Source: an uncultured Candidatus Saccharibacteria bacterium (GTDB lineage Bacteria > Patescibacteriota > Minisyncoccia > Phycocordibacterales > UBA6065). Taken from it: a stretch of DNA of 64,000 bases. Under the pieces are notes generated by a model. That model ran no database searches. It was given only the letters and a program-made list of their open reading frames with translations, and had not been told where the DNA came from. The stretch covers positions 64,518-128,517 of the forward strand of contig CAZBVG010000003.1 in the NCBI GenBank assembly GCA_964495425.1, in the 5' to 3' direction. Below are positions 1 through 64,000 of this stretch, one piece after another (within the stretch, counting starts at the first letter, position 1; each line of letters begins with the position of its first letter). The translations under genes and the position numbers were made by a program.

Positions 1-75
1 TTCACTAGACCAGATACCATCGTAAGGCTATAAAATGGCCAAAACAGCCAGTTTATGGTAATTTACGAGAACATT

Positions 76-1878
76 ATGGATATCTCGCGAATACGAAATT
101 TCTCAATCATAGCCCATATAGACCACGGCAAATCAACACTTGCCGATCGTTTGCTTGAGATCACGGGAACTATTGAAAAGCGTAAAATGCAGGAGCAGGT
201 GCTTGATTCTATGGAACTTGAACGCGAGCGTGGTATCACCATCAAGATGCAGCCGGTGCGCATGAAGTACGTTGTTGAGGGGAAAGAATATGTAATGAAC
301 CTCATCGACACTCCCGGGCATATCGACTTTTCATATGAAGTATCTCGAGCGCTCAAAGCAGTAGAGGGTTCAATTCTTCTTGTCGATGCAACACAAGGGG
401 TTCAGGCTCAGACGCTCACAACATTAAACATGGCACGTGAGTCAGGGCTTGTCATTATTCCCGTGGTTTCAAAAATTGATTCACCGCTTGCTCGAACTGA
501 TGAGGTTAAGTTGGAAATTGCACAGCTTTTAAATGTATCACTCGATACTATTCTTGGTGTTTCAGGAAAAACCGGTGAAGGTGTACCTGAGCTCCTGAAA
601 GAAATTGTAAAACGCGTGCCAGCACCAAAGTCAGAATCACCGGATAAAGATTTCCGATCGCTTGTGTTTGATTTTCAGTATTCAAATCATCGAGGTGTGA
701 CGGTGTACACTCGTGTCATGGATGGTTCAATAAAAAAAGGAGATACGGTTATTTTTCGTGTTGCGAATGAGACATTCATAGCAAACGAAGTGGGTATTTT
801 TTCTCCTGACGAAACTCCGCGAGATTCACTTTCTGCGGGTGAAATCGGTTACATTGTGACAGGTGTAAAAGAACCAGGCATTGCATCCGTGGGAGATACG
901 ATCACGATTGTGCGTTCTGCGCTCGCGCCGCTTCCTGGGTATATGAAACCGTTTCCAGTGGTGTGGGCGTCTATTTATCCTGAAAGCCAGGATGATCTTA
1001 CGCTTTTGCGACAAGCTCTCGGTCGTCTCTCATTATCTGATTCAGCGTTTACATACGAAGAAGAATCATCGGGTACTCTCGGACGAGGTTTCCGATGTGG
1101 TTTCTTGGGAATGCTTCACCTTGAAATTATCACTGAGCGATTGCGCAGGGAGTTTAATTTGAATCTTGTGGTTACAACTCCGTCTATTACATATGAGGTA
1201 ACTTTAAAAAACGGTAAAAAGACCATTATTTATTCACCGCCACTTTTTCCAGAAGAAGGTGATATCGCAAAGATAGAGGAGCCGTGGGTGGAGCTCAAAA
1301 TCATCACGCCTAATGAGTATATTGGCCCCTTAACGCAGATAATCTTTGAGCATGAGGGTACAGCTGATCACATGGATACTTGGGGCGCAGGCAGGACCTC
1401 GATTACGGTTAATATGCCGTTACGTGAACTTATGCGTAATTTCTTTGATGGAGTAAAGTCAGTTACATCCGGTTACGCGTCTATTTCATACACACCAACT
1501 GATATTAAGGTTGCAGATGTGCAGCGACTCGATATCTTGATTGGCGAAGAAGTTGTGCCAGCGTTCACGCGTATTGTTGCGCGCAATAAAGCATATGAAG
1601 AAGCAGAAGCGGCTGTCGAGAAGCTTGAGAAAATTCTTCCAAAACAATTATTCGTCACAAAAATACAGGGTAAGGCAGGTGGACGTATTTTAGCTTCACG
1701 CACACTCGCGGCTCTCAAGCGTACCGTAACCGCGCACCTTTCCGGAGGTGACATCAGTCGAAAGAAGAAGTTGTGGGAGCAGCAAAAAGAAGGAAAGAAA
1801 CGAATGCTTGAACGGGGACAAGGAAACATAAATATTCCCCAAGATGTCTTTGTAAAGATGATGAGAATGGGGGAATAA
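76..1878 (+). CDS. lepA: Elongation factor 4 (LepA), translational GTPase
   Basis: N-terminus MDISRIRNFSIIAHIDHGKSTLADRLL with the GTPase G1 motif, DTPGHIDF, and LepA-specific C-terminal domain; about 600 aa. Start placed at the conserved M, 7 codons inside the ORF-track start. Confidence 0.9.
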   Translation: MDISRIRNFSIIAHIDHGKSTLADRLLEITGTIEKRKMQEQVLDSMELERERGITIKMQPVRMKYVVEGKEYVMNLIDTPGHIDFSYEVSRALKAVEGSILLVDATQGVQAQTLTTLNMARESGLVIIPVVSKIDSPLARTDEVKLEIAQLLNVSLDTILGVSGKTGEGVPELLKEIVKRVPAPKSESPDKDFRSLVFDFQYSNHRGVTVYTRVMDGSIKKGDTVIFRVANETFIANEVGIFSPDETPRDSLSAGEIGYIVTGVKEPGIASVGDTITIVRSALAPLPGYMKPFPVVWASIYPESQDDLTLLRQALGRLSLSDSAFTYEEESSGTLGRGFRCGFLGMLHLEIITERLRREFNLNLVVTTPSITYEVTLKNGKKTIIYSPPLFPEEGDIAKIEEPWVELKIITPNEYIGPLTQIIFEHEGTADHMDTWGAGRTSITVNMPLRELMRNFFDGVKSVTSGYASISYTPTDIKVADVQRLDILIGEEVVPAFTRIVARNKAYEEAEAAVEKLEKILPKQLFVTKIQGKAGGRILASRTLAALKRTVTAHLSGGDISRKKKLWEQQKEGKKRMLERGQGNINIPQDVFVKMMRMGE

Positions 1879-1995
1879 AACCCTCGGGTGCGTTAGATTG
1901 ACCTGATGTACACCTTGTGGTAATTTCAAGCGGAAGAGCTTCGTCCTATGACGAAGTTTTTTGTTCTCTGTTATAACATCGGAATCAATCCTCGA

Positions 1996-2862
1996 ATGAA
2001 AAGTTCAGTCTTCACTGCCACGAAAATCATGGCATTGCTTAGTCTTTGCGTGAGCCTGCTTCATACGCAGCTCATGGCGGTCGATGTGAATGTGGCTCCC
2101 ACAATCACGGTTACTCCGGCATCGGCACCCAATGTGTTTGGCTCCCCGAGCTATCCTGGTTGGGTGAGCAACGCCAATTCAGCGCTTCTTACGGGAGCGA
2201 CGAGTAATGGTACGCCGGGTACTCCGACGTACTATCAACAGGCGCCCGTGAATATGAGTGTCTCTGACAACATCGTCACGGGGTACAACTCCTGGAAAGG
2301 TGATGCAAATCCCACGGTCACCTACGGAGCAGCGTTCGGTAGCGAGCTCGGCAATCGTCTTCTGTTTGGCGTCCTTATTAACGGGAACGGCACTCAGTTC
2401 TCGATTAGTCAGTTGTCGTTTAATGCCGTTTCCACTGATCCAACTTCATCGCTTTCGTTTGGCTTCGGTGCCGGTTCATACAATTATTCCAATGACTATT
2501 GGGGTATCCTTTATGGACCGAATGGCGTTTTGGGCGGCGGTGATGATATTTACATCACAGGTGGTCCAAATACCCAGTTGGTGGACGCGATTGTCGGTCG
2601 GGGTTCTGGAAATGCCTGGGCCTCGTATCTTACTGATCCTGGTGTCACAAACCAAGACAAACTCAATGGCGTTATTGCTTCAATTGGTACGGAACCGTTT
2701 TCATTTACGGGCACGTACTCACTTGGTGCAGTGACCGGTTCTGCGACTGTGTATTTCAATTCCCAGTCGACAAATTCTGTTCCGGATCAAGGCTCAACTA
2801 TCGCCTTGCTCGGTGCGGCATTGATCAGCGTGTTCTACGTTCGCCGATACATGTTGGTTTGA
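1996..2862 (+). CDS. Secreted G/S/T/N-rich protein with PEP-CTERM-like C-terminal sorting signal (VPDQGS-hydrophobic helix-RRY)
   Basis: Signal-peptide-like N-terminus (MKSSVFTATKIMALLSLCVSLLHTQLMA). Low-complexity beta-rich body. C-terminus ...NSVPDQGSTIALLGAALISVFYVRRYMLV follows the PEP-CTERM architecture. The gene is visibly more GC-rich than its neighbours. Confidence 0.5.
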   Translation: MKSSVFTATKIMALLSLCVSLLHTQLMAVDVNVAPTITVTPASAPNVFGSPSYPGWVSNANSALLTGATSNGTPGTPTYYQQAPVNMSVSDNIVTGYNSWKGDANPTVTYGAAFGSELGNRLLFGVLINGNGTQFSISQLSFNAVSTDPTSSLSFGFGAGSYNYSNDYWGILYGPNGVLGGGDDIYITGGPNTQLVDAIVGRGSGNAWASYLTDPGVTNQDKLNGVIASIGTEPFSFTGTYSLGAVTGSATVYFNSQSTNSVPDQGSTIALLGAALISVFYVRRYMLV

Positions 2863-2869
2863 AAGCAAA

Positions 2870-2900
2870 CCGCCGATATCTACTATCGGCGGTTTTTTTA
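2870..2900 (+). terminator. Rho-independent terminator (ccgccgata-tctac-tatcggcgg + T7)
   Basis: Perfect 9-bp stem followed by tttttta, immediately after the stop of the upstream CDS. Confidence 0.75.
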
Positions 2901-3091
2901 TATTGTCTTGAGAGTTTTAGCGATAGAGTGATGGTAGATATGCGAGGATCATTGATCCGGCGATAAGTATTGCTAGCGCGCCCCAAATGATATTGAGGGC
3001 CTTTCTGTGTTTTGGATTGAGAAGCATATGGAAAAATTGGTTATAATGTACGGTAATGGTAGCGTGTTTTGGGCCCATTTTCAATATTTGT

Positions 3092-3472
3092 ATGTTACTT
3101 GAATTTCAGGAACAGCGTCGTATACGAAAGCTTCTTCACTCACGATATGCACTCGCGATTTTGATAGTGCTTCTTTTGCTTCTTGCACGGGCAGTCTGGG
3201 GGATTTATGTAAAGTATGACAAGAGTTTGAGTATTACAGAAAAAGCTCGAACAGATCTTGCTTTGCTTCAGGATCGAGAAAGGCAACTCGCTGTATCTAT
3301 TGAGTCGCTTAAAACAGAAGAAGGTAAGGAACGTGAGCTTCGCGACCGATTTGGTGTTGTAAAAGAAGGGGAAACACTTGTTGTGCTTGTGGATAATAAT
3401 CCTGAGACCAATCGAGCTTTAAAAAAGGAAGAAAAAAGCTGGTGGCAGAAGTTTCTTGACTATATGAGATAA
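3092..3472 (+). CDS. Septum formation initiator-like (FtsB/DivIC family) membrane protein
   Basis: N-terminal TM (ALAILIVLLLLLARAVWGIYV) followed by a coiled-coil rich in L/E/R (LALLQDRERQLAVSIESLKTEEGKEREL) and then a short beta segment. Size about 125 aa. Confidence 0.4.
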   Translation: MLLEFQEQRRIRKLLHSRYALAILIVLLLLLARAVWGIYVKYDKSLSITEKARTDLALLQDRERQLAVSIESLKTEEGKERELRDRFGVVKEGETLVVLVDNNPETNRALKKEEKSWWQKFLDYMR

Positions 3473-3531
3473 GGGTCGTCTTTCGCCCTTTTGACTTTCA
3501 ATTTATATTTAAAATCTGTACAATTGTTGGT

Positions 3532-3768
3532 ATGAAAAAAGTAGAAATATATTCAACGCCGGTGTGTAAGTATTGTGTCGCGGCAAAAGATTTCTTCAAG
3601 AAACATAATATTGAGTACTCTGAGTACAATGTTGCGGCAGATCAAGCGAAGAGGGAGGAAATGGTAGAAAAATCTGGTCAGCTTGGTGTACCAGTGATTG
3701 ATGTGGGTGGTGATATCGTCGTTGGTTACGATGAAAAAGTCTTGAAGGAACTTCTCGAAGTTAAATAG
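3532..3768 (+). CDS. Glutaredoxin-like protein (NrdH/YruB-type, CxxC thiol-disulfide oxidoreductase)
   Basis: 78 aa. CKYC active site at the start of helix 1 (VEIYSTPVCKYCVAAKDFF). GVPVIDVGGDIVVGYD matches the glutaredoxin fold. Confidence 0.75.
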   Translation: MKKVEIYSTPVCKYCVAAKDFFKKHNIEYSEYNVAADQAKREEMVEKSGQLGVPVIDVGGDIVVGYDEKVLKELLEVK

Positions 3769-3775
3769 GATACTG

Positions 3776-3802
3776 AAAAAGCCACCGATCGGTGGCTTTT
3801 TC
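3776..3802. terminator. Hairpin terminator (gccaccgatcggtggc + T-run)
   Basis: Palindromic 16-mer flanked by A5 and T5; lies between the grx-like gene and the tRNA-Phe 3' end. Confidence 0.6.
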
Positions 3803-3809
3803 TTGTCTG

Positions 3810-3882
3810 TGCTTGGGGCCGGGCTCGAACCGGCGACCCCCTCCTCTTCAGGGAGATGCTCTACCAACTGAGCTACCCAAGC
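3810..3882 (-). tRNA. tRNA-Phe (anticodon GAA)
   Basis: Reverse complement folds as GCTTGGG-TA-GCTC-AGTTGGTA-GAGC-A-TCTCC-CTGAAGA-GGAGG-GGGTC-GCCGG-TTCGAGC-CCGGC-CCCAAGC-A. Cloverleaf has a 7-bp acceptor stem; CCA is not encoded. Confidence 0.85.
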
Positions 3883-3887
3883 ATGAT

Positions 3888-4142
3888 TTATAAGTCTTTG
3901 AGGAGCTCTTCAAACGAATTTGTTGAAGGTCCTGGAGTGTCTCCTGCAGCACTCTTTAAAGCGTCAAAATAGGGCTGTATAAAGTAGAATGCTCCAAATG
4001 AGACTCCTAGTATGACTATCCAGTAGATTATCTTGAGAGCAGCGCTGGTACGGTTCATACGCTGGATGCTTTTAAGCACTTTTGAGTTCTCTTCGGTGAG
4101 AGCCTTAACTTCCTCAAGTAATCGACGATCTTCTGGAGTCAT
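3888..4142 (-). CDS. Small single-pass membrane protein (hypothetical)
   Basis: The ORF-track 166-aa ORF was trimmed to the M of MTPEDRRLLEEVKALTEENSKVLKSIQRM...IIYWIVILGVSFGAFYFI. The upstream extension runs into GC-rich foreign DNA and is probably not translated. Confidence 0.4.
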   Translation of the reverse strand: MTPEDRRLLEEVKALTEENSKVLKSIQRMNRTSAALKIIYWIVILGVSFGAFYFIQPYFDALKSAAGDTPGPSTNSFEELLKDL

Positions 4143-4355
4143 GGGTGTAAGTATACCCAAAAAAGGCTCAAAAACAAGATTCTGTGTCTCTATACGACGC
4201 GGCTCGAACCTATTTTCAAGGACAGTCGATGCCGTGACCCCTCGGGGAATCGAACTGGAGTGGGTATCCCCAGAGGTATCCCCGCCTGGGGATACCCTGT
4301 CGTCCTGATCGGTGGTTGCAGGCCTTCGCGGCGTCGAGTTTTCCACAGCGGCAGC

Positions 4356-4426
4356 TCCCCCCGACTGGTTGCTCGTATCAGCGACCACGGGTTTACGGCT
4401 TCACCACGCGCTTTCTTCCGGTCGAG
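4356..4426. repeat. Left 71-bp terminal inverted repeat (IR-L)
   Basis: tccccccgactggttgctcgtatcagcgaccacgggtttacggcttcaccacgcgctttcttccggtcgag equals the reverse complement of 5870-5940 at 71/71 positions. Confidence 0.85.
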
Positions 4427-4437
4427 GTGACGGGTCT

Positions 4438-4466
4438 TTGCGCGCCATGCGCGACACTGGTATGAT
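4438..4466 (+). promoter_or_regulatory. Sigma70-like promoter TTGCGC-17-TATGAT directly upstream of the recombinase ATG (likely leaderless transcript)
   Basis: -35 ttgcgc at 4438-4443; 17-nt spacer; -10 tatgat at 4461-4466. The ATG at 4475 is only 9 nt after the -10 element, and there is no room for an SD sequence. Confidence 0.35.
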
Positions 4467-4474
4467 GCGCACGC

Positions 4475-5986
4475 ATGGCAGCAGACACGAAATATTTCAT
4501 ATACCTCCGAAAATCGACAGACCGTGACGACATGCAGACTCTCTCGATAGAGTCGCAGCGTGACGAGCTAACCGAGTTCGTAAAGCGACTAGATCTAAAC
4601 GTCGTCGGTGAATTCGAGGATCGCAGGTCAGCGAAGCGCCCTGGCCGGCCCGAATTTAGCGAAATGCTTCGGAGGATCGAGCGGGGCGAAGCCAACGGCA
4701 TCGTCGCCTGGGCGCCCGACCGTCTCTCACGCAACGCGCGCGACGGCGGAACCATCATCGACATGCTCGACACCGAGACGCTCACCGATCTCAAGTTTCC
4801 GACGTTCTGGTTCGAGAACACCGCGCAGGGCCGCCAGATGCTCGCGAACGCGTTCATCCAATCGAAATACTACGTCGACGACCTGAGCCAGAACACCAAG
4901 CGCGGACTCAGGAAGAAGGTGCGCCTAGGCATTTGCCCGACCTTTGCGCCCGTCGGGTATCTCAACGATCTGAAAACGAAGCAGTGGGTGGTGGACGAGA
5001 CTCGCCGTGGCGCGATTGTTTCGCTCTTCGAACTTCACGCAACCGGTGAGAGCACCCTTGAACAGGACCGCGCTTATCTCGACTCAATAGGGTTCAAGAT
5101 GCGGCCGACCAAGAAGAACCCCGACGGTCGGCCGATAAGCCGCACAGAGGTGGCCATGATCCTGCACGAACCGGCATACTACGGCCATTTCATGTATTGC
5201 GGCGAGCTGCACGAGGGAAAGCACCAGCCGATCATCTCGAAGACGCTCTATGATCGCGTGCAGGAGGTATTCGCGCAGCACTGGCCATCCCTCCCCAAGC
5301 AGCGCCGCGACAAGCCGTATCTCGGCCTTTTGAAGTGCGCTGAATGCGGCGGCGCAATCACCGCAGAGGTCCAGAAAGGCCACGTGTATTATCGTTGCAC
5401 GAAAAAGAGCAAAAACGTTCGGTGCTCTCAGCCGTTCCTGCGAGGCGAAGACCTCGACGCGGAAGTAGCCTCGGTGATTGCACCGTATGGCCTAACCGCT
5501 GAAGCCGGCGCGGACATGCTGGCGAGGCTCGACCAGGAAGAGGGGGCGTCGAAGGCGACGCGCAAAGCCACAATCGAGCGCCTGCAAAACGCGGCCGCGC
5601 AGGTTACCCGAAGCATCAATATGCTCCTAGACATGGTCCTCTCCGGCGAGATCAGTCGCGACATCTTCACGGGTAAGAAGGCGACACTTCTGAGCGAGAA
5701 GAGGCTCTTGGAGGAACAGATTGCCGCGGTCTCCAAAGGCCGCATACCATGGCTCGAACCGATGCGTAACTGGGTTTTCACCGCTCTACAGGTAGGCGAA
5801 ACTGCCACTGTTGGCACGCCGAACCAGCGTCGCGCTCTCGCCTCAGAAATCTTCGGCTCGAACCTTGTTCTCGACCGGAAGAAAGCGCGTGGTGAAGCCG
5901 TAAACCCGTGGTCGCTGATACGAGCAACCAGTCGGGGGGATACACTGGTGCCCTCAGCAGGAATCGAACCTACATCTTCTCCTTAG
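4475..5986 (+). CDS. Large serine recombinase (resolvase-domain N-terminus + recombinase domain + zinc ribbon)
   Basis: YLRKSTDRDDMQTLSIESQ carries the catalytic-Ser motif of the resolvase/invertase fold. DRLSRN is present. Central recombinase domain. Zinc ribbon C-x2-C...YYRC-x11-C (KCAECGG...YYRCTKKSKNVRCS). A coiled-coil tail follows. 503 aa. Confidence 0.85.
   Translation: MAADTKYFIYLRKSTDRDDMQTLSIESQRDELTEFVKRLDLNVVGEFEDRRSAKRPGRPEFSEMLRRIERGEANGIVAWAPDRLSRNARDGGTIIDMLDTETLTDLKFPTFWFENTAQGRQMLANAFIQSKYYVDDLSQNTKRGLRKKVRLGICPTFAPVGYLNDLKTKQWVVDETRRGAIVSLFELHATGESTLEQDRAYLDSIGFKMRPTKKNPDGRPISRTEVAMILHEPAYYGHFMYCGELHEGKHQPIISKTLYDRVQEVFAQHWPSLPKQRRDKPYLGLLKCAECGGAITAEVQKGHVYYRCTKKSKNVRCSQPFLRGEDLDAEVASVIAPYGLTAEAGADMLARLDQEEGASKATRKATIERLQNAAAQVTRSINMLLDMVLSGEISRDIFTGKKATLLSEKRLLEEQIAAVSKGRIPWLEPMRNWVFTALQVGETATVGTPNQRRALASEIFGSNLVLDRKKARGEAVNPWSLIRATSRGDTLVPSAGIEPTSSP
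5870..5940. repeat. Right 71-bp terminal inverted repeat (IR-R), overlapping the recombinase 3' end
   Basis: Exact reverse complement of 4356-4426; ends 5 nt before the CCA end of tRNA-Arg. Confidence 0.85.
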
Positions 5987-6020
5987 GACGGAGCTGCTCT
6001 ATCCATTGAGCTATGAAGGC
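5946..6020 (-). tRNA. tRNA-Arg (anticodon CCT), CCA encoded
   Basis: Reverse complement GCCTTCA-TA-GCTC-AATGGATA-GAGC-A-GCTCC-GTCCTAA-GGAGA-AGAT-GTAGG-TTCGATT-CCTGC-TGAGGGC-A-CCA. Anticodon-stem pair 27-43 is a G.A mismatch. Confidence 0.8.
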
Positions 6021-6050
6021 AGTGTGATCAATCTACCATTCGGACACCTT

Positions 6051-6087
6051 AAATCAAAATCCCGCTTTTGGGCGGGATTTTGATTTT
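6051..6087. terminator. Bidirectional terminator-like hairpin (aaatcaaaatcccgc-ttttg-ggcgggattttgattt)
   Basis: 15-bp U-rich stem directly downstream of the Hsp20 stop on the minus strand. Confidence 0.55.
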
Positions 6088-6091
6088 GTGT

Positions 6092-6541
6092 TTAAGCAGA
6101 TTTAACTCGGAGTTTGTTTTGTTTGGATTTGTCTACCTTTGGAAGTCGAATGATGAGAAGACCGTGGCGTTCAACCGCTTCAGCTTCTTCGACATCAATT
6201 TCTTCGGGAAGCATAACTGTTCGAGAGAATGAGCCCCAATAGAGTTCTTTGTGGAAGTAATCATGATTGTGAACATCATTTGATTCCTCGCGTTTTCCTT
6301 TAATGGTCACCATGTCTCGAGTGATATTTACGTCGAGATCATCAGGCCGAACTCCGGCGACCATGGTTTTGATCACAATTTCATCAGGTGTTTGGTAGAC
6401 ATCTACAGAAAGTTCACCTTCTTCCTCTGATTCCTCAAGGATGTGATTTCTTGACGGTCGTTCAGTCTCTTCTACCGCCTCCTCATCAAGCTTTACGGTG
6501 CCCGTGAGGCGTTCAAAGAATGATTTTTTTGATGGCTGCAT
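6092..6541 (-). CDS. Hsp20/alpha-crystallin family small heat-shock protein
   Basis: Alpha-crystallin domain: LSVDVYQTPDEIVIKTMVAGVRPDDLDVNITRDMVTIKGKRE...GSFSRTVMLPEEIDVEEAEAVERHGLLIIRLPK. Confidence 0.85.
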   Translation of the reverse strand: MQPSKKSFFERLTGTVKLDEEAVEETERPSRNHILEESEEEGELSVDVYQTPDEIVIKTMVAGVRPDDLDVNITRDMVTIKGKREESNDVHNHDYFHKELYWGSFSRTVMLPEEIDVEEAEAVERHGLLIIRLPKVDKSKQNKLRVKSA

Positions 6542-6547
6542 ATGTTT

Positions 6548-7249
6548 TTATTGTGCTTGTACCTTTTTTATTCTTTCAAACAGGAGGAGTATTCCGATAA
6601 CTGCCATCCAGACGCCAGCAAAAACGAGAAACGTCTTCTCTCCGTTCTGATATATTATAAACATGTTAAACATCGTATGCAATGCAACTGCGATGACTAA
6701 ACCAATCACTCTCCAGCTTATTCTTGCCACTATTCCTCTATAGAACTCGCGGCCAATACAATAACCGAGAACACCTGAGGCGACTACATGCAAGAGGCTT
6801 GCTCCAATAAAGCGCATGTTGCCGGTAATGATGCTTTGGAAGGCATGACCACCCAACAGAGGATTAAGGATAAAGAGGGTATTTTCAAGTGCGGCAAAGC
6901 CAAGGGCACAGGTGATGAGGTATTCAAGTGCATCAATAGGTTCATCGAATGCTTTTGAATGAAGCGCGGTAATAGATACCATGAGGTATTTTGCCGCCTC
7001 CTCTATAAGCGCCCATATAAGAAGAGTGGCGTTTGATACACCAAAGTGTTCATAGATGAATCGCTCAAGAGGGTAAACGATGGGAACAGCAATCATACCG
7101 CCCCAAAATGCAAAAAGAATTCTTCCGCGAGGTTCAGGGTGTAGCTTGTCCTCTTGTAACCAAAACCAGAGCCAAAACAGAGCAGGGAGAATGCCACCAA
7201 CAGCAGCAAAGATAAGAAGGTACAGATTTGATGTACTTAAATCGGCCAT
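6548..7249 (-). CDS. PrsW-family intramembrane protease-like protein
   Basis: Polytopic membrane protein with EEAAK and FAALEN motifs and a conserved His (ASLLHVV), typical of PrsW/CPBP-like proteases. Confidence 0.5.
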   Translation of the reverse strand: MADLSTSNLYLLIFAAVGGILPALFWLWFWLQEDKLHPEPRGRILFAFWGGMIAVPIVYPLERFIYEHFGVSNATLLIWALIEEAAKYLMVSITALHSKAFDEPIDALEYLITCALGFAALENTLFILNPLLGGHAFQSIITGNMRFIGASLLHVVASGVLGYCIGREFYRGIVARISWRVIGLVIAVALHTMFNMFIIYQNGEKTFLVFAGVWMAVIGILLLFERIKKVQAQ

Positions 7250-9405
7250 TCTTCTATTATAAGCGATTTTTTATCTTTTATAGGCATATCAGACCAGATT
7301 TCCTCAGTTACGAAAGGGGCAAATGGATGAAGCGTCTTCAAGATGATGGCAAGTGTATGAAGGAGGAATTGTTTTCGTGATTTTTTATCCGCATCGGTAT
7401 CTTCAGCGAGGATCTTCTTTGAATCTTCGAGGATTACGTCTGCAAACTGTGTCCAGGTATATGCGTAAAGTTTTTCGGCAACGAGGTAGTACTTGAATTC
7501 GTCCATTTCTTTGGTGATTTCTGCGATAAGCTCGTCACGCTTTTTTATGAGTTCTTTATCTGCAGGAGAGAATTTGTTGAATTTTGGTTCAAGAGTTTCA
7601 CCTTCAGTTGATGTAAGGACAAAACGGGTAATATTCCAGAGCTTGTTTGCAAAGTTTTTGTAGGCACGAATTTTGTCTTCGGACATCTTGGTATCATTTC
7701 CTGGACCGGTGCCAACAATAAGAGACATGCGTACCGCATCGGTACCGTACTTGGTTGCCATGTCGAGTGGATCAATAATATTACCGAGAGATTTTGACAT
7801 CTTTCGACCCTGAGCATCTCGAACAAGGCCGTGGAGGTACACAGTTCTAAATGGAATATCACCTAAAAGGTATTGAGACATAAGAATCATACGTGCAACC
7901 CAGAAGAAAATGATGTCGTAACCTGTTTCAAGAACTGATGTTGGGTGATAGGTTTTAAGATCTTTTGTTTTTTCTGGCCAGCCGAGAGTTGAGAATGTCC
8001 AAAGGCCAGATGAAAACCAGGTATCAAGTGTGTCTTCATCTTGAACCCAGCCTGCACCAGGACTTTCCAGACTTACTTTCTGTTTACCATCCTTGTACCA
8101 GACAGGAATTCGATGTCCGAACCAAATTTGGCGGGAAATACACCAATCGCGAAGGTTAGAAATCCAGTTGGTATAAATTTTTTCAAATCGATCAGGAATG
8201 AATTCAATATGTTTGTCGCCCGAGGCTGTTACTTCAAGCATAAGCTCCTTGAGTGACTTGTTTCCACGGGCTTTAATCTTTTTGTTCACATCAACAAACC
8301 ACTGATTCATGATTTGCGGTTCAATAACTCCACCGGTTCGTTCCGCGGTCGCAATATTGTGAGTGTAGTCTTCTTCTTTCTCGAGAAGTCCTTTGGCAGC
8401 AAGTTTTTCTACGATTTTCTTGCGAGCGTCAGTGATTTTCATGCCAGCAAATTCACCAGCAATAGGGAGGAGTTTGCCGTATTTGTCGATGATTTGCTCT
8501 TTATCAAGTTTATGGCGCTCAGTAATCTCAAAGTCGACATTTGAGTGCCATGGAGTGATGGTCATGACTCCGGTACCGAAGTTCATATCGATAGATTCAT
8601 CTTTAATAATAGTTGCTTTGATAGGGCCATTGATCCATTCAAGATCGATATGATCGCCGTGCGCGTACTTTTTGTATCGAGCATCATCTGGATGCATCAC
8701 AACATATTTATCGCCGAATTTGGTTTCAGGTCGAGCTGTTCCGATTGTAAATGGACCATATTTGAAGTAATAGAACTTGGTTTTTTCTTCGCTGTATACA
8801 ATTTCATCATCAGAAATGGTTGTCTGACCTTTTGGATCCCAGTTTACGATTCGATGACCCTGATAAATGAGACCGTCTTCATGCATTTTTTTGAATGCTT
8901 CAAATACAGCGCGCTCTCGCTTTTCATCGAGTGTATATGCTTCTCGTGACCAGTCGATAGAAGCACCCATTTTTTTAACCTGGTTGGTGATGGTGTCATG
9001 ACTTTGCTGTGCAAATTCCTTTACACGTTTAATGAGTTCTTCTCGGCCAAGATCTTGTCTTCGTTTACCTTCTTTTTTATAAATTTCACCTTCAACTTTT
9101 GATTGAGTGGCAATGGCAGCGTGATCAGTACCAGGAAGCCAGAGGGTTTTGAATCCCATCATTCGTTTGTAGCGAATCATGATGTCTTCAATCACAAGCA
9201 TAGATGCGTGTCCGATGTGAAGTGTCCCTGTTACATTAGGCGGTGGCAAGACGACAGAGAAGGGCTTTTTGTGACGTTTTGGGAGGTTATCTGGGTTAAA
9301 GTAGCCAGATGAAATCCATGCGTCGTATATAGCGTTTTCGGTTGCTTGAGGGTCGTACGGTTTCAGGAATTTGGCCGGAATATGTGGCTCTTTAAAAGGC
9401 TCCAT
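7237..9405 (-). CDS. valS: Valyl-tRNA synthetase (short form, 722 aa)
   Basis: VLPPPNVTGTLHIGHA (HIGH motif with ValRS-type PPPNVTG) and KMSKSLGN. Class I editing domain present. Lacks the long C-terminal coiled-coil of canonical ValRS. Confidence 0.85.
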   Translation of the reverse strand: MEPFKEPHIPAKFLKPYDPQATENAIYDAWISSGYFNPDNLPKRHKKPFSVVLPPPNVTGTLHIGHASMLVIEDIMIRYKRMMGFKTLWLPGTDHAAIATQSKVEGEIYKKEGKRRQDLGREELIKRVKEFAQQSHDTITNQVKKMGASIDWSREAYTLDEKRERAVFEAFKKMHEDGLIYQGHRIVNWDPKGQTTISDDEIVYSEEKTKFYYFKYGPFTIGTARPETKFGDKYVVMHPDDARYKKYAHGDHIDLEWINGPIKATIIKDESIDMNFGTGVMTITPWHSNVDFEITERHKLDKEQIIDKYGKLLPIAGEFAGMKITDARKKIVEKLAAKGLLEKEEDYTHNIATAERTGGVIEPQIMNQWFVDVNKKIKARGNKSLKELMLEVTASGDKHIEFIPDRFEKIYTNWISNLRDWCISRQIWFGHRIPVWYKDGKQKVSLESPGAGWVQDEDTLDTWFSSGLWTFSTLGWPEKTKDLKTYHPTSVLETGYDIIFFWVARMILMSQYLLGDIPFRTVYLHGLVRDAQGRKMSKSLGNIIDPLDMATKYGTDAVRMSLIVGTGPGNDTKMSEDKIRAYKNFANKLWNITRFVLTSTEGETLEPKFNKFSPADKELIKKRDELIAEITKEMDEFKYYLVAEKLYAYTWTQFADVILEDSKKILAEDTDADKKSRKQFLLHTLAIILKTLHPFAPFVTEEIWSDMPIKDKKSLIIEEWPI

Positions 9406-9447
9406 AGGTACGGAAAATATAGCAAAAATAAGCCTTTTTTACAAAAA

Positions 9448-10617
9448 TTACGCGCGAGGTCCAAGTGAGAGGGTTCCTTGGGCTTTAAGGTGTGTTGATG
9501 AATCGGTTTTCTTGTCACTGTTATAAAATCCAGCGAGCGCAATCATAAGACCATTGTCGGTTGAGTGATCGGTTTGAGGTAAAAGTAGTTTGATCGAGCA
9601 TTCAGTCGCGAGTTTCTCGAGATTCATTCGAATGTGTTCATTTGCAATGACACCACCGCCAACTATGATGGTCTCAATTGCATAGTGTTCGATCGCTTTA
9701 CGCATTTTTGATATGAGCACATCGGTTACAGCATCTTCAGTCTCGCGAGCGATACCCAGTATCCGGTGCTCGGTAAGTTTTGTGCCTTCGGTGGTGAGTT
9801 TTTGAACCAAATACAGTACTGCCGTTTTTAAACCCGAAAAAGAAAAATCAAAATTTTTTGAATCAATCATCGGTCGTGGCAAAGGTTCTGGGCTGTGAAT
9901 GTTGTGTGCGCGAGCCTCCTTTGCAAGTTTTGAAATCTTTGGACCGCCAGGGTAGGTGAGCCCAAGCATTCGAGCGACTTTGTCAAAGCATTCACCGATT
10001 GCGTCATCTCGTGTCTCGCCAAGGATTTTATATACCCCTACTTTTTCTACAAGAACGATTTGTGTATGACCGCCAGAAATGAGGAGCGAAAGGGCAGGAA
10101 ATTGTGGCTTAAGTAGCTCGTAAGCATCACCTTTCTTTTGTATGAGAGCAGAAAGTATGTGTCCTTCCATGTGATTGCAGGGAATGAGGGGAATGTTCCA
10201 TGCGTGGGAAAGCGCTCGAGCAAAACTAATACCAACCCACAAAGCTGGTTCAAGTCCTGGGCCAGTTGTAATACTTATGAAATCCATATCTGGACGAGCG
10301 ATTGAGGGAATAAATTCCGCGAACGCTTTCGAAAGCGACTCTTCTTTTTCCAAAAACGTCAAAGTTTTTGAATCTAGTTTTCCGGTTGCTTTTTTCAACA
10401 TACCTGCTTCCTTCAGAGTTTTTTTCAAAACAGGAATGAGATTTGCTTGATGCTCTCGCTTGGCAAGCATGGGGAAGACTCCTCCGTGCGGTGAATGAAG
10501 GTCTATTTGAGAATGAACGGTGTTGCCTAAAATGCTCACACTGTGTTTTTTCTCATCTATTTCGATGAGACTTATTGCTGTCTCATCACATGATGTTTCG
10601 ATGCCGAGGATTTTCAT
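9448..10617 (-). CDS. tsaD: tRNA N6-adenosine threonylcarbamoyltransferase TsaD (Kae1/Gcp)
   Basis: MKILGIETSCDETAISLIEID and HMEGHI metal-binding motif. ORF-track N-terminal extension was removed because it reads through tRNA-Val. Confidence 0.85.
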   Translation of the reverse strand: MKILGIETSCDETAISLIEIDEKKHSVSILGNTVHSQIDLHSPHGGVFPMLAKREHQANLIPVLKKTLKEAGMLKKATGKLDSKTLTFLEKEESLSKAFAEFIPSIARPDMDFISITTGPGLEPALWVGISFARALSHAWNIPLIPCNHMEGHILSALIQKKGDAYELLKPQFPALSLLISGGHTQIVLVEKVGVYKILGETRDDAIGECFDKVARMLGLTYPGGPKISKLAKEARAHNIHSPEPLPRPMIDSKNFDFSFSGLKTAVLYLVQKLTTEGTKLTEHRILGIARETEDAVTDVLISKMRKAIEHYAIETIIVGGGVIANEHIRMNLEKLATECSIKLLLPQTDHSTDNGLMIALAGFYNSDKKTDSSTHLKAQGTLSLGPRA

Positions 10618-10619
10618 TG

Positions 10620-10692
10620 TGCGCGCTATAGGACTTGAACCTATGACCCTCTCAACGTCAATGAGATGCTCTACCAACTGAGCTAAGCGCGC
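10620..10692 (-). tRNA. tRNA-Val (anticodon GAC)
   Basis: Reverse complement GCGCGCT-TA-GCTC-AGTTGGTA-GAGC-A-TCTCA-TTGACGT-TGAGA-GGGTC-ATAGG-TTCAAGT-CCTAT-AGCGCGC-A. Confidence 0.85.
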
Positions 10693-10747
10693 GTGTTGTA
10701 GAGTTACTTTACATGAAAAACCGCCTTTTTCAAGCGGTTCTTCCGAG

Positions 10748-11080
10748 TTATTTAAGTGGCGCTGGAGGATCCTTTGGTCGATCCAAAAGATCCGAGAGTT
10801 TCTTGATGCCGAAGTACACAACCGCAGCAACAATGACAAAGTTAATGAGAAGAGAGATAAACTTTCCGTATGCGATAACTGAATCATTAATGGTGAATGA
10901 AAGTTGAGAAAGATCACCAAAACGTCGAAGGGCCAGACCGATTAGGGGATTAATAATGTCGTTTACTAGTGATGAAACGAGGTCGGAAATTGCTTTACCG
11001 AGGATAAAGCCGATCGCGAAACCAGCTACACCCTGGGTGCGAATAAAATGAATAAAACCGCGAAATTGATCTTTAAGCAT
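10748..11080 (-). CDS. mscL: Large-conductance mechanosensitive channel MscL
   Basis: MLKDQFRGFIHFIRTQGVAGFAIGFILGKAISDLVSSLVNDIINPLIG. Two TM helices and a conserved N-terminal amphipathic helix. A minus-strand terminator hairpin at 10723-10747 overlaps the 3' end. Confidence 0.8.
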   Translation of the reverse strand: MLKDQFRGFIHFIRTQGVAGFAIGFILGKAISDLVSSLVNDIINPLIGLALRRFGDLSQLSFTINDSVIAYGKFISLLINFVIVAAVVYFGIKKLSDLLDRPKDPPAPLK

Positions 11081-11190
11081 ACTTATATTGTAGTACATAT
11101 GCGCACCGATCTCTATTGTTTCGTGTGGCCGAATTCATATGTTGCAATGGCTATAATAAGAGCGACAGAAATCGCCAATATTACGTATTC

Positions 11191-11265
11191 TGGTGACCCT
11201 ACGGAGAATCGAACTCCGATTTAAAGCTTGAAAAGCTTCTGTCCTAACCATTAGACGATAGTGCC
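11191..11265 (-). tRNA. tRNA-Glu (anticodon TTC), CCA encoded
   Basis: Reverse complement GGCACTA-TC-GTCT-AATGGTTA-GGAC-A-GAAGC-TTTTCAA-GCTTT-AAAT-CGGAG-TTCGATT-CTCCG-TAGGGTC-A-CCA. One A.G mismatch in the acceptor stem. Confidence 0.75.
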
Positions 11266-11345
11266 ATTGCTATGAGAAACAGGCCCCAAATATAACATTT
11301 TTTGTCAAAAAGGCAAAAAATGCTAGGATATTCGGGCGTTTCTAT

Positions 11346-11432
11346 GGAGAGGTGGCAGAGTGGTCGAATGCAGCGGTTTCGAAAACCGCCAGGGGCGAAA
11401 GCTCCTCGGGAGTTCGAATCTCCCCCTCTCCG
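11346..11432 (+). tRNA. tRNA-Ser (anticodon CGA), long variable arm
   Basis: GGAGAGG-TG-GCAGAGTGGTCGAATGC-AGCGG-TTTCGAAAA-CCGCC + long variable arm + GGGAG-TTCGAAT-CTCCC-CCTCTCC-G. Perfect 7-bp acceptor stem. Confidence 0.8.
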
Positions 11433-11462
11433 CAGTCTATTTTGAGGAGTATACTTAGGGTA

Positions 11463-12305
11463 ATGAGTACACTTCTTAACATTTTTATTTGGGCACTTGT
11501 TCTTGTGCCAGTAGCGGTATCCGCTTCTGCGATTTCTGTTATACCTGAAAACCCAATTCAGGGTGAGCCGCTTCGTATTGAAATTGTCGGTACTACCTCA
11601 GCTTCACTTTTATTTTTTGATGGTAAAAAGATCCCTGTATTTACATATAAAAACGCTCAGACCGCATTCTATGGCATTGATCTTTACAAAAAACCGGGGC
11701 ATTACAAGATTGTCGCGGCTCTAACGGACGGAAAGATTCTTGAGAAAAATATAACAGTACTTGAACGAACTAAAATTGAAGCACCGCTTGGAATTCCAGA
11801 GAAATTGGGAGGTAATACACAGGCGAGCGCCACAACGTTGGTAAATACTCTTGCTCAAGAAAACGCGAGCCTGCTTAATTTGCGAACCGGTACGCATGCT
11901 TTCTGGACTGCACCATTCAAATATCCCGTTGCAAATCCAGTGATTACCGATGAGTATGGTTACCAACGACAAACAGGCTCCTATTCGATTGCTCATAAAG
12001 GTACTGATTTTCGGGCGGCTGAAGGTACGCCTGTTTTGGCAATGAATCGAGGTGTGGTACGACTTACGCAGGTTGGTAGAAATTACGGCAAGACAGTTGT
12101 CATTGATCATGGTCTCGGACTACAAACTTTTTATATGCATCTTTCAAAAATATATGTAAATGAGGGTGAATTGGTGCTTCCTGGCACGGTAATTGGCCTC
12201 TCAGGACAGACTGGATATGCAGATAAACCGCATTTGCATGTCACCGTCCGTATGAGTGATGTATCGATTGATCCAAAGAAATTCCTTGAGATTTTTGGTA
12301 AATAA
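11463..12305 (+). CDS. M23 family (LytM-like) peptidoglycan metallo-endopeptidase with N-terminal membrane anchor
   Basis: HKGTDFRAAEGTPVLAMNRGVV...VIDHGLGLQTFYMHLS...GQTGYADKPHLHVTV (HxxxD and HxH zinc motifs). ORF-track start inside tRNA-Ser was trimmed to MSTLLNIFIW. Confidence 0.75.
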   Translation: MSTLLNIFIWALVLVPVAVSASAISVIPENPIQGEPLRIEIVGTTSASLLFFDGKKIPVFTYKNAQTAFYGIDLYKKPGHYKIVAALTDGKILEKNITVLERTKIEAPLGIPEKLGGNTQASATTLVNTLAQENASLLNLRTGTHAFWTAPFKYPVANPVITDEYGYQRQTGSYSIAHKGTDFRAAEGTPVLAMNRGVVRLTQVGRNYGKTVVIDHGLGLQTFYMHLSKIYVNEGELVLPGTVIGLSGQTGYADKPHLHVTVRMSDVSIDPKKFLEIFGK

Positions 12306-12331
12306 AAAGCTCGGGTATACTATCTGGATCG

Positions 12332-12760
12332 ATGAAGAAAAATATTAAAACTCACGTAGTATACGCTACGACAAATAAAAAAAAGATAAAAGAAGTGGGG
12401 AAACATTTTGATCCTCATGGCATTTCACTAGCGTCTCTCCAAGATTTTCTACCGGTAAATCTTGAGATAGAGGATACGGGCGAGGCACTTGGCGAAAATG
12501 CTATCTGCACCTCATATGCGTATGCTCGTGAGCTTTCTGAGTGTGTAAAGCCAGGAACCCAATTTTTGGTTATTTCTGAGGATACAGAAAAAATAGTATT
12601 GCGAACAATTATTGCAATCGTGCATGTAGACCAATATGGGTTGATTTCAGAGCCACATGTTTTTGAAGGCTCGGGTACGAAGGATGATAAAAAGGTAAAT
12701 AAGGACCACCAAACGCAAGCATATGAGCGAGCGTTACCCTTTATCAAGATGTATCTGTAA
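12332..12760 (+). CDS. Ham1/RdgB-like non-canonical purine NTP pyrophosphatase (short, 142 aa)
   Basis: VVYATTNKKKIKEV...EIEDTGEALGENAICTSYAYARELSE...FLVISEDT matches the ATGNxGKxxE / EETG / ENA / DDSGL pattern of ITPases. The C-terminal third is missing. Confidence 0.45.
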   Translation: MKKNIKTHVVYATTNKKKIKEVGKHFDPHGISLASLQDFLPVNLEIEDTGEALGENAICTSYAYARELSECVKPGTQFLVISEDTEKIVLRTIIAIVHVDQYGLISEPHVFEGSGTKDDKKVNKDHQTQAYERALPFIKMYL

Positions 12761-12819
12761 TGAAACTGCCAGAGAGCCGGCTTCGTATGCTAGAATAGAT
12801 ATCTAGCTTAAATTACATC

Positions 12820-14265
12820 ATGACATTTATAAAACGCCATAAAATAGCCATTGGTATTACCGTTATTATACTTATAATCATTGTTTTTGCTTTTAGTTCT
12901 CGAGGGAATGGCGGAGGTGAAGCAATCATGGTCTCAACCGGAGAACTTGTTCGAACGGTGGAGCTTGCTGGTAAAGTGGTTCCAGCTGAAGATGCTGATC
13001 TTGCCTTTGAAGTGACAGGAACAGTTGCTCGAACCTACAAAAAGGTGGGTGATAAGGTTATGCCTGGCGATGTCATAGTCGAGCTTGATCAATCTGGCAC
13101 ACGAGCTGATTACCTTAAGGCGAGCGCGGATTTGGCGGCTGCGCAAGCAGAGCTTGCGAAACTTTCAGGAGGTAATGATCTTCAGGCAAAGGTAACGAAT
13201 TCAAAAACAAGTGTCACTCAAAATATCATTGATGCGTATACAGATGCTGATGATGCAATTTCAAATAAGATAGATCAGTTTTTTGAAGATGCACGCACGG
13301 CAAATCCTAAAATCGTTTTTTCATTTGATGACTATACGCTTCGAAACAAAATAAATGATACCCGTGTTCGAGTTGGCACCATTCTTACATCATGGAAAGA
13401 AAATGTATCAAAACTCTCTGTGGCCACTTACACAGAGGCGGATCTAGAGTTGGCAAAGGCAAATCTTCGTGAGATTTCTCTTTTCCTCGATGATGTTGCT
13501 CGAGCGGTTAATTCATTTAAACCAAATTCATCAGTAAGTCAGACACTTATAGATAAATATAAGACGGATGTGGCAGCAGCGCGTCAAAACGTAAACGGGG
13601 CAGCGGCAACACTTATTTCAGGTGAGGAGAGCTATTCTGCAACTCTCTCTGATGTTCCTGTACAAGTTGCCCGTGTAGCAGCTGCGGAGGCAAATGTGGC
13701 TACCTATCAGGCTCGTTTGGGCAAGATGACACTTCGATCACCAATTGCAGGAGTTGTTTCAAAACAGGATGCAAAGACCGGTGAATCAGTTTCTGCAAAT
13801 ATGAATCTTGTCTCAGTCATAAGTGCAGATTATAAGCTCGAAGCGTATGTTCCGGAGGTGAGTGTTGCCGGAATCGTTGTCGGCGCAAAGGCGAAAGTTA
13901 CACTCGATGCATATGGCAAGGACATTGTTTTTGATGCAACGATCACTCATGTTGATCCACGAGAAACTATTCGAGATGGAGTTTCGACATATAAAATTGA
14001 ACTCGTATTCAGCACGCCTGATAGTCGAATCCTTTCTGGTTTAACTTCAAATATATCTATTGAGACTTTACGAACAGGGGAGGTGCTCTATATTCCTTCT
14101 CGATCGGTTCTCAATGAGGATGGCAAAAAAACAGTAAAGGTAAAGATTTCAGATAAGGAAGTGATTACAAGGGAAATTGTGACAGGTATCACAGATACCA
14201 AAGGTAATGTTGAGGTCGTGTCTGGTCTTTCAGCAAACGACTCGGTGATAGTCAATCCAAAATAA
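12820..14265 (+). CDS. HlyD-family periplasmic adaptor (membrane fusion protein) of tripartite ABC exporter
   Basis: N-terminal TM, then biotinyl-lipoyl-like motifs (VPGDVIVELD), a long coiled-coil and a C-terminal beta-barrel. First gene of an operon with an FtsX permease and an ABC ATPase. Confidence 0.7.
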   Translation: MTFIKRHKIAIGITVIILIIIVFAFSSRGNGGGEAIMVSTGELVRTVELAGKVVPAEDADLAFEVTGTVARTYKKVGDKVMPGDVIVELDQSGTRADYLKASADLAAAQAELAKLSGGNDLQAKVTNSKTSVTQNIIDAYTDADDAISNKIDQFFEDARTANPKIVFSFDDYTLRNKINDTRVRVGTILTSWKENVSKLSVATYTEADLELAKANLREISLFLDDVARAVNSFKPNSSVSQTLIDKYKTDVAAARQNVNGAAATLISGEESYSATLSDVPVQVARVAAAEANVATYQARLGKMTLRSPIAGVVSKQDAKTGESVSANMNLVSVISADYKLEAYVPEVSVAGIVVGAKAKVTLDAYGKDIVFDATITHVDPRETIRDGVSTYKIELVFSTPDSRILSGLTSNISIETLRTGEVLYIPSRSVLNEDGKKTVKVKISDKEVITREIVTGITDTKGNVEVVSGLSANDSVIVNPK

Positions 14266-14283
14266 TAACTGACATAACTGACG

Positions 14284-15531
14284 ATGCCACAATTTATACG
14301 CATAGGATGGTTTCTCGCGTTTAGGCAGGTGCGCCGCGCGAATAAATGGACCACAGGACTCATCATCTTCGTGATGACCTTAACCTTTCTAAACCTCGTC
14401 GTAGTATCGGGTATCCTTGTGGGTTTGATTGAAGGAGCGGTGGAAGCAAACAAAGAGTTTTACACAAGCGATATTCTTATTACCAAGCTAGATAAGAAAA
14501 ATTATATCGAGCAGACACCAAAGGTGCTGAGCATTATAAATAGTATGCCTGAAGTAGAGACATCATCTGCGCGCTATCTCGAATCAGGTCGTATTGAGGC
14601 AAACTATAAGAGTGCCGCTAAACCAGAAGAGATTGATTCGGCCGGCGGTACACTTGCGGGAATTGATCCAATCAGAGAAAACGAACTCACTGATATATCT
14701 CGATTCGTAGTAGAGGGTCAGTATCTTGAACCTCAGGACTATGATCAAATCCTTATTGGTGGCTATCTTCTCCAAAAATATTTTCCTGTAGAAACTCCTG
14801 CTTTCCCAACCCTCAAAAATGTGAATGTGGGTGATCGTGTGCGTATCACTGTTGGAGATGTGACCCGCGAAGTTACCATCAAGGGTGTGATTTTGTCTAA
14901 AGTTGATGAACTTTCATACCGAATATTCTTTGTTGATCGACAGCTCCGTGATCTCATTGGAAGAACCGATTATAACGTTGATGAAATATCAATAAAGTTG
15001 AAGCCGGGTGCGGATCCCGTATTGGTTAAGGAGGCTCTCATTCGAGCGGGTGTGAGTGAATATGCTCGTGTCCAGACTTTCGAAGATGCTCAGCCTAAAT
15101 TCCTTAAGGATATTAAGGCAACTTTTGCGCTTTTGGGTAACATGATTAGTTCAATTGGTCTTGCTGTGGCTTCTATCACGATATTTATTGTGATTTTCGT
15201 TAATGCAATCACACGACGTAAGTTCATTGGTATTTTGAAGGGTATTGGTATAAGCGGTCGTACCATCGAAGCCTCATATATCTTCCAGTCATTCTTTTAC
15301 GCTATTTGCGGTTCAGGCATCGGTCTCGCTATTTTGTACGGTTTCCTCAAGCCGTATGTGACAGCGCATCCGATTAACTTCCCATTCTCTGATGGTATTC
15401 TTGTGGCACCGCTTTTAAGCACAGGTATTAAGCTTGGTATTCTCGTGATTACGACAATCATCGCAGGTTATATTCCAGCTCGTATGATTGTGCGCAAAAA
15501 TACACTTGATTCGATATTGGGTAGAAATTAA
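14284..15531 (+). CDS. ABC transporter permease, FtsX/MacB-like
   Basis: N-terminal TM, large extracytoplasmic domain, and C-terminal 3-TM FtsX domain (GILKGIGISGRTIEASYIFQSFFY...). Confidence 0.7.
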   Translation: MPQFIRIGWFLAFRQVRRANKWTTGLIIFVMTLTFLNLVVVSGILVGLIEGAVEANKEFYTSDILITKLDKKNYIEQTPKVLSIINSMPEVETSSARYLESGRIEANYKSAAKPEEIDSAGGTLAGIDPIRENELTDISRFVVEGQYLEPQDYDQILIGGYLLQKYFPVETPAFPTLKNVNVGDRVRITVGDVTREVTIKGVILSKVDELSYRIFFVDRQLRDLIGRTDYNVDEISIKLKPGADPVLVKEALIRAGVSEYARVQTFEDAQPKFLKDIKATFALLGNMISSIGLAVASITIFIVIFVNAITRRKFIGILKGIGISGRTIEASYIFQSFFYAICGSGIGLAILYGFLKPYVTAHPINFPFSDGILVAPLLSTGIKLGILVITTIIAGYIPARMIVRKNTLDSILGRN

Positions 15532-15535
15532 ATTT

Positions 15536-16231
15536 ATGGCTTTAATACAGACAAAAAACCTCATAAAGACTTTCAAGAACGGAGACAAGGAGACCCGTGT
15601 TCTTAAGGGTATTGATTTTACTGCGGATGAAGGAGAATTCATTGCTATTATGGGTCGTTCTGGTGCAGGAAAATCTACGTTTATGTACCAAATATCGCTC
15701 TTGGATGAGCCATCATCGGGAGAGATTGTGGTATTTAATAAAAATACGCACGATATGACGCACGAGGAAAAAACCAAGTTTCGTCTTAATGAGCTTGGAT
15801 ATGTGTTTCAAGATTATGCGCTTCTACCTGATCTTACAGCTATCGAAAATGTAGCAGTGCCACTTATGATGCAGGGTAAGTCAAAGACTGATGCATATGT
15901 CTATGCCCGTGTATCACTGGAACGCGTTGGACTTGGCCACAGACTTGATAACCTTCCGTCGCAAATGTCAGGGGGTGAACAGCAGAGAACATCGATTGCT
16001 CGTGCGCTCGCTCATAAACCACGAGTTCTCTTTGCTGATGAACCAACCGCAAACCTTGATAATGAATCATCACTTGCCATCATGAAGTTGTTTGAGGATG
16101 TACATAAGCAAGGTCAAACAATTATCATGGTTACCCACGAAGAGGAATACGCAAAGCTCGCCACTCGTGTCGTTCGACTAAATGATGGAATGATAATTGA
16201 AGATGTGAAAGGGAAGCACGCTTCTCTCTAA
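15536..16231 (+). CDS. ABC transporter ATP-binding protein (MacB/LolD-like)
   Basis: Walker A GRSGAGKST, signature LSGGEQQR, Walker B VLFADEPT, H-loop VTHE. Start trimmed to MALIQTKNLIKTF. Confidence 0.85.
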   Translation: MALIQTKNLIKTFKNGDKETRVLKGIDFTADEGEFIAIMGRSGAGKSTFMYQISLLDEPSSGEIVVFNKNTHDMTHEEKTKFRLNELGYVFQDYALLPDLTAIENVAVPLMMQGKSKTDAYVYARVSLERVGLGHRLDNLPSQMSGGEQQRTSIARALAHKPRVLFADEPTANLDNESSLAIMKLFEDVHKQGQTIIMVTHEEEYAKLATRVVRLNDGMIIEDVKGKHASL

Positions 16232-16662
16232 GCTGTGAATCCTCTGCGCGCGCGTTTAAGATCAACGAATACCATCGCAACCAAAGCGAGGATAATAACG
16301 TTTTTGATGATGTATTGACCTTCGAGTGAAGGTGTTAAAAATCCATCCCAAGTGATTTCTGGAAGAAAGAAGAGAGGTAGGAGGGTGGTAAGCATGTGAG
16401 GAAGAAGAAGGAGTGTCGCAACCTTTTCCATTCGTGGAATTACAAAGAGGATTCCGATTAGCACCTCAAAACCTCCAAACAATACAATAAACTTATCCGC
16501 TGTTAAGAATGGAATAACAAGACCGAGTGTGTGGTTAAAGAGTTCGGTGACGAGGGGTCCTGCTGGTGAGAGACCGAGTAGTTTTAAAGACCCAAACCAG
16601 ACAAAGACAATAAATAACGCGATATGAGCGAATACAAACGCTGTGTGTTCTTTCTTTTGCAT
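16228..16662 (-). CDS. DoxX-like small polytopic membrane protein
   Basis: Four predicted TM helices in 144 aa; DoxX-like hydrophobic profile. Confidence 0.35.
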   Translation of the reverse strand: MQKKEHTAFVFAHIALFIVFVWFGSLKLLGLSPAGPLVTELFNHTLGLVIPFLTADKFIVLFGGFEVLIGILFVIPRMEKVATLLLLPHMLTTLLPLFFLPEITWDGFLTPSLEGQYIIKNVIILALVAMVFVDLKRARRGFTA

Positions 16663-16680
16663 AACTTTATCGTATCACGA

Positions 16681-17601
16681 TTATTTTGCGTGTAGGTGGA
16701 TATAGATATCCTCAAGCGCTTTGACCGCATCTCCGGCAGCAATATTGTTCTGATGGTACAGACCATCGGTACAGTCTCCTGCGGCCCATATACCCTTAAT
16801 TGAGGTGCTCTGAGTGCGTGGATCGACTTTGATCTTGCCTATGGCATCCATGTCTACAAGACCCTTTGCAAAGTCTGTAGAAGGCGTAGAGCCGATTTCA
16901 ACAAAAATACCAGACACCGCAAGCTCTTTTGCTTCACCGGATTCTTTGTCCGTGTATATGAGTGATTTTACAAATTTTCCACCTCTCACTTCGGTTGGGA
17001 TCGCGTTGGTAAGTGCATGCATCTTTGGGTTAGTAAGCACTTTCTTTACGGTTATTGGATCTGCTCTGAATTCATCACTTCGATTAAGGAGTGTCACTGA
17101 TTTACAGTATGCAAGGAGCTGTGAAGCTGATTCAAATGCAGCATTTCCTCCACCGATGACAGCCACATCCTGTCCGGCAAACACTGGTCCATCACAAGAC
17201 GCGCAATATGTAATACCTTTATGTTCAAAGATGTCCGCGCCGGTTATAGTAAGTTTTTTGCGGTGACTACCTGTTGCGATTAGGATGGTTTTGGCTTTGT
17301 ATGTCGCTCCTTCAGTTGCTATTTCGAATCCATTGTTTGTTTGAGAGATCTTTTTGCAATATTCTCCCGTTTTTACATCAACAATACCGTCTGCGTACGC
17401 ACGAAGGTGTCCCTCTAGGCTTTTCGCAAAATCAGCGCCTGAGATTTTTATAGTACCAATCCAGTTTTCAATGCCTTCAGAGACGGTTGATTGGCTTTCC
17501 CAGTCTTTAGTTATAAACACAGTTTTAAGACGCTTACGTGAAGCGTATACACCCGCTGCAACACCCGCGGGTCCTCCTCCAATGATTGCAAGATCATACA
17601 T
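16681..17601 (-). CDS. trxB: Thioredoxin-disulfide reductase
   Basis: MYDLAIIGGGPAGVAAGVYA (FAD Rossmann motif), redox-active CASCDG, and a second GGGNAAFESA NADPH-binding motif. 306 aa. Confidence 0.85.
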   Translation of the reverse strand: MYDLAIIGGGPAGVAAGVYASRKRLKTVFITKDWESQSTVSEGIENWIGTIKISGADFAKSLEGHLRAYADGIVDVKTGEYCKKISQTNNGFEIATEGATYKAKTILIATGSHRKKLTITGADIFEHKGITYCASCDGPVFAGQDVAVIGGGNAAFESASQLLAYCKSVTLLNRSDEFRADPITVKKVLTNPKMHALTNAIPTEVRGGKFVKSLIYTDKESGEAKELAVSGIFVEIGSTPSTDFAKGLVDMDAIGKIKVDPRTQSTSIKGIWAAGDCTDGLYHQNNIAAGDAVKALEDIYIHLHAK

Positions 17602-17625
17602 AGTTAGGAAACATTATATCAGAAG

Positions 17626-17665
17626 AAAACCGCTCTCGATCTTGTCGAAAAGCGGTTTTTCTTTT
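17626..17665. terminator. Hairpin terminator downstream of ftsZ (aaaaccgct...agcggtttt + T-run)
   Basis: 9-bp stem with U-rich flanks on both strands, between the ftsZ stop and the trxB start. Confidence 0.5.
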
Positions 17666-18851
17666 ACTTCTTTCTTCGCAAGAATGCTGGAACTGCACCC
17701 CAGTCATCATCATCTGAATCAATTACTGGAATGGTCGCTTTTTTATCTTCAACAACAGGAGCCTGCTTTGGTTCAGGTTTCTCTTCTTTTTCCTTTGAAG
17801 GCATTGTTATTGAATTGTGGATCTTACCCTTTTCCTCCTTTGGTTCTGGTGCATTAAAGAGTGATTTGCTCTTTGACGTCATTGCAGCGGCAATGCTGTC
17901 TCCGAAACCGGAAGCAATAACCGTCACTTTGACTTCACCCTTTTTGAGCTTTTCATCTCGAACGGTACCGAAAATAACTTTTGCGCCTGGATCAATTGAT
18001 TCAGTGATAAGTTTTGCAGCGTCCTGGATTTCAAACATGGTGAGATCATCGTTACCAGCGATAGAGAAGAGAACGCCCTTAGCGCCAGCGATTGAAATAT
18101 CCAAGAGAGGAGAAGAGATTGCCATTTTTGCTGCATCTTCTGCGCGCTTTTCGCCAGAGCCGACACCAATACCCATGAGTGCAGGACCAGCATTTTCCAT
18201 AACAGCTCGAATATCAGCAAAGTCGATATTGATGATACCTGGAGTGGTAATGAGGTCAGAAATACCCTCGACAGCCTGCTTCAATACTTCATCGCACATT
18301 GCGAATGCTGCCTTTGCGGTGGTATTGCGATCAATGTTTGCCAAGAGTCGGTCGTTTGGAATGACAATAATTGCATCCACTTCTTTGCGAAGGTTATCAA
18401 GTGCAATATCTGCAATTTTTCCTCGCTGAGCGCCTTCAAAGAAGAATGGCTTTGTAACAACAGCGACGGTGAGAGCACCGAGTTCCTTTGCTGTTTTTGC
18501 GACAATTGGAGTGGCACCAGATGCAGTTCCACCACCCAAGCCTCCGGCTACGAATACCATGTCCGCTCCTTTGATAGATTCCTGGAGTTCTTCCTTTGTT
18601 TCTTCGACTGCACGACGACCCAAATCTGGGTTCATACCAGCACCGAGGCCCTTTGTGAGGTTTTTACCAATGTGAATTTTCTTCTTCGCCAATGAGTGGT
18701 GAAGATCTTGTGCATCTGTGTTTACGGCAATAAATTCAACTCCACGGACCTTTGAGTTGATCATATGGTTAACGGCGTTTTTTCCTGAACCTCCGACGCC
18801 TAGAACCTTAATCCGAGCGAACGTCTCTACTTCTGGAACGATGTTTGGCAT
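17664..18851 (-). CDS. ftsZ: Cell division GTPase FtsZ
   Basis: IKVLGVGGSGKNAVNHM, tubulin signature GGGTASG (GLGGGTASGATPIVAK), and a C-terminal conserved peptide (DDDDWGAVPAFLRRKK). Confidence 0.9.
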   Translation of the reverse strand: MPNIVPEVETFARIKVLGVGGSGKNAVNHMINSKVRGVEFIAVNTDAQDLHHSLAKKKIHIGKNLTKGLGAGMNPDLGRRAVEETKEELQESIKGADMVFVAGGLGGGTASGATPIVAKTAKELGALTVAVVTKPFFFEGAQRGKIADIALDNLRKEVDAIIVIPNDRLLANIDRNTTAKAAFAMCDEVLKQAVEGISDLITTPGIINIDFADIRAVMENAGPALMGIGVGSGEKRAEDAAKMAISSPLLDISIAGAKGVLFSIAGNDDLTMFEIQDAAKLITESIDPGAKVIFGTVRDEKLKKGEVKVTVIASGFGDSIAAAMTSKSKSLFNAPEPKEEKGKIHNSITMPSKEKEEKPEPKQAPVVEDKKATIPVIDSDDDDWGAVPAFLRRKK

Positions 18852-18983
18852 GATAATAAGTCGTTATTGGCCGATCAGAATGCATCTGTTTCGGGTTTGG
18901 TAAGGTGGGTACATCATAGCAAGGTGCTTTTAAAAGGCAATAACCTTGACTATCCATTATTTTCTGTCGAAATATGGCTTAAA

Positions 18984-20159
18984 TTAAGGCAAAAATTGTT
19001 TGAACCAGCCTCCGATTTTAAGCGCGAGAGTCTTTCCGTTTTTTGAAATTCCTGAATCAGTTGCATCCTCAGTTCCGATGCCCAAAAAAGTAAGTCCATA
19101 TGCCACAGACCATGCGGGATCTTTGAGTCCTCCTTTTTCGCCCTGGCCGAATTGTGCAATTCGAGAAGGGAGTTTAAGAGATGCTTTTGCAAGTTCATCT
19201 ACGCCGGTAAGTGCCGCTCCACCGCCGGTCAAAATAATACCTGCAGGTAAAAGTCCATTACGATCGATTCGTTTGAGGTGTGCTTCAATTAAATCAAAGA
19301 CATCGGAAAGGCGAGCAGCGATAATTTCATCAAGTTTCTTTTTGGATACTTGGACAGTGGTGAGTCCGCCTCGCTTTATTGTTTCTGCATCCTCAATAGG
19401 CACCTTTAAACCAAGCGCGATGTCATTGGTGATGTCATTTGAGCCAAGAGAAAAGACTTCTAATGAAATAGGGAGGTTATTTTCAAATACAACTATTGAA
19501 ACTGTTTCAGCGCCGACATTTGCAAGAAGGCAACCGGCAACTTTTTGATTTTTTGAAAGTGTAACAAGAGAGGCTGCGAGCGGTGAAGCGACCACATCAA
19601 CCACTTCAATGCCGGCATCAGAAAGAGCGTCGAGGAGATCTTCAAGGTGCTGCGAGAGACAAGTAACGAAAAGTACTTTTGCTTCGAGTTTGTTTCCCTT
19701 CATTCCTAGTGGTCGACCCATTACGGTCTTGCCGTCGATTTTATATGAAAGGGGAACCGTATGAAGAATTTTCCGATTAATTGTTTGAGCGCTTGGAATG
19801 TTGCGTTCAGCTAGTGCGGTCGCTTTGTCGAGATCAAGTTGTGTCACCTCAGCGTCTGCGCGTGAAATTGCTACCGAACCAAGTGATACGGTGCTTTGGA
19901 GGCTTACACCACCCATTGAAAGATATGCCTTTTTGATCTTTACACCTGATGATCGTTCTGCGGAGGCTACCGCTTGCATGATGCTTTTGGCAGTATCGCG
20001 ACCATTTACAATATATCCATGTCGTAAGCCTTTTGACTCTGCTACGCCAGTTCCTAATACCTTAGGCAAAAGTTTATCACTCCCAGGATCTGATTCTGAG
20101 ATAACAACTTTAATGTGGTGTGTACCTATGTCTATGCCTGCGGCAATGTGTTTGCGCAT
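18984..20159 (-). CDS. ftsA: Cell division protein FtsA (actin-like ATPase)
   Basis: AAGIDIGTHHIKVV phosphate-1 motif and actin-fold subdomains; immediately upstream of ftsZ. Start placed at MRKHIAAGIDIG. Confidence 0.8.
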   Translation of the reverse strand: MRKHIAAGIDIGTHHIKVVISESDPGSDKLLPKVLGTGVAESKGLRHGYIVNGRDTAKSIMQAVASAERSSGVKIKKAYLSMGGVSLQSTVSLGSVAISRADAEVTQLDLDKATALAERNIPSAQTINRKILHTVPLSYKIDGKTVMGRPLGMKGNKLEAKVLFVTCLSQHLEDLLDALSDAGIEVVDVVASPLAASLVTLSKNQKVAGCLLANVGAETVSIVVFENNLPISLEVFSLGSNDITNDIALGLKVPIEDAETIKRGGLTTVQVSKKKLDEIIAARLSDVFDLIEAHLKRIDRNGLLPAGIILTGGGAALTGVDELAKASLKLPSRIAQFGQGEKGGLKDPAWSVAYGLTFLGIGTEDATDSGISKNGKTLALKIGGWFKQFLP

Positions 20160-20192
20160 GAAAAGATGCAAAGAAGGAAGCACGACGCTTCT

Positions 20193-20582
20193 TTAAATCC
20201 CGAATTTCTTGCGGAATGACGCTTCTTTACTCTCCATCTTACTACCATGAGTCATTCCTTTCAAATGGCATAGTCCATGGATATAGAGGAAACCAATCAT
20301 ATTTTCAGGGGTCCGATCGAAATGCGGTGCCTGACGCGCTGCCTCAACAGGATTGATAAACATTTCACCGGAAGTCTCATCAAGTGGGAAGGAAAGTACG
20401 TTTGGAATGTAATCTTTGCCTCGAGATTCGATATTAAGGGTTCGAGATTCTTCGTCATCGAGGAAGACAAGTGAAAGTTGATAGTCTTCACCGAGAATTT
20501 CATTCTTCATATGCTCAAAAGGCAAGCTTGGGAGCTTGCCTTTTGTTTTGTTTATCAAAGAGTAGTTCTCTGAAGTAGACAT
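20193..20582 (-). CDS. ybeY: Endoribonuclease YbeY (rRNA maturation factor)
   Basis: HGLCHLKGMTHGSKME matches the H-x-x-x-H-x5-H zinc motif of UPF0054. Start trimmed to MSTSENY to avoid overlap with rpsU. Confidence 0.75.
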   Translation of the reverse strand: MSTSENYSLINKTKGKLPSLPFEHMKNEILGEDYQLSLVFLDDEESRTLNIESRGKDYIPNVLSFPLDETSGEMFINPVEAARQAPHFDRTPENMIGFLYIHGLCHLKGMTHGSKMESKEASFRKKFGI

Positions 20583-20589
20583 TCGTGAT

Positions 20590-20844
20590 CTATCGCTTTG
20601 CTTTACCTCGAGGAGCGTCTGGATTGATCTTTCCGAGCTTGATATCCTCTGCAATTTCAGCGCGCTTCTTGATTGAAGCGAGAGTCTTCATCTTGTTCTT
20701 GTAGTGAGACAAGGTTCGCTCGTAATATCGTTCGCCTCGAACTCGGGGAAGGATACCTGAACCCTGAACTCGCTTGGTAAAACGGCGCAAAAGACCCAAT
20801 GGGTTTTCTGTTCCGTTTCGTGTTACTTCTACGTTTGTTGCCAT
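20590..20844 (-). CDS. rpsU: 30S ribosomal protein bS21
   Basis: VEVTRNGTENPLGLLRRFTKRV...ERYYERTLSHYKNKMK; basic, about 80 aa. Pattern resembles S21 (xLRRFKR...REFYEKP...RK). Confidence 0.6.
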   Translation of the reverse strand: MATNVEVTRNGTENPLGLLRRFTKRVQGSGILPRVRGERYYERTLSHYKNKMKTLASIKKRAEIAEDIKLGKINPDAPRGKAKR

Positions 20845-20990
20845 CTAAAATCTAAAATTAATAAGTAAATAAGCCGCTTTTTCTTGGTCCCGCGAGGCAC
20901 CGATTGGGGCCATTGCTTGTAATAACTGACGAGACGTGTAGACCGATACCTTACCATAAGGAGCACAAAAGCTCAATATTGGGCGTATGT

Positions 20991-22265
20991 TTAGACTTTA
21001 TATTTCTTTAATCGAGCAGGAGCGTCTGTGACAAGCACAGAATCTTGTGAGCGGGTCACTGTTTCTCGAATAATTACTGAATTTTCCATCGCTTCCTTTT
21101 TGCCCATAATGATGACAATTGGAGATTGATATTTTTCAGCCATACCTACCTGGCCAGCCATTTTGTCTTTGGCGAGAGACTGCATAATAGGAATTCGTGC
21201 CTGTCGGAGGGTTTCTACAAGTTTAAGGCTCTTAAGTTTCGCCTCAAATCCGAGTTGCATGAAGCAAATTTGGGGATCAAGAATTTTTGCTACGGTCGAT
21301 GCCTTGATCGCTGCAGTTTTAACTGCCTTAGTTGGGAGGGCGATCGAGACACCTACTGCTGAAAGTTCTTTTTTGTGTCCAAGTCGCTTTGCGAGCGCAT
21401 CATAACGAATACCGATTGCGAGGGGATGTGCTTTTGGGTCAGAAGTTCGAATTTCGAAGACGGTTTCATCACAATAATCTCGATTTGCTACTAGAGCATT
21501 GTTGATCGAATAAGGAATTTCGAGGGTTTCAAGGAATTCAAGAACCTCTTTGAAATGTTGACGGGATCGCTCGGAAAGGAAATTGATTGCCTTTGGACAA
21601 TCTTCGGCGAGCTTCAAACATTCAGCATGGTCACAGCCAAGAAGCGAGAACACATCCTTTTTGAATGTATCGCGGCATTTTGCTGGGAGAGTATGGAGAT
21701 GTTTTCGATAGTACGCGGTGACTTCACGTGTAAAGCGTGCGAGCGACTCTTTGTCACCGATAGAATTAATTTCTACATGTAGATCTTCATGACCTGTTTC
21801 TTTGAGGATAGAGATTGCTGCTTGAATAAGTATCGCTTCGGCAATTGATTTATTCGTTCCCAAAATTTCAAAGCCGTAATGTAATTCTTTGTTGCTTGGC
21901 TTTCGTCGATCGCCAGAAAATGGTTTTCGGTATGAAAACATAACTGGCTGAGGCAAGCTACCCATTTTTTCTCTTTCATAAAGACGTAAGAGGGCAATTT
22001 TTTCTTCGAGGCGCACGGTTGCACCCTCTTCATGATTGTCATGATCAACGATTATTTCTCCTTCAGAAATTTTCTTTGCTTCAGTACTATCTTCTGGATG
22101 AATTTGAGGATGAGCTAATGGAGTGAAGCCGTAAAAAAGGCCGGCCTCGAGCACCTGGTCGAGATGATCGTATGAGACATACTTTGGATGTTCGATCTTG
22201 GTAGATTTTTTTCGTACTGCTGGAGCTTTTGTATCTACTTTTACTGTCTTCGTAACCTGAGTCAT
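20991..22265 (-). CDS. hisS: Histidyl-tRNA synthetase (class II)
   Basis: Motif-2-like FSYRKPFSGDRRKPSNKELHYGFEILG, motif 3 GIRYDALA, and a C-terminal anticodon-binding alpha/beta domain. Confidence 0.65.
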   Translation of the reverse strand: MTQVTKTVKVDTKAPAVRKKSTKIEHPKYVSYDHLDQVLEAGLFYGFTPLAHPQIHPEDSTEAKKISEGEIIVDHDNHEEGATVRLEEKIALLRLYEREKMGSLPQPVMFSYRKPFSGDRRKPSNKELHYGFEILGTNKSIAEAILIQAAISILKETGHEDLHVEINSIGDKESLARFTREVTAYYRKHLHTLPAKCRDTFKKDVFSLLGCDHAECLKLAEDCPKAINFLSERSRQHFKEVLEFLETLEIPYSINNALVANRDYCDETVFEIRTSDPKAHPLAIGIRYDALAKRLGHKKELSAVGVSIALPTKAVKTAAIKASTVAKILDPQICFMQLGFEAKLKSLKLVETLRQARIPIMQSLAKDKMAGQVGMAEKYQSPIVIIMGKKEAMENSVIIRETVTRSQDSVLVTDAPARLKKYKV

Positions 22266-22281
22266 GTCTTTAAAATATGTA

Positions 22282-22878
22282 TTATTTCGGGGTTGCTACT
22301 AATGTGCTGCTTGCGTATGTTCCGGGAACCACATCAAGCTTGTGAATCGGCAGAAGTCTAATAATAGGCCTACCCACAAGATCTTTTTTAGGTAGTGGTC
22401 CCCAAACGCGTGAATCAGAGCTGACAAGCCGGTTATCTCCCATGACGAAGTATTCATCAGGGCCAAGTGTTGTGTTTACACTTCCAAAAGTTTTTGAATG
22501 GATATAGGGCTCATTCAAGGTAATGCCTTCTGGATGTTCTTTGTTTGTTACAACAACACTGTCGTTTGCAATCGCAATGGTTTCACCAGGAAGGCCGATG
22601 AGACGCTTAATAAAATACTTTGAGGGATTTTGAGGATATTTAAAAATGAGGACTTCACCACGTTCTGGTTCGCGGAATCGATACGTGAGTTCGTCGACAA
22701 TAAGGTACTCGCCGTCCTTAAATGTGGTGTCCATCGATGAACCGCTCACAACAAAAGGTTGAGCAATCCACATACGGACCGGGACTACAATAACGAGTGC
22801 AATTGCCGCGTATGTAATGAGCTCCTTAAAGAAAGAACTCTGCTTGGTCGGGGTCGGGTTCGCGGCTGGTGTGTCCAT
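22282..22878 (-). CDS. lepB: Signal peptidase I
   Basis: Catalytic Ser in GSSMDTTFKDGEY, KRLIGLPGETI (catalytic Lys box), and GDNRLVSSDSRVWGP. N-terminal TM anchor. Start trimmed to MDTPAAN. Confidence 0.8.
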   Translation of the reverse strand: MDTPAANPTPTKQSSFFKELITYAAIALVIVVPVRMWIAQPFVVSGSSMDTTFKDGEYLIVDELTYRFREPERGEVLIFKYPQNPSKYFIKRLIGLPGETIAIANDSVVVTNKEHPEGITLNEPYIHSKTFGSVNTTLGPDEYFVMGDNRLVSSDSRVWGPLPKKDLVGRPIIRLLPIHKLDVVPGTYASSTLVATPK

Positions 22879-23016
22879 GAATGAGGCTATAAAAATGTAA
22901 AGGTAGACAAAGTATATTCCCGAGTATGCCGTTGACGCAAGGGTTTTTTGATGTTTCTTTGCGCGAAGTTGCCATTTCAAATTTTCGTGGTAATGTGTCG
23001 AAAGATTATTGCAACC

Positions 23017-23289
23017 ATGCTCCTAAAAATTACTGGCGATTGGCAATGCAAGACAGAAGATGTGGTAAGAATTCTTCGCGGAAATCTTGCTTCAGAAGTA
23101 AAAGGTCAGGTACACATCATTTGTACGCGAGAGTATATTGAAGGAGACTTCAAAACTCTCGTCGAAGTGTATGGTGTGTCCGATTTCGATCACACTTTGC
23201 AAGCAAGTATTGCAAAAGCGGTCGAAGCGATGCCGAATTTCTTTAAAAGGCCAAAAGTATTGTTCCTCCAGAGCCCCATCACAGCGTGA
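23017..23289 (+). CDS. Hypothetical small protein (about 90 aa)
   Basis: ORF MLLKITGDWQCKTEDVVRILRGN... ends at a good intrinsic terminator (23272-23304). No recognisable motif. Confidence 0.3.
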   Translation: MLLKITGDWQCKTEDVVRILRGNLASEVKGQVHIICTREYIEGDFKTLVEVYGVSDFDHTLQASIAKAVEAMPNFFKRPKVLFLQSPITA

Positions 23290-23304
23290 TTGGGGCTTTT
23301 TTAT
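23272..23304 (+). terminator. Rho-independent terminator (agccccatcac-agc-gtgattggggct + T7)
   Basis: 11-bp stem with one bulge, followed by ttttttatttt. Confidence 0.6.
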
Positions 23305-23324
23305 TTTCATGTATACTCTTAGGC

Positions 23325-23957
23325 ATGATATTAATCGGATTAGGAAACCCGGGCGGAGAATATGAGGGTACACGACATAACGTTGGTCGTGAGGCAGTAA
23401 TGAAATTTGCGCAGAAATGTAAGTTCGATGATTTTGAATTTGATAAGAAAAAAGCTGCGCTCGTAACAAGTGGAAAGGTCGGTAAGACAGAGACCACACT
23501 TATTTTGCCTGAGACATTCATGAATAAGTCCGGTGATGCGGTTGGAAAATATGCGAAAGGGGCAAAGAAGGTAAAAAATGCACAAGGGAAATCGGTAAAA
23601 GCATATCCACACATAATTGTGGTGCATGATGATCTTGATATTCCATTGGGAAAAGCAAAGATGTCATGGGACAAGAGCGCAGGAGGTCACAAGGGCGTAG
23701 ATTCTGTTATAAAAGCACTTGGCACTCAGGCGTTTTTCCGAATTCGTATCGGTATTACTCCTACTACCGCAAAAGGTGCGCTTAAAAAACTTGATCACGA
23801 AACCATTACAGAAAATTTTATTGTTGCAGAGTTTAAGGATAAAGAAGCAGAAGAACTTAAATCAGTGTTAAAGAAAGTTGTTGAGTGTCTTGAGATGGCT
23901 GTTTCAGATTCTCCTGAGCGAGCGATGAGCGAGTACAACGCCATCTTTAATAAATAG
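23325..23957 (+). CDS. pth: Peptidyl-tRNA hydrolase
   Basis: MILIGLGNPGGEYEGTRHNVG, HDDLDIPLGK and GGHKG/NGV motifs of Pth. Start trimmed to MILIGLGNPG. Confidence 0.85.
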   Translation: MILIGLGNPGGEYEGTRHNVGREAVMKFAQKCKFDDFEFDKKKAALVTSGKVGKTETTLILPETFMNKSGDAVGKYAKGAKKVKNAQGKSVKAYPHIIVVHDDLDIPLGKAKMSWDKSAGGHKGVDSVIKALGTQAFFRIRIGITPTTAKGALKKLDHETITENFIVAEFKDKEAEELKSVLKKVVECLEMAVSDSPERAMSEYNAIFNK

Positions 23958-23995
23958 CTTTACTCCTCTGAAGTAAAAGTGGTAGGGTTCTTGAT

Positions 23996-24208
23996 ATGAA
24001 CTGGTATCAGCAGTTTGCTCTTTCGTGTGCAGTTATCGCTATCTGCATGATTGTCTTCCTTTTTGGGATGTGCATGATTTTTAAGAGACAAACCTTAAAG
24101 GGTTGTGGAGTAGTTCTTGCGGCGCTTGCTCTTTTAATGGTGAGCACGGATTTTCTGAGAAATATGAAAGGCTACAGAAATCCTTTGATTATGAAAACTG
24201 AAAAATAA
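23996..24208 (+). CDS. Hypothetical small two-TM membrane protein
   Basis: 70 aa with two hydrophobic helices, followed by terminator aaccgctctgagcggttttt at 24210-24236. Confidence 0.3.
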   Translation: MNWYQQFALSCAVIAICMIVFLFGMCMIFKRQTLKGCGVVLAALALLMVSTDFLRNMKGYRNPLIMKTEK

Positions 24209-24240
24209 ACCGCTCTGAGCGGTTTTTATTTTTTTAAATA

Positions 24241-24740
24241 AAAAAGACGCTCCATATGAAGCTTCTCGAAAGAAGCGATGGAACGCCATGGTTCAAATAA
24301 AGAACAAGTAAGTCGGGCGGCGCGCCCAAGATTGTGAGGTAGTCAGTACCTTGGGAAATCCCCTCGATTTCCGGCCTTGAGCGCGCCGCCGTCCTTATTC
24401 AGACCCCAGTCCTGTGCCAGCAGCCTTGCAGAGCATGGAGGATCAAGGGCTTTCATACTCTATACCTAAGGTATTGTAGAGTCAATAAAAGGAAAATCGC
24501 TTCAAAAGAAGCGATTGTGTGCCGCGGTGGCGGGGTGGCAGTGCTGCCACCCCGCCAGTTATGTCGCGGCGGTCGGCGTTCGCCTCATACCGTTTGTCGG
24601 CAGAGGAAATACTAAAAGAACAGAAGCTCTGGGCAGAGGCGGCATCACGGGACACCGCCTCTGCTGTTGTCGAGAGACACGGCAGTATGGCTACGCTGCC
24701 TGTGCGTAATACATACTAACCAGTGGTTATTTTTTGTCAA
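24241..24740. ncRNA. Candidate structured non-coding RNA(s), family unassigned
   Basis: A 500-nt non-coding stretch that is visibly GC-rich against an AT-rich genome. It holds several long hairpins: 15-bp stem 24309-24390, aatcgcttc/gaagcgatt 24496-24517, ggcggggtggca/tgccaccccgcc 24529-24556, and gcagaggcgg/ccgcctctgc 24633-24664. Flanked by terminators. By eye no RNase P P4 or tmRNA T-arm consensus, and only partial SRP-like AGCAGCC...GCAGAG. Confidence 0.35.
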
Positions 24741-24741
24741 A

Positions 24742-24770
24742 CAAAAAACCGCCGAAGCGGTTTTTGAGAT
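24742..24770. terminator. Bidirectional terminator (aaaaaaccgccgaagcggttttt)
   Basis: Perfect hairpin with A/T runs on both sides, at the convergent 3' ends of the ncRNA region and rpsA. Confidence 0.65.
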
Positions 24771-25888
24771 TATTTCTTGTCTCCAGCGAATGCGAGAGTC
24801 ATTTTCTGATTATTCGCATCGAAGAGAGTGATCTTGAAAGGATATACCTTTCCAAGTTCGAGGTGGGCTCGGAGTTTCTCGTCAGAACCGAATTCAGAAA
24901 CATGAACGAGACCCGCGATACCTTCTTCAATAGAAGCAAGTGCGCCATGGCGGTTAAACTTGATAACAACACCCTTAACAACCATGTCCTTCTTGTACTT
25001 CTTGCCAGCCTCAACCCATGGATTTGGCTTGAGTGCCTTAATAGAGAGGGAAACTTTACCTTCCTTTACTTCGATTACGCGAACGCGAACTTTGTCGCCA
25101 ACCTTGAATCGAGTCTTTGGATCCTCAACGAGTGCCCAGTCGATTTCAGAGATGTGAACAAGACCTTCGAGACCCTCATCGATCTTAACGAAGACGCCGA
25201 AGTCAACCATGCCGGTAACTTTGCCTTCTACTTCATCGCCAACTTTGAACTTTGCTACTGCAACTGCCTTGTCTGCACCTGCAACAGAATTCTTTTCAGA
25301 GAAGATAAGTTTTCCTTCCTTAGGGAATGCACCGATGATAGAAACCGCAAGCTTTGTACCAACGAGTTTCTTGAGTTCTTCGAGAATTCGATCCTTGTCA
25401 CCGTCCTGTACTCGAGGATAGTGCTCAGGTTTAAGCTGTGAAGCTGGGAGGAAGCCCTGGATGCCCTGCCATTCGATAATAAGACCACCTTTGTTTGCTT
25501 CCTTGATAGGGAGTTCGAGGATTGCCTTGGTTGCGATAGCCTGTTCAGCCTCAGTCCAGATCAAAGCCTGTCGTGCTTCCTTGAGAGAAAGTTCGATGTA
25601 GCCATCCTTGTTTGAAGGATCAACAACTTTGGCTGAAACTTTGTCGCCAATGTTTATCTTTTTAATAACATCTCGAGCGAGAATGTATTCTCGACCGTAA
25701 ATGATACCGGTACCGAAAGGAGGAAGGTCAATAAAGACGCCTTTCTTGTCGATAGCGATGACGGTGCCTTCTACAAGGTCACCAGCGTTTGGTGGGGTAA
25801 CAGAATCAGCAAGAAACTTGCCCATAAGGGTATCTGGTTTCTTTTCTTCTGGTGCAACCACCTTTTTTATTTCTTTAAGAATTGCCAT
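24770..25888 (-). CDS. rpsA: 30S ribosomal protein S1 (short, four S1 domains)
   Basis: Repeated S1 OB-fold motifs (GDLVEGTVIAIDKKGVFIDL; GDEVEGKVTGMVDFGVFVKI; GDKVRVRVIEV). 372 aa. Confidence 0.8.
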   Translation of the reverse strand: MAILKEIKKVVAPEEKKPDTLMGKFLADSVTPPNAGDLVEGTVIAIDKKGVFIDLPPFGTGIIYGREYILARDVIKKINIGDKVSAKVVDPSNKDGYIELSLKEARQALIWTEAEQAIATKAILELPIKEANKGGLIIEWQGIQGFLPASQLKPEHYPRVQDGDKDRILEELKKLVGTKLAVSIIGAFPKEGKLIFSEKNSVAGADKAVAVAKFKVGDEVEGKVTGMVDFGVFVKIDEGLEGLVHISEIDWALVEDPKTRFKVGDKVRVRVIEVKEGKVSLSIKALKPNPWVEAGKKYKKDMVVKGVVIKFNRHGALASIEEGIAGLVHVSEFGSDEKLRAHLELGKVYPFKITLFDANNQKMTLAFAGDKK

Positions 25889-26096
25889 ACATGAAAAAAG
25901 CCTGAAATGTCTTTTTGCGCAGTTGCTCTAAGCCGTGTGCCTACAAAAAGGGTTAATTTCGAGGGAATTTTCTAATAAATCCCAATATTCCGTAAGGTTT
26001 ATTGGTAGGGGAACCTTATCATTTTGAGAGGGGAATGTAAAGGTATAGATAAAAAGCTAGATTTGAAGCCAGAAATACCCTATACTGATTCCACTT

Positions 26097-26726
26097 ATGG
26101 TTATCACATATCAAGGCGGCGCGTTTGTAAAAGTTCAGTTCGGCGATATTACACTTGCGGTAAATCCTATTTCAAAGGATTCAAAACTTAAGGCATCAAA
26201 ATTTGGTGCAGATATTGCACTCATTTCACTTAATCATGTTGATTTTTGTGGTGCCGATCAGGTTTCATTTGGTGAGAAAACAGCATTTTCAATCACCGGT
26301 CCTGGTGAATACGAAATCAAAGACGTCTTTATCAAAGGCTTCAAGTCAGAATCAAAGTACGGCGGTGAGGATCGACTTAATACCATTTACACGGTGAATC
26401 TCGAGAATATGAACCTTTGTTTCCTTGGAGCAAATGCTGCAAAGGAACTCTCGAGCGAAGTTTCAGAAGCAATCGATGATATTGATATTCTTTTTGTGCC
26501 TATCGGTGTTGATGGTGTGCTTGCACCAGCTGATGCAGCAAAACTTGCGGTGAAAATGGAACCAAAGCTCATCATTCCTCTCTATTTTGGAAATACAGCT
26601 GCACTTAAATCATTCCTCAAAGAAGCTGGCGAGGAAGATCAGAAACCTCAGGACAAACTTACGCTCAAAAAGAAGGATCTCGAAGGAAAGGATGCGGATG
26701 TTGTGGTGCTCGAACCTCAGGCATAA
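26097..26726 (+). CDS. MBL-fold metallo-hydrolase-like protein (degenerate metal motif)
   Basis: MVITYQGGAFVKVQFGDITLAVNP...ADIALISLNHVDFCGAD resembles the MBL HxHxDH region with substitutions. 209 aa. Confidence 0.4.
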   Translation: MVITYQGGAFVKVQFGDITLAVNPISKDSKLKASKFGADIALISLNHVDFCGADQVSFGEKTAFSITGPGEYEIKDVFIKGFKSESKYGGEDRLNTIYTVNLENMNLCFLGANAAKELSSEVSEAIDDIDILFVPIGVDGVLAPADAAKLAVKMEPKLIIPLYFGNTAALKSFLKEAGEEDQKPQDKLTLKKKDLEGKDADVVVLEPQA

Positions 26727-26737
26727 TTACTTGGTAA

Positions 26738-27016
26738 TTGGTTATAGTGGTCATGCTTAACTATCTTGAAAATTTACGAAAGCGACCGGAAGCAGAGCGA
26801 AGACGCAAGGTTTTTACTATTTCATTACTGATCACACTTATAATCGCAAGCATCTGGGGTGTATCACTTTTCATATATAAAAAGGGAATGCCTGTCGCAA
26901 AAGAAGGCACACCTTCAAATATTCCGAGCCTCTCAGATACTTTTTCAGCTTTCGGCAGCCAGATTCAAAAAATATTCCAAAATAGTGATACATATCAAAG
27001 CGAAACTGCGAAATAG
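26738..27016 (+). CDS. Hypothetical small membrane protein
   Basis: Single TM (VFTISLLITLIIASIWGVSLFIY) and a short tail. Confidence 0.3.
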   Translation: MVIVVMLNYLENLRKRPEAERRRKVFTISLLITLIIASIWGVSLFIYKKGMPVAKEGTPSNIPSLSDTFSAFGSQIQKIFQNSDTYQSETAK

Positions 27017-27118
27017 GGCTACTAATTTACCCCCAGGTCAACTACTTGAAAAGGCCTAAAAATGCTAGTATTTATGTATAAGAAGCTCAGTTTCTGAGCA
27101 TTATTTTTATCTTTTGTT

Positions 27119-29587
27119 ATGAGCCCAAAAACACCTGCGCCGGACCCTAAACTGCCATTCGTTGAGAAGGGCATTGTGCCACGATCAATTGTTACAGAAA
27201 TGCGAGATTCATATCTCGATTACGCGATGTCTGTTATTACATCGCGTGCTTTGCCTGATGTTCGAGATGGTTTGAAACCAGTGCATCGCAGAATTTTGTA
27301 CGCAATGCATGATATTGGTTTGACTGCATCAGCAAAGACCAAAAAATCCGCGACGATCGTTGGAGATGTGCTCGGTAAATATCATCCTCATGGAGACGCA
27401 TCTGTATATGACGCAATGGTGAAAATGGCACAGGACTTCTCGATGCGTTATCCGCTCATCATTGGCCAGGGTAACTTCGGTTCTATTGATGGTGATGGTG
27501 CTGCTGCGTATCGATACACTGAGGCGAAAATGTCTCGAGTTGCCGGTGAACTTCTCAGAGATCTAGAAAAGGAGACAGTAGATTTCCGACCAAACTACGA
27601 CAACACTCGAAAGGAACCTTCGGTTCTTCCAACATCTGTTCCTAATCTTTTGCTTAACGGTACTTTAGGTATTGCCGTTGGTATGGCGACGAACATTCCT
27701 CCTCACAACATGGTGGAGGTTTTAGATGCCACATCACATCTCATTGAAAATCCTGATGCAACGACTGAGGATCTTCTTCAATTTATTAAAGGTCCTGATT
27801 TTCCAACGGGTGGAACTATTTTCAGTGAAAAAGATATTCAGCATGCGTATTCAACTGGTCGTGGAGGAATTCTTACACGTGGTGACGCAGAAATTGTTGA
27901 AAACAAGGCTGGTCAATTCCAGATCATCATTACCTCAATCCCATATCGAGTTGTTAAAGCTGATCTTATCGTTGCTATTGCAGATCTTGTTCGAGATAAA
28001 AAAATTGAAGGTATTAAGGGCCTTCGAGACGAATCAGCAAAAGATATTCGTGTTGTAATCGATCTCAAGCAGGGTGCACATCCTCAGAAAGTTTTGAACT
28101 TCCTCTACAAGCACACACAGCTTGAAGATACGTTCCATCTCAACATTGTTGCTCTTGTTAAGGGCCGACCAGAGACACTTTCTCTCAAATCAATTCTTGA
28201 AAACTTCATCGAGCATCGAGTAGAAGTTGTAAAGCGACGAACTGCGTATGATTTGCGCATCGCTGAGGCTCGCGAGCATATCTTGATTGGTCTCAAAAAA
28301 GCACTCGATCATATCGACGAGATCATTAAACTTATTCGAAAATCTTCAAGTGTTGAAGATGCGAAGAATGGTCTCATGAAGACATTCAAATTCTCTGCGC
28401 TTCAGGCACAGGCGATTCTTGATATGCGACTCCAGAAGCTAGCCGCACTCGAACGCCAGAAGATCGAAGACGAACTCAAAGAAGTTCAGGCTCTCATTAA
28501 GGAACTCAAGGAACTTCTCGCAAGTCCAAAGAAAATTCTCGGCGTGATTAAGAAGGAAATCACCGACATTAAAGAAAAGTATGGCGATGAACGAAAGACT
28601 AAGGTCATTAAGCATGGTGCAAAGGTCATTTCAGATGAAGACCTTATTCCAGACGTCGAAAATGTGCTTGTGCTAACCCAGGGTGGTTATGTAAAGCGAA
28701 CTGTTCCAGATGAATATCGCAGACAGAAGCGAGGTGGTGTTGGAGTTGTTGATCTTGATACAAAAGAAGAGGATTTTGTGACAAACCTTGTTACTGCAAA
28801 TACTCATTCAGACATTCTTTTCTTTACAGATAAAGGAAAGGCTTACCAGATCAAGATGTACGAATTACCAGAAGGGAAGCGTGCAACAAAGGGTAAAGCG
28901 CTTGTGAATTTCCTTTCTCTTGCAGATAACGAGAAGGTGACCTCAATTCTTCCTATGCCAAAATCAGCGAAGGCACAGGCTGAACTTTCGCTTATGATGG
29001 TGACTAAATTGGGTACCGCAAAGAAGGTGAAAGCAGAAAGCTTCCATGATGTACGACGATCAGGATTGATTGCGATTACTCTTGAGCCAGGCGACGCGCT
29101 TATGTCAGTATCCTTTGTTTCAAAGGGCGATGATATGTCTATTATTACGTCTGAAGGTCAGTCGATTCGATTCGAAGAAGCAGATGTTCGTGAAATGGGC
29201 AGATCAGCAATGGGTGTGCGTGGTATAAGCCTTGCGAAAAATGATTTTGTAATTTCAGCAGACGTTATTAAGAAGGATCACAAGAATCCTCGCGTTATGG
29301 TTATTTCAAAGAATGGTTATGGCAAGACAACAAAGGCTGATGAGTACAAAACACAGAATCGTGGCGGATCAGGCATCCTCACAATGAATGTAACTGACAA
29401 GACCGGCCCAGTGATTGCTGCAAAAGTTATTACCGAAGAAGATAGCGAGCTTGTGGCAATGTCCAAGAAATCACAAGTTGTGCGTGTTGGACTCGATGAA
29501 ATTCCTGTGCTCGGACGATCAACACAGGGGGTACGAGTTATGAAACTTCGAGAAGGCGACTCATTAGCATCAGTGGTTTGCCTCTAG
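27119..29587 (+). CDS. gyrA: DNA gyrase subunit A
   Basis: [14 protein letters not shown], the active-site Tyr region, [28 protein letters not shown] (QRDR-like), and C-terminal beta-pinwheel repeats. 822 aa. Confidence 0.9.
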
Positions 29588-29595
29588 TATTTCAA

Positions 29596-29640
29596 AATAT
29601 AAGCAACAATAAAAAATCACCCTTACAGACAGGGTGATTG
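29596..29640. terminator. Bidirectional terminator hairpin (tcaccct-tacagac-agggtga)
   Basis: 7-bp stem between the convergent gyrA and cmk 3' ends. Confidence 0.5.
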
Positions 29641-29645
29641 TTGCT

Positions 29646-30359
29646 TTAGGCGACAGCCTTGTAGCGATCCAGAATCGACAACCTAGAGAGCCAAATGCCC
29701 TCGATGAGCTTGATCACACCATCAAGTGACATGTGATCGCTTTCGATAAGGAATGCTTCGGGCACCCGAATGAGCGGGCAACATGCACGCTTCATGTCTC
29801 GTTCATCCCGGAGGAGCAGGCTGGCATACGTTTCCACCATGGTGGTCCGTTCTCCTTTGAGGCGACGCTCCTCATACCGACGAGCCGCACGAACGTTGGC
29901 ATCTGCCGTAAGGTAGATTTTCAATACGGCATCCATAAACACGACGGAAGTCATGTCGCGACCTTCAGCGACAAGTCCAACGTTGTTGATGCAGCTGCGC
30001 TGTAGGCCAGTAACGAGATGTCGGACCTCGGGTATTTCCGAGACGAACCTGACATTGTTATCGATGTGAGCTGTCCGGATTTCGTGCCCAATTCGCCTCC
30101 CGTCGAGGTGGGCAATACTTTTCTTCATCTCGATGCGATGAATATTGTTTTCAGCAATTGTGATGACGGAGCGTGGATCGTGCTCCGGATTGACGCCTTC
30201 ATTGAGACAAAAAAGCGTCATGATCCGAAAAAGTGATCCCGAGTCGAGATGTTCGTATCCGAGCACCTGAGCAAGACCTTTGGCGGTCTGTGACTTTCCA
30301 GAACCAGCAGGTCCATCAATCGCAATGACGCGAACGGGACTGGCAGGATTAGAGTTCAT
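29646..30359 (-). CDS. cmk: Cytidylate kinase
   Basis: IAIDGPAGSGKSQTAKGLAQVLGYEHLDSGSLFR (P-loop plus Cmk signature). Confidence 0.85.
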   Translation of the reverse strand: MNSNPASPVRVIAIDGPAGSGKSQTAKGLAQVLGYEHLDSGSLFRIMTLFCLNEGVNPEHDPRSVITIAENNIHRIEMKKSIAHLDGRRIGHEIRTAHIDNNVRFVSEIPEVRHLVTGLQRSCINNVGLVAEGRDMTSVVFMDAVLKIYLTADANVRAARRYEERRLKGERTTMVETYASLLLRDERDMKRACCPLIRVPEAFLIESDHMSLDGVIKLIEGIWLSRLSILDRYKAVA

Positions 30360-30459
30360 AAAAAGAAGTTCCCTGGATTTGGTTGTAGAGTGACTGTTCC
30401 GGCTTCTAATGCTACCCGGTGTGACTCGATTGTCAATCGAAGTCCAAAAGCACTATAAT

Positions 30460-30993
30460 ATGTACATGTTTTCAGATCCCCGTCATAATATTGATCAACT
30501 ACACATTTCTCCAAATCAAATAGTGGTTGATATGGGAGCAGGTTCAGGTCACCACGCTCTGTGGGCAGCAAAAGCAGTTGCTCCGAACGGGCGAGTGGTC
30601 GCTGTTGATATACAAAGAGATCTTCTCGGGCGTCTTCAAAAAGAAGCACAAAAAAATCATATAAGAAATCTCGAGGTGGTTTCTGGTGATCTTGAAATGT
30701 TACGGGGAACAAATCTTCGTGACGGTTTTTGTGATGTGGTTATCGCCTCAAATATTCTCTTTATGATTAAAAACAAAAAAGTGTTTTTAGAGGAAGCGAA
30801 AAGAATATTAAAGCCTCGGGGAAGACTTTTGGTTATAGACTGGACGGGTTCATTTTCAAGCATGGGACCACATTCAGATCATGTATTGTATAAGGATGAC
30901 TGCGTAAAACTTGTAAAAAGTGTTGGATTTGAACAGGAAGAAGAAATACATGCTGGCTCCCATCATTATGGTATAATTTTCCGCAAGCCCTAA
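30460..30993 (+). CDS. Class I SAM-dependent methyltransferase
   Basis: Motif I VVDMGAGSGHHA, acidic motif II VVAVDIQ, and motif IV-like VVIASNIL. The overlapping antisense ORF 30356-30712 was rejected. Confidence 0.7.
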   Translation: MYMFSDPRHNIDQLHISPNQIVVDMGAGSGHHALWAAKAVAPNGRVVAVDIQRDLLGRLQKEAQKNHIRNLEVVSGDLEMLRGTNLRDGFCDVVIASNILFMIKNKKVFLEEAKRILKPRGRLLVIDWTGSFSSMGPHSDHVLYKDDCVKLVKSVGFEQEEEIHAGSHHYGIIFRKP

Positions 30994-30997
30994 GCAT

Positions 30998-32296
30998 ATG
31001 ACCCGTTTTCAACTTATATTCACCGGTATACTCGTGACTCTTGGCATCGCGGGAGTTATTGTGTTCGCAACGTTTAAAAATTCAGGAGAAAAGACTGCGC
31101 CCCGTGTTGTGATGTGGGGAACGCTTAAGTCTGAATATGTAAACACATTCCTTTCGGAGGTAATGCTCAAGAAGAAGGATACGATTAATGTTTCTTATAT
31201 CGAAAAGAGGTCTGATACATTTGAAGATGATCTCATCGCCGCCCTTGCTCGTGGCGCGGGTCCAGATATGGTACTTTTGCCGCAGGACCTAATTGTAAAG
31301 CAGCTCGATAAATTTTATATAACCCCGTACGAGAATTACTCTGAGAGAACATTTAAGGATTCGTTTATTCAAGAAGGTGAGTTGTATTTGATGCCAACGG
31401 GTATTGTAGGTTTTCCTTTCGCGGTTGACCCAATGGTTATGTATTGGAATAAAGATTTATTTGCAGCCGTAGATGCAGCGCTTCCACCGACATCATGGAC
31501 AGAGTTTTTTGGTCTCGTGCCAAAACTTACTAAGAAAGATGAGACAGGAAATATTAGCCAGAGCCTTGTTGCGTTTGGTGAAGTTCGGAATGTAACACAC
31601 GCAAAAGATATTATTTCACTTCTTGCGATTCAGGCAGGTACACCTATCGTCACGCGAGGACAGCAGGGTAATCTTGCAAGTGTATTCAATACTCGAAATT
31701 CATCAGGGTTAGTACCGGGCGAGCAGGCGGTTTCATTCTTTACTGAATTTTCTAATCCTGTTAAGGGATCATATTCGTGGAACAGAGCACTTTCAAATGA
31801 TCGAAGTTCATTTATTGCCGGCAAGCTTGCCTTGTATTTTGGTTATGCGAGTGAATTGGTGGGTATTCGTGACGCGAATCCAAATCTTAATTTTGATGTT
31901 ACGGTAGTGCCACAGACTACAGCGACACTTGCGGGTACCGCACGAAAAATGACGTTCGGTAATATGAACGGAGTGGCAATTCTTAAATCATCGAGAAATG
32001 TGGGGGCGGCATTTACGGCTGCGGTGAATCTCACAAATACAGATGCCCAGACATTGTGGGTTGAGAAATCCGGCTATCCTCCGGTAAGACGAGATCTACT
32101 AACAAAACTCCCTGGAGACGCATATATGGCAACGTTCTACCGTAGTGCGTTGGTTTCAAATGCATGGCTTGATCCAGATCGTGAGGGCACGGATTCGGTG
32201 TTTATGAAATTAGTGGAAAATATTACATCGGGTAGGCAGAGGGTAAGCGCGGCAGTAACAACAGCAAGTGTCGAAATTGATAATTTCATCCGCTAA
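30998..32296 (+). CDS. Extracellular solute-binding protein-like (SBP family 1), membrane anchored
   Basis: N-terminal TM anchor, then a two-lobe periplasmic-binding-protein-like sequence (VVMWGTL..., GAGPDMVLLPQD, SWTEFF). No cognate permease is adjacent. Stop is 3 nt before the first pilin-like gene. Confidence 0.45.
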   Translation: MTRFQLIFTGILVTLGIAGVIVFATFKNSGEKTAPRVVMWGTLKSEYVNTFLSEVMLKKKDTINVSYIEKRSDTFEDDLIAALARGAGPDMVLLPQDLIVKQLDKFYITPYENYSERTFKDSFIQEGELYLMPTGIVGFPFAVDPMVMYWNKDLFAAVDAALPPTSWTEFFGLVPKLTKKDETGNISQSLVAFGEVRNVTHAKDIISLLAIQAGTPIVTRGQQGNLASVFNTRNSSGLVPGEQAVSFFTEFSNPVKGSYSWNRALSNDRSSFIAGKLALYFGYASELVGIRDANPNLNFDVTVVPQTTATLAGTARKMTFGNMNGVAILKSSRNVGAAFTAAVNLTNTDAQTLWVEKSGYPPVRRDLLTKLPGDAYMATFYRSALVSNAWLDPDREGTDSVFMKLVENITSGRQRVSAAVTTASVEIDNFIR

Positions 32297-32299
32297 TTT

Positions 32300-32809
32300 A
32301 TGAGAAAAATTACTCTTATTAAGGTTCTCTTTGTTGTCACATTGCTTGTTTGCCTCATGCCGTCCATTTCTTTTGCGCAAAATATTCCTACTAACCCTTC
32401 CGTAAGAACCGGGGCAGATGGTGGAACTGGTAGTAACGATCCAGTTGATGTCGATTTTCAGTTTGTGACCTGTTCAGGAGTGGATGATCCAAGAACTCCA
32501 CAAAAGGAGAGGGAGTGTACATTTGAAGATATTATTCTTACTGCACGCAGAATTATTTATTTTGCGCTCTTTATGATTACGCCTATTCTTGTGGCGATGC
32601 TTGTATATACGGGATTTAAGTACATGACCGCAGGAGGTGATGTAAACCTAATTGCTGATGCTAAACGAATGCTTAAACCTGTTATCTATGGACTAATTCT
32701 GGTATTTGCAGCATGGCTTATTGTGTATACCCTATTGGGAAAGTTGCTCGCATTAAATATAAATGATGTATCAAAAGACTCCATTGTTCCGTCATCAATT
32801 AGATATTAA
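32300..32809 (+). CDS. VirB2/TrbC-like (T4SS-pilin-like) two-helix small secreted membrane protein, paralogue 1
   Basis: Signal peptide (LLVCLMPSISFAQ), loop, helix 1, YTGFKYMTAGGD, then AKRMLKPVIYGLILVFAAWLIVYTLL. Same architecture as the four paralogues downstream. Confidence 0.45.
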   Translation: MRKITLIKVLFVVTLLVCLMPSISFAQNIPTNPSVRTGADGGTGSNDPVDVDFQFVTCSGVDDPRTPQKERECTFEDIILTARRIIYFALFMITPILVAMLVYTGFKYMTAGGDVNLIADAKRMLKPVIYGLILVFAAWLIVYTLLGKLLALNINDVSKDSIVPSSIRY

Positions 32810-32813
32810 AAAT

Positions 32814-33227
32814 ATGAAAAATAAATTTTTCGTTACCTTGTGCTTACTTGCAGTGTTTCTTCCTTCTATTGTTTTTGCGCAGGGTGGAAGTAGTCAGGGT
32901 GGTGCGGGCGGAAGTTCACAAGGTGGTGCGGGCGGAAGTAGTCAGCCGGTTAATGTGGGCATACCAAATCCTCTTGGTGAGATAGATAGTTTGGCCGAGC
33001 TAGTTTTTAAGATAGTTGAGTTTGTTATAAGTTTTAGTTACGTAATCATCGCTTTCTTTATTATTCTTTCTGGTTTTAAATTTGTATTAGCTCAAGGGAA
33101 TGAGGAAAAACTTACAGAGGCAAAACAGATGTTGAAATATACAATTATTGGAGCATTTCTTGTGATAGGTGCACAAATAATTGTTGAGGTGCTAAAAGAC
33201 GTGTTGACTCAAATTGCCTCCTCATAA
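32814..33227 (+). CDS. T4SS-pilin-like two-helix protein, paralogue 2 (with GGSSQ/GGAGG tandem repeat)
   Basis: Signal peptide and (GGSSQGGAG)x2.5 repeat, then helix 1 IIAFFIILSGFKFVLAQGNEEKLTEAKQMLKYTIIGAFLVIGAQIIVEVL. Confidence 0.45.
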   Translation: MKNKFFVTLCLLAVFLPSIVFAQGGSSQGGAGGSSQGGAGGSSQPVNVGIPNPLGEIDSLAELVFKIVEFVISFSYVIIAFFIILSGFKFVLAQGNEEKLTEAKQMLKYTIIGAFLVIGAQIIVEVLKDVLTQIASS

Positions 33228-33231
33228 ATAA

Positions 33232-33265
33232 AAAAGTCCGGCTGTGAGGCCGGACTTCGCAATAA
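33232..33265. terminator. Bidirectional terminator (gtccggc-tgtgag-gccggac)
   Basis: 7-bp GC stem flanked by A6 and T-rich sequence, between paralogue 2 (+) and the minus-strand coiled-coil gene. Confidence 0.55.
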
Positions 33266-33271
33266 AGAACT

Positions 33272-34345
33272 TCAGAGGTTACTACCCAATGTGTATCTTG
33301 GTGAGAGTTTTGAGACCACCATTGGTTCGAATTTTGATACAAACTGTACCTGCGTGTTTGCACGCATGTGTGCTCGAGTGATCGGGCGGTCGACGATGCG
33401 AATCTTGTTGTCATCAACCAACTGTATCTCAACACCCGGTTTTTCGTCCCACTCGACTTGGTTTCTCAGTACATCCATAATTGGATATTTCATTGAAACC
33501 TCGCCGGCTGCATACTGATATCCTGTCCACTTACCACGTGAGTCAACTTTTACGATCGCGACTTTTGGTCCTGATACTGGAGTTGGAGGAGTGGAAACGG
33601 TAGGGGTAGACGCGATTGCCACAGAAGCTTTCTTTTCGGAAAGTTTCTGTGATAGATTCGCGATCTGTTCAGCCAAATCTTTTCGGCTGGATGACTGTGT
33701 GCCCAATTCCGTCTTCACTTCTTTGATGAGATTTTCGACACCGCTGTCGATATCATCCTGACGGAGACTGATACTTGTTAGTTTGTTTTCAAGTACTGCG
33801 ATCTTGCCGCATAGTTCGAGAACAGTTTTCTTGTGGAGATCAAGCTCAGTTGTGGTCTCCGAGTCTGATTTCCTTGAGCGAGCAATCATCATCTCCAGTC
33901 TGTCGACCTGATGTACTAGGTCGACATACTTTTGTTGTGAGTCACTGAGACTAGTGTCCACAACAGTGTTGTCAGAGTTCCAGAGCTGAGAAATAAATTT
34001 CCTACCCGTGGATTTTTCTGCAATGAGTATGATGATCACCACACCCGCGGCGATGAGAAAGAAGTTGAAAACTTGTAGAGTCAACGAGCGCTTCGGTGCC
34101 ACCGCCGATGTTATCGGGGTGGATGACGAAACCTTGTGGCTCTTTGTCGTCGTCTTCTTGGACATCTTCGTGGCCCGGGTGGCATTTTTCTTTGCCTCAC
34201 GACCAGTATAGTAGTTACGAATTCTTGTGGACATCCAGATCCAACCTTTCATCCACACACCGGGTCCTTTTGTGGGTGGCGGGGGCGGATTACTTGATGG
34301 TGGGGTATTCGCTGAAGAAGCTGTCGGTTTTGCAGGAGTTGTCAT
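33272..34345 (-). CDS. Membrane-anchored coiled-coil protein with Pro/Thr-rich N-terminus and C-terminal beta domain (hypothetical)
   Basis: 357 aa. Pro-rich N-terminus (PPSSNPPPPPTKGP), a TM (FNFFLIAAGVVIIILIA), long heptad-like segments, and a C-terminal beta-rich domain. Embedded in the pilin-like cluster. Confidence 0.4.
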   Translation of the reverse strand: MTTPAKPTASSANTPPSSNPPPPPTKGPGVWMKGWIWMSTRIRNYYTGREAKKNATRATKMSKKTTTKSHKVSSSTPITSAVAPKRSLTLQVFNFFLIAAGVVIIILIAEKSTGRKFISQLWNSDNTVVDTSLSDSQQKYVDLVHQVDRLEMMIARSRKSDSETTTELDLHKKTVLELCGKIAVLENKLTSISLRQDDIDSGVENLIKEVKTELGTQSSSRKDLAEQIANLSQKLSEKKASVAIASTPTVSTPPTPVSGPKVAIVKVDSRGKWTGYQYAAGEVSMKYPIMDVLRNQVEWDEKPGVEIQLVDDNKIRIVDRPITRAHMRANTQVQFVSKFEPMVVSKLSPRYTLGSNL

Positions 34346-34572
34346 TGAGAACCTTTCTGTTTGTTGTTGATTGTTGGGTGTATATCAAAGTACCTATTTA
34401 AAGTATTACATAAAATTATAGATTTGTCAATATATAAAGAGGTATGAAAAGCTCTTAGTACGGCCGTATAAATGGTCGGAGTGTCGTGTCTGTGGGTTGT
34501 ATTTGTTGTATAATGAATGAAAGCAACTTTTGAGAACCTATCAGAGGTGCTATTTATTACATAAGTAAACAT

Positions 34573-35022
34573 ATGAAAAGGAAATTAACGTTTGGGAAAG
34601 TACTAACTTTTACGGTGGCACTTTGCCTTATGGCGGCATTCGTAGCACCGATTGTCGTAAGCGCAGCACCAGCAACAAATACACAAGCTGGCGCGTGTGG
34701 AAATCTTACTAACACAGGTTTGAAGGGTGTTGTCGGCTGTATTATTGAGATTCTAAATACAGTTGTAGGTCTTCTAATTGCGGGTGGAGTTGTGTATACA
34801 GTCTATGGTGCTTTTCAAATGGTTCAAAGCGAGGAGAAGAGAGATGAAGGAAAGCAAAGAATTTACCACGGTATTATAGGTCTTTTCATAATGGTTTCAA
34901 TTTGGGGGTTGGTGAATATTCTTACTTCAACATTTAATTTGATTGGTACTCCTGTTGCCGCACCTGTTATTCAGGCACCCGCTGGAACAGGTGATGTGCC
35001 AGGTTTTGACGGTTCGTCCTAG
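34573..35022 (+). CDS. T4SS-pilin-like two-helix protein, paralogue 3
   Basis: Signal peptide AAFVAPIVVSAAPA, Cys pair, then LLIAGGVVYTVYGAFQMVQSEEKRDEGKQRIYHGIIGLFIMVSIWGLVNILTSTF. Confidence 0.45.
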   Translation: MKRKLTFGKVLTFTVALCLMAAFVAPIVVSAAPATNTQAGACGNLTNTGLKGVVGCIIEILNTVVGLLIAGGVVYTVYGAFQMVQSEEKRDEGKQRIYHGIIGLFIMVSIWGLVNILTSTFNLIGTPVAAPVIQAPAGTGDVPGFDGSS

Positions 35023-35120
35023 TTTTATCCCCATTGCCCTGTATCTATCGATATTTCCTGGTATAATAGGGAAGTACAGGCATTTAACAGCATTATTTAA
35101 GAGTTTTTTAGTAACTTAGT

Positions 35121-35489
35121 ATGAAAAAATTAGTCTATACCGCAGCTTTGTCACTTGCGCTTCCTCTTACGGCAGCAGCACAGGTTTCAAATCTCGAAGA
35201 CGTATTTCAGTTTATTAACAACCTCCTCAATACACTTCTTCCGCTTATCATCGCGGCAGCAGTTGTATACTTCATTTATGGTATCGCTCGCTACGTTATG
35301 GCAGGTGATGAGGATGCAAAGGCAGCAGCAAAGGACAAGATCATCTACGGTGTGATCGGCCTCTTTGTGATGGTATCTGTATGGGGACTCGTAAACATCC
35401 TTACAAATACTTTCTTCGGCGGTAGCGTTACGAATGCTGTGCCTTCTAACGTAAACGATCAGATTCCTGACGTAGACGTTGACCTCTAA
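35121..35489 (+). CDS. T4SS-pilin-like two-helix protein, paralogue 4
   Basis: Signal peptide ALPLTAAAQ, then LIIAAAVVYFIYGIARYVMAGDEDAKAAAKDKIIYGVIGLFVMVSVWGLVNILTNTF. Confidence 0.45.
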   Translation: MKKLVYTAALSLALPLTAAAQVSNLEDVFQFINNLLNTLLPLIIAAAVVYFIYGIARYVMAGDEDAKAAAKDKIIYGVIGLFVMVSVWGLVNILTNTFFGGSVTNAVPSNVNDQIPDVDVDL

Positions 35490-35500
35490 TCTTTAGAGAG

Positions 35501-35743
35501 ATGAATATTCCGGCGGTCCAAAAATTCTTTGAGCTTGTAGTCAATCCAATTGTACAATTGATGTTTGCGCTTGCTGTGGTTTATTTCATCTACGGAGTAT
35601 TCACATATATTCGTAAGTCAGATGATTCAGATGGAAGACTTACGGGAGGAAGACATATTCTCTGGTCTACCGTCGGACTCTTTATAATGGTATCTGTCTG
35701 GGGCATAATCGCTGTACTCAGAAGCACTATCGGAGTCAATTAA
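35501..35743 (+). CDS. T4SS-pilin-like two-helix protein, paralogue 5 (no cleavable signal peptide)
   Basis: 80 aa: LMFALAVVYFIYGVFTYIRKSDDSDGRLTGGRHILWSTVGLFIMVSVWGIIAVL. Shares the GLF(I/V)MVS(I/V)WG motif. Confidence 0.4.
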   Translation: MNIPAVQKFFELVVNPIVQLMFALAVVYFIYGVFTYIRKSDDSDGRLTGGRHILWSTVGLFIMVSVWGIIAVLRSTIGVN

Positions 35744-35810
35744 ATCACTATAGAAAAGAAAAAAGGAGTCGGGACGTATGTCTCGACTCCTTTGCTATTG
35801 AAAGAACACT

Positions 35811-36317
35811 CTAATGCCACCAATTTATGATCCACTCTTTTGCCTCTGTCGTTTCGCGGGTTACCCGAAACGATAGATACTCTGGCTTATAAGCCCCCCA
35901 GTCCGTTAAGTGAGGAGTCTCTTCGACCAGGTTACCCTGGCCGTCGTTTACTTTTATCACTTTTCCCGCGCGATTGTAGATCTTGAACCGAAGGCCGTCG
36001 AGATCGTTTAGGAAGCGAATCTTTCGGCCACGAATCGGTATCATTTCCACGGCTTCACCCGGCTTGATGATATTAGGTCTTGCTGCCTGGTAAAGTGTTC
36101 TGGTCGTTTGGACCGGATCACCTACATAGACATGTCCTTGTGACGACGTGGTAGGGGGGTCGCCATTAACTGCGGTCTCACTCCACTTCGTTGCCAGCAA
36201 TCTGCCCGCCATGTTAAACAGCAGAAGGATTGCGAAGAGGACTGCGAGCGTTTTCCCGAGCTTGTTAAGGCCCGTGAAATCGATTTTTCCTCTGACGTGA
36301 CCTGTAGTAGTGCTCAC
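35811..36317 (-). CDS. Membrane-anchored beta-rich protein, possible NfeD-like partner of the upstream SPFH-like gene
   Basis: N-terminal TM (LAVLFAILLLFNMAG) and a C-terminal beta-strand-rich (OB-like) domain. Overlaps the SPFH-like gene stop by 4 nt, which suggests an operon. Confidence 0.3.
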   Translation of the reverse strand: MSTTTGHVRGKIDFTGLNKLGKTLAVLFAILLLFNMAGRLLATKWSETAVNGDPPTTSSQGHVYVGDPVQTTRTLYQAARPNIIKPGEAVEMIPIRGRKIRFLNDLDGLRFKIYNRAGKVIKVNDGQGNLVEETPHLTDWGAYKPEYLSFRVTRETTEAKEWIINWWH

Positions 36318-37435
36318 TTTGATTTTCCTTGATTTTTTGAGTTATCACGTTGGCCGAACACAGCGGTTAGGCCACCGACCATTTTGTCTCCTTCACCGAC
36401 GCCGTTCACGATGATTTCTTGGCGCGTGAGGTTGCCTTCCTGTGCCTGAACCATACGGAGCGCTTCGGTTGGATCGAGATCCTTACCCATGGCCTTGAAC
36501 TGGGCAACGAGCTTTACAGCGCGCTTTCCCTGTTCCTCCATGTCCCGTTTTTGAGCCTTTGATTTTGCCGCTTCCTTCATCTCCTCTTCCATTGCGCGCA
36601 AAATTTCGGTATTGGTTGGCAGGATTTCCGTATTCAATACATCAATAACCTTGACCCCTGATTCCGTTTGGAATTCGCGGTCGATAGCCTTTGAAATATT
36701 GAAATCTTTAGGCATCTCGTTGCTAGCATCTTCGGCGTTACCTGCGACTGCATCAATTCCATCTTTCTCTTCGAGAGATATAACACGCTCACGCATGTCT
36801 ACTGACTCTTGATCCATAAAGGGCCAAGGAAGCCAGTGGATACCTTCATCAAGAAAGATTCGTTGACGTCTGCCGAGGAGCGTTAAGACTCCCATATGGG
36901 CAATGTCTATCCTGTTGAAACTTGCGATAAACATTCCTATTGCGATTCCCATCACACAAAGTGATGGAAAAAAGGGTAGGTCGAGCACTACGAATGGAAT
37001 TACTATGCCCATAAAAAGGGTAAAAATAATTCCGAGTAGAATCGACTGCCAAGGCTTGATCGAAGTTTTGACTTCGTTCAGCGTACCCTTACGCAGGCAT
37101 TCGGCAACCACGCTACTCATTTCGAGCTTAAGACCCATGAGGGCATTGAGCTCAATTTTTGAAGCGAGATGGCGCGAGACAGCAGATGAGAGTGCCACGA
37201 TAGTTTTTTCGACAATCAATGACCCTCCCATGTTGAGATACGTATATGGGTCAACGACCCTGTATCGTATCGCTTGTTGGATTTTGACCTGGGCGGAGCC
37301 GAGATCTTCGTAAGGATTTCCTTTCTTTCCAGACTTATCCTTCGAACCCTTCGAAGGCGGGACGGGTGTGCTAGGCACACTTGATTGAGGACGAGGTTGT
37401 GCCTTCGTCGCAGGCACGGTTTTGGTTTTAGCCAT
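36314..37435 (-). CDS. SPFH/band-7-like membrane protein with atypical domain order
   Basis: Band-7-like signature AIRYRVVDPYTYL lies N-terminal to three or four TM helices. A second SPFH-like stretch (RIFLDEGIHWLPWPFMDQESVDMRERVISLEEKDGIDAV) and an E/K-rich coiled-coil follow. Confidence 0.35.
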   Translation of the reverse strand: MAKTKTVPATKAQPRPQSSVPSTPVPPSKGSKDKSGKKGNPYEDLGSAQVKIQQAIRYRVVDPYTYLNMGGSLIVEKTIVALSSAVSRHLASKIELNALMGLKLEMSSVVAECLRKGTLNEVKTSIKPWQSILLGIIFTLFMGIVIPFVVLDLPFFPSLCVMGIAIGMFIASFNRIDIAHMGVLTLLGRRQRIFLDEGIHWLPWPFMDQESVDMRERVISLEEKDGIDAVAGNAEDASNEMPKDFNISKAIDREFQTESGVKVIDVLNTEILPTNTEILRAMEEEMKEAAKSKAQKRDMEEQGKRAVKLVAQFKAMGKDLDPTEALRMVQAQEGNLTRQEIIVNGVGEGDKMVGGLTAVFGQRDNSKNQGKSK

Positions 37436-37577
37436 TGTTAGTGTGGTTTCAAAAAACTTGATTTACAGGGAAAGACGACCGTCCTTCCAATTACTGTATT
37501 CTATTATCTATTATACTACATTTTATATAAAAGTCAATAATCGCTTTATTTTTAAATACGGCTTGGTTAAGAGCTTT

Positions 37578-37612
37578 AATACAATAAAAAAAGAACTGTG
37601 TGGTACACAGTT
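37578..37612 (-). terminator. Terminator hairpin (aagaactgtgt-ggta-cacagttctt)
   Basis: 11-bp perfect stem with A/T runs, downstream of the minus-strand receiver gene stop at 37627. Confidence 0.6.
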
Positions 37613-37626
37613 CTTGTAAACGAATG

Positions 37627-37986
37627 CTAGTTCTTGGCGAACCTGGTGATGGTTTCGCGGATCTCCTCCATGTAAAACGGCTTCTGGATAATTTTCTTCA
37701 CATTAGTCCAGCCGATTTCATCGGCGACGGACTTGACGTTTCCACCGCTCATGATGACAATGGGGAGGTCGGGGTGGGTGCGTCGTGCTTGGTGGGCGAA
37801 ATCCACCCCGCTCATGCCGGCCATGATGTAGTCGGTAAAGACCAGATCAAGGTTCTCGACACTAAGCAGGCTCAAGCCGTCACTTCCGTTGCTTGCTTCG
37901 GAGACGGAGTGTCCGTCCCTTCGCAGCATGAGTGCAAGTGTGGTTCTCACTGATTCGTCTTCTTCAATGATGAGTATGTTTTTCAT
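37627..37986 (-). CDS. Stand-alone response-regulator receiver domain (CheY-like)
   Basis: MKNILIIEEDESVR...LDLVFTDYIMAGMSG (phospho-acceptor Asp), PIVIMSGG and a conserved Lys region. 119 aa with no output domain. GC-rich coding sequence. Confidence 0.7.
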   Translation of the reverse strand: MKNILIIEEDESVRTTLALMLRRDGHSVSEASNGSDGLSLLSVENLDLVFTDYIMAGMSGVDFAHQARRTHPDLPIVIMSGGNVKSVADEIGWTNVKKIIQKPFYMEEIRETITRFAKN

Positions 37987-38036
37987 AGATGTGCAACTTG
38001 TGAGGACATTACCATATTTTTCGATTAAGTCAAGTA

Positions 38037-38063
38037 AAAGCCGTCACGTGATGACGGCTTTTG
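38037..38063 (-). terminator. Terminator hairpin after tRNA-Leu (aaaagccgtcacgtgatgacggctttt)
   Basis: Perfect palindrome gccgtcacgtgatgacggc flanked by A4 and T4. Confidence 0.6.
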
Positions 38064-38068
38064 GACTG

Positions 38069-38150
38069 TGGGCACGAAGAGACTCGAACTCTTAATCCGT
38101 GAGGAACTAGTTCCTAAGACTAGCGCGTATACCAATTCCGCCACGTGCCC
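38069..38150 (-). tRNA. tRNA-Leu (anticodon TAG), long variable arm
   Basis: Reverse complement GGGCACG-TG-GCG-GAATTGGTATA-CGC-G-CTAGT-CTTAGGA-ACTAG-TTCCTCACGGATT-AAGAG-TTCGAGT-CTCTT-CGTGCCC-A. Confidence 0.8.
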
Positions 38151-38290
38151 AATAGATGATAGGATAGCATTAGAGCCTGGAATTATGAAGCCTTTGTCCG
38201 TGTGCTCCTATTGTTTTATTTGTATATTTGTGTTATTACACGAACGGGGGTATTTCGTAATAACGTACAGAAACAACAATAACGGTAGAA

Positions 38291-38719
38291 ATGAAACAAC
38301 ATATCGTAAGAGCGTTTTCAGTGGTTTTTATCCTGTTTGCATTTGCGCAGACTGTTTTCGGTCAAGAGGTTTTCAAGCTCAGAATTGGCGAGGAGTTAAT
38401 CCTTGTCGCAAGCACAGATGGAACACCGCCACTTACCTTTGTTTGGTATAAGGACGGGGTGGATACAGGTGTTACAACTGCTAAGTATGTGGTCAACTCG
38501 GTGACACCTCAGGATGCCGGAACGTACTCGGTTAAGGCAAGTAATTCCGCTGGTTCAGCTATCTCTCCGACAGTAATTTGTCGAATGGTTGTTTTGCCTA
38601 AAAAAGCAGTGGACACCTACGAGGTGCTGCTCAGTTGGCTTGAGTTAAGGAAAGATTTTGCACGGGCAAGTCTATGGAGACGGCCGCTCATAGCTAGAAC
38701 ACAAGGAGGGCGGATATGA
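38291..38719 (+). CDS. Secreted protein with eukaryote-like immunoglobulin I-set domain
   Basis: Signal peptide (AFSVVFILFAFAQTVFG). ILVASTDGTPPLTFVWYKDGVDTGVTTAKYVVNSVTPQDAGTYSVKASNSAGSAISPTVI matches the I-set pattern (WxKDG ... DxGxYxC-like) with the Cys positions substituted. Overlaps the next gene by 4 nt. Confidence 0.5.
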   Translation: MKQHIVRAFSVVFILFAFAQTVFGQEVFKLRIGEELILVASTDGTPPLTFVWYKDGVDTGVTTAKYVVNSVTPQDAGTYSVKASNSAGSAISPTVICRMVVLPKKAVDTYEVLLSWLELRKDFARASLWRRPLIARTQGGRI

Positions 38720-39354
38720 ATAAAGTCTATTTATCTGTCTTCCTTTTTATTGTTACGCCTGCATTCGCGATGACGTATCGGATTATTAACCTGGCGGTGC
38801 AACAGGTGTCAGACACAAAGGTTGTGCTTACATGCACGGTACCCAAGCCAAAAAGTGGGACTGCGCCTGTAACACAAATCGAGCTACGTATCGATGATGC
38901 TGCAATTACGGCGAAGAATTATCATCAAGCAACGATAGTTCAGGTGGTGAATAATCCCGGAGTTGCGTCTGCTCCTGTTACATTTACGGTGGCTGGTCTT
39001 CAGTCAAACACTACATACTATTTCGCGTGCAGAGCTTTTGATACGGAATGGAATGAGGTGTCGAATTATTCGCTCGTTAAAACAAGTCCGCCCAGCAAAA
39101 AGACTCAGGTCAACAAGACCATACGAGTAAACCTGAATTATAGGGAGGATGATACTGGGGAAATACCTGATGCGGTAGTCGTGTTTCACGGCTCCACGAG
39201 GGGACTTATGGAAAAACCACTCGTAGTAAAGGGTAACGTCCGCTATGTGGATATCACCGGCTTAAAGCAAGGTGACGTTCATTATTGGCAGGTTGTTACG
39301 GTGAGCACCGATGGTGAGACCAACGAAAATCCCGTGCGATCTGACAGTAGATAA
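38716..39354 (+). CDS. Secreted fibronectin type III-like domain protein
   Basis: Signal peptide (LSVFLFIVTPAFA). FN3-like strand pattern (VVLTCTVPKP...LQSNTTYYFACRAFD). A second beta-sandwich-like C-terminal half. Confidence 0.4.
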   Translation: MNKVYLSVFLFIVTPAFAMTYRIINLAVQQVSDTKVVLTCTVPKPKSGTAPVTQIELRIDDAAITAKNYHQATIVQVVNNPGVASAPVTFTVAGLQSNTTYYFACRAFDTEWNEVSNYSLVKTSPPSKKTQVNKTIRVNLNYREDDTGEIPDAVVVFHGSTRGLMEKPLVVKGNVRYVDITGLKQGDVHYWQVVTVSTDGETNENPVRSDSR

Positions 39355-39374
39355 GTTGCAATAACACATTGCGA

Positions 39375-39410
39375 GCCGCTTGGTGAAGTAATTCACTAAG
39401 CGGTTTTTTT
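39375..39410 (+). terminator. Rho-independent terminator (ccgcttggtgaa-gtaa-ttcactaagcgg + T9)
   Basis: 12-bp stem with one mismatch, followed by tttttttta. Confidence 0.65.
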
Positions 39411-39512
39411 TATTTCGACGCTTTTTAATTGCTCGATCTGTTGTACGACGTCATACATAATTTAACTAGACAATCTGGTTATTTTCACTAGCATAGGGAC
39501 AAACCGTGTTCC

Positions 39513-40016
39513 ATGAAATTCAAAACCTATACAGAGAACGATGAAAGTCTGATGTCTCAGGATGAGAAAGATCTTCTCGTGCGTATCAGAGGGCTGATGG
39601 ACCATTTTCCTGAAGGTCTTGGCTACGACATGGGCGATAAAGGCAGATTCGTGTCCTTGTCGTGCCATATGGTGGTGCGGGCTATGGCTCGCGTCATCGG
39701 CAGGGAGGTTAAAGTGATCGACGGCTACTTTTTCCCGGTCTATCAGCACAGCTGGCTCAGGACAAAGCAAGGTAATGTCATCGATGTGTTTCCGGTAGGT
39801 ATTGTTGGGGGTCCGATCTTTGTGAGTAAAATCGTTGCCGACAGAAAGTGTAAGATTGTATTCAAGGACCTTTTCACCGAAAGGGAGAAGAGGCAGGACG
39901 TTGGGTTGTATCTTCGTAAAAGGCTTCCCAAGGATACTCGCGCTTCGTTCAAGGATAAGAGATTTGTTAGGACTGTCGAATTGATCGTGCGCTCGATGCG
40001 ATCCGCATTTGTCTGA
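39513..40016 (+). CDS. Hypothetical protein
   Basis: 167-aa ORF with no recognisable motif, followed by GC hairpin gcgtcccgcgaggggcgc + T5 at 40020-40050. Confidence 0.35.
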   Translation: MKFKTYTENDESLMSQDEKDLLVRIRGLMDHFPEGLGYDMGDKGRFVSLSCHMVVRAMARVIGREVKVIDGYFFPVYQHSWLRTKQGNVIDVFPVGIVGGPIFVSKIVADRKCKIVFKDLFTEREKRQDVGLYLRKRLPKDTRASFKDKRFVRTVELIVRSMRSAFV

Positions 40017-40188
40017 CTGCCGTCTAAGCGTCCCGCGAGGGGCGCTTTTTATTACACGAGCGAGGTTTCCATGTTGTCTATTTTGTCCAATCTCAGAACC
40101 AGTTTTGTTGGTGTCCTGAAATTAAAAACCTCCAATAGCATTAGAGCTCGGAGGTTTTAAGGCCTTATATCTGGGCGGTAGCAGGGTG

Positions 40189-40458
40189 TCAGCTTCCCAC
40201 ATAGATCGAACATTTCTTGCCGAGCACTTCCGGCTCTCCTTCGATTTTCTCGGTGCCGGAAGGTTTGGGCGAGTCTTTCTCGACGATGTGGATTTCAAAC
40301 GCTTTGATTGCACCAAACAGCGGATTGTATGTGTAGAGGCGAACCTCATTATTCTCGACTCGCTCGTAGTGGACAGAGCCTCGGACGGAAAGTTCTGCGC
40401 GGAAAACGGCGGGCAAAGTGCGCACCGGACAATACAGTGGGTGGTGGGTTCTAGACAT
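40189..40458 (-). CDS. Hypothetical small protein (90 aa)
   Basis: ORF-track 174-aa ORF trimmed to MSRTHHPLYCPV... because its extension crosses two tRNA genes. Confidence 0.25.
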   Translation of the reverse strand: MSRTHHPLYCPVRTLPAVFRAELSVRGSVHYERVENNEVRLYTYNPLFGAIKAFEIHIVEKDSPKPSGTEKIEGEPEVLGKKCSIYVGS

Positions 40459-40517
40459 AAATAAAAAGAAGTTTATACAAACCTTACATGAGAGTTCGTT
40501 TGTGTCAACAAACGCAA

Positions 40518-40552
40518 AAAGCCGAGAGAACTGATTCTCTCGGCTTTTTGAT
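40518..40552 (-). terminator. Terminator after the tRNA cluster (gccgagagaa-ctga-ttctctcggc + T-run)
   Basis: 10-bp perfect stem immediately 3' of tRNA-Lys on the minus strand. Confidence 0.6.
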
Positions 40553-40559
40553 CCGCTTG

Positions 40560-40632
40560 TCCGCCCTGTAGGAATCGAACCTACGACCTTCTCCTTAAGA
40601 GGGAGCAGCTCTACCAACTGAGCTAAGGGCGG
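40560..40632 (-). tRNA. tRNA-Lys (anticodon CTT)
   Basis: Reverse complement CCGCCCT-TA-GCTC-AGTTGGTA-GAGC-T-GCTCC-CTCTTAA-GGAGA-AGGTC-GTAGG-TTCGATT-CCTAC-AGGGCGG-A. Shares a G27.A43 mismatch with tRNA-Arg. Unusual C1-G72 pair. Confidence 0.75.
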
Positions 40633-40685
40633 ATATAAATTTGCTTCGAAAATGTAACAGAAAATTGGGTAATTGGCAATTTTCC

Positions 40686-40776
40686 TGGTGCCCAAGGTGG
40701 GAATCGAACCCACATGCCCCTATTAGAGGGCGAAGGATTTTAAGTCCTCTGCGTCTACCAATTCCGCCACCTGGGC
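40686..40776 (-). tRNA. tRNA-Leu (anticodon TAA), CCA encoded
   Basis: Reverse complement GCCCAGG-TG-GCG-GAATTGGTAGA-CGC-A-GAGGA-CTTAAAA-TCCTT + 19-nt variable arm + GTGGG-TTCGATT-CCCAC-CTTGGGC-A-CCA. Confidence 0.8.
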
Positions 40777-40801
40777 AAAAGAAACACGGAAGCGTTTCTT
40801 G

Positions 40802-40873
40802 AGGCCACGGCGAGAATCGAACTCGCGCATAGAGATTTTGCAGATCTCCGAATTACCACTTTTCTACGTGGCC
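40802..40873 (-). tRNA. tRNA-Cys (anticodon GCA)
   Basis: Reverse complement GGCCACG-TA-GAA-AAGTGGTAA-TTC-G-GAGAT-CTGCAAA-ATCTC-TATGC-GCGAG-TTCGATT-CTCGC-CGTGGCC-T, with the U73 discriminator typical of tRNA-Cys. Confidence 0.8.
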
Positions 40874-40903
40874 TTGTATGAGATAGAGTATACTATCTTT
40901 TTT

Positions 40904-41227
40904 TTACTTAGCGAGACTAGCGTCGATCTTTTGTCGCGCTTTTTCTCCTTTATCAATTTCAAAATCAAAGAAAGGAATCTTCATGAGTCGAGCATTATAT
41001 TTAACATATGCTCGGAAATCAGAGCGTTTACGCTTCAGGAAGTCTAAGGCAGCTTCTTCCTGAGTATCAGGGAAGACAGTAAAGAAGATGGTCGCAAGGT
41101 TACCTTTGTCGTTTGTAACGACGCGGGTAACCGTAATCATAGATGTGCGATTAGACTCCAAAGCTAGGAATTTGGCCGCGCAACCACGCAATATTTCCTC
41201 AAATCGCTCTTGTTTAAACGTAGACAT
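40904..41227 (-). CDS. rbfA: Ribosome-binding factor A
   Basis: RbfA-like KH fold (ITVTRVVTNDKGNLATIFFTVF), about 107 aa, immediately downstream of infB. Confidence 0.7.
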   Translation of the reverse strand: MSTFKQERFEEILRGCAAKFLALESNRTSMITVTRVVTNDKGNLATIFFTVFPDTQEEAALDFLKRKRSDFRAYVKYNARLMKIPFFDFEIDKGEKARQKIDASLAK

Positions 41228-41228
41228 A

Positions 41229-42764
41229 TTACTTTTCTACCATAACTATGTCCTCAATGACATCTCCCGGGGCAAGTTCCATCTTTGAGTCGATCATGGC
41301 ACCGAATTCAAAACCTTCTTGAACAGAATCGGTTTTAAGCTTGGTTTGCTGCAATTCTCGAATAACACCTTCACCGATGATTGTCTCTCGACGACAGATT
41401 TTCACGCGGTGACCAAGTCTGATTTCTCGATCAATTACTTTTCCTCCGATGATTTGTTTGTCCTTTGTTCGGCTAAAGAATTTGAGGATTTTTGCTTTGC
41501 CAGCCACTTCTTCAACTTCAACTTTTGGAGTTCGCTCTTTTACGCGGTCTGCAATCCATTCAACGAGTTTGTAGATGATATCAAATGATGCGTGAGCAAG
41601 ATTAAGGCGTTCGATCATTGCCTTTGCTTGGCTGTCTATTTTCACATTAAACCCAACGACAAGAGTTTCTGGATCCGCTCCGGCTACTTTAATATCAGAT
41701 TCGGTGATATCGCCAATAGAAGCATAAATAACTTTAATGAGTACACGTTCGCTCTGAATTTTTCGTACTTCATGCTCAATCGCTTCAACTGATCCCAATA
41801 CATCTGCTTTAACAATGAGAGGGATGATTTTTTTGTCAGATTGAGCCGGATCTCGCTTTTCAGCAGGTTTTGCTTTCGACTCTTGGATTTTAGCTTCTTC
41901 AACATACTCTTCAAGATCGCGCTTTGATGTAAATGTGACAAAGGTACTGCCAACTGCAGGAGCTTTGTTCCAACCAACAAGTCGTATTGGCGAAGAAAAG
42001 GTTGCCTCAGTTATTTTCTTTCCAGCATGATTTTCAATGATACGAGTAGGGGAGAATGCTGTTCCAGATGCAACAAACATACCAGGACCAATCGATCCGT
42101 TTTTGATAACCAATGTTGCTGAGATGCCTTTTTTAGGATCACGGTCAGCTTCGATGACAGTGCCTTCAGCTGGCTTTGTTGCATCTCCCTTGAGGTCTGA
42201 AATTTCGGCAGTAAGTAATATAAGATCGAGGAGTTCGTCTACGCCCGCGCCTGTTTTTGCTGAAATAGCTACGAAAGAAATATTTCCACCGTATCCTTCG
42301 AGATAAATACCAGCCTCAGCGAGAGAAATTTTGGTTTTCTCAACATTTGCAGAAGGCTTGTCGATTTTGTTTATGGCAACAATAAATGGGACTTTAGCTT
42401 TTTCTATTTCCTTGTACGCTTCGAGTGTTTGTTTCTTTACACCGTCCTCAGCTGAGACTACGAGGATGGCAATATCTGCTGTCGTAGCACCTCGTTCACG
42501 CATACCGGAGAATGCTTCGTGACCTGGTGTGTCGATAAAGGTAATTTTTTCTGTTTTTTCGCCGCTCGTACGTTCAACTTCGTATGCAGAAATAGCCTGG
42601 GTGATGCCACCGGCTTCTTCATCAACGATGTGAGTTTTACGGATGTAATCGAGTAGCGTTGATTTACCGTGGTCTATATGACCAAGAATGGCAACGACAG
42701 GTGGGCGCTTTGTGAGGGCGCCTGATTTCGCATGTACTGCTTGTTTTGATGCTTTTCCTGCCAT
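41229..42764 (-). CDS. infB: Translation initiation factor IF-2 (short, 511 aa; N-terminal domains absent)
   Basis: G domain VVAILGHIDHGKSTLLDYIRKT, DTPGHEAF, NKID, plus beta-barrel domains II and IV. Begins about 20 aa before the G domain. Confidence 0.9.
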   Translation of the reverse strand: MAGKASKQAVHAKSGALTKRPPVVAILGHIDHGKSTLLDYIRKTHIVDEEAGGITQAISAYEVERTSGEKTEKITFIDTPGHEAFSGMRERGATTADIAILVVSAEDGVKKQTLEAYKEIEKAKVPFIVAINKIDKPSANVEKTKISLAEAGIYLEGYGGNISFVAISAKTGAGVDELLDLILLTAEISDLKGDATKPAEGTVIEADRDPKKGISATLVIKNGSIGPGMFVASGTAFSPTRIIENHAGKKITEATFSSPIRLVGWNKAPAVGSTFVTFTSKRDLEEYVEEAKIQESKAKPAEKRDPAQSDKKIIPLIVKADVLGSVEAIEHEVRKIQSERVLIKVIYASIGDITESDIKVAGADPETLVVGFNVKIDSQAKAMIERLNLAHASFDIIYKLVEWIADRVKERTPKVEVEEVAGKAKILKFFSRTKDKQIIGGKVIDREIRLGHRVKICRRETIIGEGVIRELQQTKLKTDSVQEGFEFGAMIDSKMELAPGDVIEDIVMVEK

Positions 42765-42808
42765 GTGTGTGTAATTATGACCGCCATCGCAATTTCCTTA
42801 GTATGAAA

Positions 42809-43282
42809 TTATTTTTTCTCGAGCTTGTTCTTTGCTCGTGATACAACTTCTTTTTCTTCTTCAGAAAGTTCAATTTCAGAAGTGTATTTCGCAATCGGTT
42901 TTGAAAATACTGACATGCGATCTCGTGAATAAAGGCTTGAGATGACTGTGCCGTCGCCCTCTTCATTGAGAAAAGCTGTTGCAAAGCTCTGGTAACCGCC
43001 GGTAGAGTCGCCTCGAAATGCATTAAAGCGCACGGTTTCTGTTGCCTGAGTTGCTCGGCGCATTCGTTTCTCTACATTCACTAAATACTTTTCCATATCG
43101 GCCTTAAACGCCGCCATTTCCTTGAGCTCCTTGTCGATGGTTTTCAAGGAATCGCCGAGATTCTCATTATTCTTTCCTCGAAGAAGCTTTCGGACCTTCC
43201 AGCGGAGAAGGAACACATTGACGATCAAAATGACAACAAGGATCGCCAAAGCACCGATAAGGATGTTCGAGTCAAGAATCAT
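42809..43282 (-). CDS. Hypothetical membrane-anchored protein
   Basis: N-terminal TM (ILIGALAILVVILIVNVFLL) followed by a charged helical region and a C-terminal alpha/beta segment. Confidence 0.35.
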   Translation of the reverse strand: MILDSNILIGALAILVVILIVNVFLLRWKVRKLLRGKNNENLGDSLKTIDKELKEMAAFKADMEKYLVNVEKRMRRATQATETVRFNAFRGDSTGGYQSFATAFLNEEGDGTVISSLYSRDRMSVFSKPIAKYTSEIELSEEEKEVVSRAKNKLEKK

Positions 43283-43374
43283 GGCTTACATACTAGCTCT
43301 AAAAGGGGCTAAAGGCAAACCATCATTCCCTACAGGGCGTTGTTTTTAGGGAGCTTTTTGCATAGTATGAACAT

Positions 43375-44553
43375 ATGTCATTTTTCGGCAAAAAGCGCAT
43401 ATATGCTGACTGGGCGGCGACCACACCTGTGCACTGGCAGGTTGTTAAAGCTATGCAGAAGGTTGGTAAGTATTGGGCTAATCCTTCGGCTATATATAAA
43501 GAGGGGGTAGAAGCCAAAAAACTCCTCGATGAAGCGCATGCAAAGACTGCGCGGATTTTGGGTGTAAAGCCAGAGGAGGTGTATTTCACATCTGGTGGTA
43601 CTGAAGCAAACGCGACAATCATACAAGGTGTTTTGCGCACACGACTTGAAAAGGGAATAAAAGATGTTCATGTTGTTACAACTGCGATAGAGCACTCTTC
43701 GATTCTTGAAACGCTGAAACTTTTTGAAAAGCATGGCGTAAAAGTTACGTACGTAAAGCCTGATAAAAACGGAATCGTACAAGCAGAAGAAATAGTAAAA
43801 GCAATTACTCCTCACACCGCTCTCGTTTCAGTGATGTACGCAAACAATGAGATAGGAACTATTCAGCCGGTTTCAAAAATTGGTGCAGAAATTCGAAAGA
43901 TCCGTTCAAAGAAAGTGGGAAGTGCTGATGCGGATTTTCCGGTCTTTCATGTCGATGCGTCTCAGGCACCTCTCTGGCTTTCATGCGAAGTAGAAGGTTT
44001 GCGAGCAGATGCGATAACGCTTGATGCACATAAAATGCAGGGACCAAAGAGCATTGGAGCATTGATTGTCCGTCGTCATGTATCCTGGGAACCTCTGATG
44101 GTTGGTGGAGGACAGGAACGGGGTAAGCGACCAACCACCGAATCACTTCGACTCTATACCGCCTTTGCTCGAGCGCTCGAAATTGCTCAAGAAGGTCGAA
44201 ACGAACGGACGCAGAAAGCTGAAAAGGTGCGCACCTATTTTTTCTCCCAATTTGAAAAAGAATTTCCACAGGGAGTAATTAATGGTTCAACTGATAAACG
44301 TCTTCCAAACAACGTAAACATTTCGCTCCCTAAAATCTCTGATCCGGAAATGGCGGTACTGTATTTAGACAAGTGTGGCGTAGCGTGTTCGACCAAAAGT
44401 TCATGCCTCAAAGGCGAGGAAGAATCGTATGTTGTAAAAGCATTAGGTGGTGATGCGTGGCGAGCAAAAAATACATTACGATTTTCATTTGCACCCAATG
44501 CATCACTCAAAAACGTAGATACCATTGTAAATCTACTCAAAAATCTGCCGTAA
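43375..44553 (+). CDS. Cysteine desulfurase (class V aminotransferase, IscS/NifS-like)
   Basis: YADWAATTP; SGGTEANATIIQG; PLP-Lys region LDAHKMQGPKSIGALIV; catalytic Cys loop STKSSC. 392 aa. Confidence 0.8.
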   Translation: MSFFGKKRIYADWAATTPVHWQVVKAMQKVGKYWANPSAIYKEGVEAKKLLDEAHAKTARILGVKPEEVYFTSGGTEANATIIQGVLRTRLEKGIKDVHVVTTAIEHSSILETLKLFEKHGVKVTYVKPDKNGIVQAEEIVKAITPHTALVSVMYANNEIGTIQPVSKIGAEIRKIRSKKVGSADADFPVFHVDASQAPLWLSCEVEGLRADAITLDAHKMQGPKSIGALIVRRHVSWEPLMVGGGQERGKRPTTESLRLYTAFARALEIAQEGRNERTQKAEKVRTYFFSQFEKEFPQGVINGSTDKRLPNNVNISLPKISDPEMAVLYLDKCGVACSTKSSCLKGEEESYVVKALGGDAWRAKNTLRFSFAPNASLKNVDTIVNLLKNLP

Positions 44554-44638
44554 ACTTGACTCAAGTGATATAATTATAGTAATTCCCGAGGTATACAGCC
44601 AAACTGATCTGCCTTTAACCCTTTAATCTAAGAACTAC

Positions 44639-47347
44639 ATGCCCCCAATAAGTCATTTCACAACCAAAGCAAAAGAAGCAATCCGTAGAGCACATGAGCT
44701 TGCGATTGAACGAGGTCAAAACCATGTAAATCCGCTCCATATGCTCTCGGCTCTCATTCTCCAGGAAGAATCGATTGTTACAGCTATCCTCGAGAAGCTC
44801 GAAGTCGATATTATTTTACTTTCAGACTCAATCGCTGAGTCTATTGAAGGTGCAGGAACAGGTGCGACACTTTCACAGTCGTATCAGCTTTACCTTACGC
44901 CAGAACTCGCTCAGGCGATGGAAAACTCTGCAAAAGTTGCAGCGGTACTTAAAGATGAATTTATTTCAACTGAACACCTTTTCATCGCCCTTCTCGAAGT
45001 TCCATCACCAGCAGTGGAAATTTTGTCGAAATTCCGTATTACAAAACAAAATGTGTTGCGAGTACTTGAAGAACTTCGTTCAGCAAAGACAACAGAACAA
45101 GCAACATCAAAAAAGCCTCGCGCGCTCCTTAAGTACACTAAAAGCCTTACGAAACTCGCAAGTGAAAATAAGCTTGATCCAGTCATTGGTCGTGATCAGG
45201 AAATTACACGTATCATTCAGATTCTTTCTCGACGAACAAAAAACAATCCGATTCTCATCGGTGAAGCTGGTGTAGGAAAGACAGCTATTGTTGAAGGTCT
45301 TGCTCTTCGTATGGCACAAGGAGATGTGCCGGAATCTTTGAAGGATAAAGAGCTCGTGCTTCTTGATCTCGGACTTCTAGTTGCGGGAACGAAATATCGC
45401 GGTGAATTCGAAGAGCGTTTGAAGAATATTATGAAAGAAGTTGAGCGCTCTGAAGGAAAAGTAATTTTGTTCATCGATGAAATCCATACCATTGTTGGCG
45501 CGGGTGCTGCCGAAGGTTCTATGGATGCTTCTAATTTGTTGAAGCCAGCACTTGCTCGAGGTGAACTTCGCGCAATCGGTGCTACCACGTTGAAGGAATA
45601 TCAAAAGCATATAGAAAAAGATCCCGCGCTCACACGACGATTCCAGCCTGTGTATGTCGCAGAGCCTTCAACTGAAGACGCGATTGCTATCCTGCGAGGA
45701 CTCAAGGAAAAATATGAGCTCTATCACGGCGTGCGAATTACTGATGATGCAATTGTCGCAGCAGTGAATCTTTCGTCTCGTTACATCTCTGACCGATTCT
45801 TGCCTGACAAGACAGTTGATTTGATTGATGAAGCTGCGTCTGCGCTTAAAATTTCTCTTGAATCGAAACCGCCGCTCCTTGAAGATACTCATCGAAAAAT
45901 CATGCGACTCGAAATCGAACGGGAAGCGTTGCGAAAAGAAATTGAGTCAACTAAAGATGAGAAGGTGGAAGCGAAAGCGCCAAAGGCTCGTATAAAGGCT
46001 ATTGAAAAGGAAATTGCAGATCTCAAGGAAAAGACGAGCGAACTTGAAATTAAATGGAAGAGTGAGAAGGAGCTTCTCATGGGCATCAAGGCTAACAAGA
46101 AGGATCTAGAGAAATTGCGACTTGATGCGGAGGCGGCAGAACTCAAAGCTGAGCTCTCAAAGGCTGCTGAAATTCGTTACGGAAAAATTCCTGCCCTCGA
46201 ACGAGATCTCGATACCAAGATGAAGAAACTTAAAAAACTTCAATCATCTCGACGAATTCTTAAAGAAGAGATCAATGAACAGGATATTGCTGATGTGGTT
46301 TCTAAATGGACCGGCATTCCTGTTTCGCGAATGCTCGAAGAAGAAGCATCAAAGCTCATGCGTATGGAAGAGGAGCTTTCAAAGCGAGTTGTTGGTCAGT
46401 TAGAAGCTGTAAAGAAGATCGCAGACACCGTACGACGTGCACGCGCAGGCATCGGGGATCCAAATCGACCGATCGGCTCTTTCCTTTTCCTTGGTCCAAC
46501 CGGAGTGGGAAAGACAGAGCTTACAAAAGCGCTCGCTGAATTCATGTTCAATGATGAAAAGTCACTCATTCGTGTGGACATGTCAGAATTCATGGAAAAG
46601 CATTCAACGTCAAAACTTATCGGTGCACCTCCTGGATATGTGGGATATGAAGAAGGTGGAGCGCTCACAGAGATGGTGCGTCATCGACCGTATTCTGTAA
46701 TTTTGTTCGACGAAATCGAAAAGGCACATCCGGAAGTATTCAATATTCTTTTGCAGGTATTGGATAACGGACGTCTAACCGACACCAAGGGCCGTGTGGT
46801 GAACTTCAAGAATACAGTTATTATCCTCACTTCAAACATTGGCGCTCAGTATATCGACAAAATGGAGAAGCTTGGCTTCGCATCAGAATCTAGCGATAAA
46901 GCAAAGTACAATGATGTAAAGGGTAAGGTCATGGAGAGTCTCAAGGATTACTTCCGACCAGAATTCTTGAATCGTCTCGATTCGATCATTCTCTTTGATG
47001 TACTTTCTGAAGAATCCATCAGAAATATTGTTAAGATCCAGGTTGATCAGATCATCAAGCGACTTGAAGAAAAGGAGATCAAGCTTGAAATCGCGACAAC
47101 GGTGCTCGAGTATCTTGCAAAGGAAGGATATAACCCTCAGTACGGAGCTCGTCCCTTGAAGCGCCTCATTCAGGAGAAGATTCTGACACCAGTTGCTGGA
47201 TTTATGATTTCACAAGGTGTAGGCAAGGGCGGAACAATTTCTGTCGGTGTAAAAAACGGAGAGTTCACCTTCGACGTAAAGAAAGGTAAGAAGCCGATTC
47301 CTATTAAGGCATTTGGTGAGGAAATGGAAACAGAAAAGGTTGGTTAA
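44639..47347 (+). CDS. clpB: ATP-dependent chaperone ClpB (two AAA+ modules with long M-domain coiled-coil)
   Basis: Clp N-domain repeats. NBD1 [15 protein letters not shown]. Long coiled-coil insertion 45.8-46.3 kb. NBD2 [15 protein letters not shown]. Sensor-2 GARPLKR. 902 aa. Confidence 0.85.
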
Positions 47348-47350
47348 ACA

Positions 47351-47375
47351 AAAAGCCGGCATGTGCCGGCTTTTG
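47351..47375. terminator. Bidirectional terminator (aaaaagccggcatgtgccggctttt)
   Basis: Perfect hairpin between the clpB stop and the tRNA-Tyr 3' end. Confidence 0.65.
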
Positions 47376-47462
47376 TGGTGCGTAGAGAGGGATTCGAACC
47401 CCCGTAGCCCAATGGGCGACAGATTTACAGTCTGCTGCGATTGACCACTCCGCCATCTACGC
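47376..47462 (-). tRNA. tRNA-Tyr (anticodon GTA), long variable arm, CCA encoded
   Basis: Reverse complement GCGTAGA-TG-GCG-GAGTGGTCAAT-CGC-A-GCAGA-CTGTAAA-TCTGT + 15-nt variable arm + GGGGG-TTCGAAT-CCCTC-TCTACGC-A-CCA. Confidence 0.8.
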
Positions 47463-47542
47463 ATGGGAACTTCACCACTTTATCAGATTTTTCCTTTATA
47501 ACAAGTTTCATTTGTTGGGCGTGGACTGGTATTATGCTTCAT

Positions 47543-48670
47543 ATGAAAAAAGTTCCGATGCGCACATGGGTGGAAGTTAACAGCAAGGCAATCGAACAGA
47601 ATGCCCGCACACTTAAAAGTCTCTTATCAGACGAGGTTTTAATGATGGCAGTCGTTAAGTCGAATGCATATGGACATGGAATGTTAGTTGCAGCGAAGGC
47701 TGCGCTTAAAGGAGGTGCGACATGGCTTGCAGTTGATGAAATAACGGAAGCATTAGAGCTTCGAAAAGGAGGCATTAAGGCACCGATACTCGTGCTTGGG
47801 TATACGCTTCCTGCTTTGTATAAAATTGCTGCGGATAAAAAGATTTCGTTAACAATCTCTTCACTCGATTCCTTGCAAATTTTGGCAAAGACAAAACTGG
47901 GTAAGCGCCTCATGATCCATCTCAAGTTTGATACAGGATTGCATCGACAGGGTATTCCTGAGTCACAGGTCCAACAGGTGCTGAGGCTACTGACGGGCAA
48001 GCAGTTTCCAGCAATTGTAGAGGGTGCGTATACACATTTTGCAGTTATGGAAGATCCACTGCGAGAAGATTATTCTCGACGACAAGCAGAAATGTTTAAA
48101 TCCATGGTTGAAAAACTTCAGGCAAAAGGATTCACTCCTATAACTCATGCTTCAGCAAGCTCGGGTATTCTTTTTTCAAAAAAATTCCACTTTGATATGT
48201 CGAGAACAGGAATTGCTTTGTACGGTATATGGCCTTCGCCTGAAATCAAGAAATGGGCAAAGGAGACAACACTTATTCCGGCACTTTCATGGAAAGCAAT
48301 CGTAAGCGAAGTAAAGCTCGTTTCAAAGGGCTCAAAAGTTGGGTACGATTTGACGCATGAAGTCACGAAAGATTCTCGTATCGCAATTGTACCGATTGGT
48401 TACTGGCATGGACTCCCACGAAGTCTTTCAAATACAGGTTCTGTGTTAGTTAGGGGTAAAAAAGCGCCGATCATTGGAAGGGTGTCTATGGATATGACTA
48501 TTATTGATGTCACTGCAGTACCGAGTGTTGAGCAAGGAGATGAGGTTGTGCTTATAGGCACACAAGACAAGGAGACGCTACCAGCCGAAGAAATGGCCCA
48601 AAATGCAGGTACTATCAACTATGAGGTCCTAACCCGCATAAACCCTCTTATAGCCCGTATTAGCGCCTAA
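47543..48670 (+). CDS. alr: Alanine racemase
   Basis: PLP-Lys motif AVVKSNAYGHG and the C-terminal beta domain. Start trimmed to MKKVPMRTWVEVN; the ORF-track start overlaps tRNA-Tyr. Confidence 0.8.
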   Translation: MKKVPMRTWVEVNSKAIEQNARTLKSLLSDEVLMMAVVKSNAYGHGMLVAAKAALKGGATWLAVDEITEALELRKGGIKAPILVLGYTLPALYKIAADKKISLTISSLDSLQILAKTKLGKRLMIHLKFDTGLHRQGIPESQVQQVLRLLTGKQFPAIVEGAYTHFAVMEDPLREDYSRRQAEMFKSMVEKLQAKGFTPITHASASSGILFSKKFHFDMSRTGIALYGIWPSPEIKKWAKETTLIPALSWKAIVSEVKLVSKGSKVGYDLTHEVTKDSRIAIVPIGYWHGLPRSLSNTGSVLVRGKKAPIIGRVSMDMTIIDVTAVPSVEQGDEVVLIGTQDKETLPAEEMAQNAGTINYEVLTRINPLIARISA

Positions 48671-48727
48671 ATTTGCCCTTTTAGGGTGTCTGTGATAGTA
48701 TCCTTCGTACAACTTTAAGGTAATTCC

Positions 48728-48883
48728 ATGTCACAGGATCAACTCATAATTCTACGAAATAAAGAGACCGGAGAGGTCTACTACACCCGCAAGAACAAGC
48801 GAAAGGTGGAACGCAAGATTGAGCTTAAGAAATATTCAAAGAAGCTCCGAAAGCGCGTTACATTTAAGGAGGCAAAGAAATAA
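48728..48883 (+). CDS. rpmG: 50S ribosomal protein bL33 (51 aa; below ORF-track size cutoff)
   Basis: MSQDQLIILRNKETGEVYYTRKNKRKVERKIELKKYSKKLRKRVTFKEAKK resembles the L33 core (GxxYxTxKNKRxxPEKLELKKYDPxxRKHVxxKExK). Followed by terminator ctgccgaaaggcag + T6 at 48888-48908. Confidence 0.6.
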   Translation: MSQDQLIILRNKETGEVYYTRKNKRKVERKIELKKYSKKLRKRVTFKEAKK

Positions 48884-48908
48884 AAAACTGCCGAAAGGCA
48901 GTTTTTTG

Positions 48909-49397
48909 CTAAATCTTTTTTACGAGTGTGAGCTCTTGAATTTTGTAACCAGTGTTTTCATACGCCGCAATGGCCGCTTTATTCTTCGCTATAACATTTA
49001 GTTTAACAACGGTCACCCTGTTGAGGCCCTTAAGGTATTGAATGGCTGCATCATTAAGTGCTCTAAAGATACCTTGTTTACGATACTCACGGTCAGTCCA
49101 GGCATCAGAAATATACCCAAATATGTTGTAGTTCTCAGTTGTTGTTACACTTTCGTCTGTTTCAATTCGACAACTGATAAATCCTACAATTTTTTCATCA
49201 AATTCAGCCACTAGGATTAATCCAGAATTTTCGGAGTTGAGCTTAATAAGGAGGTCTAGATATCTTTCACCCACGTCTTTTCCAGGGAGGCAAAATTCTG
49301 AAATAGCATGCTCGGTTTCCTGTAGATCAATACAACCGATTATTACAGCGGCCCGATCTGATTTTCTGTAGGGTCTAATTATTAATTTTTTATCCAT
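48909..49397 (-). CDS. GNAT family N-acetyltransferase
   Basis: Acetyl-CoA-binding motif A (REYRKQGIFRALNDAAIQY) and the C-terminal beta-strand typical of the GNAT fold. Confidence 0.7.
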   Translation of the reverse strand: MDKKLIIRPYRKSDRAAVIIGCIDLQETEHAISEFCLPGKDVGERYLDLLIKLNSENSGLILVAEFDEKIVGFISCRIETDESVTTTENYNIFGYISDAWTDREYRKQGIFRALNDAAIQYLKGLNRVTVVKLNVIAKNKAAIAAYENTGYKIQELTLVKKI

Positions 49398-49418
49398 ATT
49401 TAAATAGTTATATTCTAT

Positions 49419-49856
49419 TTGGATTGCTTTGACAAATTCTTAAAAAAGAATAAAAAGAACTACAGAGCTTACGTATGGTGCGTAAGCAAAAATCCAGAAT
49501 ATTCAGAGAGGCTCTCTATGGAATATCCCAAAATAGTTCTCCCCAGACGGTGTTTTGTTGTCACGAAAAATGCTGGGGTCTCGCCACGAGTGCAACTTGC
49601 ACGGAGTGATCATCGGGAATGGCTTTGTGAATTACGGGCCAAGGCAGAACAGGGTCGGCGATACGAGGGCAAGGATCGCTTCGAGGAAAGGCGGATTCGT
49701 ATGTTTTGGCGCGCCATCAGCTTTTTCGTTGATAAGCTGTGTGACAGTAGTACCCCTATCATGATCAATTCAGTACGAGGCGAAATGAGCCGTGTGCGTG
49801 ATTACTGCGAGGATGCGTTTAACGCGGCGGCGAAAGCACTTTTCAAGGTTTCTTAG
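49419..49856 (+). CDS. Hypothetical protein (GC-rich C-terminal two-thirds)
   Basis: ORF with an Arg-rich central segment and no recognisable motif. Ends at hairpin agccatctacatatgtaggtggct + T6 (49866-49895). Confidence 0.3.
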   Translation: MDCFDKFLKKNKKNYRAYVWCVSKNPEYSERLSMEYPKIVLPRRCFVVTKNAGVSPRVQLARSDHREWLCELRAKAEQGRRYEGKDRFEERRIRMFWRAISFFVDKLCDSSTPIMINSVRGEMSRVRDYCEDAFNAAAKALFKVS

Positions 49857-49897
49857 AAACAAACAAGCCATCTACATATGTAGGTGGCTTTTTTATG

Positions 49898-49969
49898 CGG
49901 GCCCGCCCCGACTCGAACGGGGAACCTCGCGTTTGGAGTGCGATGTTTTACCATTGAAACTACAGGCCC
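49898..49969 (-). tRNA. tRNA-Trp (anticodon CCA)
   Basis: Reverse complement GGGCCTG-TA-GTTT-CAATGGTA-AAAC-A-TCGCA-CTCCAAA-CGCGA-GGTT-CCCCG-TTCGAGT-CGGGG-CGGGCCC-G. G73 discriminator. A31.C39 mismatch. Confidence 0.75.
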
Positions 49970-50041
49970 GTACGAACTTTTATAACATACATTCTGACTA
50001 ATTGGAATTTCGCGTGGATTCTATTGGAATATACTTGGCAT

Positions 50042-51196
50042 ATGGAATCAGAGCCTTTGGCCAATAAAATACGTCCGACACGTCTAGATGAATTTGTTGG
50101 GCAAGAAGAATTGGTGGGAGAAGGAAAGCCGCTCCGTAAAGCTGTCGAAGACAAGCATCTTTTTTCATTCATTCTTTGGGGGCCGCCAGGTGTTGGAAAG
50201 ACTACACTTGCCCGAATATATGCAAAAGCACTCGACGCCCGCTTTTATGAACTTTCAGCAGTTAATGCGGGCAAAGATGATATTAAGAAAATCATAGATG
50301 ATTCCACACTTTTAGATCAACGACCCAAAGTTTTATTTTTGGATGAAATTCATAGATTTAATAAAGCTCAACAGGACTTTTTGCTACCCTTTGTTGAATC
50401 TGGTCGACTGACGCTCATCGGTGCCACAACTGAAAATCCAAGTTTTGAAGTCATCTCGGCACTTCTTTCTCGCTGTCGGGTATTTGTTTTGAAAAGTCTT
50501 AGTGAGGAGGAAATAAAAAAGATTCTTAAGAGAACAAAATTAAAGATTCCTAAAGATGCGGTTTCTTGGCTTGCCACAATGGCAAATGGTGACGCTCGTA
50601 TGGTGTTAACCGCTGTTGAAAATGCTGGAAAATTATACGGATCAGTAACTCTAGAGAATCTTAAAAACGCTTACGAGCAGATATTTATTCGCTTTGATAA
50701 GAAAGGAGAAGAACATTACGATACAATCTCTGCATTTATAAAAAGCATGAGATCAGGTGATGTGGACGCGGCTCTGTATTATTTGGCCCGAATGATCCAA
50801 GGCGGGGAAGATCCAAAATTTATCGCACGGCGTATGGTTGTCTTTGCATCTGAGGATATCGGTCTCGCTCAGCCAACTGCGTTAGTGGTCGCAAATGAAG
50901 TATTTAGTGCAGTAGAAAATATCAGCTTACCTGAAGCAGCAATAAATCTGGCACACGGGGTTTCATATCTTGCATTAGCTGCAAAAGACCGTTCCTCATA
51001 CGATGCATATTTTGAAGCGCTCGCTGATGTGCAAAAGTACGGTAATTTGCCTATTCCTATGAAGATACGAAATGCGCCCACAAAACTCATGAAAGAGCTC
51101 GGTTATCACAAGGGTTATAAAAAGTACGACACAGAGTCATATTTGCCAGACAAATTAAAAGGAAAGAAGTATTTAAAAAGAAAAGACAAGAAGTAG
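50042..51196 (+). CDS. rarA: Replication-associated recombination protein A (RarA/MgsA AAA+ ATPase)
   Basis: [14 protein letters not shown], Walker [12 protein letters not shown], Walker [10 protein letters not shown], sensor regions, and the MgsA C-terminal domain ([15 protein letters not shown]). Confidence 0.85.
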
Positions 51197-51270
51197 ATTG
51201 ACCCAATACCTAATGTGTGGATAATCTGCTTTAGATATGTAATGGGCTCTAAATCCCACAGAGGTGATCT

Positions 51271-51780
51271 ATGACAAGATTAAAAATTGATGTTTACGGC
51301 TTGCTTTCATTTAGGCAAGTTGGCCCGGAATTTACAATTCCTGTTTGTGCAATGTCGGCATTGGAACTGGTGAAGAAGTTTAAACAAGAAGGCGTTTCTC
51401 TTTTTTCATCCACAATCTTTGCTGATCCGGGCAGAATGTTTACTGTAACGTCTGGTTCAGCACGAGTCGCGATTGTTGAAGTTACGGCTCCTCGGCCGTG
51501 TTTTTTCGGAACTGAATTTATGGAACGGGCAAAACTTTCAGGTTTCAATTACCTGCAAGCTGATGTCGGTCCTTATATCGCATTAAGTTATGCGTACAAG
51601 TTCAGTCCTGTTACGGTCGCATCGCTGCCATTTCCTTCAACTGTAAACTCGAACGATCCAGCTCATTTATTGTGGAAGATTAGTCGGATCGGAGACGCCA
51701 AGCCCAATCTTATGGCGATTGAAGCCAATCCTCGAATCGAGGGTGTACGATACATCGCCTGCTTGCCGTGTCCAAACTAA
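51271..51780 (+). CDS. Hypothetical protein
   Basis: 169-aa ORF followed by terminator actccgcttgtcggagt + T7 (51783-51806). No recognisable motif. Confidence 0.3.
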   Translation: MTRLKIDVYGLLSFRQVGPEFTIPVCAMSALELVKKFKQEGVSLFSSTIFADPGRMFTVTSGSARVAIVEVTAPRPCFFGTEFMERAKLSGFNYLQADVGPYIALSYAYKFSPVTVASLPFPSTVNSNDPAHLLWKISRIGDAKPNLMAIEANPRIEGVRYIACLPCPN

Positions 51781-51801
51781 ACTCCGCTTGTCGGAGTTTT
51801 T

Positions 51802-52695
51802 TTATGCGAGAAATGATGCGAGTTTTTTGTCTATCTTTTTGTTCTCGTTGAGTTCAAACCACTGAATCTTTTTATTTCTTTTAAACCACATCATCTGACG
51901 TTTAGAAAAATGAAATATATCCCACTCAAGTTTATTGAGCATATCTTCTTTTGAAAGCTTTTTTTGTAGATAGAGAGCAATGTATCTGTATTCTAGGCCG
52001 AGTGAGTGGAGTCTTTTCCAAGATATGCCTTTTGCATGAAGCTTTTTTACTTCGGTAATCATTCCCGCATCGATACGCTTCAAAAGGCGATTATGGATTC
52101 GTGCTCGGAGAAGTTCCCGGGAAGTCGTAAGTCCGATAAAGAGCGTTTGGTATTGTTTTTTCTTGAGGGTGGGAGGGACTGTACCAAGGGTTTTCGCAAT
52201 TTCAATTGCGCGAATGATCCGCACCTTGTTATGCGGATCCAGAGTTTTTGCTCGACGTGAATCCAGCCTCATTATTATTTTCATGAGAGCTTCAGTGGTT
52301 TTCTTGGCGAGTTCTGCGCGTAGTTTTTTATTAGGTGGCGCTTTAGGAAATTGTTCGTTGAATACAAGGGCATCTATATAAAATCCTGTACCGCCACATA
52401 TGATAGGGAGCTTACCTTTTGACAAAATGCTTGCGATCGCGTGTGTGCCATCATTTTTAAAATTTTCAACCGTGTAGACTTTTTTGGGTGAAACAACGTC
52501 GAGGAGGTGGTGGTTCACACCCTGCATTTCGTCATGTGTTATTTTTCCTGAACCTAGATCCAATCCTTTATATACCTGACGAGAATCAGCGGAAATAACC
52601 TCGCCATTGTATTTTTGGGCAAGTTGTACCGCGAGGTCGCTTTTACCAGTAGCAGTGGGTCCGCAAATTACTACGATTTTTGGGAGATTTGCCAT
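51802..52695 (-). CDS. miaA: tRNA dimethylallyltransferase
   Basis: P-loop KIVVICGPTATGKSDLAVQLA, ISADSRQVYKGLDLGSGK, and DVVSP motifs. Start placed at MANLPKIVVIC; an upstream in-frame M at 52731 is also possible. Confidence 0.8.
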   Translation of the reverse strand: MANLPKIVVICGPTATGKSDLAVQLAQKYNGEVISADSRQVYKGLDLGSGKITHDEMQGVNHHLLDVVSPKKVYTVENFKNDGTHAIASILSKGKLPIICGGTGFYIDALVFNEQFPKAPPNKKLRAELAKKTTEALMKIIMRLDSRRAKTLDPHNKVRIIRAIEIAKTLGTVPPTLKKKQYQTLFIGLTTSRELLRARIHNRLLKRIDAGMITEVKKLHAKGISWKRLHSLGLEYRYIALYLQKKLSKEDMLNKLEWDIFHFSKRQMMWFKRNKKIQWFELNENKKIDKKLASFLA

Positions 52696-52790
52696 CGATG
52701 CATTTCTACCAGGGATAGACGTCTTTAGCAATAGAAGAGATTGCTTTACTTACAGGTTACTGTATAGTCCTTTCGGAACTCTTTCACACT

Positions 52791-53453
52791 ATGATGAACA
52801 TGCCAATACGAATTGTTATTGTTGATGCCCAGCAGTTATTCCGCGAGGGAGTGGCGGCACTTCTTACTCAGGCAGGGGGTTTTGAGGTTGTGGGTCAGGC
52901 AGCAAAAGCGGGTGAAGTGATATCTGTTGTTGAGACAACACAGCCACACATTGTGCTTACCAGTTTCATTCTTCAAGCTCAAACGGGTTTTGATGTCGCT
53001 CGCAATGTGAGTGAAATTTCATCAGATATTCCCATTGCGATGCTTGTTGATGAGGTAACGGATATTCTCCTGATGCACATTTTGAGGTCGCGTGTTTCGG
53101 GCGTCATTGCTAAATCAGATTCTAGTGCCAGCTTGATTGCCGTTATTCAGACCATTGTCTCGAAAAAGGAATTCGGTGCTCCGGATCACGTTATTCGTCG
53201 CTTACCGAAGGTCATTAGTCATTTTGAGGCAAGCAAAAGGTCTCTTTCAGAGCGCGAGGTGGTTGTGCTCTTGCTACTCGCGCAGGGTAAGCCGTCCCGT
53301 GAAATCGCTCAAATTCTGAATATATCAACGAAGACGATTGATTCTCACAGGGAGCACATCAAATTGAAACTCAATATTCGTGGCGGTGCTGAATCATACA
53401 TGCATGCTGCTCGAGTGTTGGGTGTTATGCAGGTAACTCCTAGTGCTGCATAA
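52791..53453 (+). CDS. LuxR/NarL-family transcriptional regulator with atypical (Asp-less) receiver domain
   Basis: C-terminal LuxR HTH (LSEREVVVLLLLAQGKPSREIAQILNISTKTIDSHREHIKLKL). The N-terminal receiver-like fold has VDAQQ at the acidic pocket and LTSF where the phospho-acceptor Asp is expected. Confidence 0.7.
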   Translation: MMNMPIRIVIVDAQQLFREGVAALLTQAGGFEVVGQAAKAGEVISVVETTQPHIVLTSFILQAQTGFDVARNVSEISSDIPIAMLVDEVTDILLMHILRSRVSGVIAKSDSSASLIAVIQTIVSKKEFGAPDHVIRRLPKVISHFEASKRSLSEREVVVLLLLAQGKPSREIAQILNISTKTIDSHREHIKLKLNIRGGAESYMHAARVLGVMQVTPSAA

Positions 53454-53455
53454 AT

Positions 53456-53487
53456 TTAAAGCCGCGATTACATCGCGGCTTTTTCTT
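53456..53487 (+). terminator. Rho-independent terminator (agccgcgat-taca-tcgcggct + T5)
   Basis: 9-bp stem directly after the regulator stop. Confidence 0.7.
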
Positions 53488-53490
53488 GTG

Positions 53491-53571
53491 TGCCGGAGGT
53501 GGGACTTGAACCCACACACCTTGCGGTACACGATTTTGAGTCGTGCGTGTCTGCCATTCCACCACTCCGGC
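53491..53571 (-). tRNA. tRNA-Leu (anticodon CAA), long variable arm
   Basis: Reverse complement GCCGGAG-TG-GTG-GAATGGCAGA-CAC-G-CACGA-CTCAAAA-TCGTG + 13-nt variable arm + GTGGG-TTCAAGT-CCCAC-CTCCGGC-A. Confidence 0.8.
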
Positions 53572-53638
53572 GATTCATTGAATCTACACTAAAAACTCAG
53601 TTTTCTCAATTTCTTTAGGCTTATGATAAAATCATTGC

Positions 53639-54622
53639 ATGACATCCCAATTCTTTGGTGATTCAATCTTTTGGATTGAGACCGATAAAATTCACCCAAA
53701 CCCATATCAGCCACGACGCGAGTTCGATGAGGGCGCTCTTCGTGATCTTTCAGAATCAATCCGCATGTATGGTTTGCTCCAGCCGCTCGTAGTTACACGA
53801 ACGGAAATTCAAAAGGAAGATGGTGGTATGGCCGTTGAGTATGAACTCATTTCAGGAGAGCGACGATTGCGAGCATCGAAGCTTTTGGGCCTACAACAGG
53901 TTCCTGCAATCATTCGTGCAAATACCGATGACGCTCGAGTAAAATTAGAGTTGGCAATTATTGAAAACCTTCAAAGAGAAGACCTTAATCCTGTTGAACG
54001 TGCGCGATCGTTCAATCAGTTGGTCGAAGAATTCGGTTTAAAACACATACAAGTTGCTCAAAAAATAGGAAAATCGCGCGAGTATGTTTCTAACTGTATT
54101 CGACTTCTCGCACTTCCATCAGATATTCTTGATGCGCTCTCCGCGGGTAAAATATCAGAAGGTCATGCGCGACCGCTCTTAATGCTTTGTGATCGACCTG
54201 AGGAACAATCAACCTTATTCAAGGAAATTATGTTCAAGCGCTTGACGGTGCGAGAAACAGAAATGATAGCTCGCAAGATTGCGGTTGAAAAAGCTCGAAA
54301 GAAGGAACGTCAGTTCGATCCAGAAATTCTCGAGATCGAACAGAAGCTTTCAGAGACATTTGGCACTCGGGTTTCTATCGAGCAGAAACAAAAGGGAGGT
54401 AAAATTACTATTGATTTCTTTTCTCCAGAAGATTTGAAGGCAATTATTAATATTGTGGGCAAGAAAGAGGGAGCGATTGCGGTGAACACGGTAAAAGAAA
54501 CTGAACCAGGTACTGCAACGCCTTCAGAGGTGCAGGCGACACTCGATGATAGATCAAAAGAGGAAAAGAAAGAAGATGAAAATACCGAGGAATTGTATTC
54601 GATAAAGAACTTTAGCCTCTAA
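53639..54622 (+). CDS. parB: Chromosome partitioning protein ParB/Spo0J
   Basis: ParB N-terminal box LQPLVV...GERRLRASKLLGL..VPAIIR, an HTH region, and a C-terminal dimerisation domain. Terminator accgacattatgtcggt at 54628-54645. Confidence 0.8.
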   Translation: MTSQFFGDSIFWIETDKIHPNPYQPRREFDEGALRDLSESIRMYGLLQPLVVTRTEIQKEDGGMAVEYELISGERRLRASKLLGLQQVPAIIRANTDDARVKLELAIIENLQREDLNPVERARSFNQLVEEFGLKHIQVAQKIGKSREYVSNCIRLLALPSDILDALSAGKISEGHARPLLMLCDRPEEQSTLFKEIMFKRLTVRETEMIARKIAVEKARKKERQFDPEILEIEQKLSETFGTRVSIEQKQKGGKITIDFFSPEDLKAIINIVGKKEGAIAVNTVKETEPGTATPSEVQATLDDRSKEEKKEDENTEELYSIKNFSL

Positions 54623-54647
54623 GAATAAAACCGACATTATGTCGGTT

Positions 54648-56900
54648 TTATTCTGCCTTCTTTTTTCTAAATCCTCTTGGTTTCTTTGGCTCTTTAATGA
54701 TTTCTAATGCACGATCGAGCTTAATGTTATAGACATCATCAGGCTTTTTCACTGATCGAAAATCTCCATCATGAACAACGTATGGGCCGAATCGTCCGAT
54801 GTTTGCCGTGATGACTTTACCTGTTTCTGGATGATTCCCAAGTTGGCGTGGAAGAGAAAGGAAATGGACGGCCTGAGCAAGCGTCACTTCTTCAGGTTTA
54901 ACTTCCTTTGGAACAGAAGCGCGACGAAGCTTTGGTTTTGGAGCTTTCTTTGATTTTCGCTTTTTCGGTTTTTCTTCTGGGGCAGGCGTCTCAACCGGAG
55001 TAGCTTCTTCAGGCATAACCATTTCAACGTACGGACCGTATTTACCTGTCTTGAGAGTTATTTCTGATTTAGTGTCTGGGTGAATACCAATTACTTTATC
55101 CTTTGGCATTTCAGAGCCGTCGAGCATGAGCGCTCCATCGCAATCCGGGTATCGGGAGCATGAAAGGAATTTACCTGAGCGACCAAGTTTTATGATCATG
55201 CCTGAGCCACATTTTGGACAGGTGATATGTGGGTCGGCATCGCCAAGTGTCGTAGCCTTATCGAGTTTTTCTTTCGATTTAACGTCTTTAAGGAACGGTT
55301 TATAGAATGTTGAAAGTGTTTTTGCGTACTCAGCCTTACCTTCAGCGATGAGGTCGAGCTTATCTTCCATGTCAGCAGTAAAGGTGTCACTAATATATTC
55401 GCCAAGATTGTCCTCGAGGAATGATGAAACCACTTCACCTGTATCAGTTGGTTTGAGTGAGCGACCTTCTTTTGTTACGTATTCTCGATCCTCAAGAGTT
55501 TTGATAATTGATGCGTATGTTGAAGGGCGACCAATACCTCGAGCTTCGAGTTCTTTAATAAGTCCTGCTTCAGAGTATCGAGACGGTGGTTCGGTGAATT
55601 TCTCAAGTGATGCAATGTCGACCAGTTCGAGTTTTTCTCCTTCCTTAACTTTCGGTAACTCAACATCTTCACCACGAGCTTCTGAGTCAGCCATAAACCA
55701 ACCTTGGAAAATAGTTCGAGAACCGTTTGCCTGGAAATCAGGAATAGATTTTGAAGCAACGTTTGCGGTGATTTTAGTCCTCATGAGGCGAGCGTCTTTC
55801 ATCTGTGATGCAACTGTTCGGGACCAGATAAGTTCATACAGTTTGTGTTCATCCGGGTTCGCTCCTGCAGTCCTTTTTGATGAATTGGTTGGACGAACTG
55901 CTTCGTGTGCTTCCTGTGCGTTTTTTGATTTTGTTGCATAGGTACGGACTTCGACAAGATCTTTGCCGAATTCTTTTGCAATTACATCAGAAATTTGCGC
56001 AACTGCTTGCTTTGAGAGGGTTGTTGAGTCAGTTCTCATGTAAGTGATGAGGCCGGCTTCATATAACTTTTGAGCGGCACGCATGGTTCGTGAAGGTGAA
56101 AAGCCGAGGCGTGTCGAGGCTGCCTGCTGAAGGGTAGAGGTAGTAAACGGCGCGCGCGGTGATCGCTTTGCCTCTGATTCATCTACGGAAATGACCTGCC
56201 ATGATTCTTTCTTGCCCGTTGCAACAATTCGTTCAGCTTCTTTTTGTTCTTTCGGCTCAACGCTACATATGAGAGGGAATTTTTCTTTCTTAAGTGTTTT
56301 TGTTTCTGCTGAAATAGTAAAGTAGCGTTCTGGCTTGAATGCTTTGATTTCTCGTTCTCGTTCTACGAGAATGCGAAGGGCAGGTGACTGCACGCGACCC
56401 GCTGAAAGGCCGTAACGGACTTTTTTCCAAATGATACCTGAGAGGTCGTATCCTACGAGTCTGTCGAGCACTCGACGCGCTTCTTGAGCTCGGCGCAAAT
56501 TTTCATCGATATCACGAGGATGATTGAGGGCTTCGACGATGGCGTCCTTTGTAATCTCGTGAAAGACAACTCGCTTTACAGGCTTTTTCCCAAAGTTAAC
56601 CGCTTCCGCAATGTGCCATGCAATTGCTTCACCTTCTCGGTCGGGGTCGGTTGCAAGGAGAACTTCAGAAGATTTTTTGGCCAAGCGCTCGATTTCACTC
56701 AACACTTTTTCCTTGCCTGCGCTTACTTCGTAATGAGGAACAAAGCCGTCGAGATCAATTGCTTTCTTGTTTGATTTAGGAAGGTCGCGCACATGACCAA
56801 CAGAAGCGACAACGGTGTAGTCGCTTCCCAAATATTTTCCGATTGTCTTTGCCTTTGCCGGAGACTCGACGATAAGAAGTTTTGACATATATTGTGCCAA
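54648..56900 (-). CDS. topA: DNA topoisomerase I
   Basis: Toprim LLIVESPAKAKTIGKYLG, the active-site Tyr region, Zn-ribbon CPKCGS...C, and a Lys-rich C-terminal tail. 750 aa. Confidence 0.9.
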   Translation of the reverse strand: MAQYMSKLLIVESPAKAKTIGKYLGSDYTVVASVGHVRDLPKSNKKAIDLDGFVPHYEVSAGKEKVLSEIERLAKKSSEVLLATDPDREGEAIAWHIAEAVNFGKKPVKRVVFHEITKDAIVEALNHPRDIDENLRRAQEARRVLDRLVGYDLSGIIWKKVRYGLSAGRVQSPALRILVEREREIKAFKPERYFTISAETKTLKKEKFPLICSVEPKEQKEAERIVATGKKESWQVISVDESEAKRSPRAPFTTSTLQQAASTRLGFSPSRTMRAAQKLYEAGLITYMRTDSTTLSKQAVAQISDVIAKEFGKDLVEVRTYATKSKNAQEAHEAVRPTNSSKRTAGANPDEHKLYELIWSRTVASQMKDARLMRTKITANVASKSIPDFQANGSRTIFQGWFMADSEARGEDVELPKVKEGEKLELVDIASLEKFTEPPSRYSEAGLIKELEARGIGRPSTYASIIKTLEDREYVTKEGRSLKPTDTGEVVSSFLEDNLGEYISDTFTADMEDKLDLIAEGKAEYAKTLSTFYKPFLKDVKSKEKLDKATTLGDADPHITCPKCGSGMIIKLGRSGKFLSCSRYPDCDGALMLDGSEMPKDKVIGIHPDTKSEITLKTGKYGPYVEMVMPEEATPVETPAPEEKPKKRKSKKAPKPKLRRASVPKEVKPEEVTLAQAVHFLSLPRQLGNHPETGKVITANIGRFGPYVVHDGDFRSVKKPDDVYNIKLDRALEIIKEPKKPRGFRKKKAE

Positions 56901-56944
56901 GTATTACATGATGCGAAAACGTTTGGCAAATTTGTTGTTCAAAT

Positions 56945-56975
56945 ATGTGAATAAAAAAGCTGCGCAATGACGCGC
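56945..56975 (-). terminator. Terminator (gctgcgcgtcattgcgcagc + T6 on minus strand)
   Basis: 7-bp GC stem followed by a U-run when read on the minus strand, downstream of the 56987 gene. Confidence 0.55.
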
Positions 56976-56986
56976 AGCGATAGTAA

Positions 56987-57460
56987 TTAACCGGCCCTGA
57001 CTTCAGCGGTTGAAGGGGGTTGCTCGATCTGACTTTTTTCAGTCAGTCGACGTGTGCGAATTCCAGCGTACAAATCCATCGAATTGTTCGGGATTCGATG
57101 ATTTGTATACACCTCATGAGGTAGGATGTAATTAACATCCAGTGTCGTTACCTTGCAGCCATTCCAGGTGCTGATGGAATAACTTTTAAGAAGCTGGGGG
57201 TTATTAACAAGACCCCGTAGATCTTCTTCGGAAACAAATGCGATACCGCATTTGCCCATTTCCCAGACCGGCGTGTCATCCTTTTCAACCTGTGGACGCC
57301 AGCGGAAGATGTATATTGTCTCACCGAATTGGCTTTGGCATTTCATGACAGTCTTGAGACGGCTGCCATAGAATGGGTTGTAGAGTTTAATGAGCTGGTT
57401 TTTAAAGCACAGCAGGAGTAATCCTGCGACAGCAATAGGAAGGACTAATGGATAATCCAT
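56987..57460 (-). CDS. Hypothetical membrane-anchored protein
   Basis: Start trimmed to MDYPLVLPIAVAGLLLLCF (TM anchor). Cys- and Trp-containing extracytoplasmic domain with no known motif. Confidence 0.35.
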   Translation of the reverse strand: MDYPLVLPIAVAGLLLLCFKNQLIKLYNPFYGSRLKTVMKCQSQFGETIYIFRWRPQVEKDDTPVWEMGKCGIAFVSEEDLRGLVNNPQLLKSYSISTWNGCKVTTLDVNYILPHEVYTNHRIPNNSMDLYAGIRTRRLTEKSQIEQPPSTAEVRAG

Positions 57461-57509
57461 GGTAAGTATAAAGAGATCTAAAGACAGTATGACGTAAATA
57501 TTATTTGGG

Positions 57510-58367
57510 TCAAATTCGTCTAATTTCACCCATCGTTTCGATAATTGCACCTTTAATCTCAAGAAGTGAAATAAGTGCATTGAGCGTGCTTATATCCATA
57601 TGTAAGCTTTCAATAAGTTGATCTCTTGATTGAGGTGTTTCGAGTGCAGCAAGCAGCTTCAGTTCATTTTCTGAAGCATCTTTATAATCAAACGACGGTT
57701 GTTTTTCTTTGAAGGTAAATCCGAGGGCTTCAATGAGTTCCTGGCCGGTCGTGATTGGGGTAGCACCAAGTCTGATAAGCATGTGGGGACCGGCGCTTTG
57801 TACTGAAAATATTGAACCAGGTACCGCGAAAACATTTCTATTAAATTCTGTTGCGTATTTCGATGTAATTAGTGTTCCTGATTTTATCTCTGCCTCAATG
57901 ACAAGAGTTGCATGAGAAATACCAGCCATGATTCGATTGCGGATAGGAAACATCCATGGTGCCGCAGGCATATCGTGTGCAAAAGGAGATATGAGTGCGC
58001 CATGCGATTCCAAAATCTGTTTCGCAATAGTTCGATTCGATGCGGGATAGAGTGTGTTGTCAGAAAGTCCTGATCCGGGTATTGCAATGGTTCGGAGTCC
58101 AGCTGCGAGTGCCGCTTTGTGTGCCAAGATATCGATTCCATGTGCTAAACCCGACACAATTACTACTGGAAATCCAGAAAGACTTTTGACGAGCATCTCA
58201 ACCACTTCTTTTCCATATGCCGTATGCTTTCTCGAGCCAACAATAGTAAGAAATATGTGCGTATCATCCGGTAATTCTCCTCTTATAGAGAGTTTTTCAG
58301 GTAAGCCTGATATTTGCTGTAATAAAGCTGGGTATTCATGGGGGAGAAGTTCCTGGATGGAATTCAT
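57510..58367 (-). CDS. dprA: DNA-processing protein DprA (Smf)
   Basis: Rossmann-like DprA core IVGSRKHTAYGKEVVEMLVKSLSGFPVVIVSGLAHGIDILAHKAAL, with SAM-like and C-terminal WH regions. Start at MNSIQELLP. Confidence 0.8.
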   Translation of the reverse strand: MNSIQELLPHEYPALLQQISGLPEKLSIRGELPDDTHIFLTIVGSRKHTAYGKEVVEMLVKSLSGFPVVIVSGLAHGIDILAHKAALAAGLRTIAIPGSGLSDNTLYPASNRTIAKQILESHGALISPFAHDMPAAPWMFPIRNRIMAGISHATLVIEAEIKSGTLITSKYATEFNRNVFAVPGSIFSVQSAGPHMLIRLGATPITTGQELIEALGFTFKEKQPSFDYKDASENELKLLAALETPQSRDQLIESLHMDISTLNALISLLEIKGAIIETMGEIRRI

Positions 58368-58409
58368 AATGCAAGTATTGTAGTATGGGTAAGTTAAAGA
58401 AAATCTAAA

Positions 58410-59672
58410 ATGCTTGATATTAAGTTTATTCGGGACAACAAGGATCTTGTGCAGATGGGCGCAAAAAAGAAGCATGTCGATATCGATATTGCGGCTTTAA
58501 TTGCGCTTGATGATAAAAGACGTGCTCTTCAGACATCACTTGAGGCAAAGAGGGCAGAGCAGAATGCTGTTTCAGCAAAACTCCCGCAGGTAGATGCTGC
58601 TACAAAGGCGTCTCTTCTTGAATCAATGAAGAAGCTTAAGACTGATCTTCAAGCAGAGGATGAAAGTCTCAAAGAAGTAATGAAAGAGTGGCAGAATATG
58701 ATGCTTCGGGTACCTAATATTCCTGACATGTCTGTGCCAGAAGGTGCCACTGATGCGGAGAATAAAGAAATCAAAGTTTGGGGAGATAAGACTAAGTTTA
58801 CGTTTGAACCAAAGGATCATGTTGAAATAATGACCAAGCTTGGCATGGTTGATTTTGAGAGGGGAGCAAAAGTTCATGGCTTCCGAGGATATTTCCTTAC
58901 AGGCGAAGGTGCTCGACTTTCGTTTGCGATCTGGAGCTATGCAATGGATTTCTTTTCAAAGCGAGGATTTACGCCAATCATTCCTCCGGTCATTGTTCGC
59001 AAGCAACATTTGTACGGCACAGCGCACCTTCCCGGTGATGTTGAGGACTATTATATGACTCAAGACGGTGATGCTCTTGCGGGTACGGCAGAAGTTCCGG
59101 TTATGGCACTTCACTCAGAGGAAGTTCTTGAATCAAAAGATTTTCCAATAAAATATTTGGGATTTTCTCCATGCTTTAGACGAGAAGCGGGCAGTCACTC
59201 AAAGGACGTGAAGGGACTTATTCGTGTCCATGAATTCTACAAACTCGAGCAAGTGGTTTTGTGTGAGGCAAGCCACGAGACATCAGTGAAATTACACGAT
59301 GAGATCAACCGCAACACCGAAGAATTCATTGAATCACTCGGCATTCCATATCATACGGTTATTAACTGTGGCGGTGACCTTGGGTTGGGTCAGGTAAAGA
59401 AGTACGACATCGAACTATGGGTTCCAAAAGAAGGTAAGTATCGAGAAATTTCTTCTGCATCATATTTCCATGATTTCCAGTGCCGACGATTTAATATCCG
59501 CTATCGTGATGCTGAAGGAAAACTTAAATATGCCCACTCACTTAACTGCACGGCGATTCCAACACCACGAATCCTCGTATCGCTCGTCGAAAATAACCAG
59601 CAGGCAGATGGTTCTATCCGCATACCAGAGGCTCTCAAACCGTACTTCGGAAAAGATTCTATAACCAAATAA
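58410..59672 (+). CDS. serS: Seryl-tRNA synthetase
   Basis: N-terminal coiled-coil arm (MLDIKFIRDN...). Class II motifs 2 and 3 (FRREAGSHSKDVKGLIRVHEF; GLGQ...). 420 aa. Confidence 0.85.
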   Translation: MLDIKFIRDNKDLVQMGAKKKHVDIDIAALIALDDKRRALQTSLEAKRAEQNAVSAKLPQVDAATKASLLESMKKLKTDLQAEDESLKEVMKEWQNMMLRVPNIPDMSVPEGATDAENKEIKVWGDKTKFTFEPKDHVEIMTKLGMVDFERGAKVHGFRGYFLTGEGARLSFAIWSYAMDFFSKRGFTPIIPPVIVRKQHLYGTAHLPGDVEDYYMTQDGDALAGTAEVPVMALHSEEVLESKDFPIKYLGFSPCFRREAGSHSKDVKGLIRVHEFYKLEQVVLCEASHETSVKLHDEINRNTEEFIESLGIPYHTVINCGGDLGLGQVKKYDIELWVPKEGKYREISSASYFHDFQCRRFNIRYRDAEGKLKYAHSLNCTAIPTPRILVSLVENNQQADGSIRIPEALKPYFGKDSITK

Positions 59673-59676
59673 GTTC

Positions 59677-60543
59677 ATGCGTGGCCAGGTAAAGGTCTAC
59701 CAGAAAAAGATCGTCGCCAAGCGCCGCAGGCGAATATTTCTTCTTTCTATATACACGTGTGTAGTCATTGGCCTCCTTGTTTCGGGGCTTTCATTTGTAA
59801 GTCATCTTGATTCGCTTACAATTGAAAATATTGTGACGGAAGGATCAACACCAAGTTTGGATGCAGATTTGAGAAATGTGGTTTTGGAAAAAATGAACGG
59901 TAATTATGGTTTCCTTTTTTCAAAACGAAATACGTTTCTATACCCTAAAGATCAAATAGAGAAGGCGCTTGCGTCACTTCCTTCAATAAAGAGAGCGGAT
60001 GTTTCGCGCAGGGGACTTAATGCACTCGTGGTTTTTGTAACTGAGCGAGACGAATCTGCCCGATGGTGTTCAAATAACGATGGATCAGCATGTTACCTCT
60101 TGGATGATGCGGGAATGGTATTTGCACCTGCTCATGTTGGCTGCGGATCGAATGTGTGTGTATCTGAAGTCGCGACAAGCTCACTCTTTGTGTATAAGGG
60201 TCTCATTGATGAAAATCCGATCGGTAAGCAATTTTTACCTGCCGATGATTTTAAGAAAATTCAATTTTTCATGCAGGAAATTGAAGGTCTCTCACTTCAT
60301 CCTGTAGAAGCTGATATGGCTGAAACGGGCTATATAACAATTCGTCTGTTTGATGGAGGAGAAATTGTGGTAAATAGTAAAGATAATTTGGCTAAGGTGC
60401 TCGTAAATCTTGAAACGCTAATCACTGACAAGAAAATTGCCCCAGATTTCTCGCTCTTTCTACGAACACTTGATTACATAAAAATCGATTCTGGAAATAA
60501 GGCAGTGTATAAAATGAAAACCTCGACCAATTTGGCAGAGTAG
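59677..60543 (+). CDS. Cell division protein FtsQ/DivIB-like (TM + POTRA)
   Basis: Basic N-terminus and TM (IFLLSIYTCVVIGLLVSGL). POTRA-like IENIVTEGST...LNALVVFVTERDE. C-terminal beta domain. Confidence 0.45.
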   Translation: MRGQVKVYQKKIVAKRRRRIFLLSIYTCVVIGLLVSGLSFVSHLDSLTIENIVTEGSTPSLDADLRNVVLEKMNGNYGFLFSKRNTFLYPKDQIEKALASLPSIKRADVSRRGLNALVVFVTERDESARWCSNNDGSACYLLDDAGMVFAPAHVGCGSNVCVSEVATSSLFVYKGLIDENPIGKQFLPADDFKKIQFFMQEIEGLSLHPVEADMAETGYITIRLFDGGEIVVNSKDNLAKVLVNLETLITDKKIAPDFSLFLRTLDYIKIDSGNKAVYKMKTSTNLAE

Positions 60544-60561
60544 GGTAAGGTGGTGATCTAT

Positions 60562-61542
60562 ATGAATCGTGGATTTTGGGCAAAACTGCATAAACCATTT
60601 TTCGTCCTTGCGCCGATGGCAGATGTCACCGACGCGGCTTTTCGACGAATTATTGCTAAACACGGAAGACCGGATGTGTTTTGGACTGAATTCGTCTCAG
60701 CTGACGGGCTTGCTTCACCTGGACGCAAGGTGCTGCTTCGGGATCTTGAATTTACCCGTTCAGAAAAACCTATTGTTGCGCAGCTTTTTTCTTCTAAGCC
60801 AGACAAAATGCGAGAGGCGGCTGCTCTCTGCCAGAAGCTTGGCTTTGACGGAATTGATATCAATATGGGTTGTCCCGATCGATCTATCGAAGGGCAGGGG
60901 TGTGGTGCTGCGATGATTAAAAATCCAAAGAATGCACGCGAGATTATACGTGCTGCGAAAGAAGGTGCGCCGAAGCTTCCTATTTCTGTGAAGACTCGTA
61001 TTGGATATAACAAAAATGAGATTGCTACGTGGATTCCCGAGATTTTGGCTGAAGGCGTAGCAGCTCTTACCGTTCATTGCCGCACACGAAAAGAAATGTC
61101 TCTTGTTCCAGCTCGCTGGGAACATATTAGAGAAGTAACAGCACTACGAGACAAGATTTCTCCTGAGACTTTGATCATTGGAAATGGTGATATTAAAGAC
61201 ATCGACGATGCACGAGCAAAGGCAGCAGAGTTTGGCGCAGATGGGGTGATGCTCGGTCGCGCGATATTTGGAAATCCGTGGCTCTTCTCGTCTCTTCACG
61301 GAAAGCAAAACATCCCAACAATTTCTGAGAAACTAAATGTACTAGTAGAGCACACAAAACTCTACGAAAAGCTTTTGGGGGATATAAAAAGCTTTGCGAT
61401 CATGAAAAAGCACTTTAAGGCGTATGTGAATGGCTTTGAAGGAGCAAAAGAATTTAGAACTGAGCTCATGGAAGCGGTTGATGCTAAAGAAGTGGGGAAG
61501 AAGGTGAAAGCATTTCTCACCACAAGACAGGATCTTAAATAA
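60562..61542 (+). CDS. dus: tRNA-dihydrouridine synthase
   Basis: FVLAPMADVTDAAFRRI, FMN-binding TIM barrel (DGIDINMGCP), and the catalytic Cys region. 326 aa. Terminator cggctcaatagagccg + T5 at 61545-61568. Confidence 0.8.
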   Translation: MNRGFWAKLHKPFFVLAPMADVTDAAFRRIIAKHGRPDVFWTEFVSADGLASPGRKVLLRDLEFTRSEKPIVAQLFSSKPDKMREAAALCQKLGFDGIDINMGCPDRSIEGQGCGAAMIKNPKNAREIIRAAKEGAPKLPISVKTRIGYNKNEIATWIPEILAEGVAALTVHCRTRKEMSLVPARWEHIREVTALRDKISPETLIIGNGDIKDIDDARAKAAEFGADGVMLGRAIFGNPWLFSSLHGKQNIPTISEKLNVLVEHTKLYEKLLGDIKSFAIMKKHFKAYVNGFEGAKEFRTELMEAVDAKEVGKKVKAFLTTRQDLK

Positions 61543-61596
61543 ACGGCTCAATAGAGCCGTTTTTCATATTTTTCATGTAATTTGGGTCAAGAGTAC

Positions 61597-61624
61597 TTGA
61601 CTTATTATTTAAGTATGCTATGAT
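61597..61624 (+). promoter_or_regulatory. Strong sigma70-like promoter TTGACT-16-TATGAT
   Basis: -35 cttgact at 61597-61602 and -10 tatgat at 61619-61624. It drives transcription into a 560-nt GC-rich untranslated region ahead of the ORF at 62205. Confidence 0.5.
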
Positions 61625-61639
61625 ACTGGCATAACAGTT

Positions 61640-62204
61640 CCTTGATTTCGTGTTTCGTTGTTGGCTTCATATGAAGTCGACGCACGTTGTTATTGAACTG
61701 TAGGAGTCTACCTCGCCCATGAATAATGGTCCCCCGCAGAATCGCAGCTCCAACCTCTTGTGCGTCAGTGTCCTCAACGCCGGCCGCGGCGACGTCAGCT
61801 AATCGCTGACGTCGGCCTTAACCTTTCCGTTATGATTCAGCAGACCGCGTGATCGCCGGCACAAGTTGCCGGTGGAAAGAGATTACGAGGAAAGAAAACC
61901 TGAAAAGCCACTGCAGGCATGAGTATTCGTAGATTGTAGGTGTCAGGACTTGATCCTGAAACGAACCGACGATCAAAGTTTTTATCACAATTTTTTAGAA
62001 AAAAAGTGTGAGCCTAGAGGAAGCAGAGCCTCCAGAGGAAGTTGTTTCTACAAGGACACTAAACAAATCAGAAATACGTCCATGTGGTTTCAAAAAGACC
62101 TCAACCCACCAAAGCAATTTGGTGGGTTCTTTGTTTCTGGACAACTTATATACAAAAGAGTATGGTTGGGGCGGAATAGATTTTCAACATCAAACACTCT
62201 CATT
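61640..62204 (+). ncRNA. Long GC-rich structured leader or independent ncRNA candidate
   Basis: Lies downstream of a consensus-like promoter and has no credible ORF. Local GC is elevated and hairpins include gacgtcagc-taatc-gctgacgtc at 61793-61815. Ends at a hypothetical ORF. Confidence 0.3.
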
Positions 62205-62630
62205 ATGACGAAACCAAAAAGTGAAAGAGTTGAATGGCTCATTCGAGCTCAGCGAAACATGACCCACAAAAATGTGGGTAGGACGTTGGCAGGGAATCAG
62301 GACGAACTTTCTGATCCCGGAGCACTTCGCTTTGAAGTGAAAACAAATGATGGTGTGTGGAATATGTGGAGTTGCGGTGAACGCAATTTTGCTGATTCCA
62401 AAGCCATCGTCTTGGATTTCCTGGGACAGGGTGAGGTTGTGTTTCTCTACAAGAAAATTGGGGAGGCATATCCTTTTCGTTTTGAAGATGAGGAAATCAA
62501 GCAGGCGATGCAAAGCATCGGCGCACGTGAGGTACCTCTGCCCAGCCCAAAGAAGAGTAAAGCTCACAAGGCGGCAGAAAAGCGTCTCAAGGAACTTCAA
62601 AAGAAGCGCAAGCATCAGGGCGTGCACTAG
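62205..62630 (+). CDS. Hypothetical protein (141 aa, Lys-rich C-terminus)
   Basis: ORF-track ORF trimmed to MTKPKSERVEWLIRAQ... No motif recognised. Terminator caggtgga-ataca-tccacctg + T6 at 62641-62668. Confidence 0.35.
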   Translation: MTKPKSERVEWLIRAQRNMTHKNVGRTLAGNQDELSDPGALRFEVKTNDGVWNMWSCGERNFADSKAIVLDFLGQGEVVFLYKKIGEAYPFRFEDEEIKQAMQSIGAREVPLPSPKKSKAHKAAEKRLKELQKKRKHQGVH

Positions 62631-62699
62631 ATGTGATCGACAGGTGGAATACAATCCACCTGTTTTTTATTGTGTACAACGTGCTTGCAAAGGTGTCTA

Positions 62700-62920
62700 G
62701 GTGGGTGTAGGCTCAAGATGAAATGGAGGGGGATTTCCAAAAGAAGGTCATTTGGACCTTATCCAGCGGCTTCTAGCCCTCCATGATCATTTTCACTTTC
62801 CCCGGCTTAATCAAGTCTCGGGAATACAAATCGCTTAACTTCATTTGATGTTACGCTGTTTGCTGCCTGACATTACGCCTAACGCGGGCGGAGGTGATTC
62901 CTCCGCCCGCTCGTTTTTTA
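62700..62920 (+). ncRNA. Candidate small structured RNA immediately upstream of dnaX (SRP RNA position by synteny; family not confirmed)
   Basis: Non-coding stretch of about 220 nt between two terminators. It has a long imperfect stem (atggaggg...ccctccat) enclosing hairpin aaggtc-attt-gacctt. It ends in the strong terminator gcgggcggagg-tgatt-cctccgcccgc + T7 at 62884-62919. Confidence 0.3.
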
Positions 62921-62952
62921 TATAAATGGCTTGAGTTTGCTATACTTTATCC

Positions 62953-63987
62953 ATGTCACACGAAGTTTTATACCGAAAATACCGCCCGAAACATTTTAAG
63001 GAAGTAATTGGCCAGGATTCTGTTGTTAAGGCATTGAAAGGTGCAATTGAGAATGAGGCGATAGCTCACGCATATCTTTTTGCTGGCTCACGCGGAATTG
63101 GAAAGACCTCCATTGCACGTATTTTTGCATCAGAGATTGGCACATCTCAAAACGATATTTATGAGATAGACGCTGCGTCTAATCGCGGTATTGATGATAT
63201 TCGAGCACTTCGTGATGCTGTTGCTACACTTCCGTTTGAATCAAAATACAAGGTGTACATAATTGATGAAGTACACATGCTTACGAAAGAAGCGTTTAAT
63301 GCACTTTTGAAAACACTTGAGGAACCGCCAAAGCACGTTGTATTTATTCTTGCGACAACTGAAGTTCATAAGCTTCCTGAAACGATTGTCTCCCGATGCC
63401 AGGTATTTGAATTTAAGCGTCCAACGGTAGATATTTTAAAGGATGTTGTTACGGCGGTGGCCAAAAAAGAGGGCTATAGTATTGAGCCGTCTGCTGCTGA
63501 ACTTGTGGCTTTGGTAGGGGATGGATCATTCCGTGACACACACGGCATCTTGGAACGGGTCATAGCAGGAATTTCGGGCAAGAAAATTTCTCGAGAAGAT
63601 GTGGAAGAAGCAACAGGTTCGCCAAAATCTGAGCTCGTGCGAAATTTTGTACAGGCGCTAGCGGAGAAGAATACAAAAGCTGCATTTGATGCATTATCAA
63701 AAATTCGAGCGAAATCTTTTGATCCAAAGCTTTTTCTTGAATTAACAGTTTCAATGGTACGGTTAGCGTTGTTTGTAAAAATGGGTGTAGCGCATGATGC
63801 AATCGAGCAAGCATCAGATGAGGATAAAAAATTCCTCAAGGATGTATCAGTTAAGGTTGATTCAAAGTTACTCCGATCACTTTTGGGTGCATTTCAATAT
63901 ATTGGTATTTCACCAATCAGAGAATTGCCGCTTGAGCTCGCGGTTATAGAAATAGCTGGCGAAAAAGAGCAGGGACTCTTTGCCTAA
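62953..63987 (+). CDS. dnaX: DNA polymerase III subunit gamma/tau (short form, 344 aa)
   Basis: YRKYRPKHFKEVIGQDSVVKALKGAIENEAIAHAYLFAGSRGIGKTSIARIFA (clamp-loader Walker A). DEVHMLT Walker B. SRC sensor motif (TIVSRCQVFEF). Domain III present; no tau C-terminal extension. Confidence 0.9.
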   Translation: MSHEVLYRKYRPKHFKEVIGQDSVVKALKGAIENEAIAHAYLFAGSRGIGKTSIARIFASEIGTSQNDIYEIDAASNRGIDDIRALRDAVATLPFESKYKVYIIDEVHMLTKEAFNALLKTLEEPPKHVVFILATTEVHKLPETIVSRCQVFEFKRPTVDILKDVVTAVAKKEGYSIEPSAAELVALVGDGSFRDTHGILERVIAGISGKKISREDVEEATGSPKSELVRNFVQALAEKNTKAAFDALSKIRAKSFDPKLFLELTVSMVRLALFVKMGVAHDAIEQASDEDKKFLKDVSVKVDSKLLRSLLGAFQYIGISPIRELPLELAVIEIAGEKEQGLFA

Positions 63988-64000
63988 TTATCTTTTTGGT

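Follow-up and report, generated by a model that had tools for sequence, protein, structure and literature searches.

The window (the whole 64,000-nucleotide stretch of DNA analyzed) carries between 35738 and 40556 seven protein-coding genes and a tRNA-Leu gene, with T4SS_pilin (PF18895) genes on the left side and a conserved tRNA array on the right (40559..40873, − strand). This array anchors the variable region on its right side and consists of tRNA-Lys(ctt)/(CUU) (40559-40632), tRNA-Leu(taa)/(UAA) (40686-40776) and tRNA-Cys(GCA) (40801-40873), all on the − strand, and rbfA and infB lie past it. The gene order given in the original prediction matches the ORFs, domains, tRNAs and terminators found, including tRNA-Leu(tag)/(UAG) (38068-38150, − strand) with its own terminator hairpin directly 3′ of the gene (38035..38062, − strand; −18.4 kcal/mol, z = −5.6). 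A further terminator lies 3′ of tRNA-Lys (40515..40550, − strand; −30.8 kcal/mol, z = −7.1), and the terminator hairpins of the region, that of tRNA-Leu included, have folding z scores of −2.3 to −7.1.

The three leftmost genes are all on the − strand. A 119-aa stand-alone receiver of the CheY/CpdR type (37627..37986; Pfam Response_reg, E=8e-21) has residues E9/D10, D52, S80 and K102 all present in its translation, shows the highest GC3 of the region (0.69) and has a terminator hairpin 3′ of it (37591..37615, − strand; −13.4 kcal/mol, z = −5.6). In NCBIfam it comes closest to CpdR (2e-20), a match under the cut-off of that model (72.8 bits vs 180). Response_reg is its only domain and there is no kinase domain within ±10 kb, which agrees with the earlier description of a receiver lacking both partner kinase and output domain. 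A promoter-like site (37510..37537, − strand; 11/12 consensus matches) is located upstream of the gene for a 373-aa protein (36314..37435), which overlaps by 4 nt the gene for a 168-aa protein (35811..36317; GC3 0.56); both products are membrane proteins. Owing to this overlap, the two genes are probably translationally coupled and the 168-aa protein is likely a partner subunit. It features an N-terminal hydrophobic helix (residues 16-34) and a beta-rich C-terminal part, and is 23-26% identical (E=3e-9) to a same-position 144-aa protein of relative L014. The label “NfeD-like” that had been attached to it is unsupported, as no NfeD or other model matched in Pfam, NCBIfam, PHROGs or PDB sequences.

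The 373-aa protein alone misses Pfam Band_7. An HMM of 37 collinear relatives, with Band_7 mapped in family members, matches it in three non-collinear pieces (iE 2e-9, 8e-32 and 1e-19). The central part of the SPFH domain corresponds to residues 47-112 and its start to residues 172-236; between them lies a two-helix membrane hairpin (residues 128-171), and residues 247-373 correspond to the end of the domain together with a long coiled-coil helix. The top 28 Foldseek matches of the AF2 model (pLDDT 74) are all SPFH proteins. The SPFH identity and REARRANGEMENT of the protein are thus backed by profile search, AF2 model and Foldseek; it is a true SPFH relative in which a central segment has moved ahead of the membrane anchor. 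The predicted SPFH-like character was therefore borne out, though only via deep profile and fold searches, and no description of such a rearranged SPFH protein was found in the literature searched.

On the other side of tRNA-Leu(UAG), two + strand genes that overlap by 4 nt encode proteins with signal-peptide-like N-terminal hydrophobic segments, which confirms the predicted two-gene operon of secreted Ig-like and FN3-like proteins. The 142-aa protein (38291..38719) contains one Ig-like domain (Pfam I-set/Ig_3/Ig_2, E=4e-8) and also matches PHROGs Hoc-like Ig domains. The 212-aa protein (38716..39354) has an N-terminal FN3-like domain in Pfam (fn3 25.3 bits, cut-off 25; Pur_ac_phosph_N 30.6, cut-off 30), and its C-terminal half, judged by eye, appears to be a second beta-rich half; just two clusters of homologues of this protein turned up among 5.8e9 proteins. 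A strong terminator (39373..39406, + strand; −22.9 kcal/mol) ends the operon. The two secreted proteins may be adhesin-like. Four of the seven products are membrane-bound or secreted, in line with the surface and secreted functions predicted; the proposed role of these products in host-cell attachment is speculation.

The two hypothetical ORFs that had been noted are also present, between the operon and tRNA-Lys. The first encodes a 167-aa orphan protein (39513..40016, + strand; GC3 0.58) with a C51-H52...H79...D91 pattern that is invariant across its three known sequences; no family, PDB or viral match was obtained, and a terminator lies 3′ of the gene (40026..40047, + strand). The second is an 89-aa orphan ORF (40189..40458, − strand) that matched nothing in the family libraries searched and has no counterpart among the fetched loci. 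Its orientation is favored only by a U-run hairpin at which its transcription would end (40122..40160, − strand), and an antisense 92-aa ORF (40186-40464, + strand) is a possible alternative. A 174-aa ORF in the frame of the 89-aa ORF, which is a called gene on the source contig, runs across two tRNA genes, so that its N-terminal part is spurious.

Synteny with relatives divides the region into three tracts with distinct histories. In the sister genome (infB 84% identical, pairing at 100% bootstrap), homology as detected by blastn ends at 35737, resumes at 38067, ends at 39416 and resumes at 40557. Tract 1 (35738..38066) lacks DNA homology to the sister up to the very 3′ end of tRNA-Leu(tag), where the sliding identity climbs from 0.35 to 0.97 (at 38068). 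Tract 2 (38067..39416), which contains tRNA-Leu(tag) and the Ig-FN3 operon, is shared, and its homology stops just 3′ of the operon terminator. Tract 3 (39417..40556) is replaced in the sister by three unrelated ORFs. Both replaced tracts end exactly at a tRNA 3′ end, that of tRNA-Leu(tag) for tract 1 and that of tRNA-Lys for tract 3. The DNA identity of tract 2 is 84.4%, compared with 72-79% in flanking core genes; its non-coding part is 82-89% identical, and the Ig and FN3 proteins are 79% and 83% identical to those of the sister, the latter also matching in position. At third positions the identity is 70% in tract 2 versus 48% in the core (Fisher p=3e-15). Given that dS is about 0.58 (0.57-0.59 for the Ig and FN3 genes) and ranges from 1.6 to saturated in infB, nifS, clpB, SBP and rbfA, tract 2 was, as judged from sequence divergence, exchanged recently.

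These tracts also differ in composition. The marked rise in GC that had been predicted is overstated for overall content, where it is small, and the true signal lies at synonymous sites. The GC of the region is 46.75% versus 44.05% in same-size windows (SD 1.74), 8.6% of which equal or exceed it; tracts 1 and 3 reach 47.1% and 47.4%, and local 300-nt peaks inside the region reach 0.52-0.55. The GC maximum of the window is at 1-6 kb, outside the region. The GC3 of the seven genes, 0.43-0.69, clearly departs from the background median of 0.383 (n=57; Mann-Whitney p=2.3e-5), and their synonymous codon-usage z scores range from −1.0 to −3.8. GC3 is highest in the replaced tracts (0.49-0.69), lower in the shared tract (0.43-0.46) and 0.38 in the background. 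The core gene cmk is also GC3-rich (0.56 here, 0.59 in the sister), as are slot 1 genes, those between tRNA-Leu(UAG) and the pilin genes, in two further low-GC relatives; for this reason, some gene-specific compositional effect could lie behind the raised GC3.

Nine related Patescibacteria genomes were compared, eight of which were readable at this position, and all comparisons draw on about ten MAG contigs. In each of the eight, tRNA-Leu(tag) is a core gene with the tRNA-Lys array on one side and the pilin genes on the other. The interval that spans from its 3′ end to the last pilin gene (slot 1) is likewise occupied in all eight, adjoining a VirB2-like pilin array, with unrelated SPFH types and sizes of 2.1-4.2 kb; relatives thus do not pass directly from the pilin cluster to rbfA-infB, as had been expected of them. 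Slot 1 always encodes two proteins in succession, one of 345-537 aa and one of 138-257 aa, and a receiver-like gene precedes this pair in every relative except the sister, whose slot 1 holds a different cassette. The interval between tRNA-Lys and tRNA-Leu(UAG) (slot 2) measures 2408 bp here, 58 bp in L026, 295 bp in L025, 677 bp in L002 (with LAGLIDADG), 1.3 kb in L018, 3.3 kb in L006 (a SET domain and four others) and about 3.7 kb in the sister. Outside L026 and L025 the cargo of the relatives is unrelated, and this interval is a true insertion hot spot.

Sharing of individual genes is patchy, the 373-aa, 167-aa and Ig/FN3 proteins each having homologues in a different set of relatives. Homologues of the 373-aa protein occur in L014, L025, L026, L016 and L017 and are absent from the sister, those of the Ig and FN3 proteins are restricted to the sister among the relatives, and of the few homologues of the 167-aa protein one lies in the same slot of L018, a non-sister relative and the sole fetched one that has it. 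On a four-protein core tree, rearranged, collinear and third SPFH types are interspersed, which requires at least two to three replacements. The rearranged type could nevertheless be ancestral in this genome because it is also found in a basal lineage. SPFH identities of 49, 41 and 27% are set against core identities of 67, 76 and 71%, a mismatch that could reflect rate or GC-driven amino-acid shifts instead of transfer.

In relatives, the corresponding array contains genes for a serine recombinase, homing endonucleases and a reverse transcriptase. In L003, the serine recombinase, a large one, directly adjoins the 3′ end of tRNA-Lys, and its full-length comparison with the window's own recombinase at tRNA-Arg gives 32% identity; the other mobile genes are HNH (L018), LAGLIDADG (L002, L003) and RVT_1 (L026). 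A search for integrase remnants or direct repeats at the tRNA-Leu and tRNA-Lys ends had been proposed, and it returned neither: no intact or remnant integrase gene lies in the region, and neither of the two tRNA 3′ ends recurs as a direct repeat (att) within the 64 kb. A 13-nt direct repeat, the only one in the region, is at chance level, matched or exceeded in 18% of shuffles.

The original prediction of an acquired island at tRNA genes stands in part. An evolutionary history different from that of the flanks and the location at tRNA genes follow from slot synteny, breakpoints and codon usage, but the three tracts and the filled slot 1 do not allow a single block; 35738-40556 is a patchwork adjoining four conserved tRNA genes and not a single imported island. 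Integration by a site-specific recombinase of one horizontally acquired ~4.8-kb island, through which the seven genes and tRNA-Leu(UAG) would have arrived at once, would account for the flanking tRNA genes, for atypical codon usage in all seven genes and for variable tracts that both abut tRNA 3′ ends, and tRNA-targeting serine recombinases do exist in the clade and in the window. The presence of tRNA-Leu(UAG) and a filled slot 1 in 8/8 readable relatives, three histories relative to the sister, the absence of any recombinase gene or fragment from the region, intergenic gaps that are all <200 bp, and the results of the repeat searches make such an event very improbable, and on sequence evidence the synteny already contradicts it. 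A chimeric contig, in which DNA of a higher-GC relative was joined into a lower-GC genome by misassembly or misbinning, is more improbable still: the data are metagenome-assembled and related populations of differing GC coexist in such samples, but the exact RbfA protein recurs with unchanged neighbors on six contigs, five of which measure 50-200 kb, the sister shows the same backbone on three independently assembled contigs, and the tract boundaries all coincide with biological landmarks, for example tRNA 3′ ends and terminators.

Purely vertical descent of an ancient, ever-present and fast-evolving membrane and surface locus, with slot 2 explained by differential loss and GC3 by gene-specific effects, is unlikely but deserves more weight than either of these. 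It would fit the slot 1 architecture kept everywhere, the rearranged SPFH type in the basal lineage, the GC3-rich slot 1 genes of several low-GC genomes together with cmk, and the very fast evolution of the neighboring pilins and coiled-coil gene (32-63% identity to the sister). However, rearranged and collinear SPFH proteins are not interconvertible by point divergence since the sister split, while pilins adjoining SPFH genes are still 55-89% identical. The Ig-FN3 dS is three to four times below that of the core, which runs counter to fast divergence, homology breaks off abruptly at tRNA ends, and slot 2 shrinks to merely 58 bp (L026) or 295 bp (L025) and houses selfish elements in other relatives.

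The explanation that we consider reasonably probable is a recombination and insertion hot spot with two adjacent variable slots on a conserved backbone of infB, rbfA, tRNA-Cys, tRNA-Leu(UAA), tRNA-Lys, tRNA-Leu(UAG) and the VirB2-like pilin array; the content of the slots would have been turned over through exchange among related Patescibacteria. Slot 1 would always be filled with a functionally equivalent cassette of an SPFH membrane scaffold, a small partner with a single membrane pass encoded by an overlapping gene and, in most cases, a stand-alone receiver, with differing and mutually unrecognizable SPFH types in different lineages. Slot 2 is an insertion site, empty in some relatives and taken up here by the secreted Ig and FN3 two-gene operon and the two orphan ORFs. 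The most likely route would be homologous recombination, with the tRNA and pilin genes conserved on either side as anchors, and mobile elements targeting tRNA 3′ ends may provide an additional one. The raised GC3 would fit source DNA from 53-58% GC members of the same clade; corresponding genes in high-GC relatives have a GC3 of 0.7-0.8. Conserved adjacency suggests that the cassette would organize or regulate membrane complexes tied to the adjoining pilin array, with the receiver acting as a signal input. Of this account, the anatomy, synteny, breakpoints, dS contrast and SPFH rearrangement are shown by the sequences, and the donor, the mechanism of recombination and the function in the cell are inferred.

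The locus resembles tRNA-associated islands and islets in that variable DNA starts exactly at the tRNA-Lys and tRNA-Leu(UAG) 3′ ends, codon usage is atypical, the Lys to Leu(UAG) site is empty in some relatives and a large serine recombinase is found at the same tRNA-Lys in relatives. It differs in the absence of an integrase, att duplication and mobility genes from the region, in the very small size of its tracts (1.1-2.4 kb) and in having one slot that is never empty and behaves as an allelic cassette, not as an insertion. The receiver shares with the single-domain response regulators CheY, CpdR and DivK its length of 119 aa, the receiver-only architecture and the full phospho-acceptor pocket, but scores under equivalog cut-offs and has no kinase, chemotaxis or cell-cycle genes nearby. 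Small secreted Ig and FN3 beta-sandwich proteins are reminiscent of surface decoration proteins (Hoc-like, BIg), and the Ig domain of the window matches PHROGs Hoc-like families; the pair differs from these in that the searches gave no anchor motif, phage context or viral relatives, and it is confined to a handful of Patescibacteria contigs.

The predicted fold of the 373-aa protein is shared with stomatin, prohibitin and the products of SPFH/NfeD operons (E. coli QmcA-YbbJ, PDB 8z5g; HflK/C, 7vhq), as are the membrane anchor, the long C-terminal coiled-coil helix and the presence of a small membrane protein in the operon. In contrast to these systems, its central segment (Band_7 ~55-128) is N-terminal to the hairpin and not inside the domain, the protein fails Band_7 on its own, the 168-aa partner has no detectable NfeD similarity, and this SPFH family has been seen only in Patescibacteria and only adjoining pilin arrays. 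Such VirB2-like arrays, 441 of which have been described in Patescibacteria, are interrupted by a non-pilin gene (PMC12102498). No description of an SPFH/partner/receiver cassette beside the array or of tRNA-anchored variable slots was found in that report, and a term search of its main text returned neither “SPFH” nor “response regulator”; in the window, no virB4 was seen within 10 kb on each side. The left neighbor of the region agrees with the described arrays, comprising five PF18895 pilin genes with a non-pilin gene interrupting them and highly divergent paralogues.

The interval flagged in the original prediction (35800–40560) lies in a Patescibacteria (Paceibacteria/Taylorbacteria-like) chromosome segment of approximately 44% GC; the public genomes nearest to it are MAGs that carry the labels Saccharibacteria, Parcubacteria, Paceibacterota and Taylorbacteria. 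By ARAGORN and Rfam, tRNA-Leu(tag) lies at 38068–38150 and tRNA-Lys(ctt), tRNA-Leu(taa) and tRNA-Cys at 40559–40873, all on the minus strand, and an Rfam scan of 35.0–41.5 kb detected nothing beyond these four tRNAs. The interval is bordered on the right by rbfA and infB and on the left by five PF18895 (VirB2-like) pilin genes, which are interrupted by a coiled-coil gene. The predicted ORF content and order were confirmed: a pair of 168-aa and 373-aa proteins (both minus strand), a receiver, an Ig/FN3 pair and further ORFs. A stable hairpin and U-run were found at the end of every transcription unit, including tRNA-Leu(tag), which does carry its own terminator as proposed.

Nine related genomes were gathered via infB and homologues of the 373-aa, 167-aa and FN3 proteins. 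All share one backbone, in the order nifS, DUF4446, infB, rbfA, tRNA-Cys, tRNA-Leu(taa), tRNA-Lys, a gap, tRNA-Leu(tag), a second gap, the pilin array, SBP, methyltransferase and gyrA, which indicates that tRNA-Leu(tag) is a core gene rather than island cargo. The gap between tRNA-Leu(tag) and the last pilin gene (slot 1) spans 2.1–4.2 kb and is occupied in 8/8 relatives where it is readable, at odds with the expectation that relatives would run directly from the pilin cluster to rbfA-infB. Its content in these eight is always a 345–537-aa protein followed by a 138–257-aa membrane protein. A receiver-like gene precedes the pair in all readable relatives but the sister genome, and a Taylorbacteria relative (contig L025) has two tandem stand-alone receiver genes (4911–5720) before its version of the 373-aa gene; the receiver is thus a variable accessory of the cassette. 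The types of slot 1 content are interspersed on the core tree, so that at least two or three replacements are required; in the four-protein NJ tree, the key node for the direction of change between this genome and its sister has 50% support.

The gap between tRNA-Lys and tRNA-Leu(tag) (slot 2) can be empty, measuring 58 bp and 295 bp in two related contigs (L026 and L025, respectively). Elsewhere it holds a LAGLIDADG gene (677 bp; L002), a 173-aa ORF with a homologue of the 167-aa gene (1.3 kb; L018), a SET-domain gene with four others (3.3 kb; L006), or Ig, FN3 and three unrelated ORFs (about 3.7 kb; sister genome). In the window it covers 2.4 kb, with the Ig and FN3 genes, the 167-aa ORF and an ORF of approximately 90 aa.

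The sister genome (GCA_964368835; infB 84% identical, pairing with 100% bootstrap in the four-protein tree) revealed that the interval is a mosaic, with tract boundaries defined by blastn and a sliding identity plot. Homology to the sister is absent from 35738–38066, where the sister instead carries a 218-aa and 392-aa pair without a receiver, and again from 39417–40556, resuming at 40557. Between them, 38067–39416 is 84.4% identical, which exceeds the 72–79% of the flanking core DNA. The homology breaks at 38066/38067 and 40556/40557 coincide with the 3′ ends of tRNA-Leu(tag) and tRNA-Lys, and therefore both non-homologous tracts stop exactly at a tRNA 3′ end. Synonymous divergence (dS) from the sister is 0.59 for Ig and 0.57 for FN3, as against 1.6 for infB, 1.7 for DUF4446, 2.2 for clpB and 2.5 for nifS among core genes, with SBP and rbfA saturated; third-position identity is 70% in Ig-FN3 versus 48% (Fisher p=3e-15), and the stretch of non-coding DNA that separates tRNA-Leu from the Ig gene is 82–89% identical. 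The Ig-FN3 tract was therefore shared well after the two genomes diverged. For each of the other modules, the nearest homologue lies in a different non-sister relative; 373-aa homologues occur in L014 (49%), L016, L017, L025 and L026, and a 167-aa homologue occurs in L018 (50%).

The pilin array itself (32300–35743) includes a gene (35121–35489) whose dS from the sister is 0.75 and whose product keeps 89% of its amino acids, flanked on both sides by pilins with saturated synonymous sites and 63% and 82% amino-acid identity; this suggests that gene-sized recombination tracts also exist within the array. The 357-aa protein that interrupts the array (33272–34345, minus strand) is rich in Pro and Thr at its N-terminus and contains one membrane helix and a coiled coil; it has a GC3 of 0.49 and 32% identity to its sister counterpart. 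Its weak IcmG/DotF-like match (E=0.002) is far under the cut-off.

Base composition had been put forward as the mark of an acquired island, with markedly higher GC. For total GC this was overstated: the interval has 46.75% against 44.05 ± 1.74% for same-size windows, a rise of 2.7 points, and 8.6% of such windows are as GC-rich or richer, all of them situated at 1–6 kb. At synonymous sites the shift is real. The seven genes have GC3 values of 0.56, 0.49, 0.69, 0.43, 0.46, 0.58 and 0.60, whereas the median of the 57 background genes is 0.383 (Mann–Whitney p=2.3e-5), and codon usage is atypical, with a synonymous codon-usage z < −2 in six of the seven. GC3 is raised most in the two tracts without homology to the sister genome, and clade members at 53–58% GC have genes at the slot positions with a GC3 of 0.7–0.8. 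The raised tracts fit a derivation from these GC-rich members of the same clade, a reading weakened by GC3-rich core genes such as cytidylate kinase. The latter (cmk; 29646–30359, minus strand) has a GC3 of 0.56 in the window and 0.59 in the sister, with 60% identity between the two; hence, in this lineage, a raised GC3 also occurs outside the accessory genes. Elsewhere in the window, a 304-aa protein (1948–2862, plus strand) with a C-terminal VPDSG-CTERM sorting motif (PF18205, E=2e-6) and a GC3 of 0.52 is another surface protein of atypical composition.

The reading as a single horizontally acquired, tRNA-integrated island stands in part: it applies to the segment at 38.15–40.56 kb, but is wrong for the left half and as regards one acquired unit, since the three tracts differ in their homology to the sister genome and tRNA-Leu(tag) is core in the relatives. 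The integrase remnants and flanking repeats sought as signs of integration were not found: none of the ORFs scanned in the region matches a recombinase family, where the intergenic gaps are shorter than 200 bp, and the last 23–24 nt of tRNA-Leu or tRNA-Lys do not recur in the 64 kb, with up to 3 mismatches allowed. Repeat families that were detected reflect tRNA-to-tRNA similarity or chance. A 13-nt direct repeat, ATAGCATTAGAGC, has copies at 38164 and 40135, on either side of the Ig, FN3 and 167-aa genes, and was considered as a candidate att site, but it is unremarkable, because 18% of shuffles contain an equal or longer repeat; the bracketed unit was also rejected as an att element since L018 has the 167-aa gene without Ig/FN3. 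Taken together, the flagged interval would most likely be a hot spot for recombination and insertion whose tRNA/pilin backbone is conserved. It would comprise an always-filled slot for the cassette of SPFH scaffold, partner and receiver; a tract, exchanged recently, that carries tRNA-Leu together with the operon for the secreted Ig and FN3 proteins; and a small insertion slot adjoining tRNA-Lys. As a whole, the original prediction was thus borne out in part. As a genomic island, the locus is ordinary: a small variable locus at tRNA genes without mobility machinery.

Across this clade, the tRNA array serves generally as a place where selfish elements land. In the related contig L003, a 548-aa large serine recombinase adjoins the tRNA-Lys 3′ end, and a LAGLIDADG gene accompanies it in the array (elements at 12029–12631 and 12950–14596). 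Other relatives have an HNH endonuclease (L018, 10792–11355) or a LAGLIDADG endonuclease (L002, about 12320–12987) in the array, or a reverse transcriptase (RVT_1) after tRNA-Leu(tag) (L026, 4048–4974). The window also encodes a 503-aa large serine recombinase at 4475–5986 (plus strand) with Resolvase, Recombinase and Zn_ribbon_recom domains, 58.6% GC and a GC3 of 0.71, which shares 32% identity with the L003 enzyme along its entire length and whose 3′ end overlaps tRNA-Arg(cct) (5946–6020, minus strand). Together with an ORF at 3888–4388 (minus strand), it lies between tRNA-Phe and tRNA-Arg in the GC-richest part of the window. This stretch (3888–6020) looks like a real integrase-bearing tRNA island, a textbook case.

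The 373-aa protein in slot 1 had been labelled SPFH-like, which profile and fold searches support, but it does not have the collinear order of an anchor followed by an uninterrupted SPFH domain. Pfam PF01145 (Band_7) does not match it at E≤10, and family members give partial matches (P0059, 9e-11; P0011, 2e-6; P0018, 1e-6). A search of 5.8 billion clustered proteins gave only three close homologues; with a profile run against 1.84 billion representatives, 12 full-length and about 150 distant relatives were recovered. The distant relatives sampled are ordinary Band_7/SPFH proteins, retrieved by the family profile at 1e-10 to 1e-21. In about 45 ordinary relatives, the family profile is matched in the order 105–205, then 25–100, then 220–340. 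Conversely, an HMM built from 37 collinear relatives scores the window protein at E=3e-56 and matches 14/14 family members in three non-collinear pieces, always in the order central segment, anchor with start, end. In the window protein, these are residues 47–112 (HMM 140–204, iE 2e-9), 122–236 (HMM 15–138, iE 8e-32) and 247–373 (HMM 198–320, iE 1e-19). Pfam mapping agrees, with the N-terminal piece corresponding to Band_7 55–128 and the piece past the membrane helices to Band_7 2–49. An artificial 373-aa construct in which the segment was moved back still gave no Pfam Band_7 match; the relocation was demonstrated by the family-level HMMs instead.

AlphaFold2 with four sequences gave an unusable model (pLDDT 48), and with thirteen sequences a model with pLDDT 74. 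The latter predicts a β-strand and helices at 48–113, two membrane helices at 128–171, a β-sheet at 173–273 and a 40-residue helix at 276–315, in keeping with an SPFH α/β fold and the long coiled-coil helix that comes after it. A Foldseek search against the PDB returned SPFH proteins for all of the top 28 matches (prohibitin, HflK/C, stomatin, erlin, QmcA, flotillin; best E=4e-5), and a PDB sequence search with the 373-aa family gave only chance-level matches. These fold hits and the non-collinear HMM matches indicate that the SPFH label is right, yet that the protein is a segment-relocated variant. Relocation looks topologically possible, since a hairpin would keep the N-terminus on the SPFH-domain side of the membrane; most collinear relatives have two N-terminal hydrophobic segments in a crude hydropathy scan.

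Named members of the 373-aa family come from Taylorbacteria and "Patescibacteria group" MAGs. The gene stands beside the pilin array in every contig long enough to be read (the window, L014, L025 and L026/L027), and in the short contigs L016 and L017 only the genes adjoining the homologue are visible. The searches have brought to light an SPFH family that is restricted to Patescibacteria, has one domain segment relocated and is encoded beside the pilin array. In the literature library that was searched, neither a permuted SPFH domain nor an SPFH protein at a Patescibacteria pilin locus is described. SPFH-like proteins also take the equivalent position in L002, L006, L018 and L020, with Band_7 matches of 3e-6 in L006 and 0.017 in L018, and with the L020 protein 21% identical to those of L002 and L006. 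The 373-aa family HMM matches none of the positional equivalents, and profile–profile comparison with the L002 and L006 proteins revealed no similarity, so the slot 1 types are not recognisably one family. Slot 1 is therefore filled by functional analogues from different SPFH lineages, as its occupants are SPFH-like but unrecognisable to the rearranged profile.

The 168-aa partner gene overlaps the end of the SPFH gene by 4 nt, a layout shared with L014, L025 and L026, and its product has a single N-terminal hydrophobic helix (residues 16–34) and homologues of 144 aa and 167 aa at the same position in L014 and L026. Its proposed identity as an NfeD-like protein was not upheld, with no match to PF01957 in Pfam (E≤0.1), to NCBIfam or to PDB sequences (E≤10); it resembles NfeD in operon position only. 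Pfam, PHROGs, NCBIfam and PADLOC scans of the 168-, 373-, 167- and 89/92-aa ORFs returned nothing informative, and PDB sequence searches with the 168-aa protein and the 167-aa family gave chance-level matches only. The receiver, in contrast, was assigned correctly as a stand-alone protein: PF00072 (Response_reg, E=8e-21) covers residues 4–113 of 119, the pocket residues read from the translation are E9/D10, D52, S80 and K102, the protein has no output domain, and the 10 kb flanking it on each side contain no kinase domain.

The two-gene operon of secreted Ig-like and FN3-like proteins also holds. The 142-aa Ig protein scores 34.0 bits for Ig_3 (cut-off 30), the 212-aa FN3 protein scores a borderline 25.3 for fn3 (cut-off 25) and 30.6 for Pur_ac_phosph_N (cut-off 30), and both have signal-peptide-like N-terminal hydrophobic segments (residues 5–23 and 6–24, respectively). 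The two genes overlap by 4 nt. The products look like secreted putative binding modules. A homologous pair (53% identity), followed by a 211-aa ORF, occurs in two more distant contigs (L023, 128–2783; L024, 43–2298), and L023 also has a gene for bAvd, a diversity-generating retroelement accessory protein, after the pair. Scans of viral contigs with the 167-aa and FN3 proteins found no relatives, and scans of metagenome contigs were likewise empty. The 167-aa orphan family (39513–40016, plus strand), without a family, PDB or viral match, has Cys51-His52, His79 and Asp91 invariant in 3/3 known members, a pattern reminiscent of a small thiol hydrolase. A 174-aa ORF called on the public source contig (40189–40713, minus strand) runs across tRNA-Lys into tRNA-Leu(taa), so at most the 89 aa that follow the internal start codon (ATG, 40458) can be real; a 92-aa ORF on the opposite strand is just as plausible.

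The constant adjacency of cassette and pilin array suggests that the cassette is linked with the pilin surface apparatus. A bolder and rather doubtful proposal is that the SPFH-partner-receiver cassette is an exchangeable specificity or regulatory module of a Patescibacteria pilus or type IV secretion-like surface apparatus, swapped together with the adhesin-like Ig/FN3 operon through recombination at the flanking tRNA and pilin genes and acting as surface or host-range variation, the version here having its SPFH central segment transposed across the membrane anchor. If this were true, an SPFH cage could assemble from a discontinuous domain. The moderate interest of the locus rests on the rearranged SPFH family and on the clean evidence for mosaic exchange at a surface locus. 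To our knowledge, recombination and accessory-genome dynamics of Patescibacteria are poorly documented, and the mosaic tracts, sharp tRNA-anchored breakpoints and 3–4-fold dS contrast provide a clean worked example of gene flow in this group. The affected genes, which adjoin the pilin array, are for surface and secreted proteins, and one VirB2-like pilin array is cited in a survey as essential in a cultivated Saccharibacteria strain (PMC12102498). The rearranged SPFH family also hints that SPFH scaffolds may be linked to pilus or secretion machinery in Patescibacteria. SPFH-partner pairs organise membrane complexes, and the structures of SPFH cages (HflK/C, stomatin, prohibitin, flotillin) are being actively studied; a natural SPFH variant with a rearranged order would put ideas on the folding and assembly of the domain to the test.
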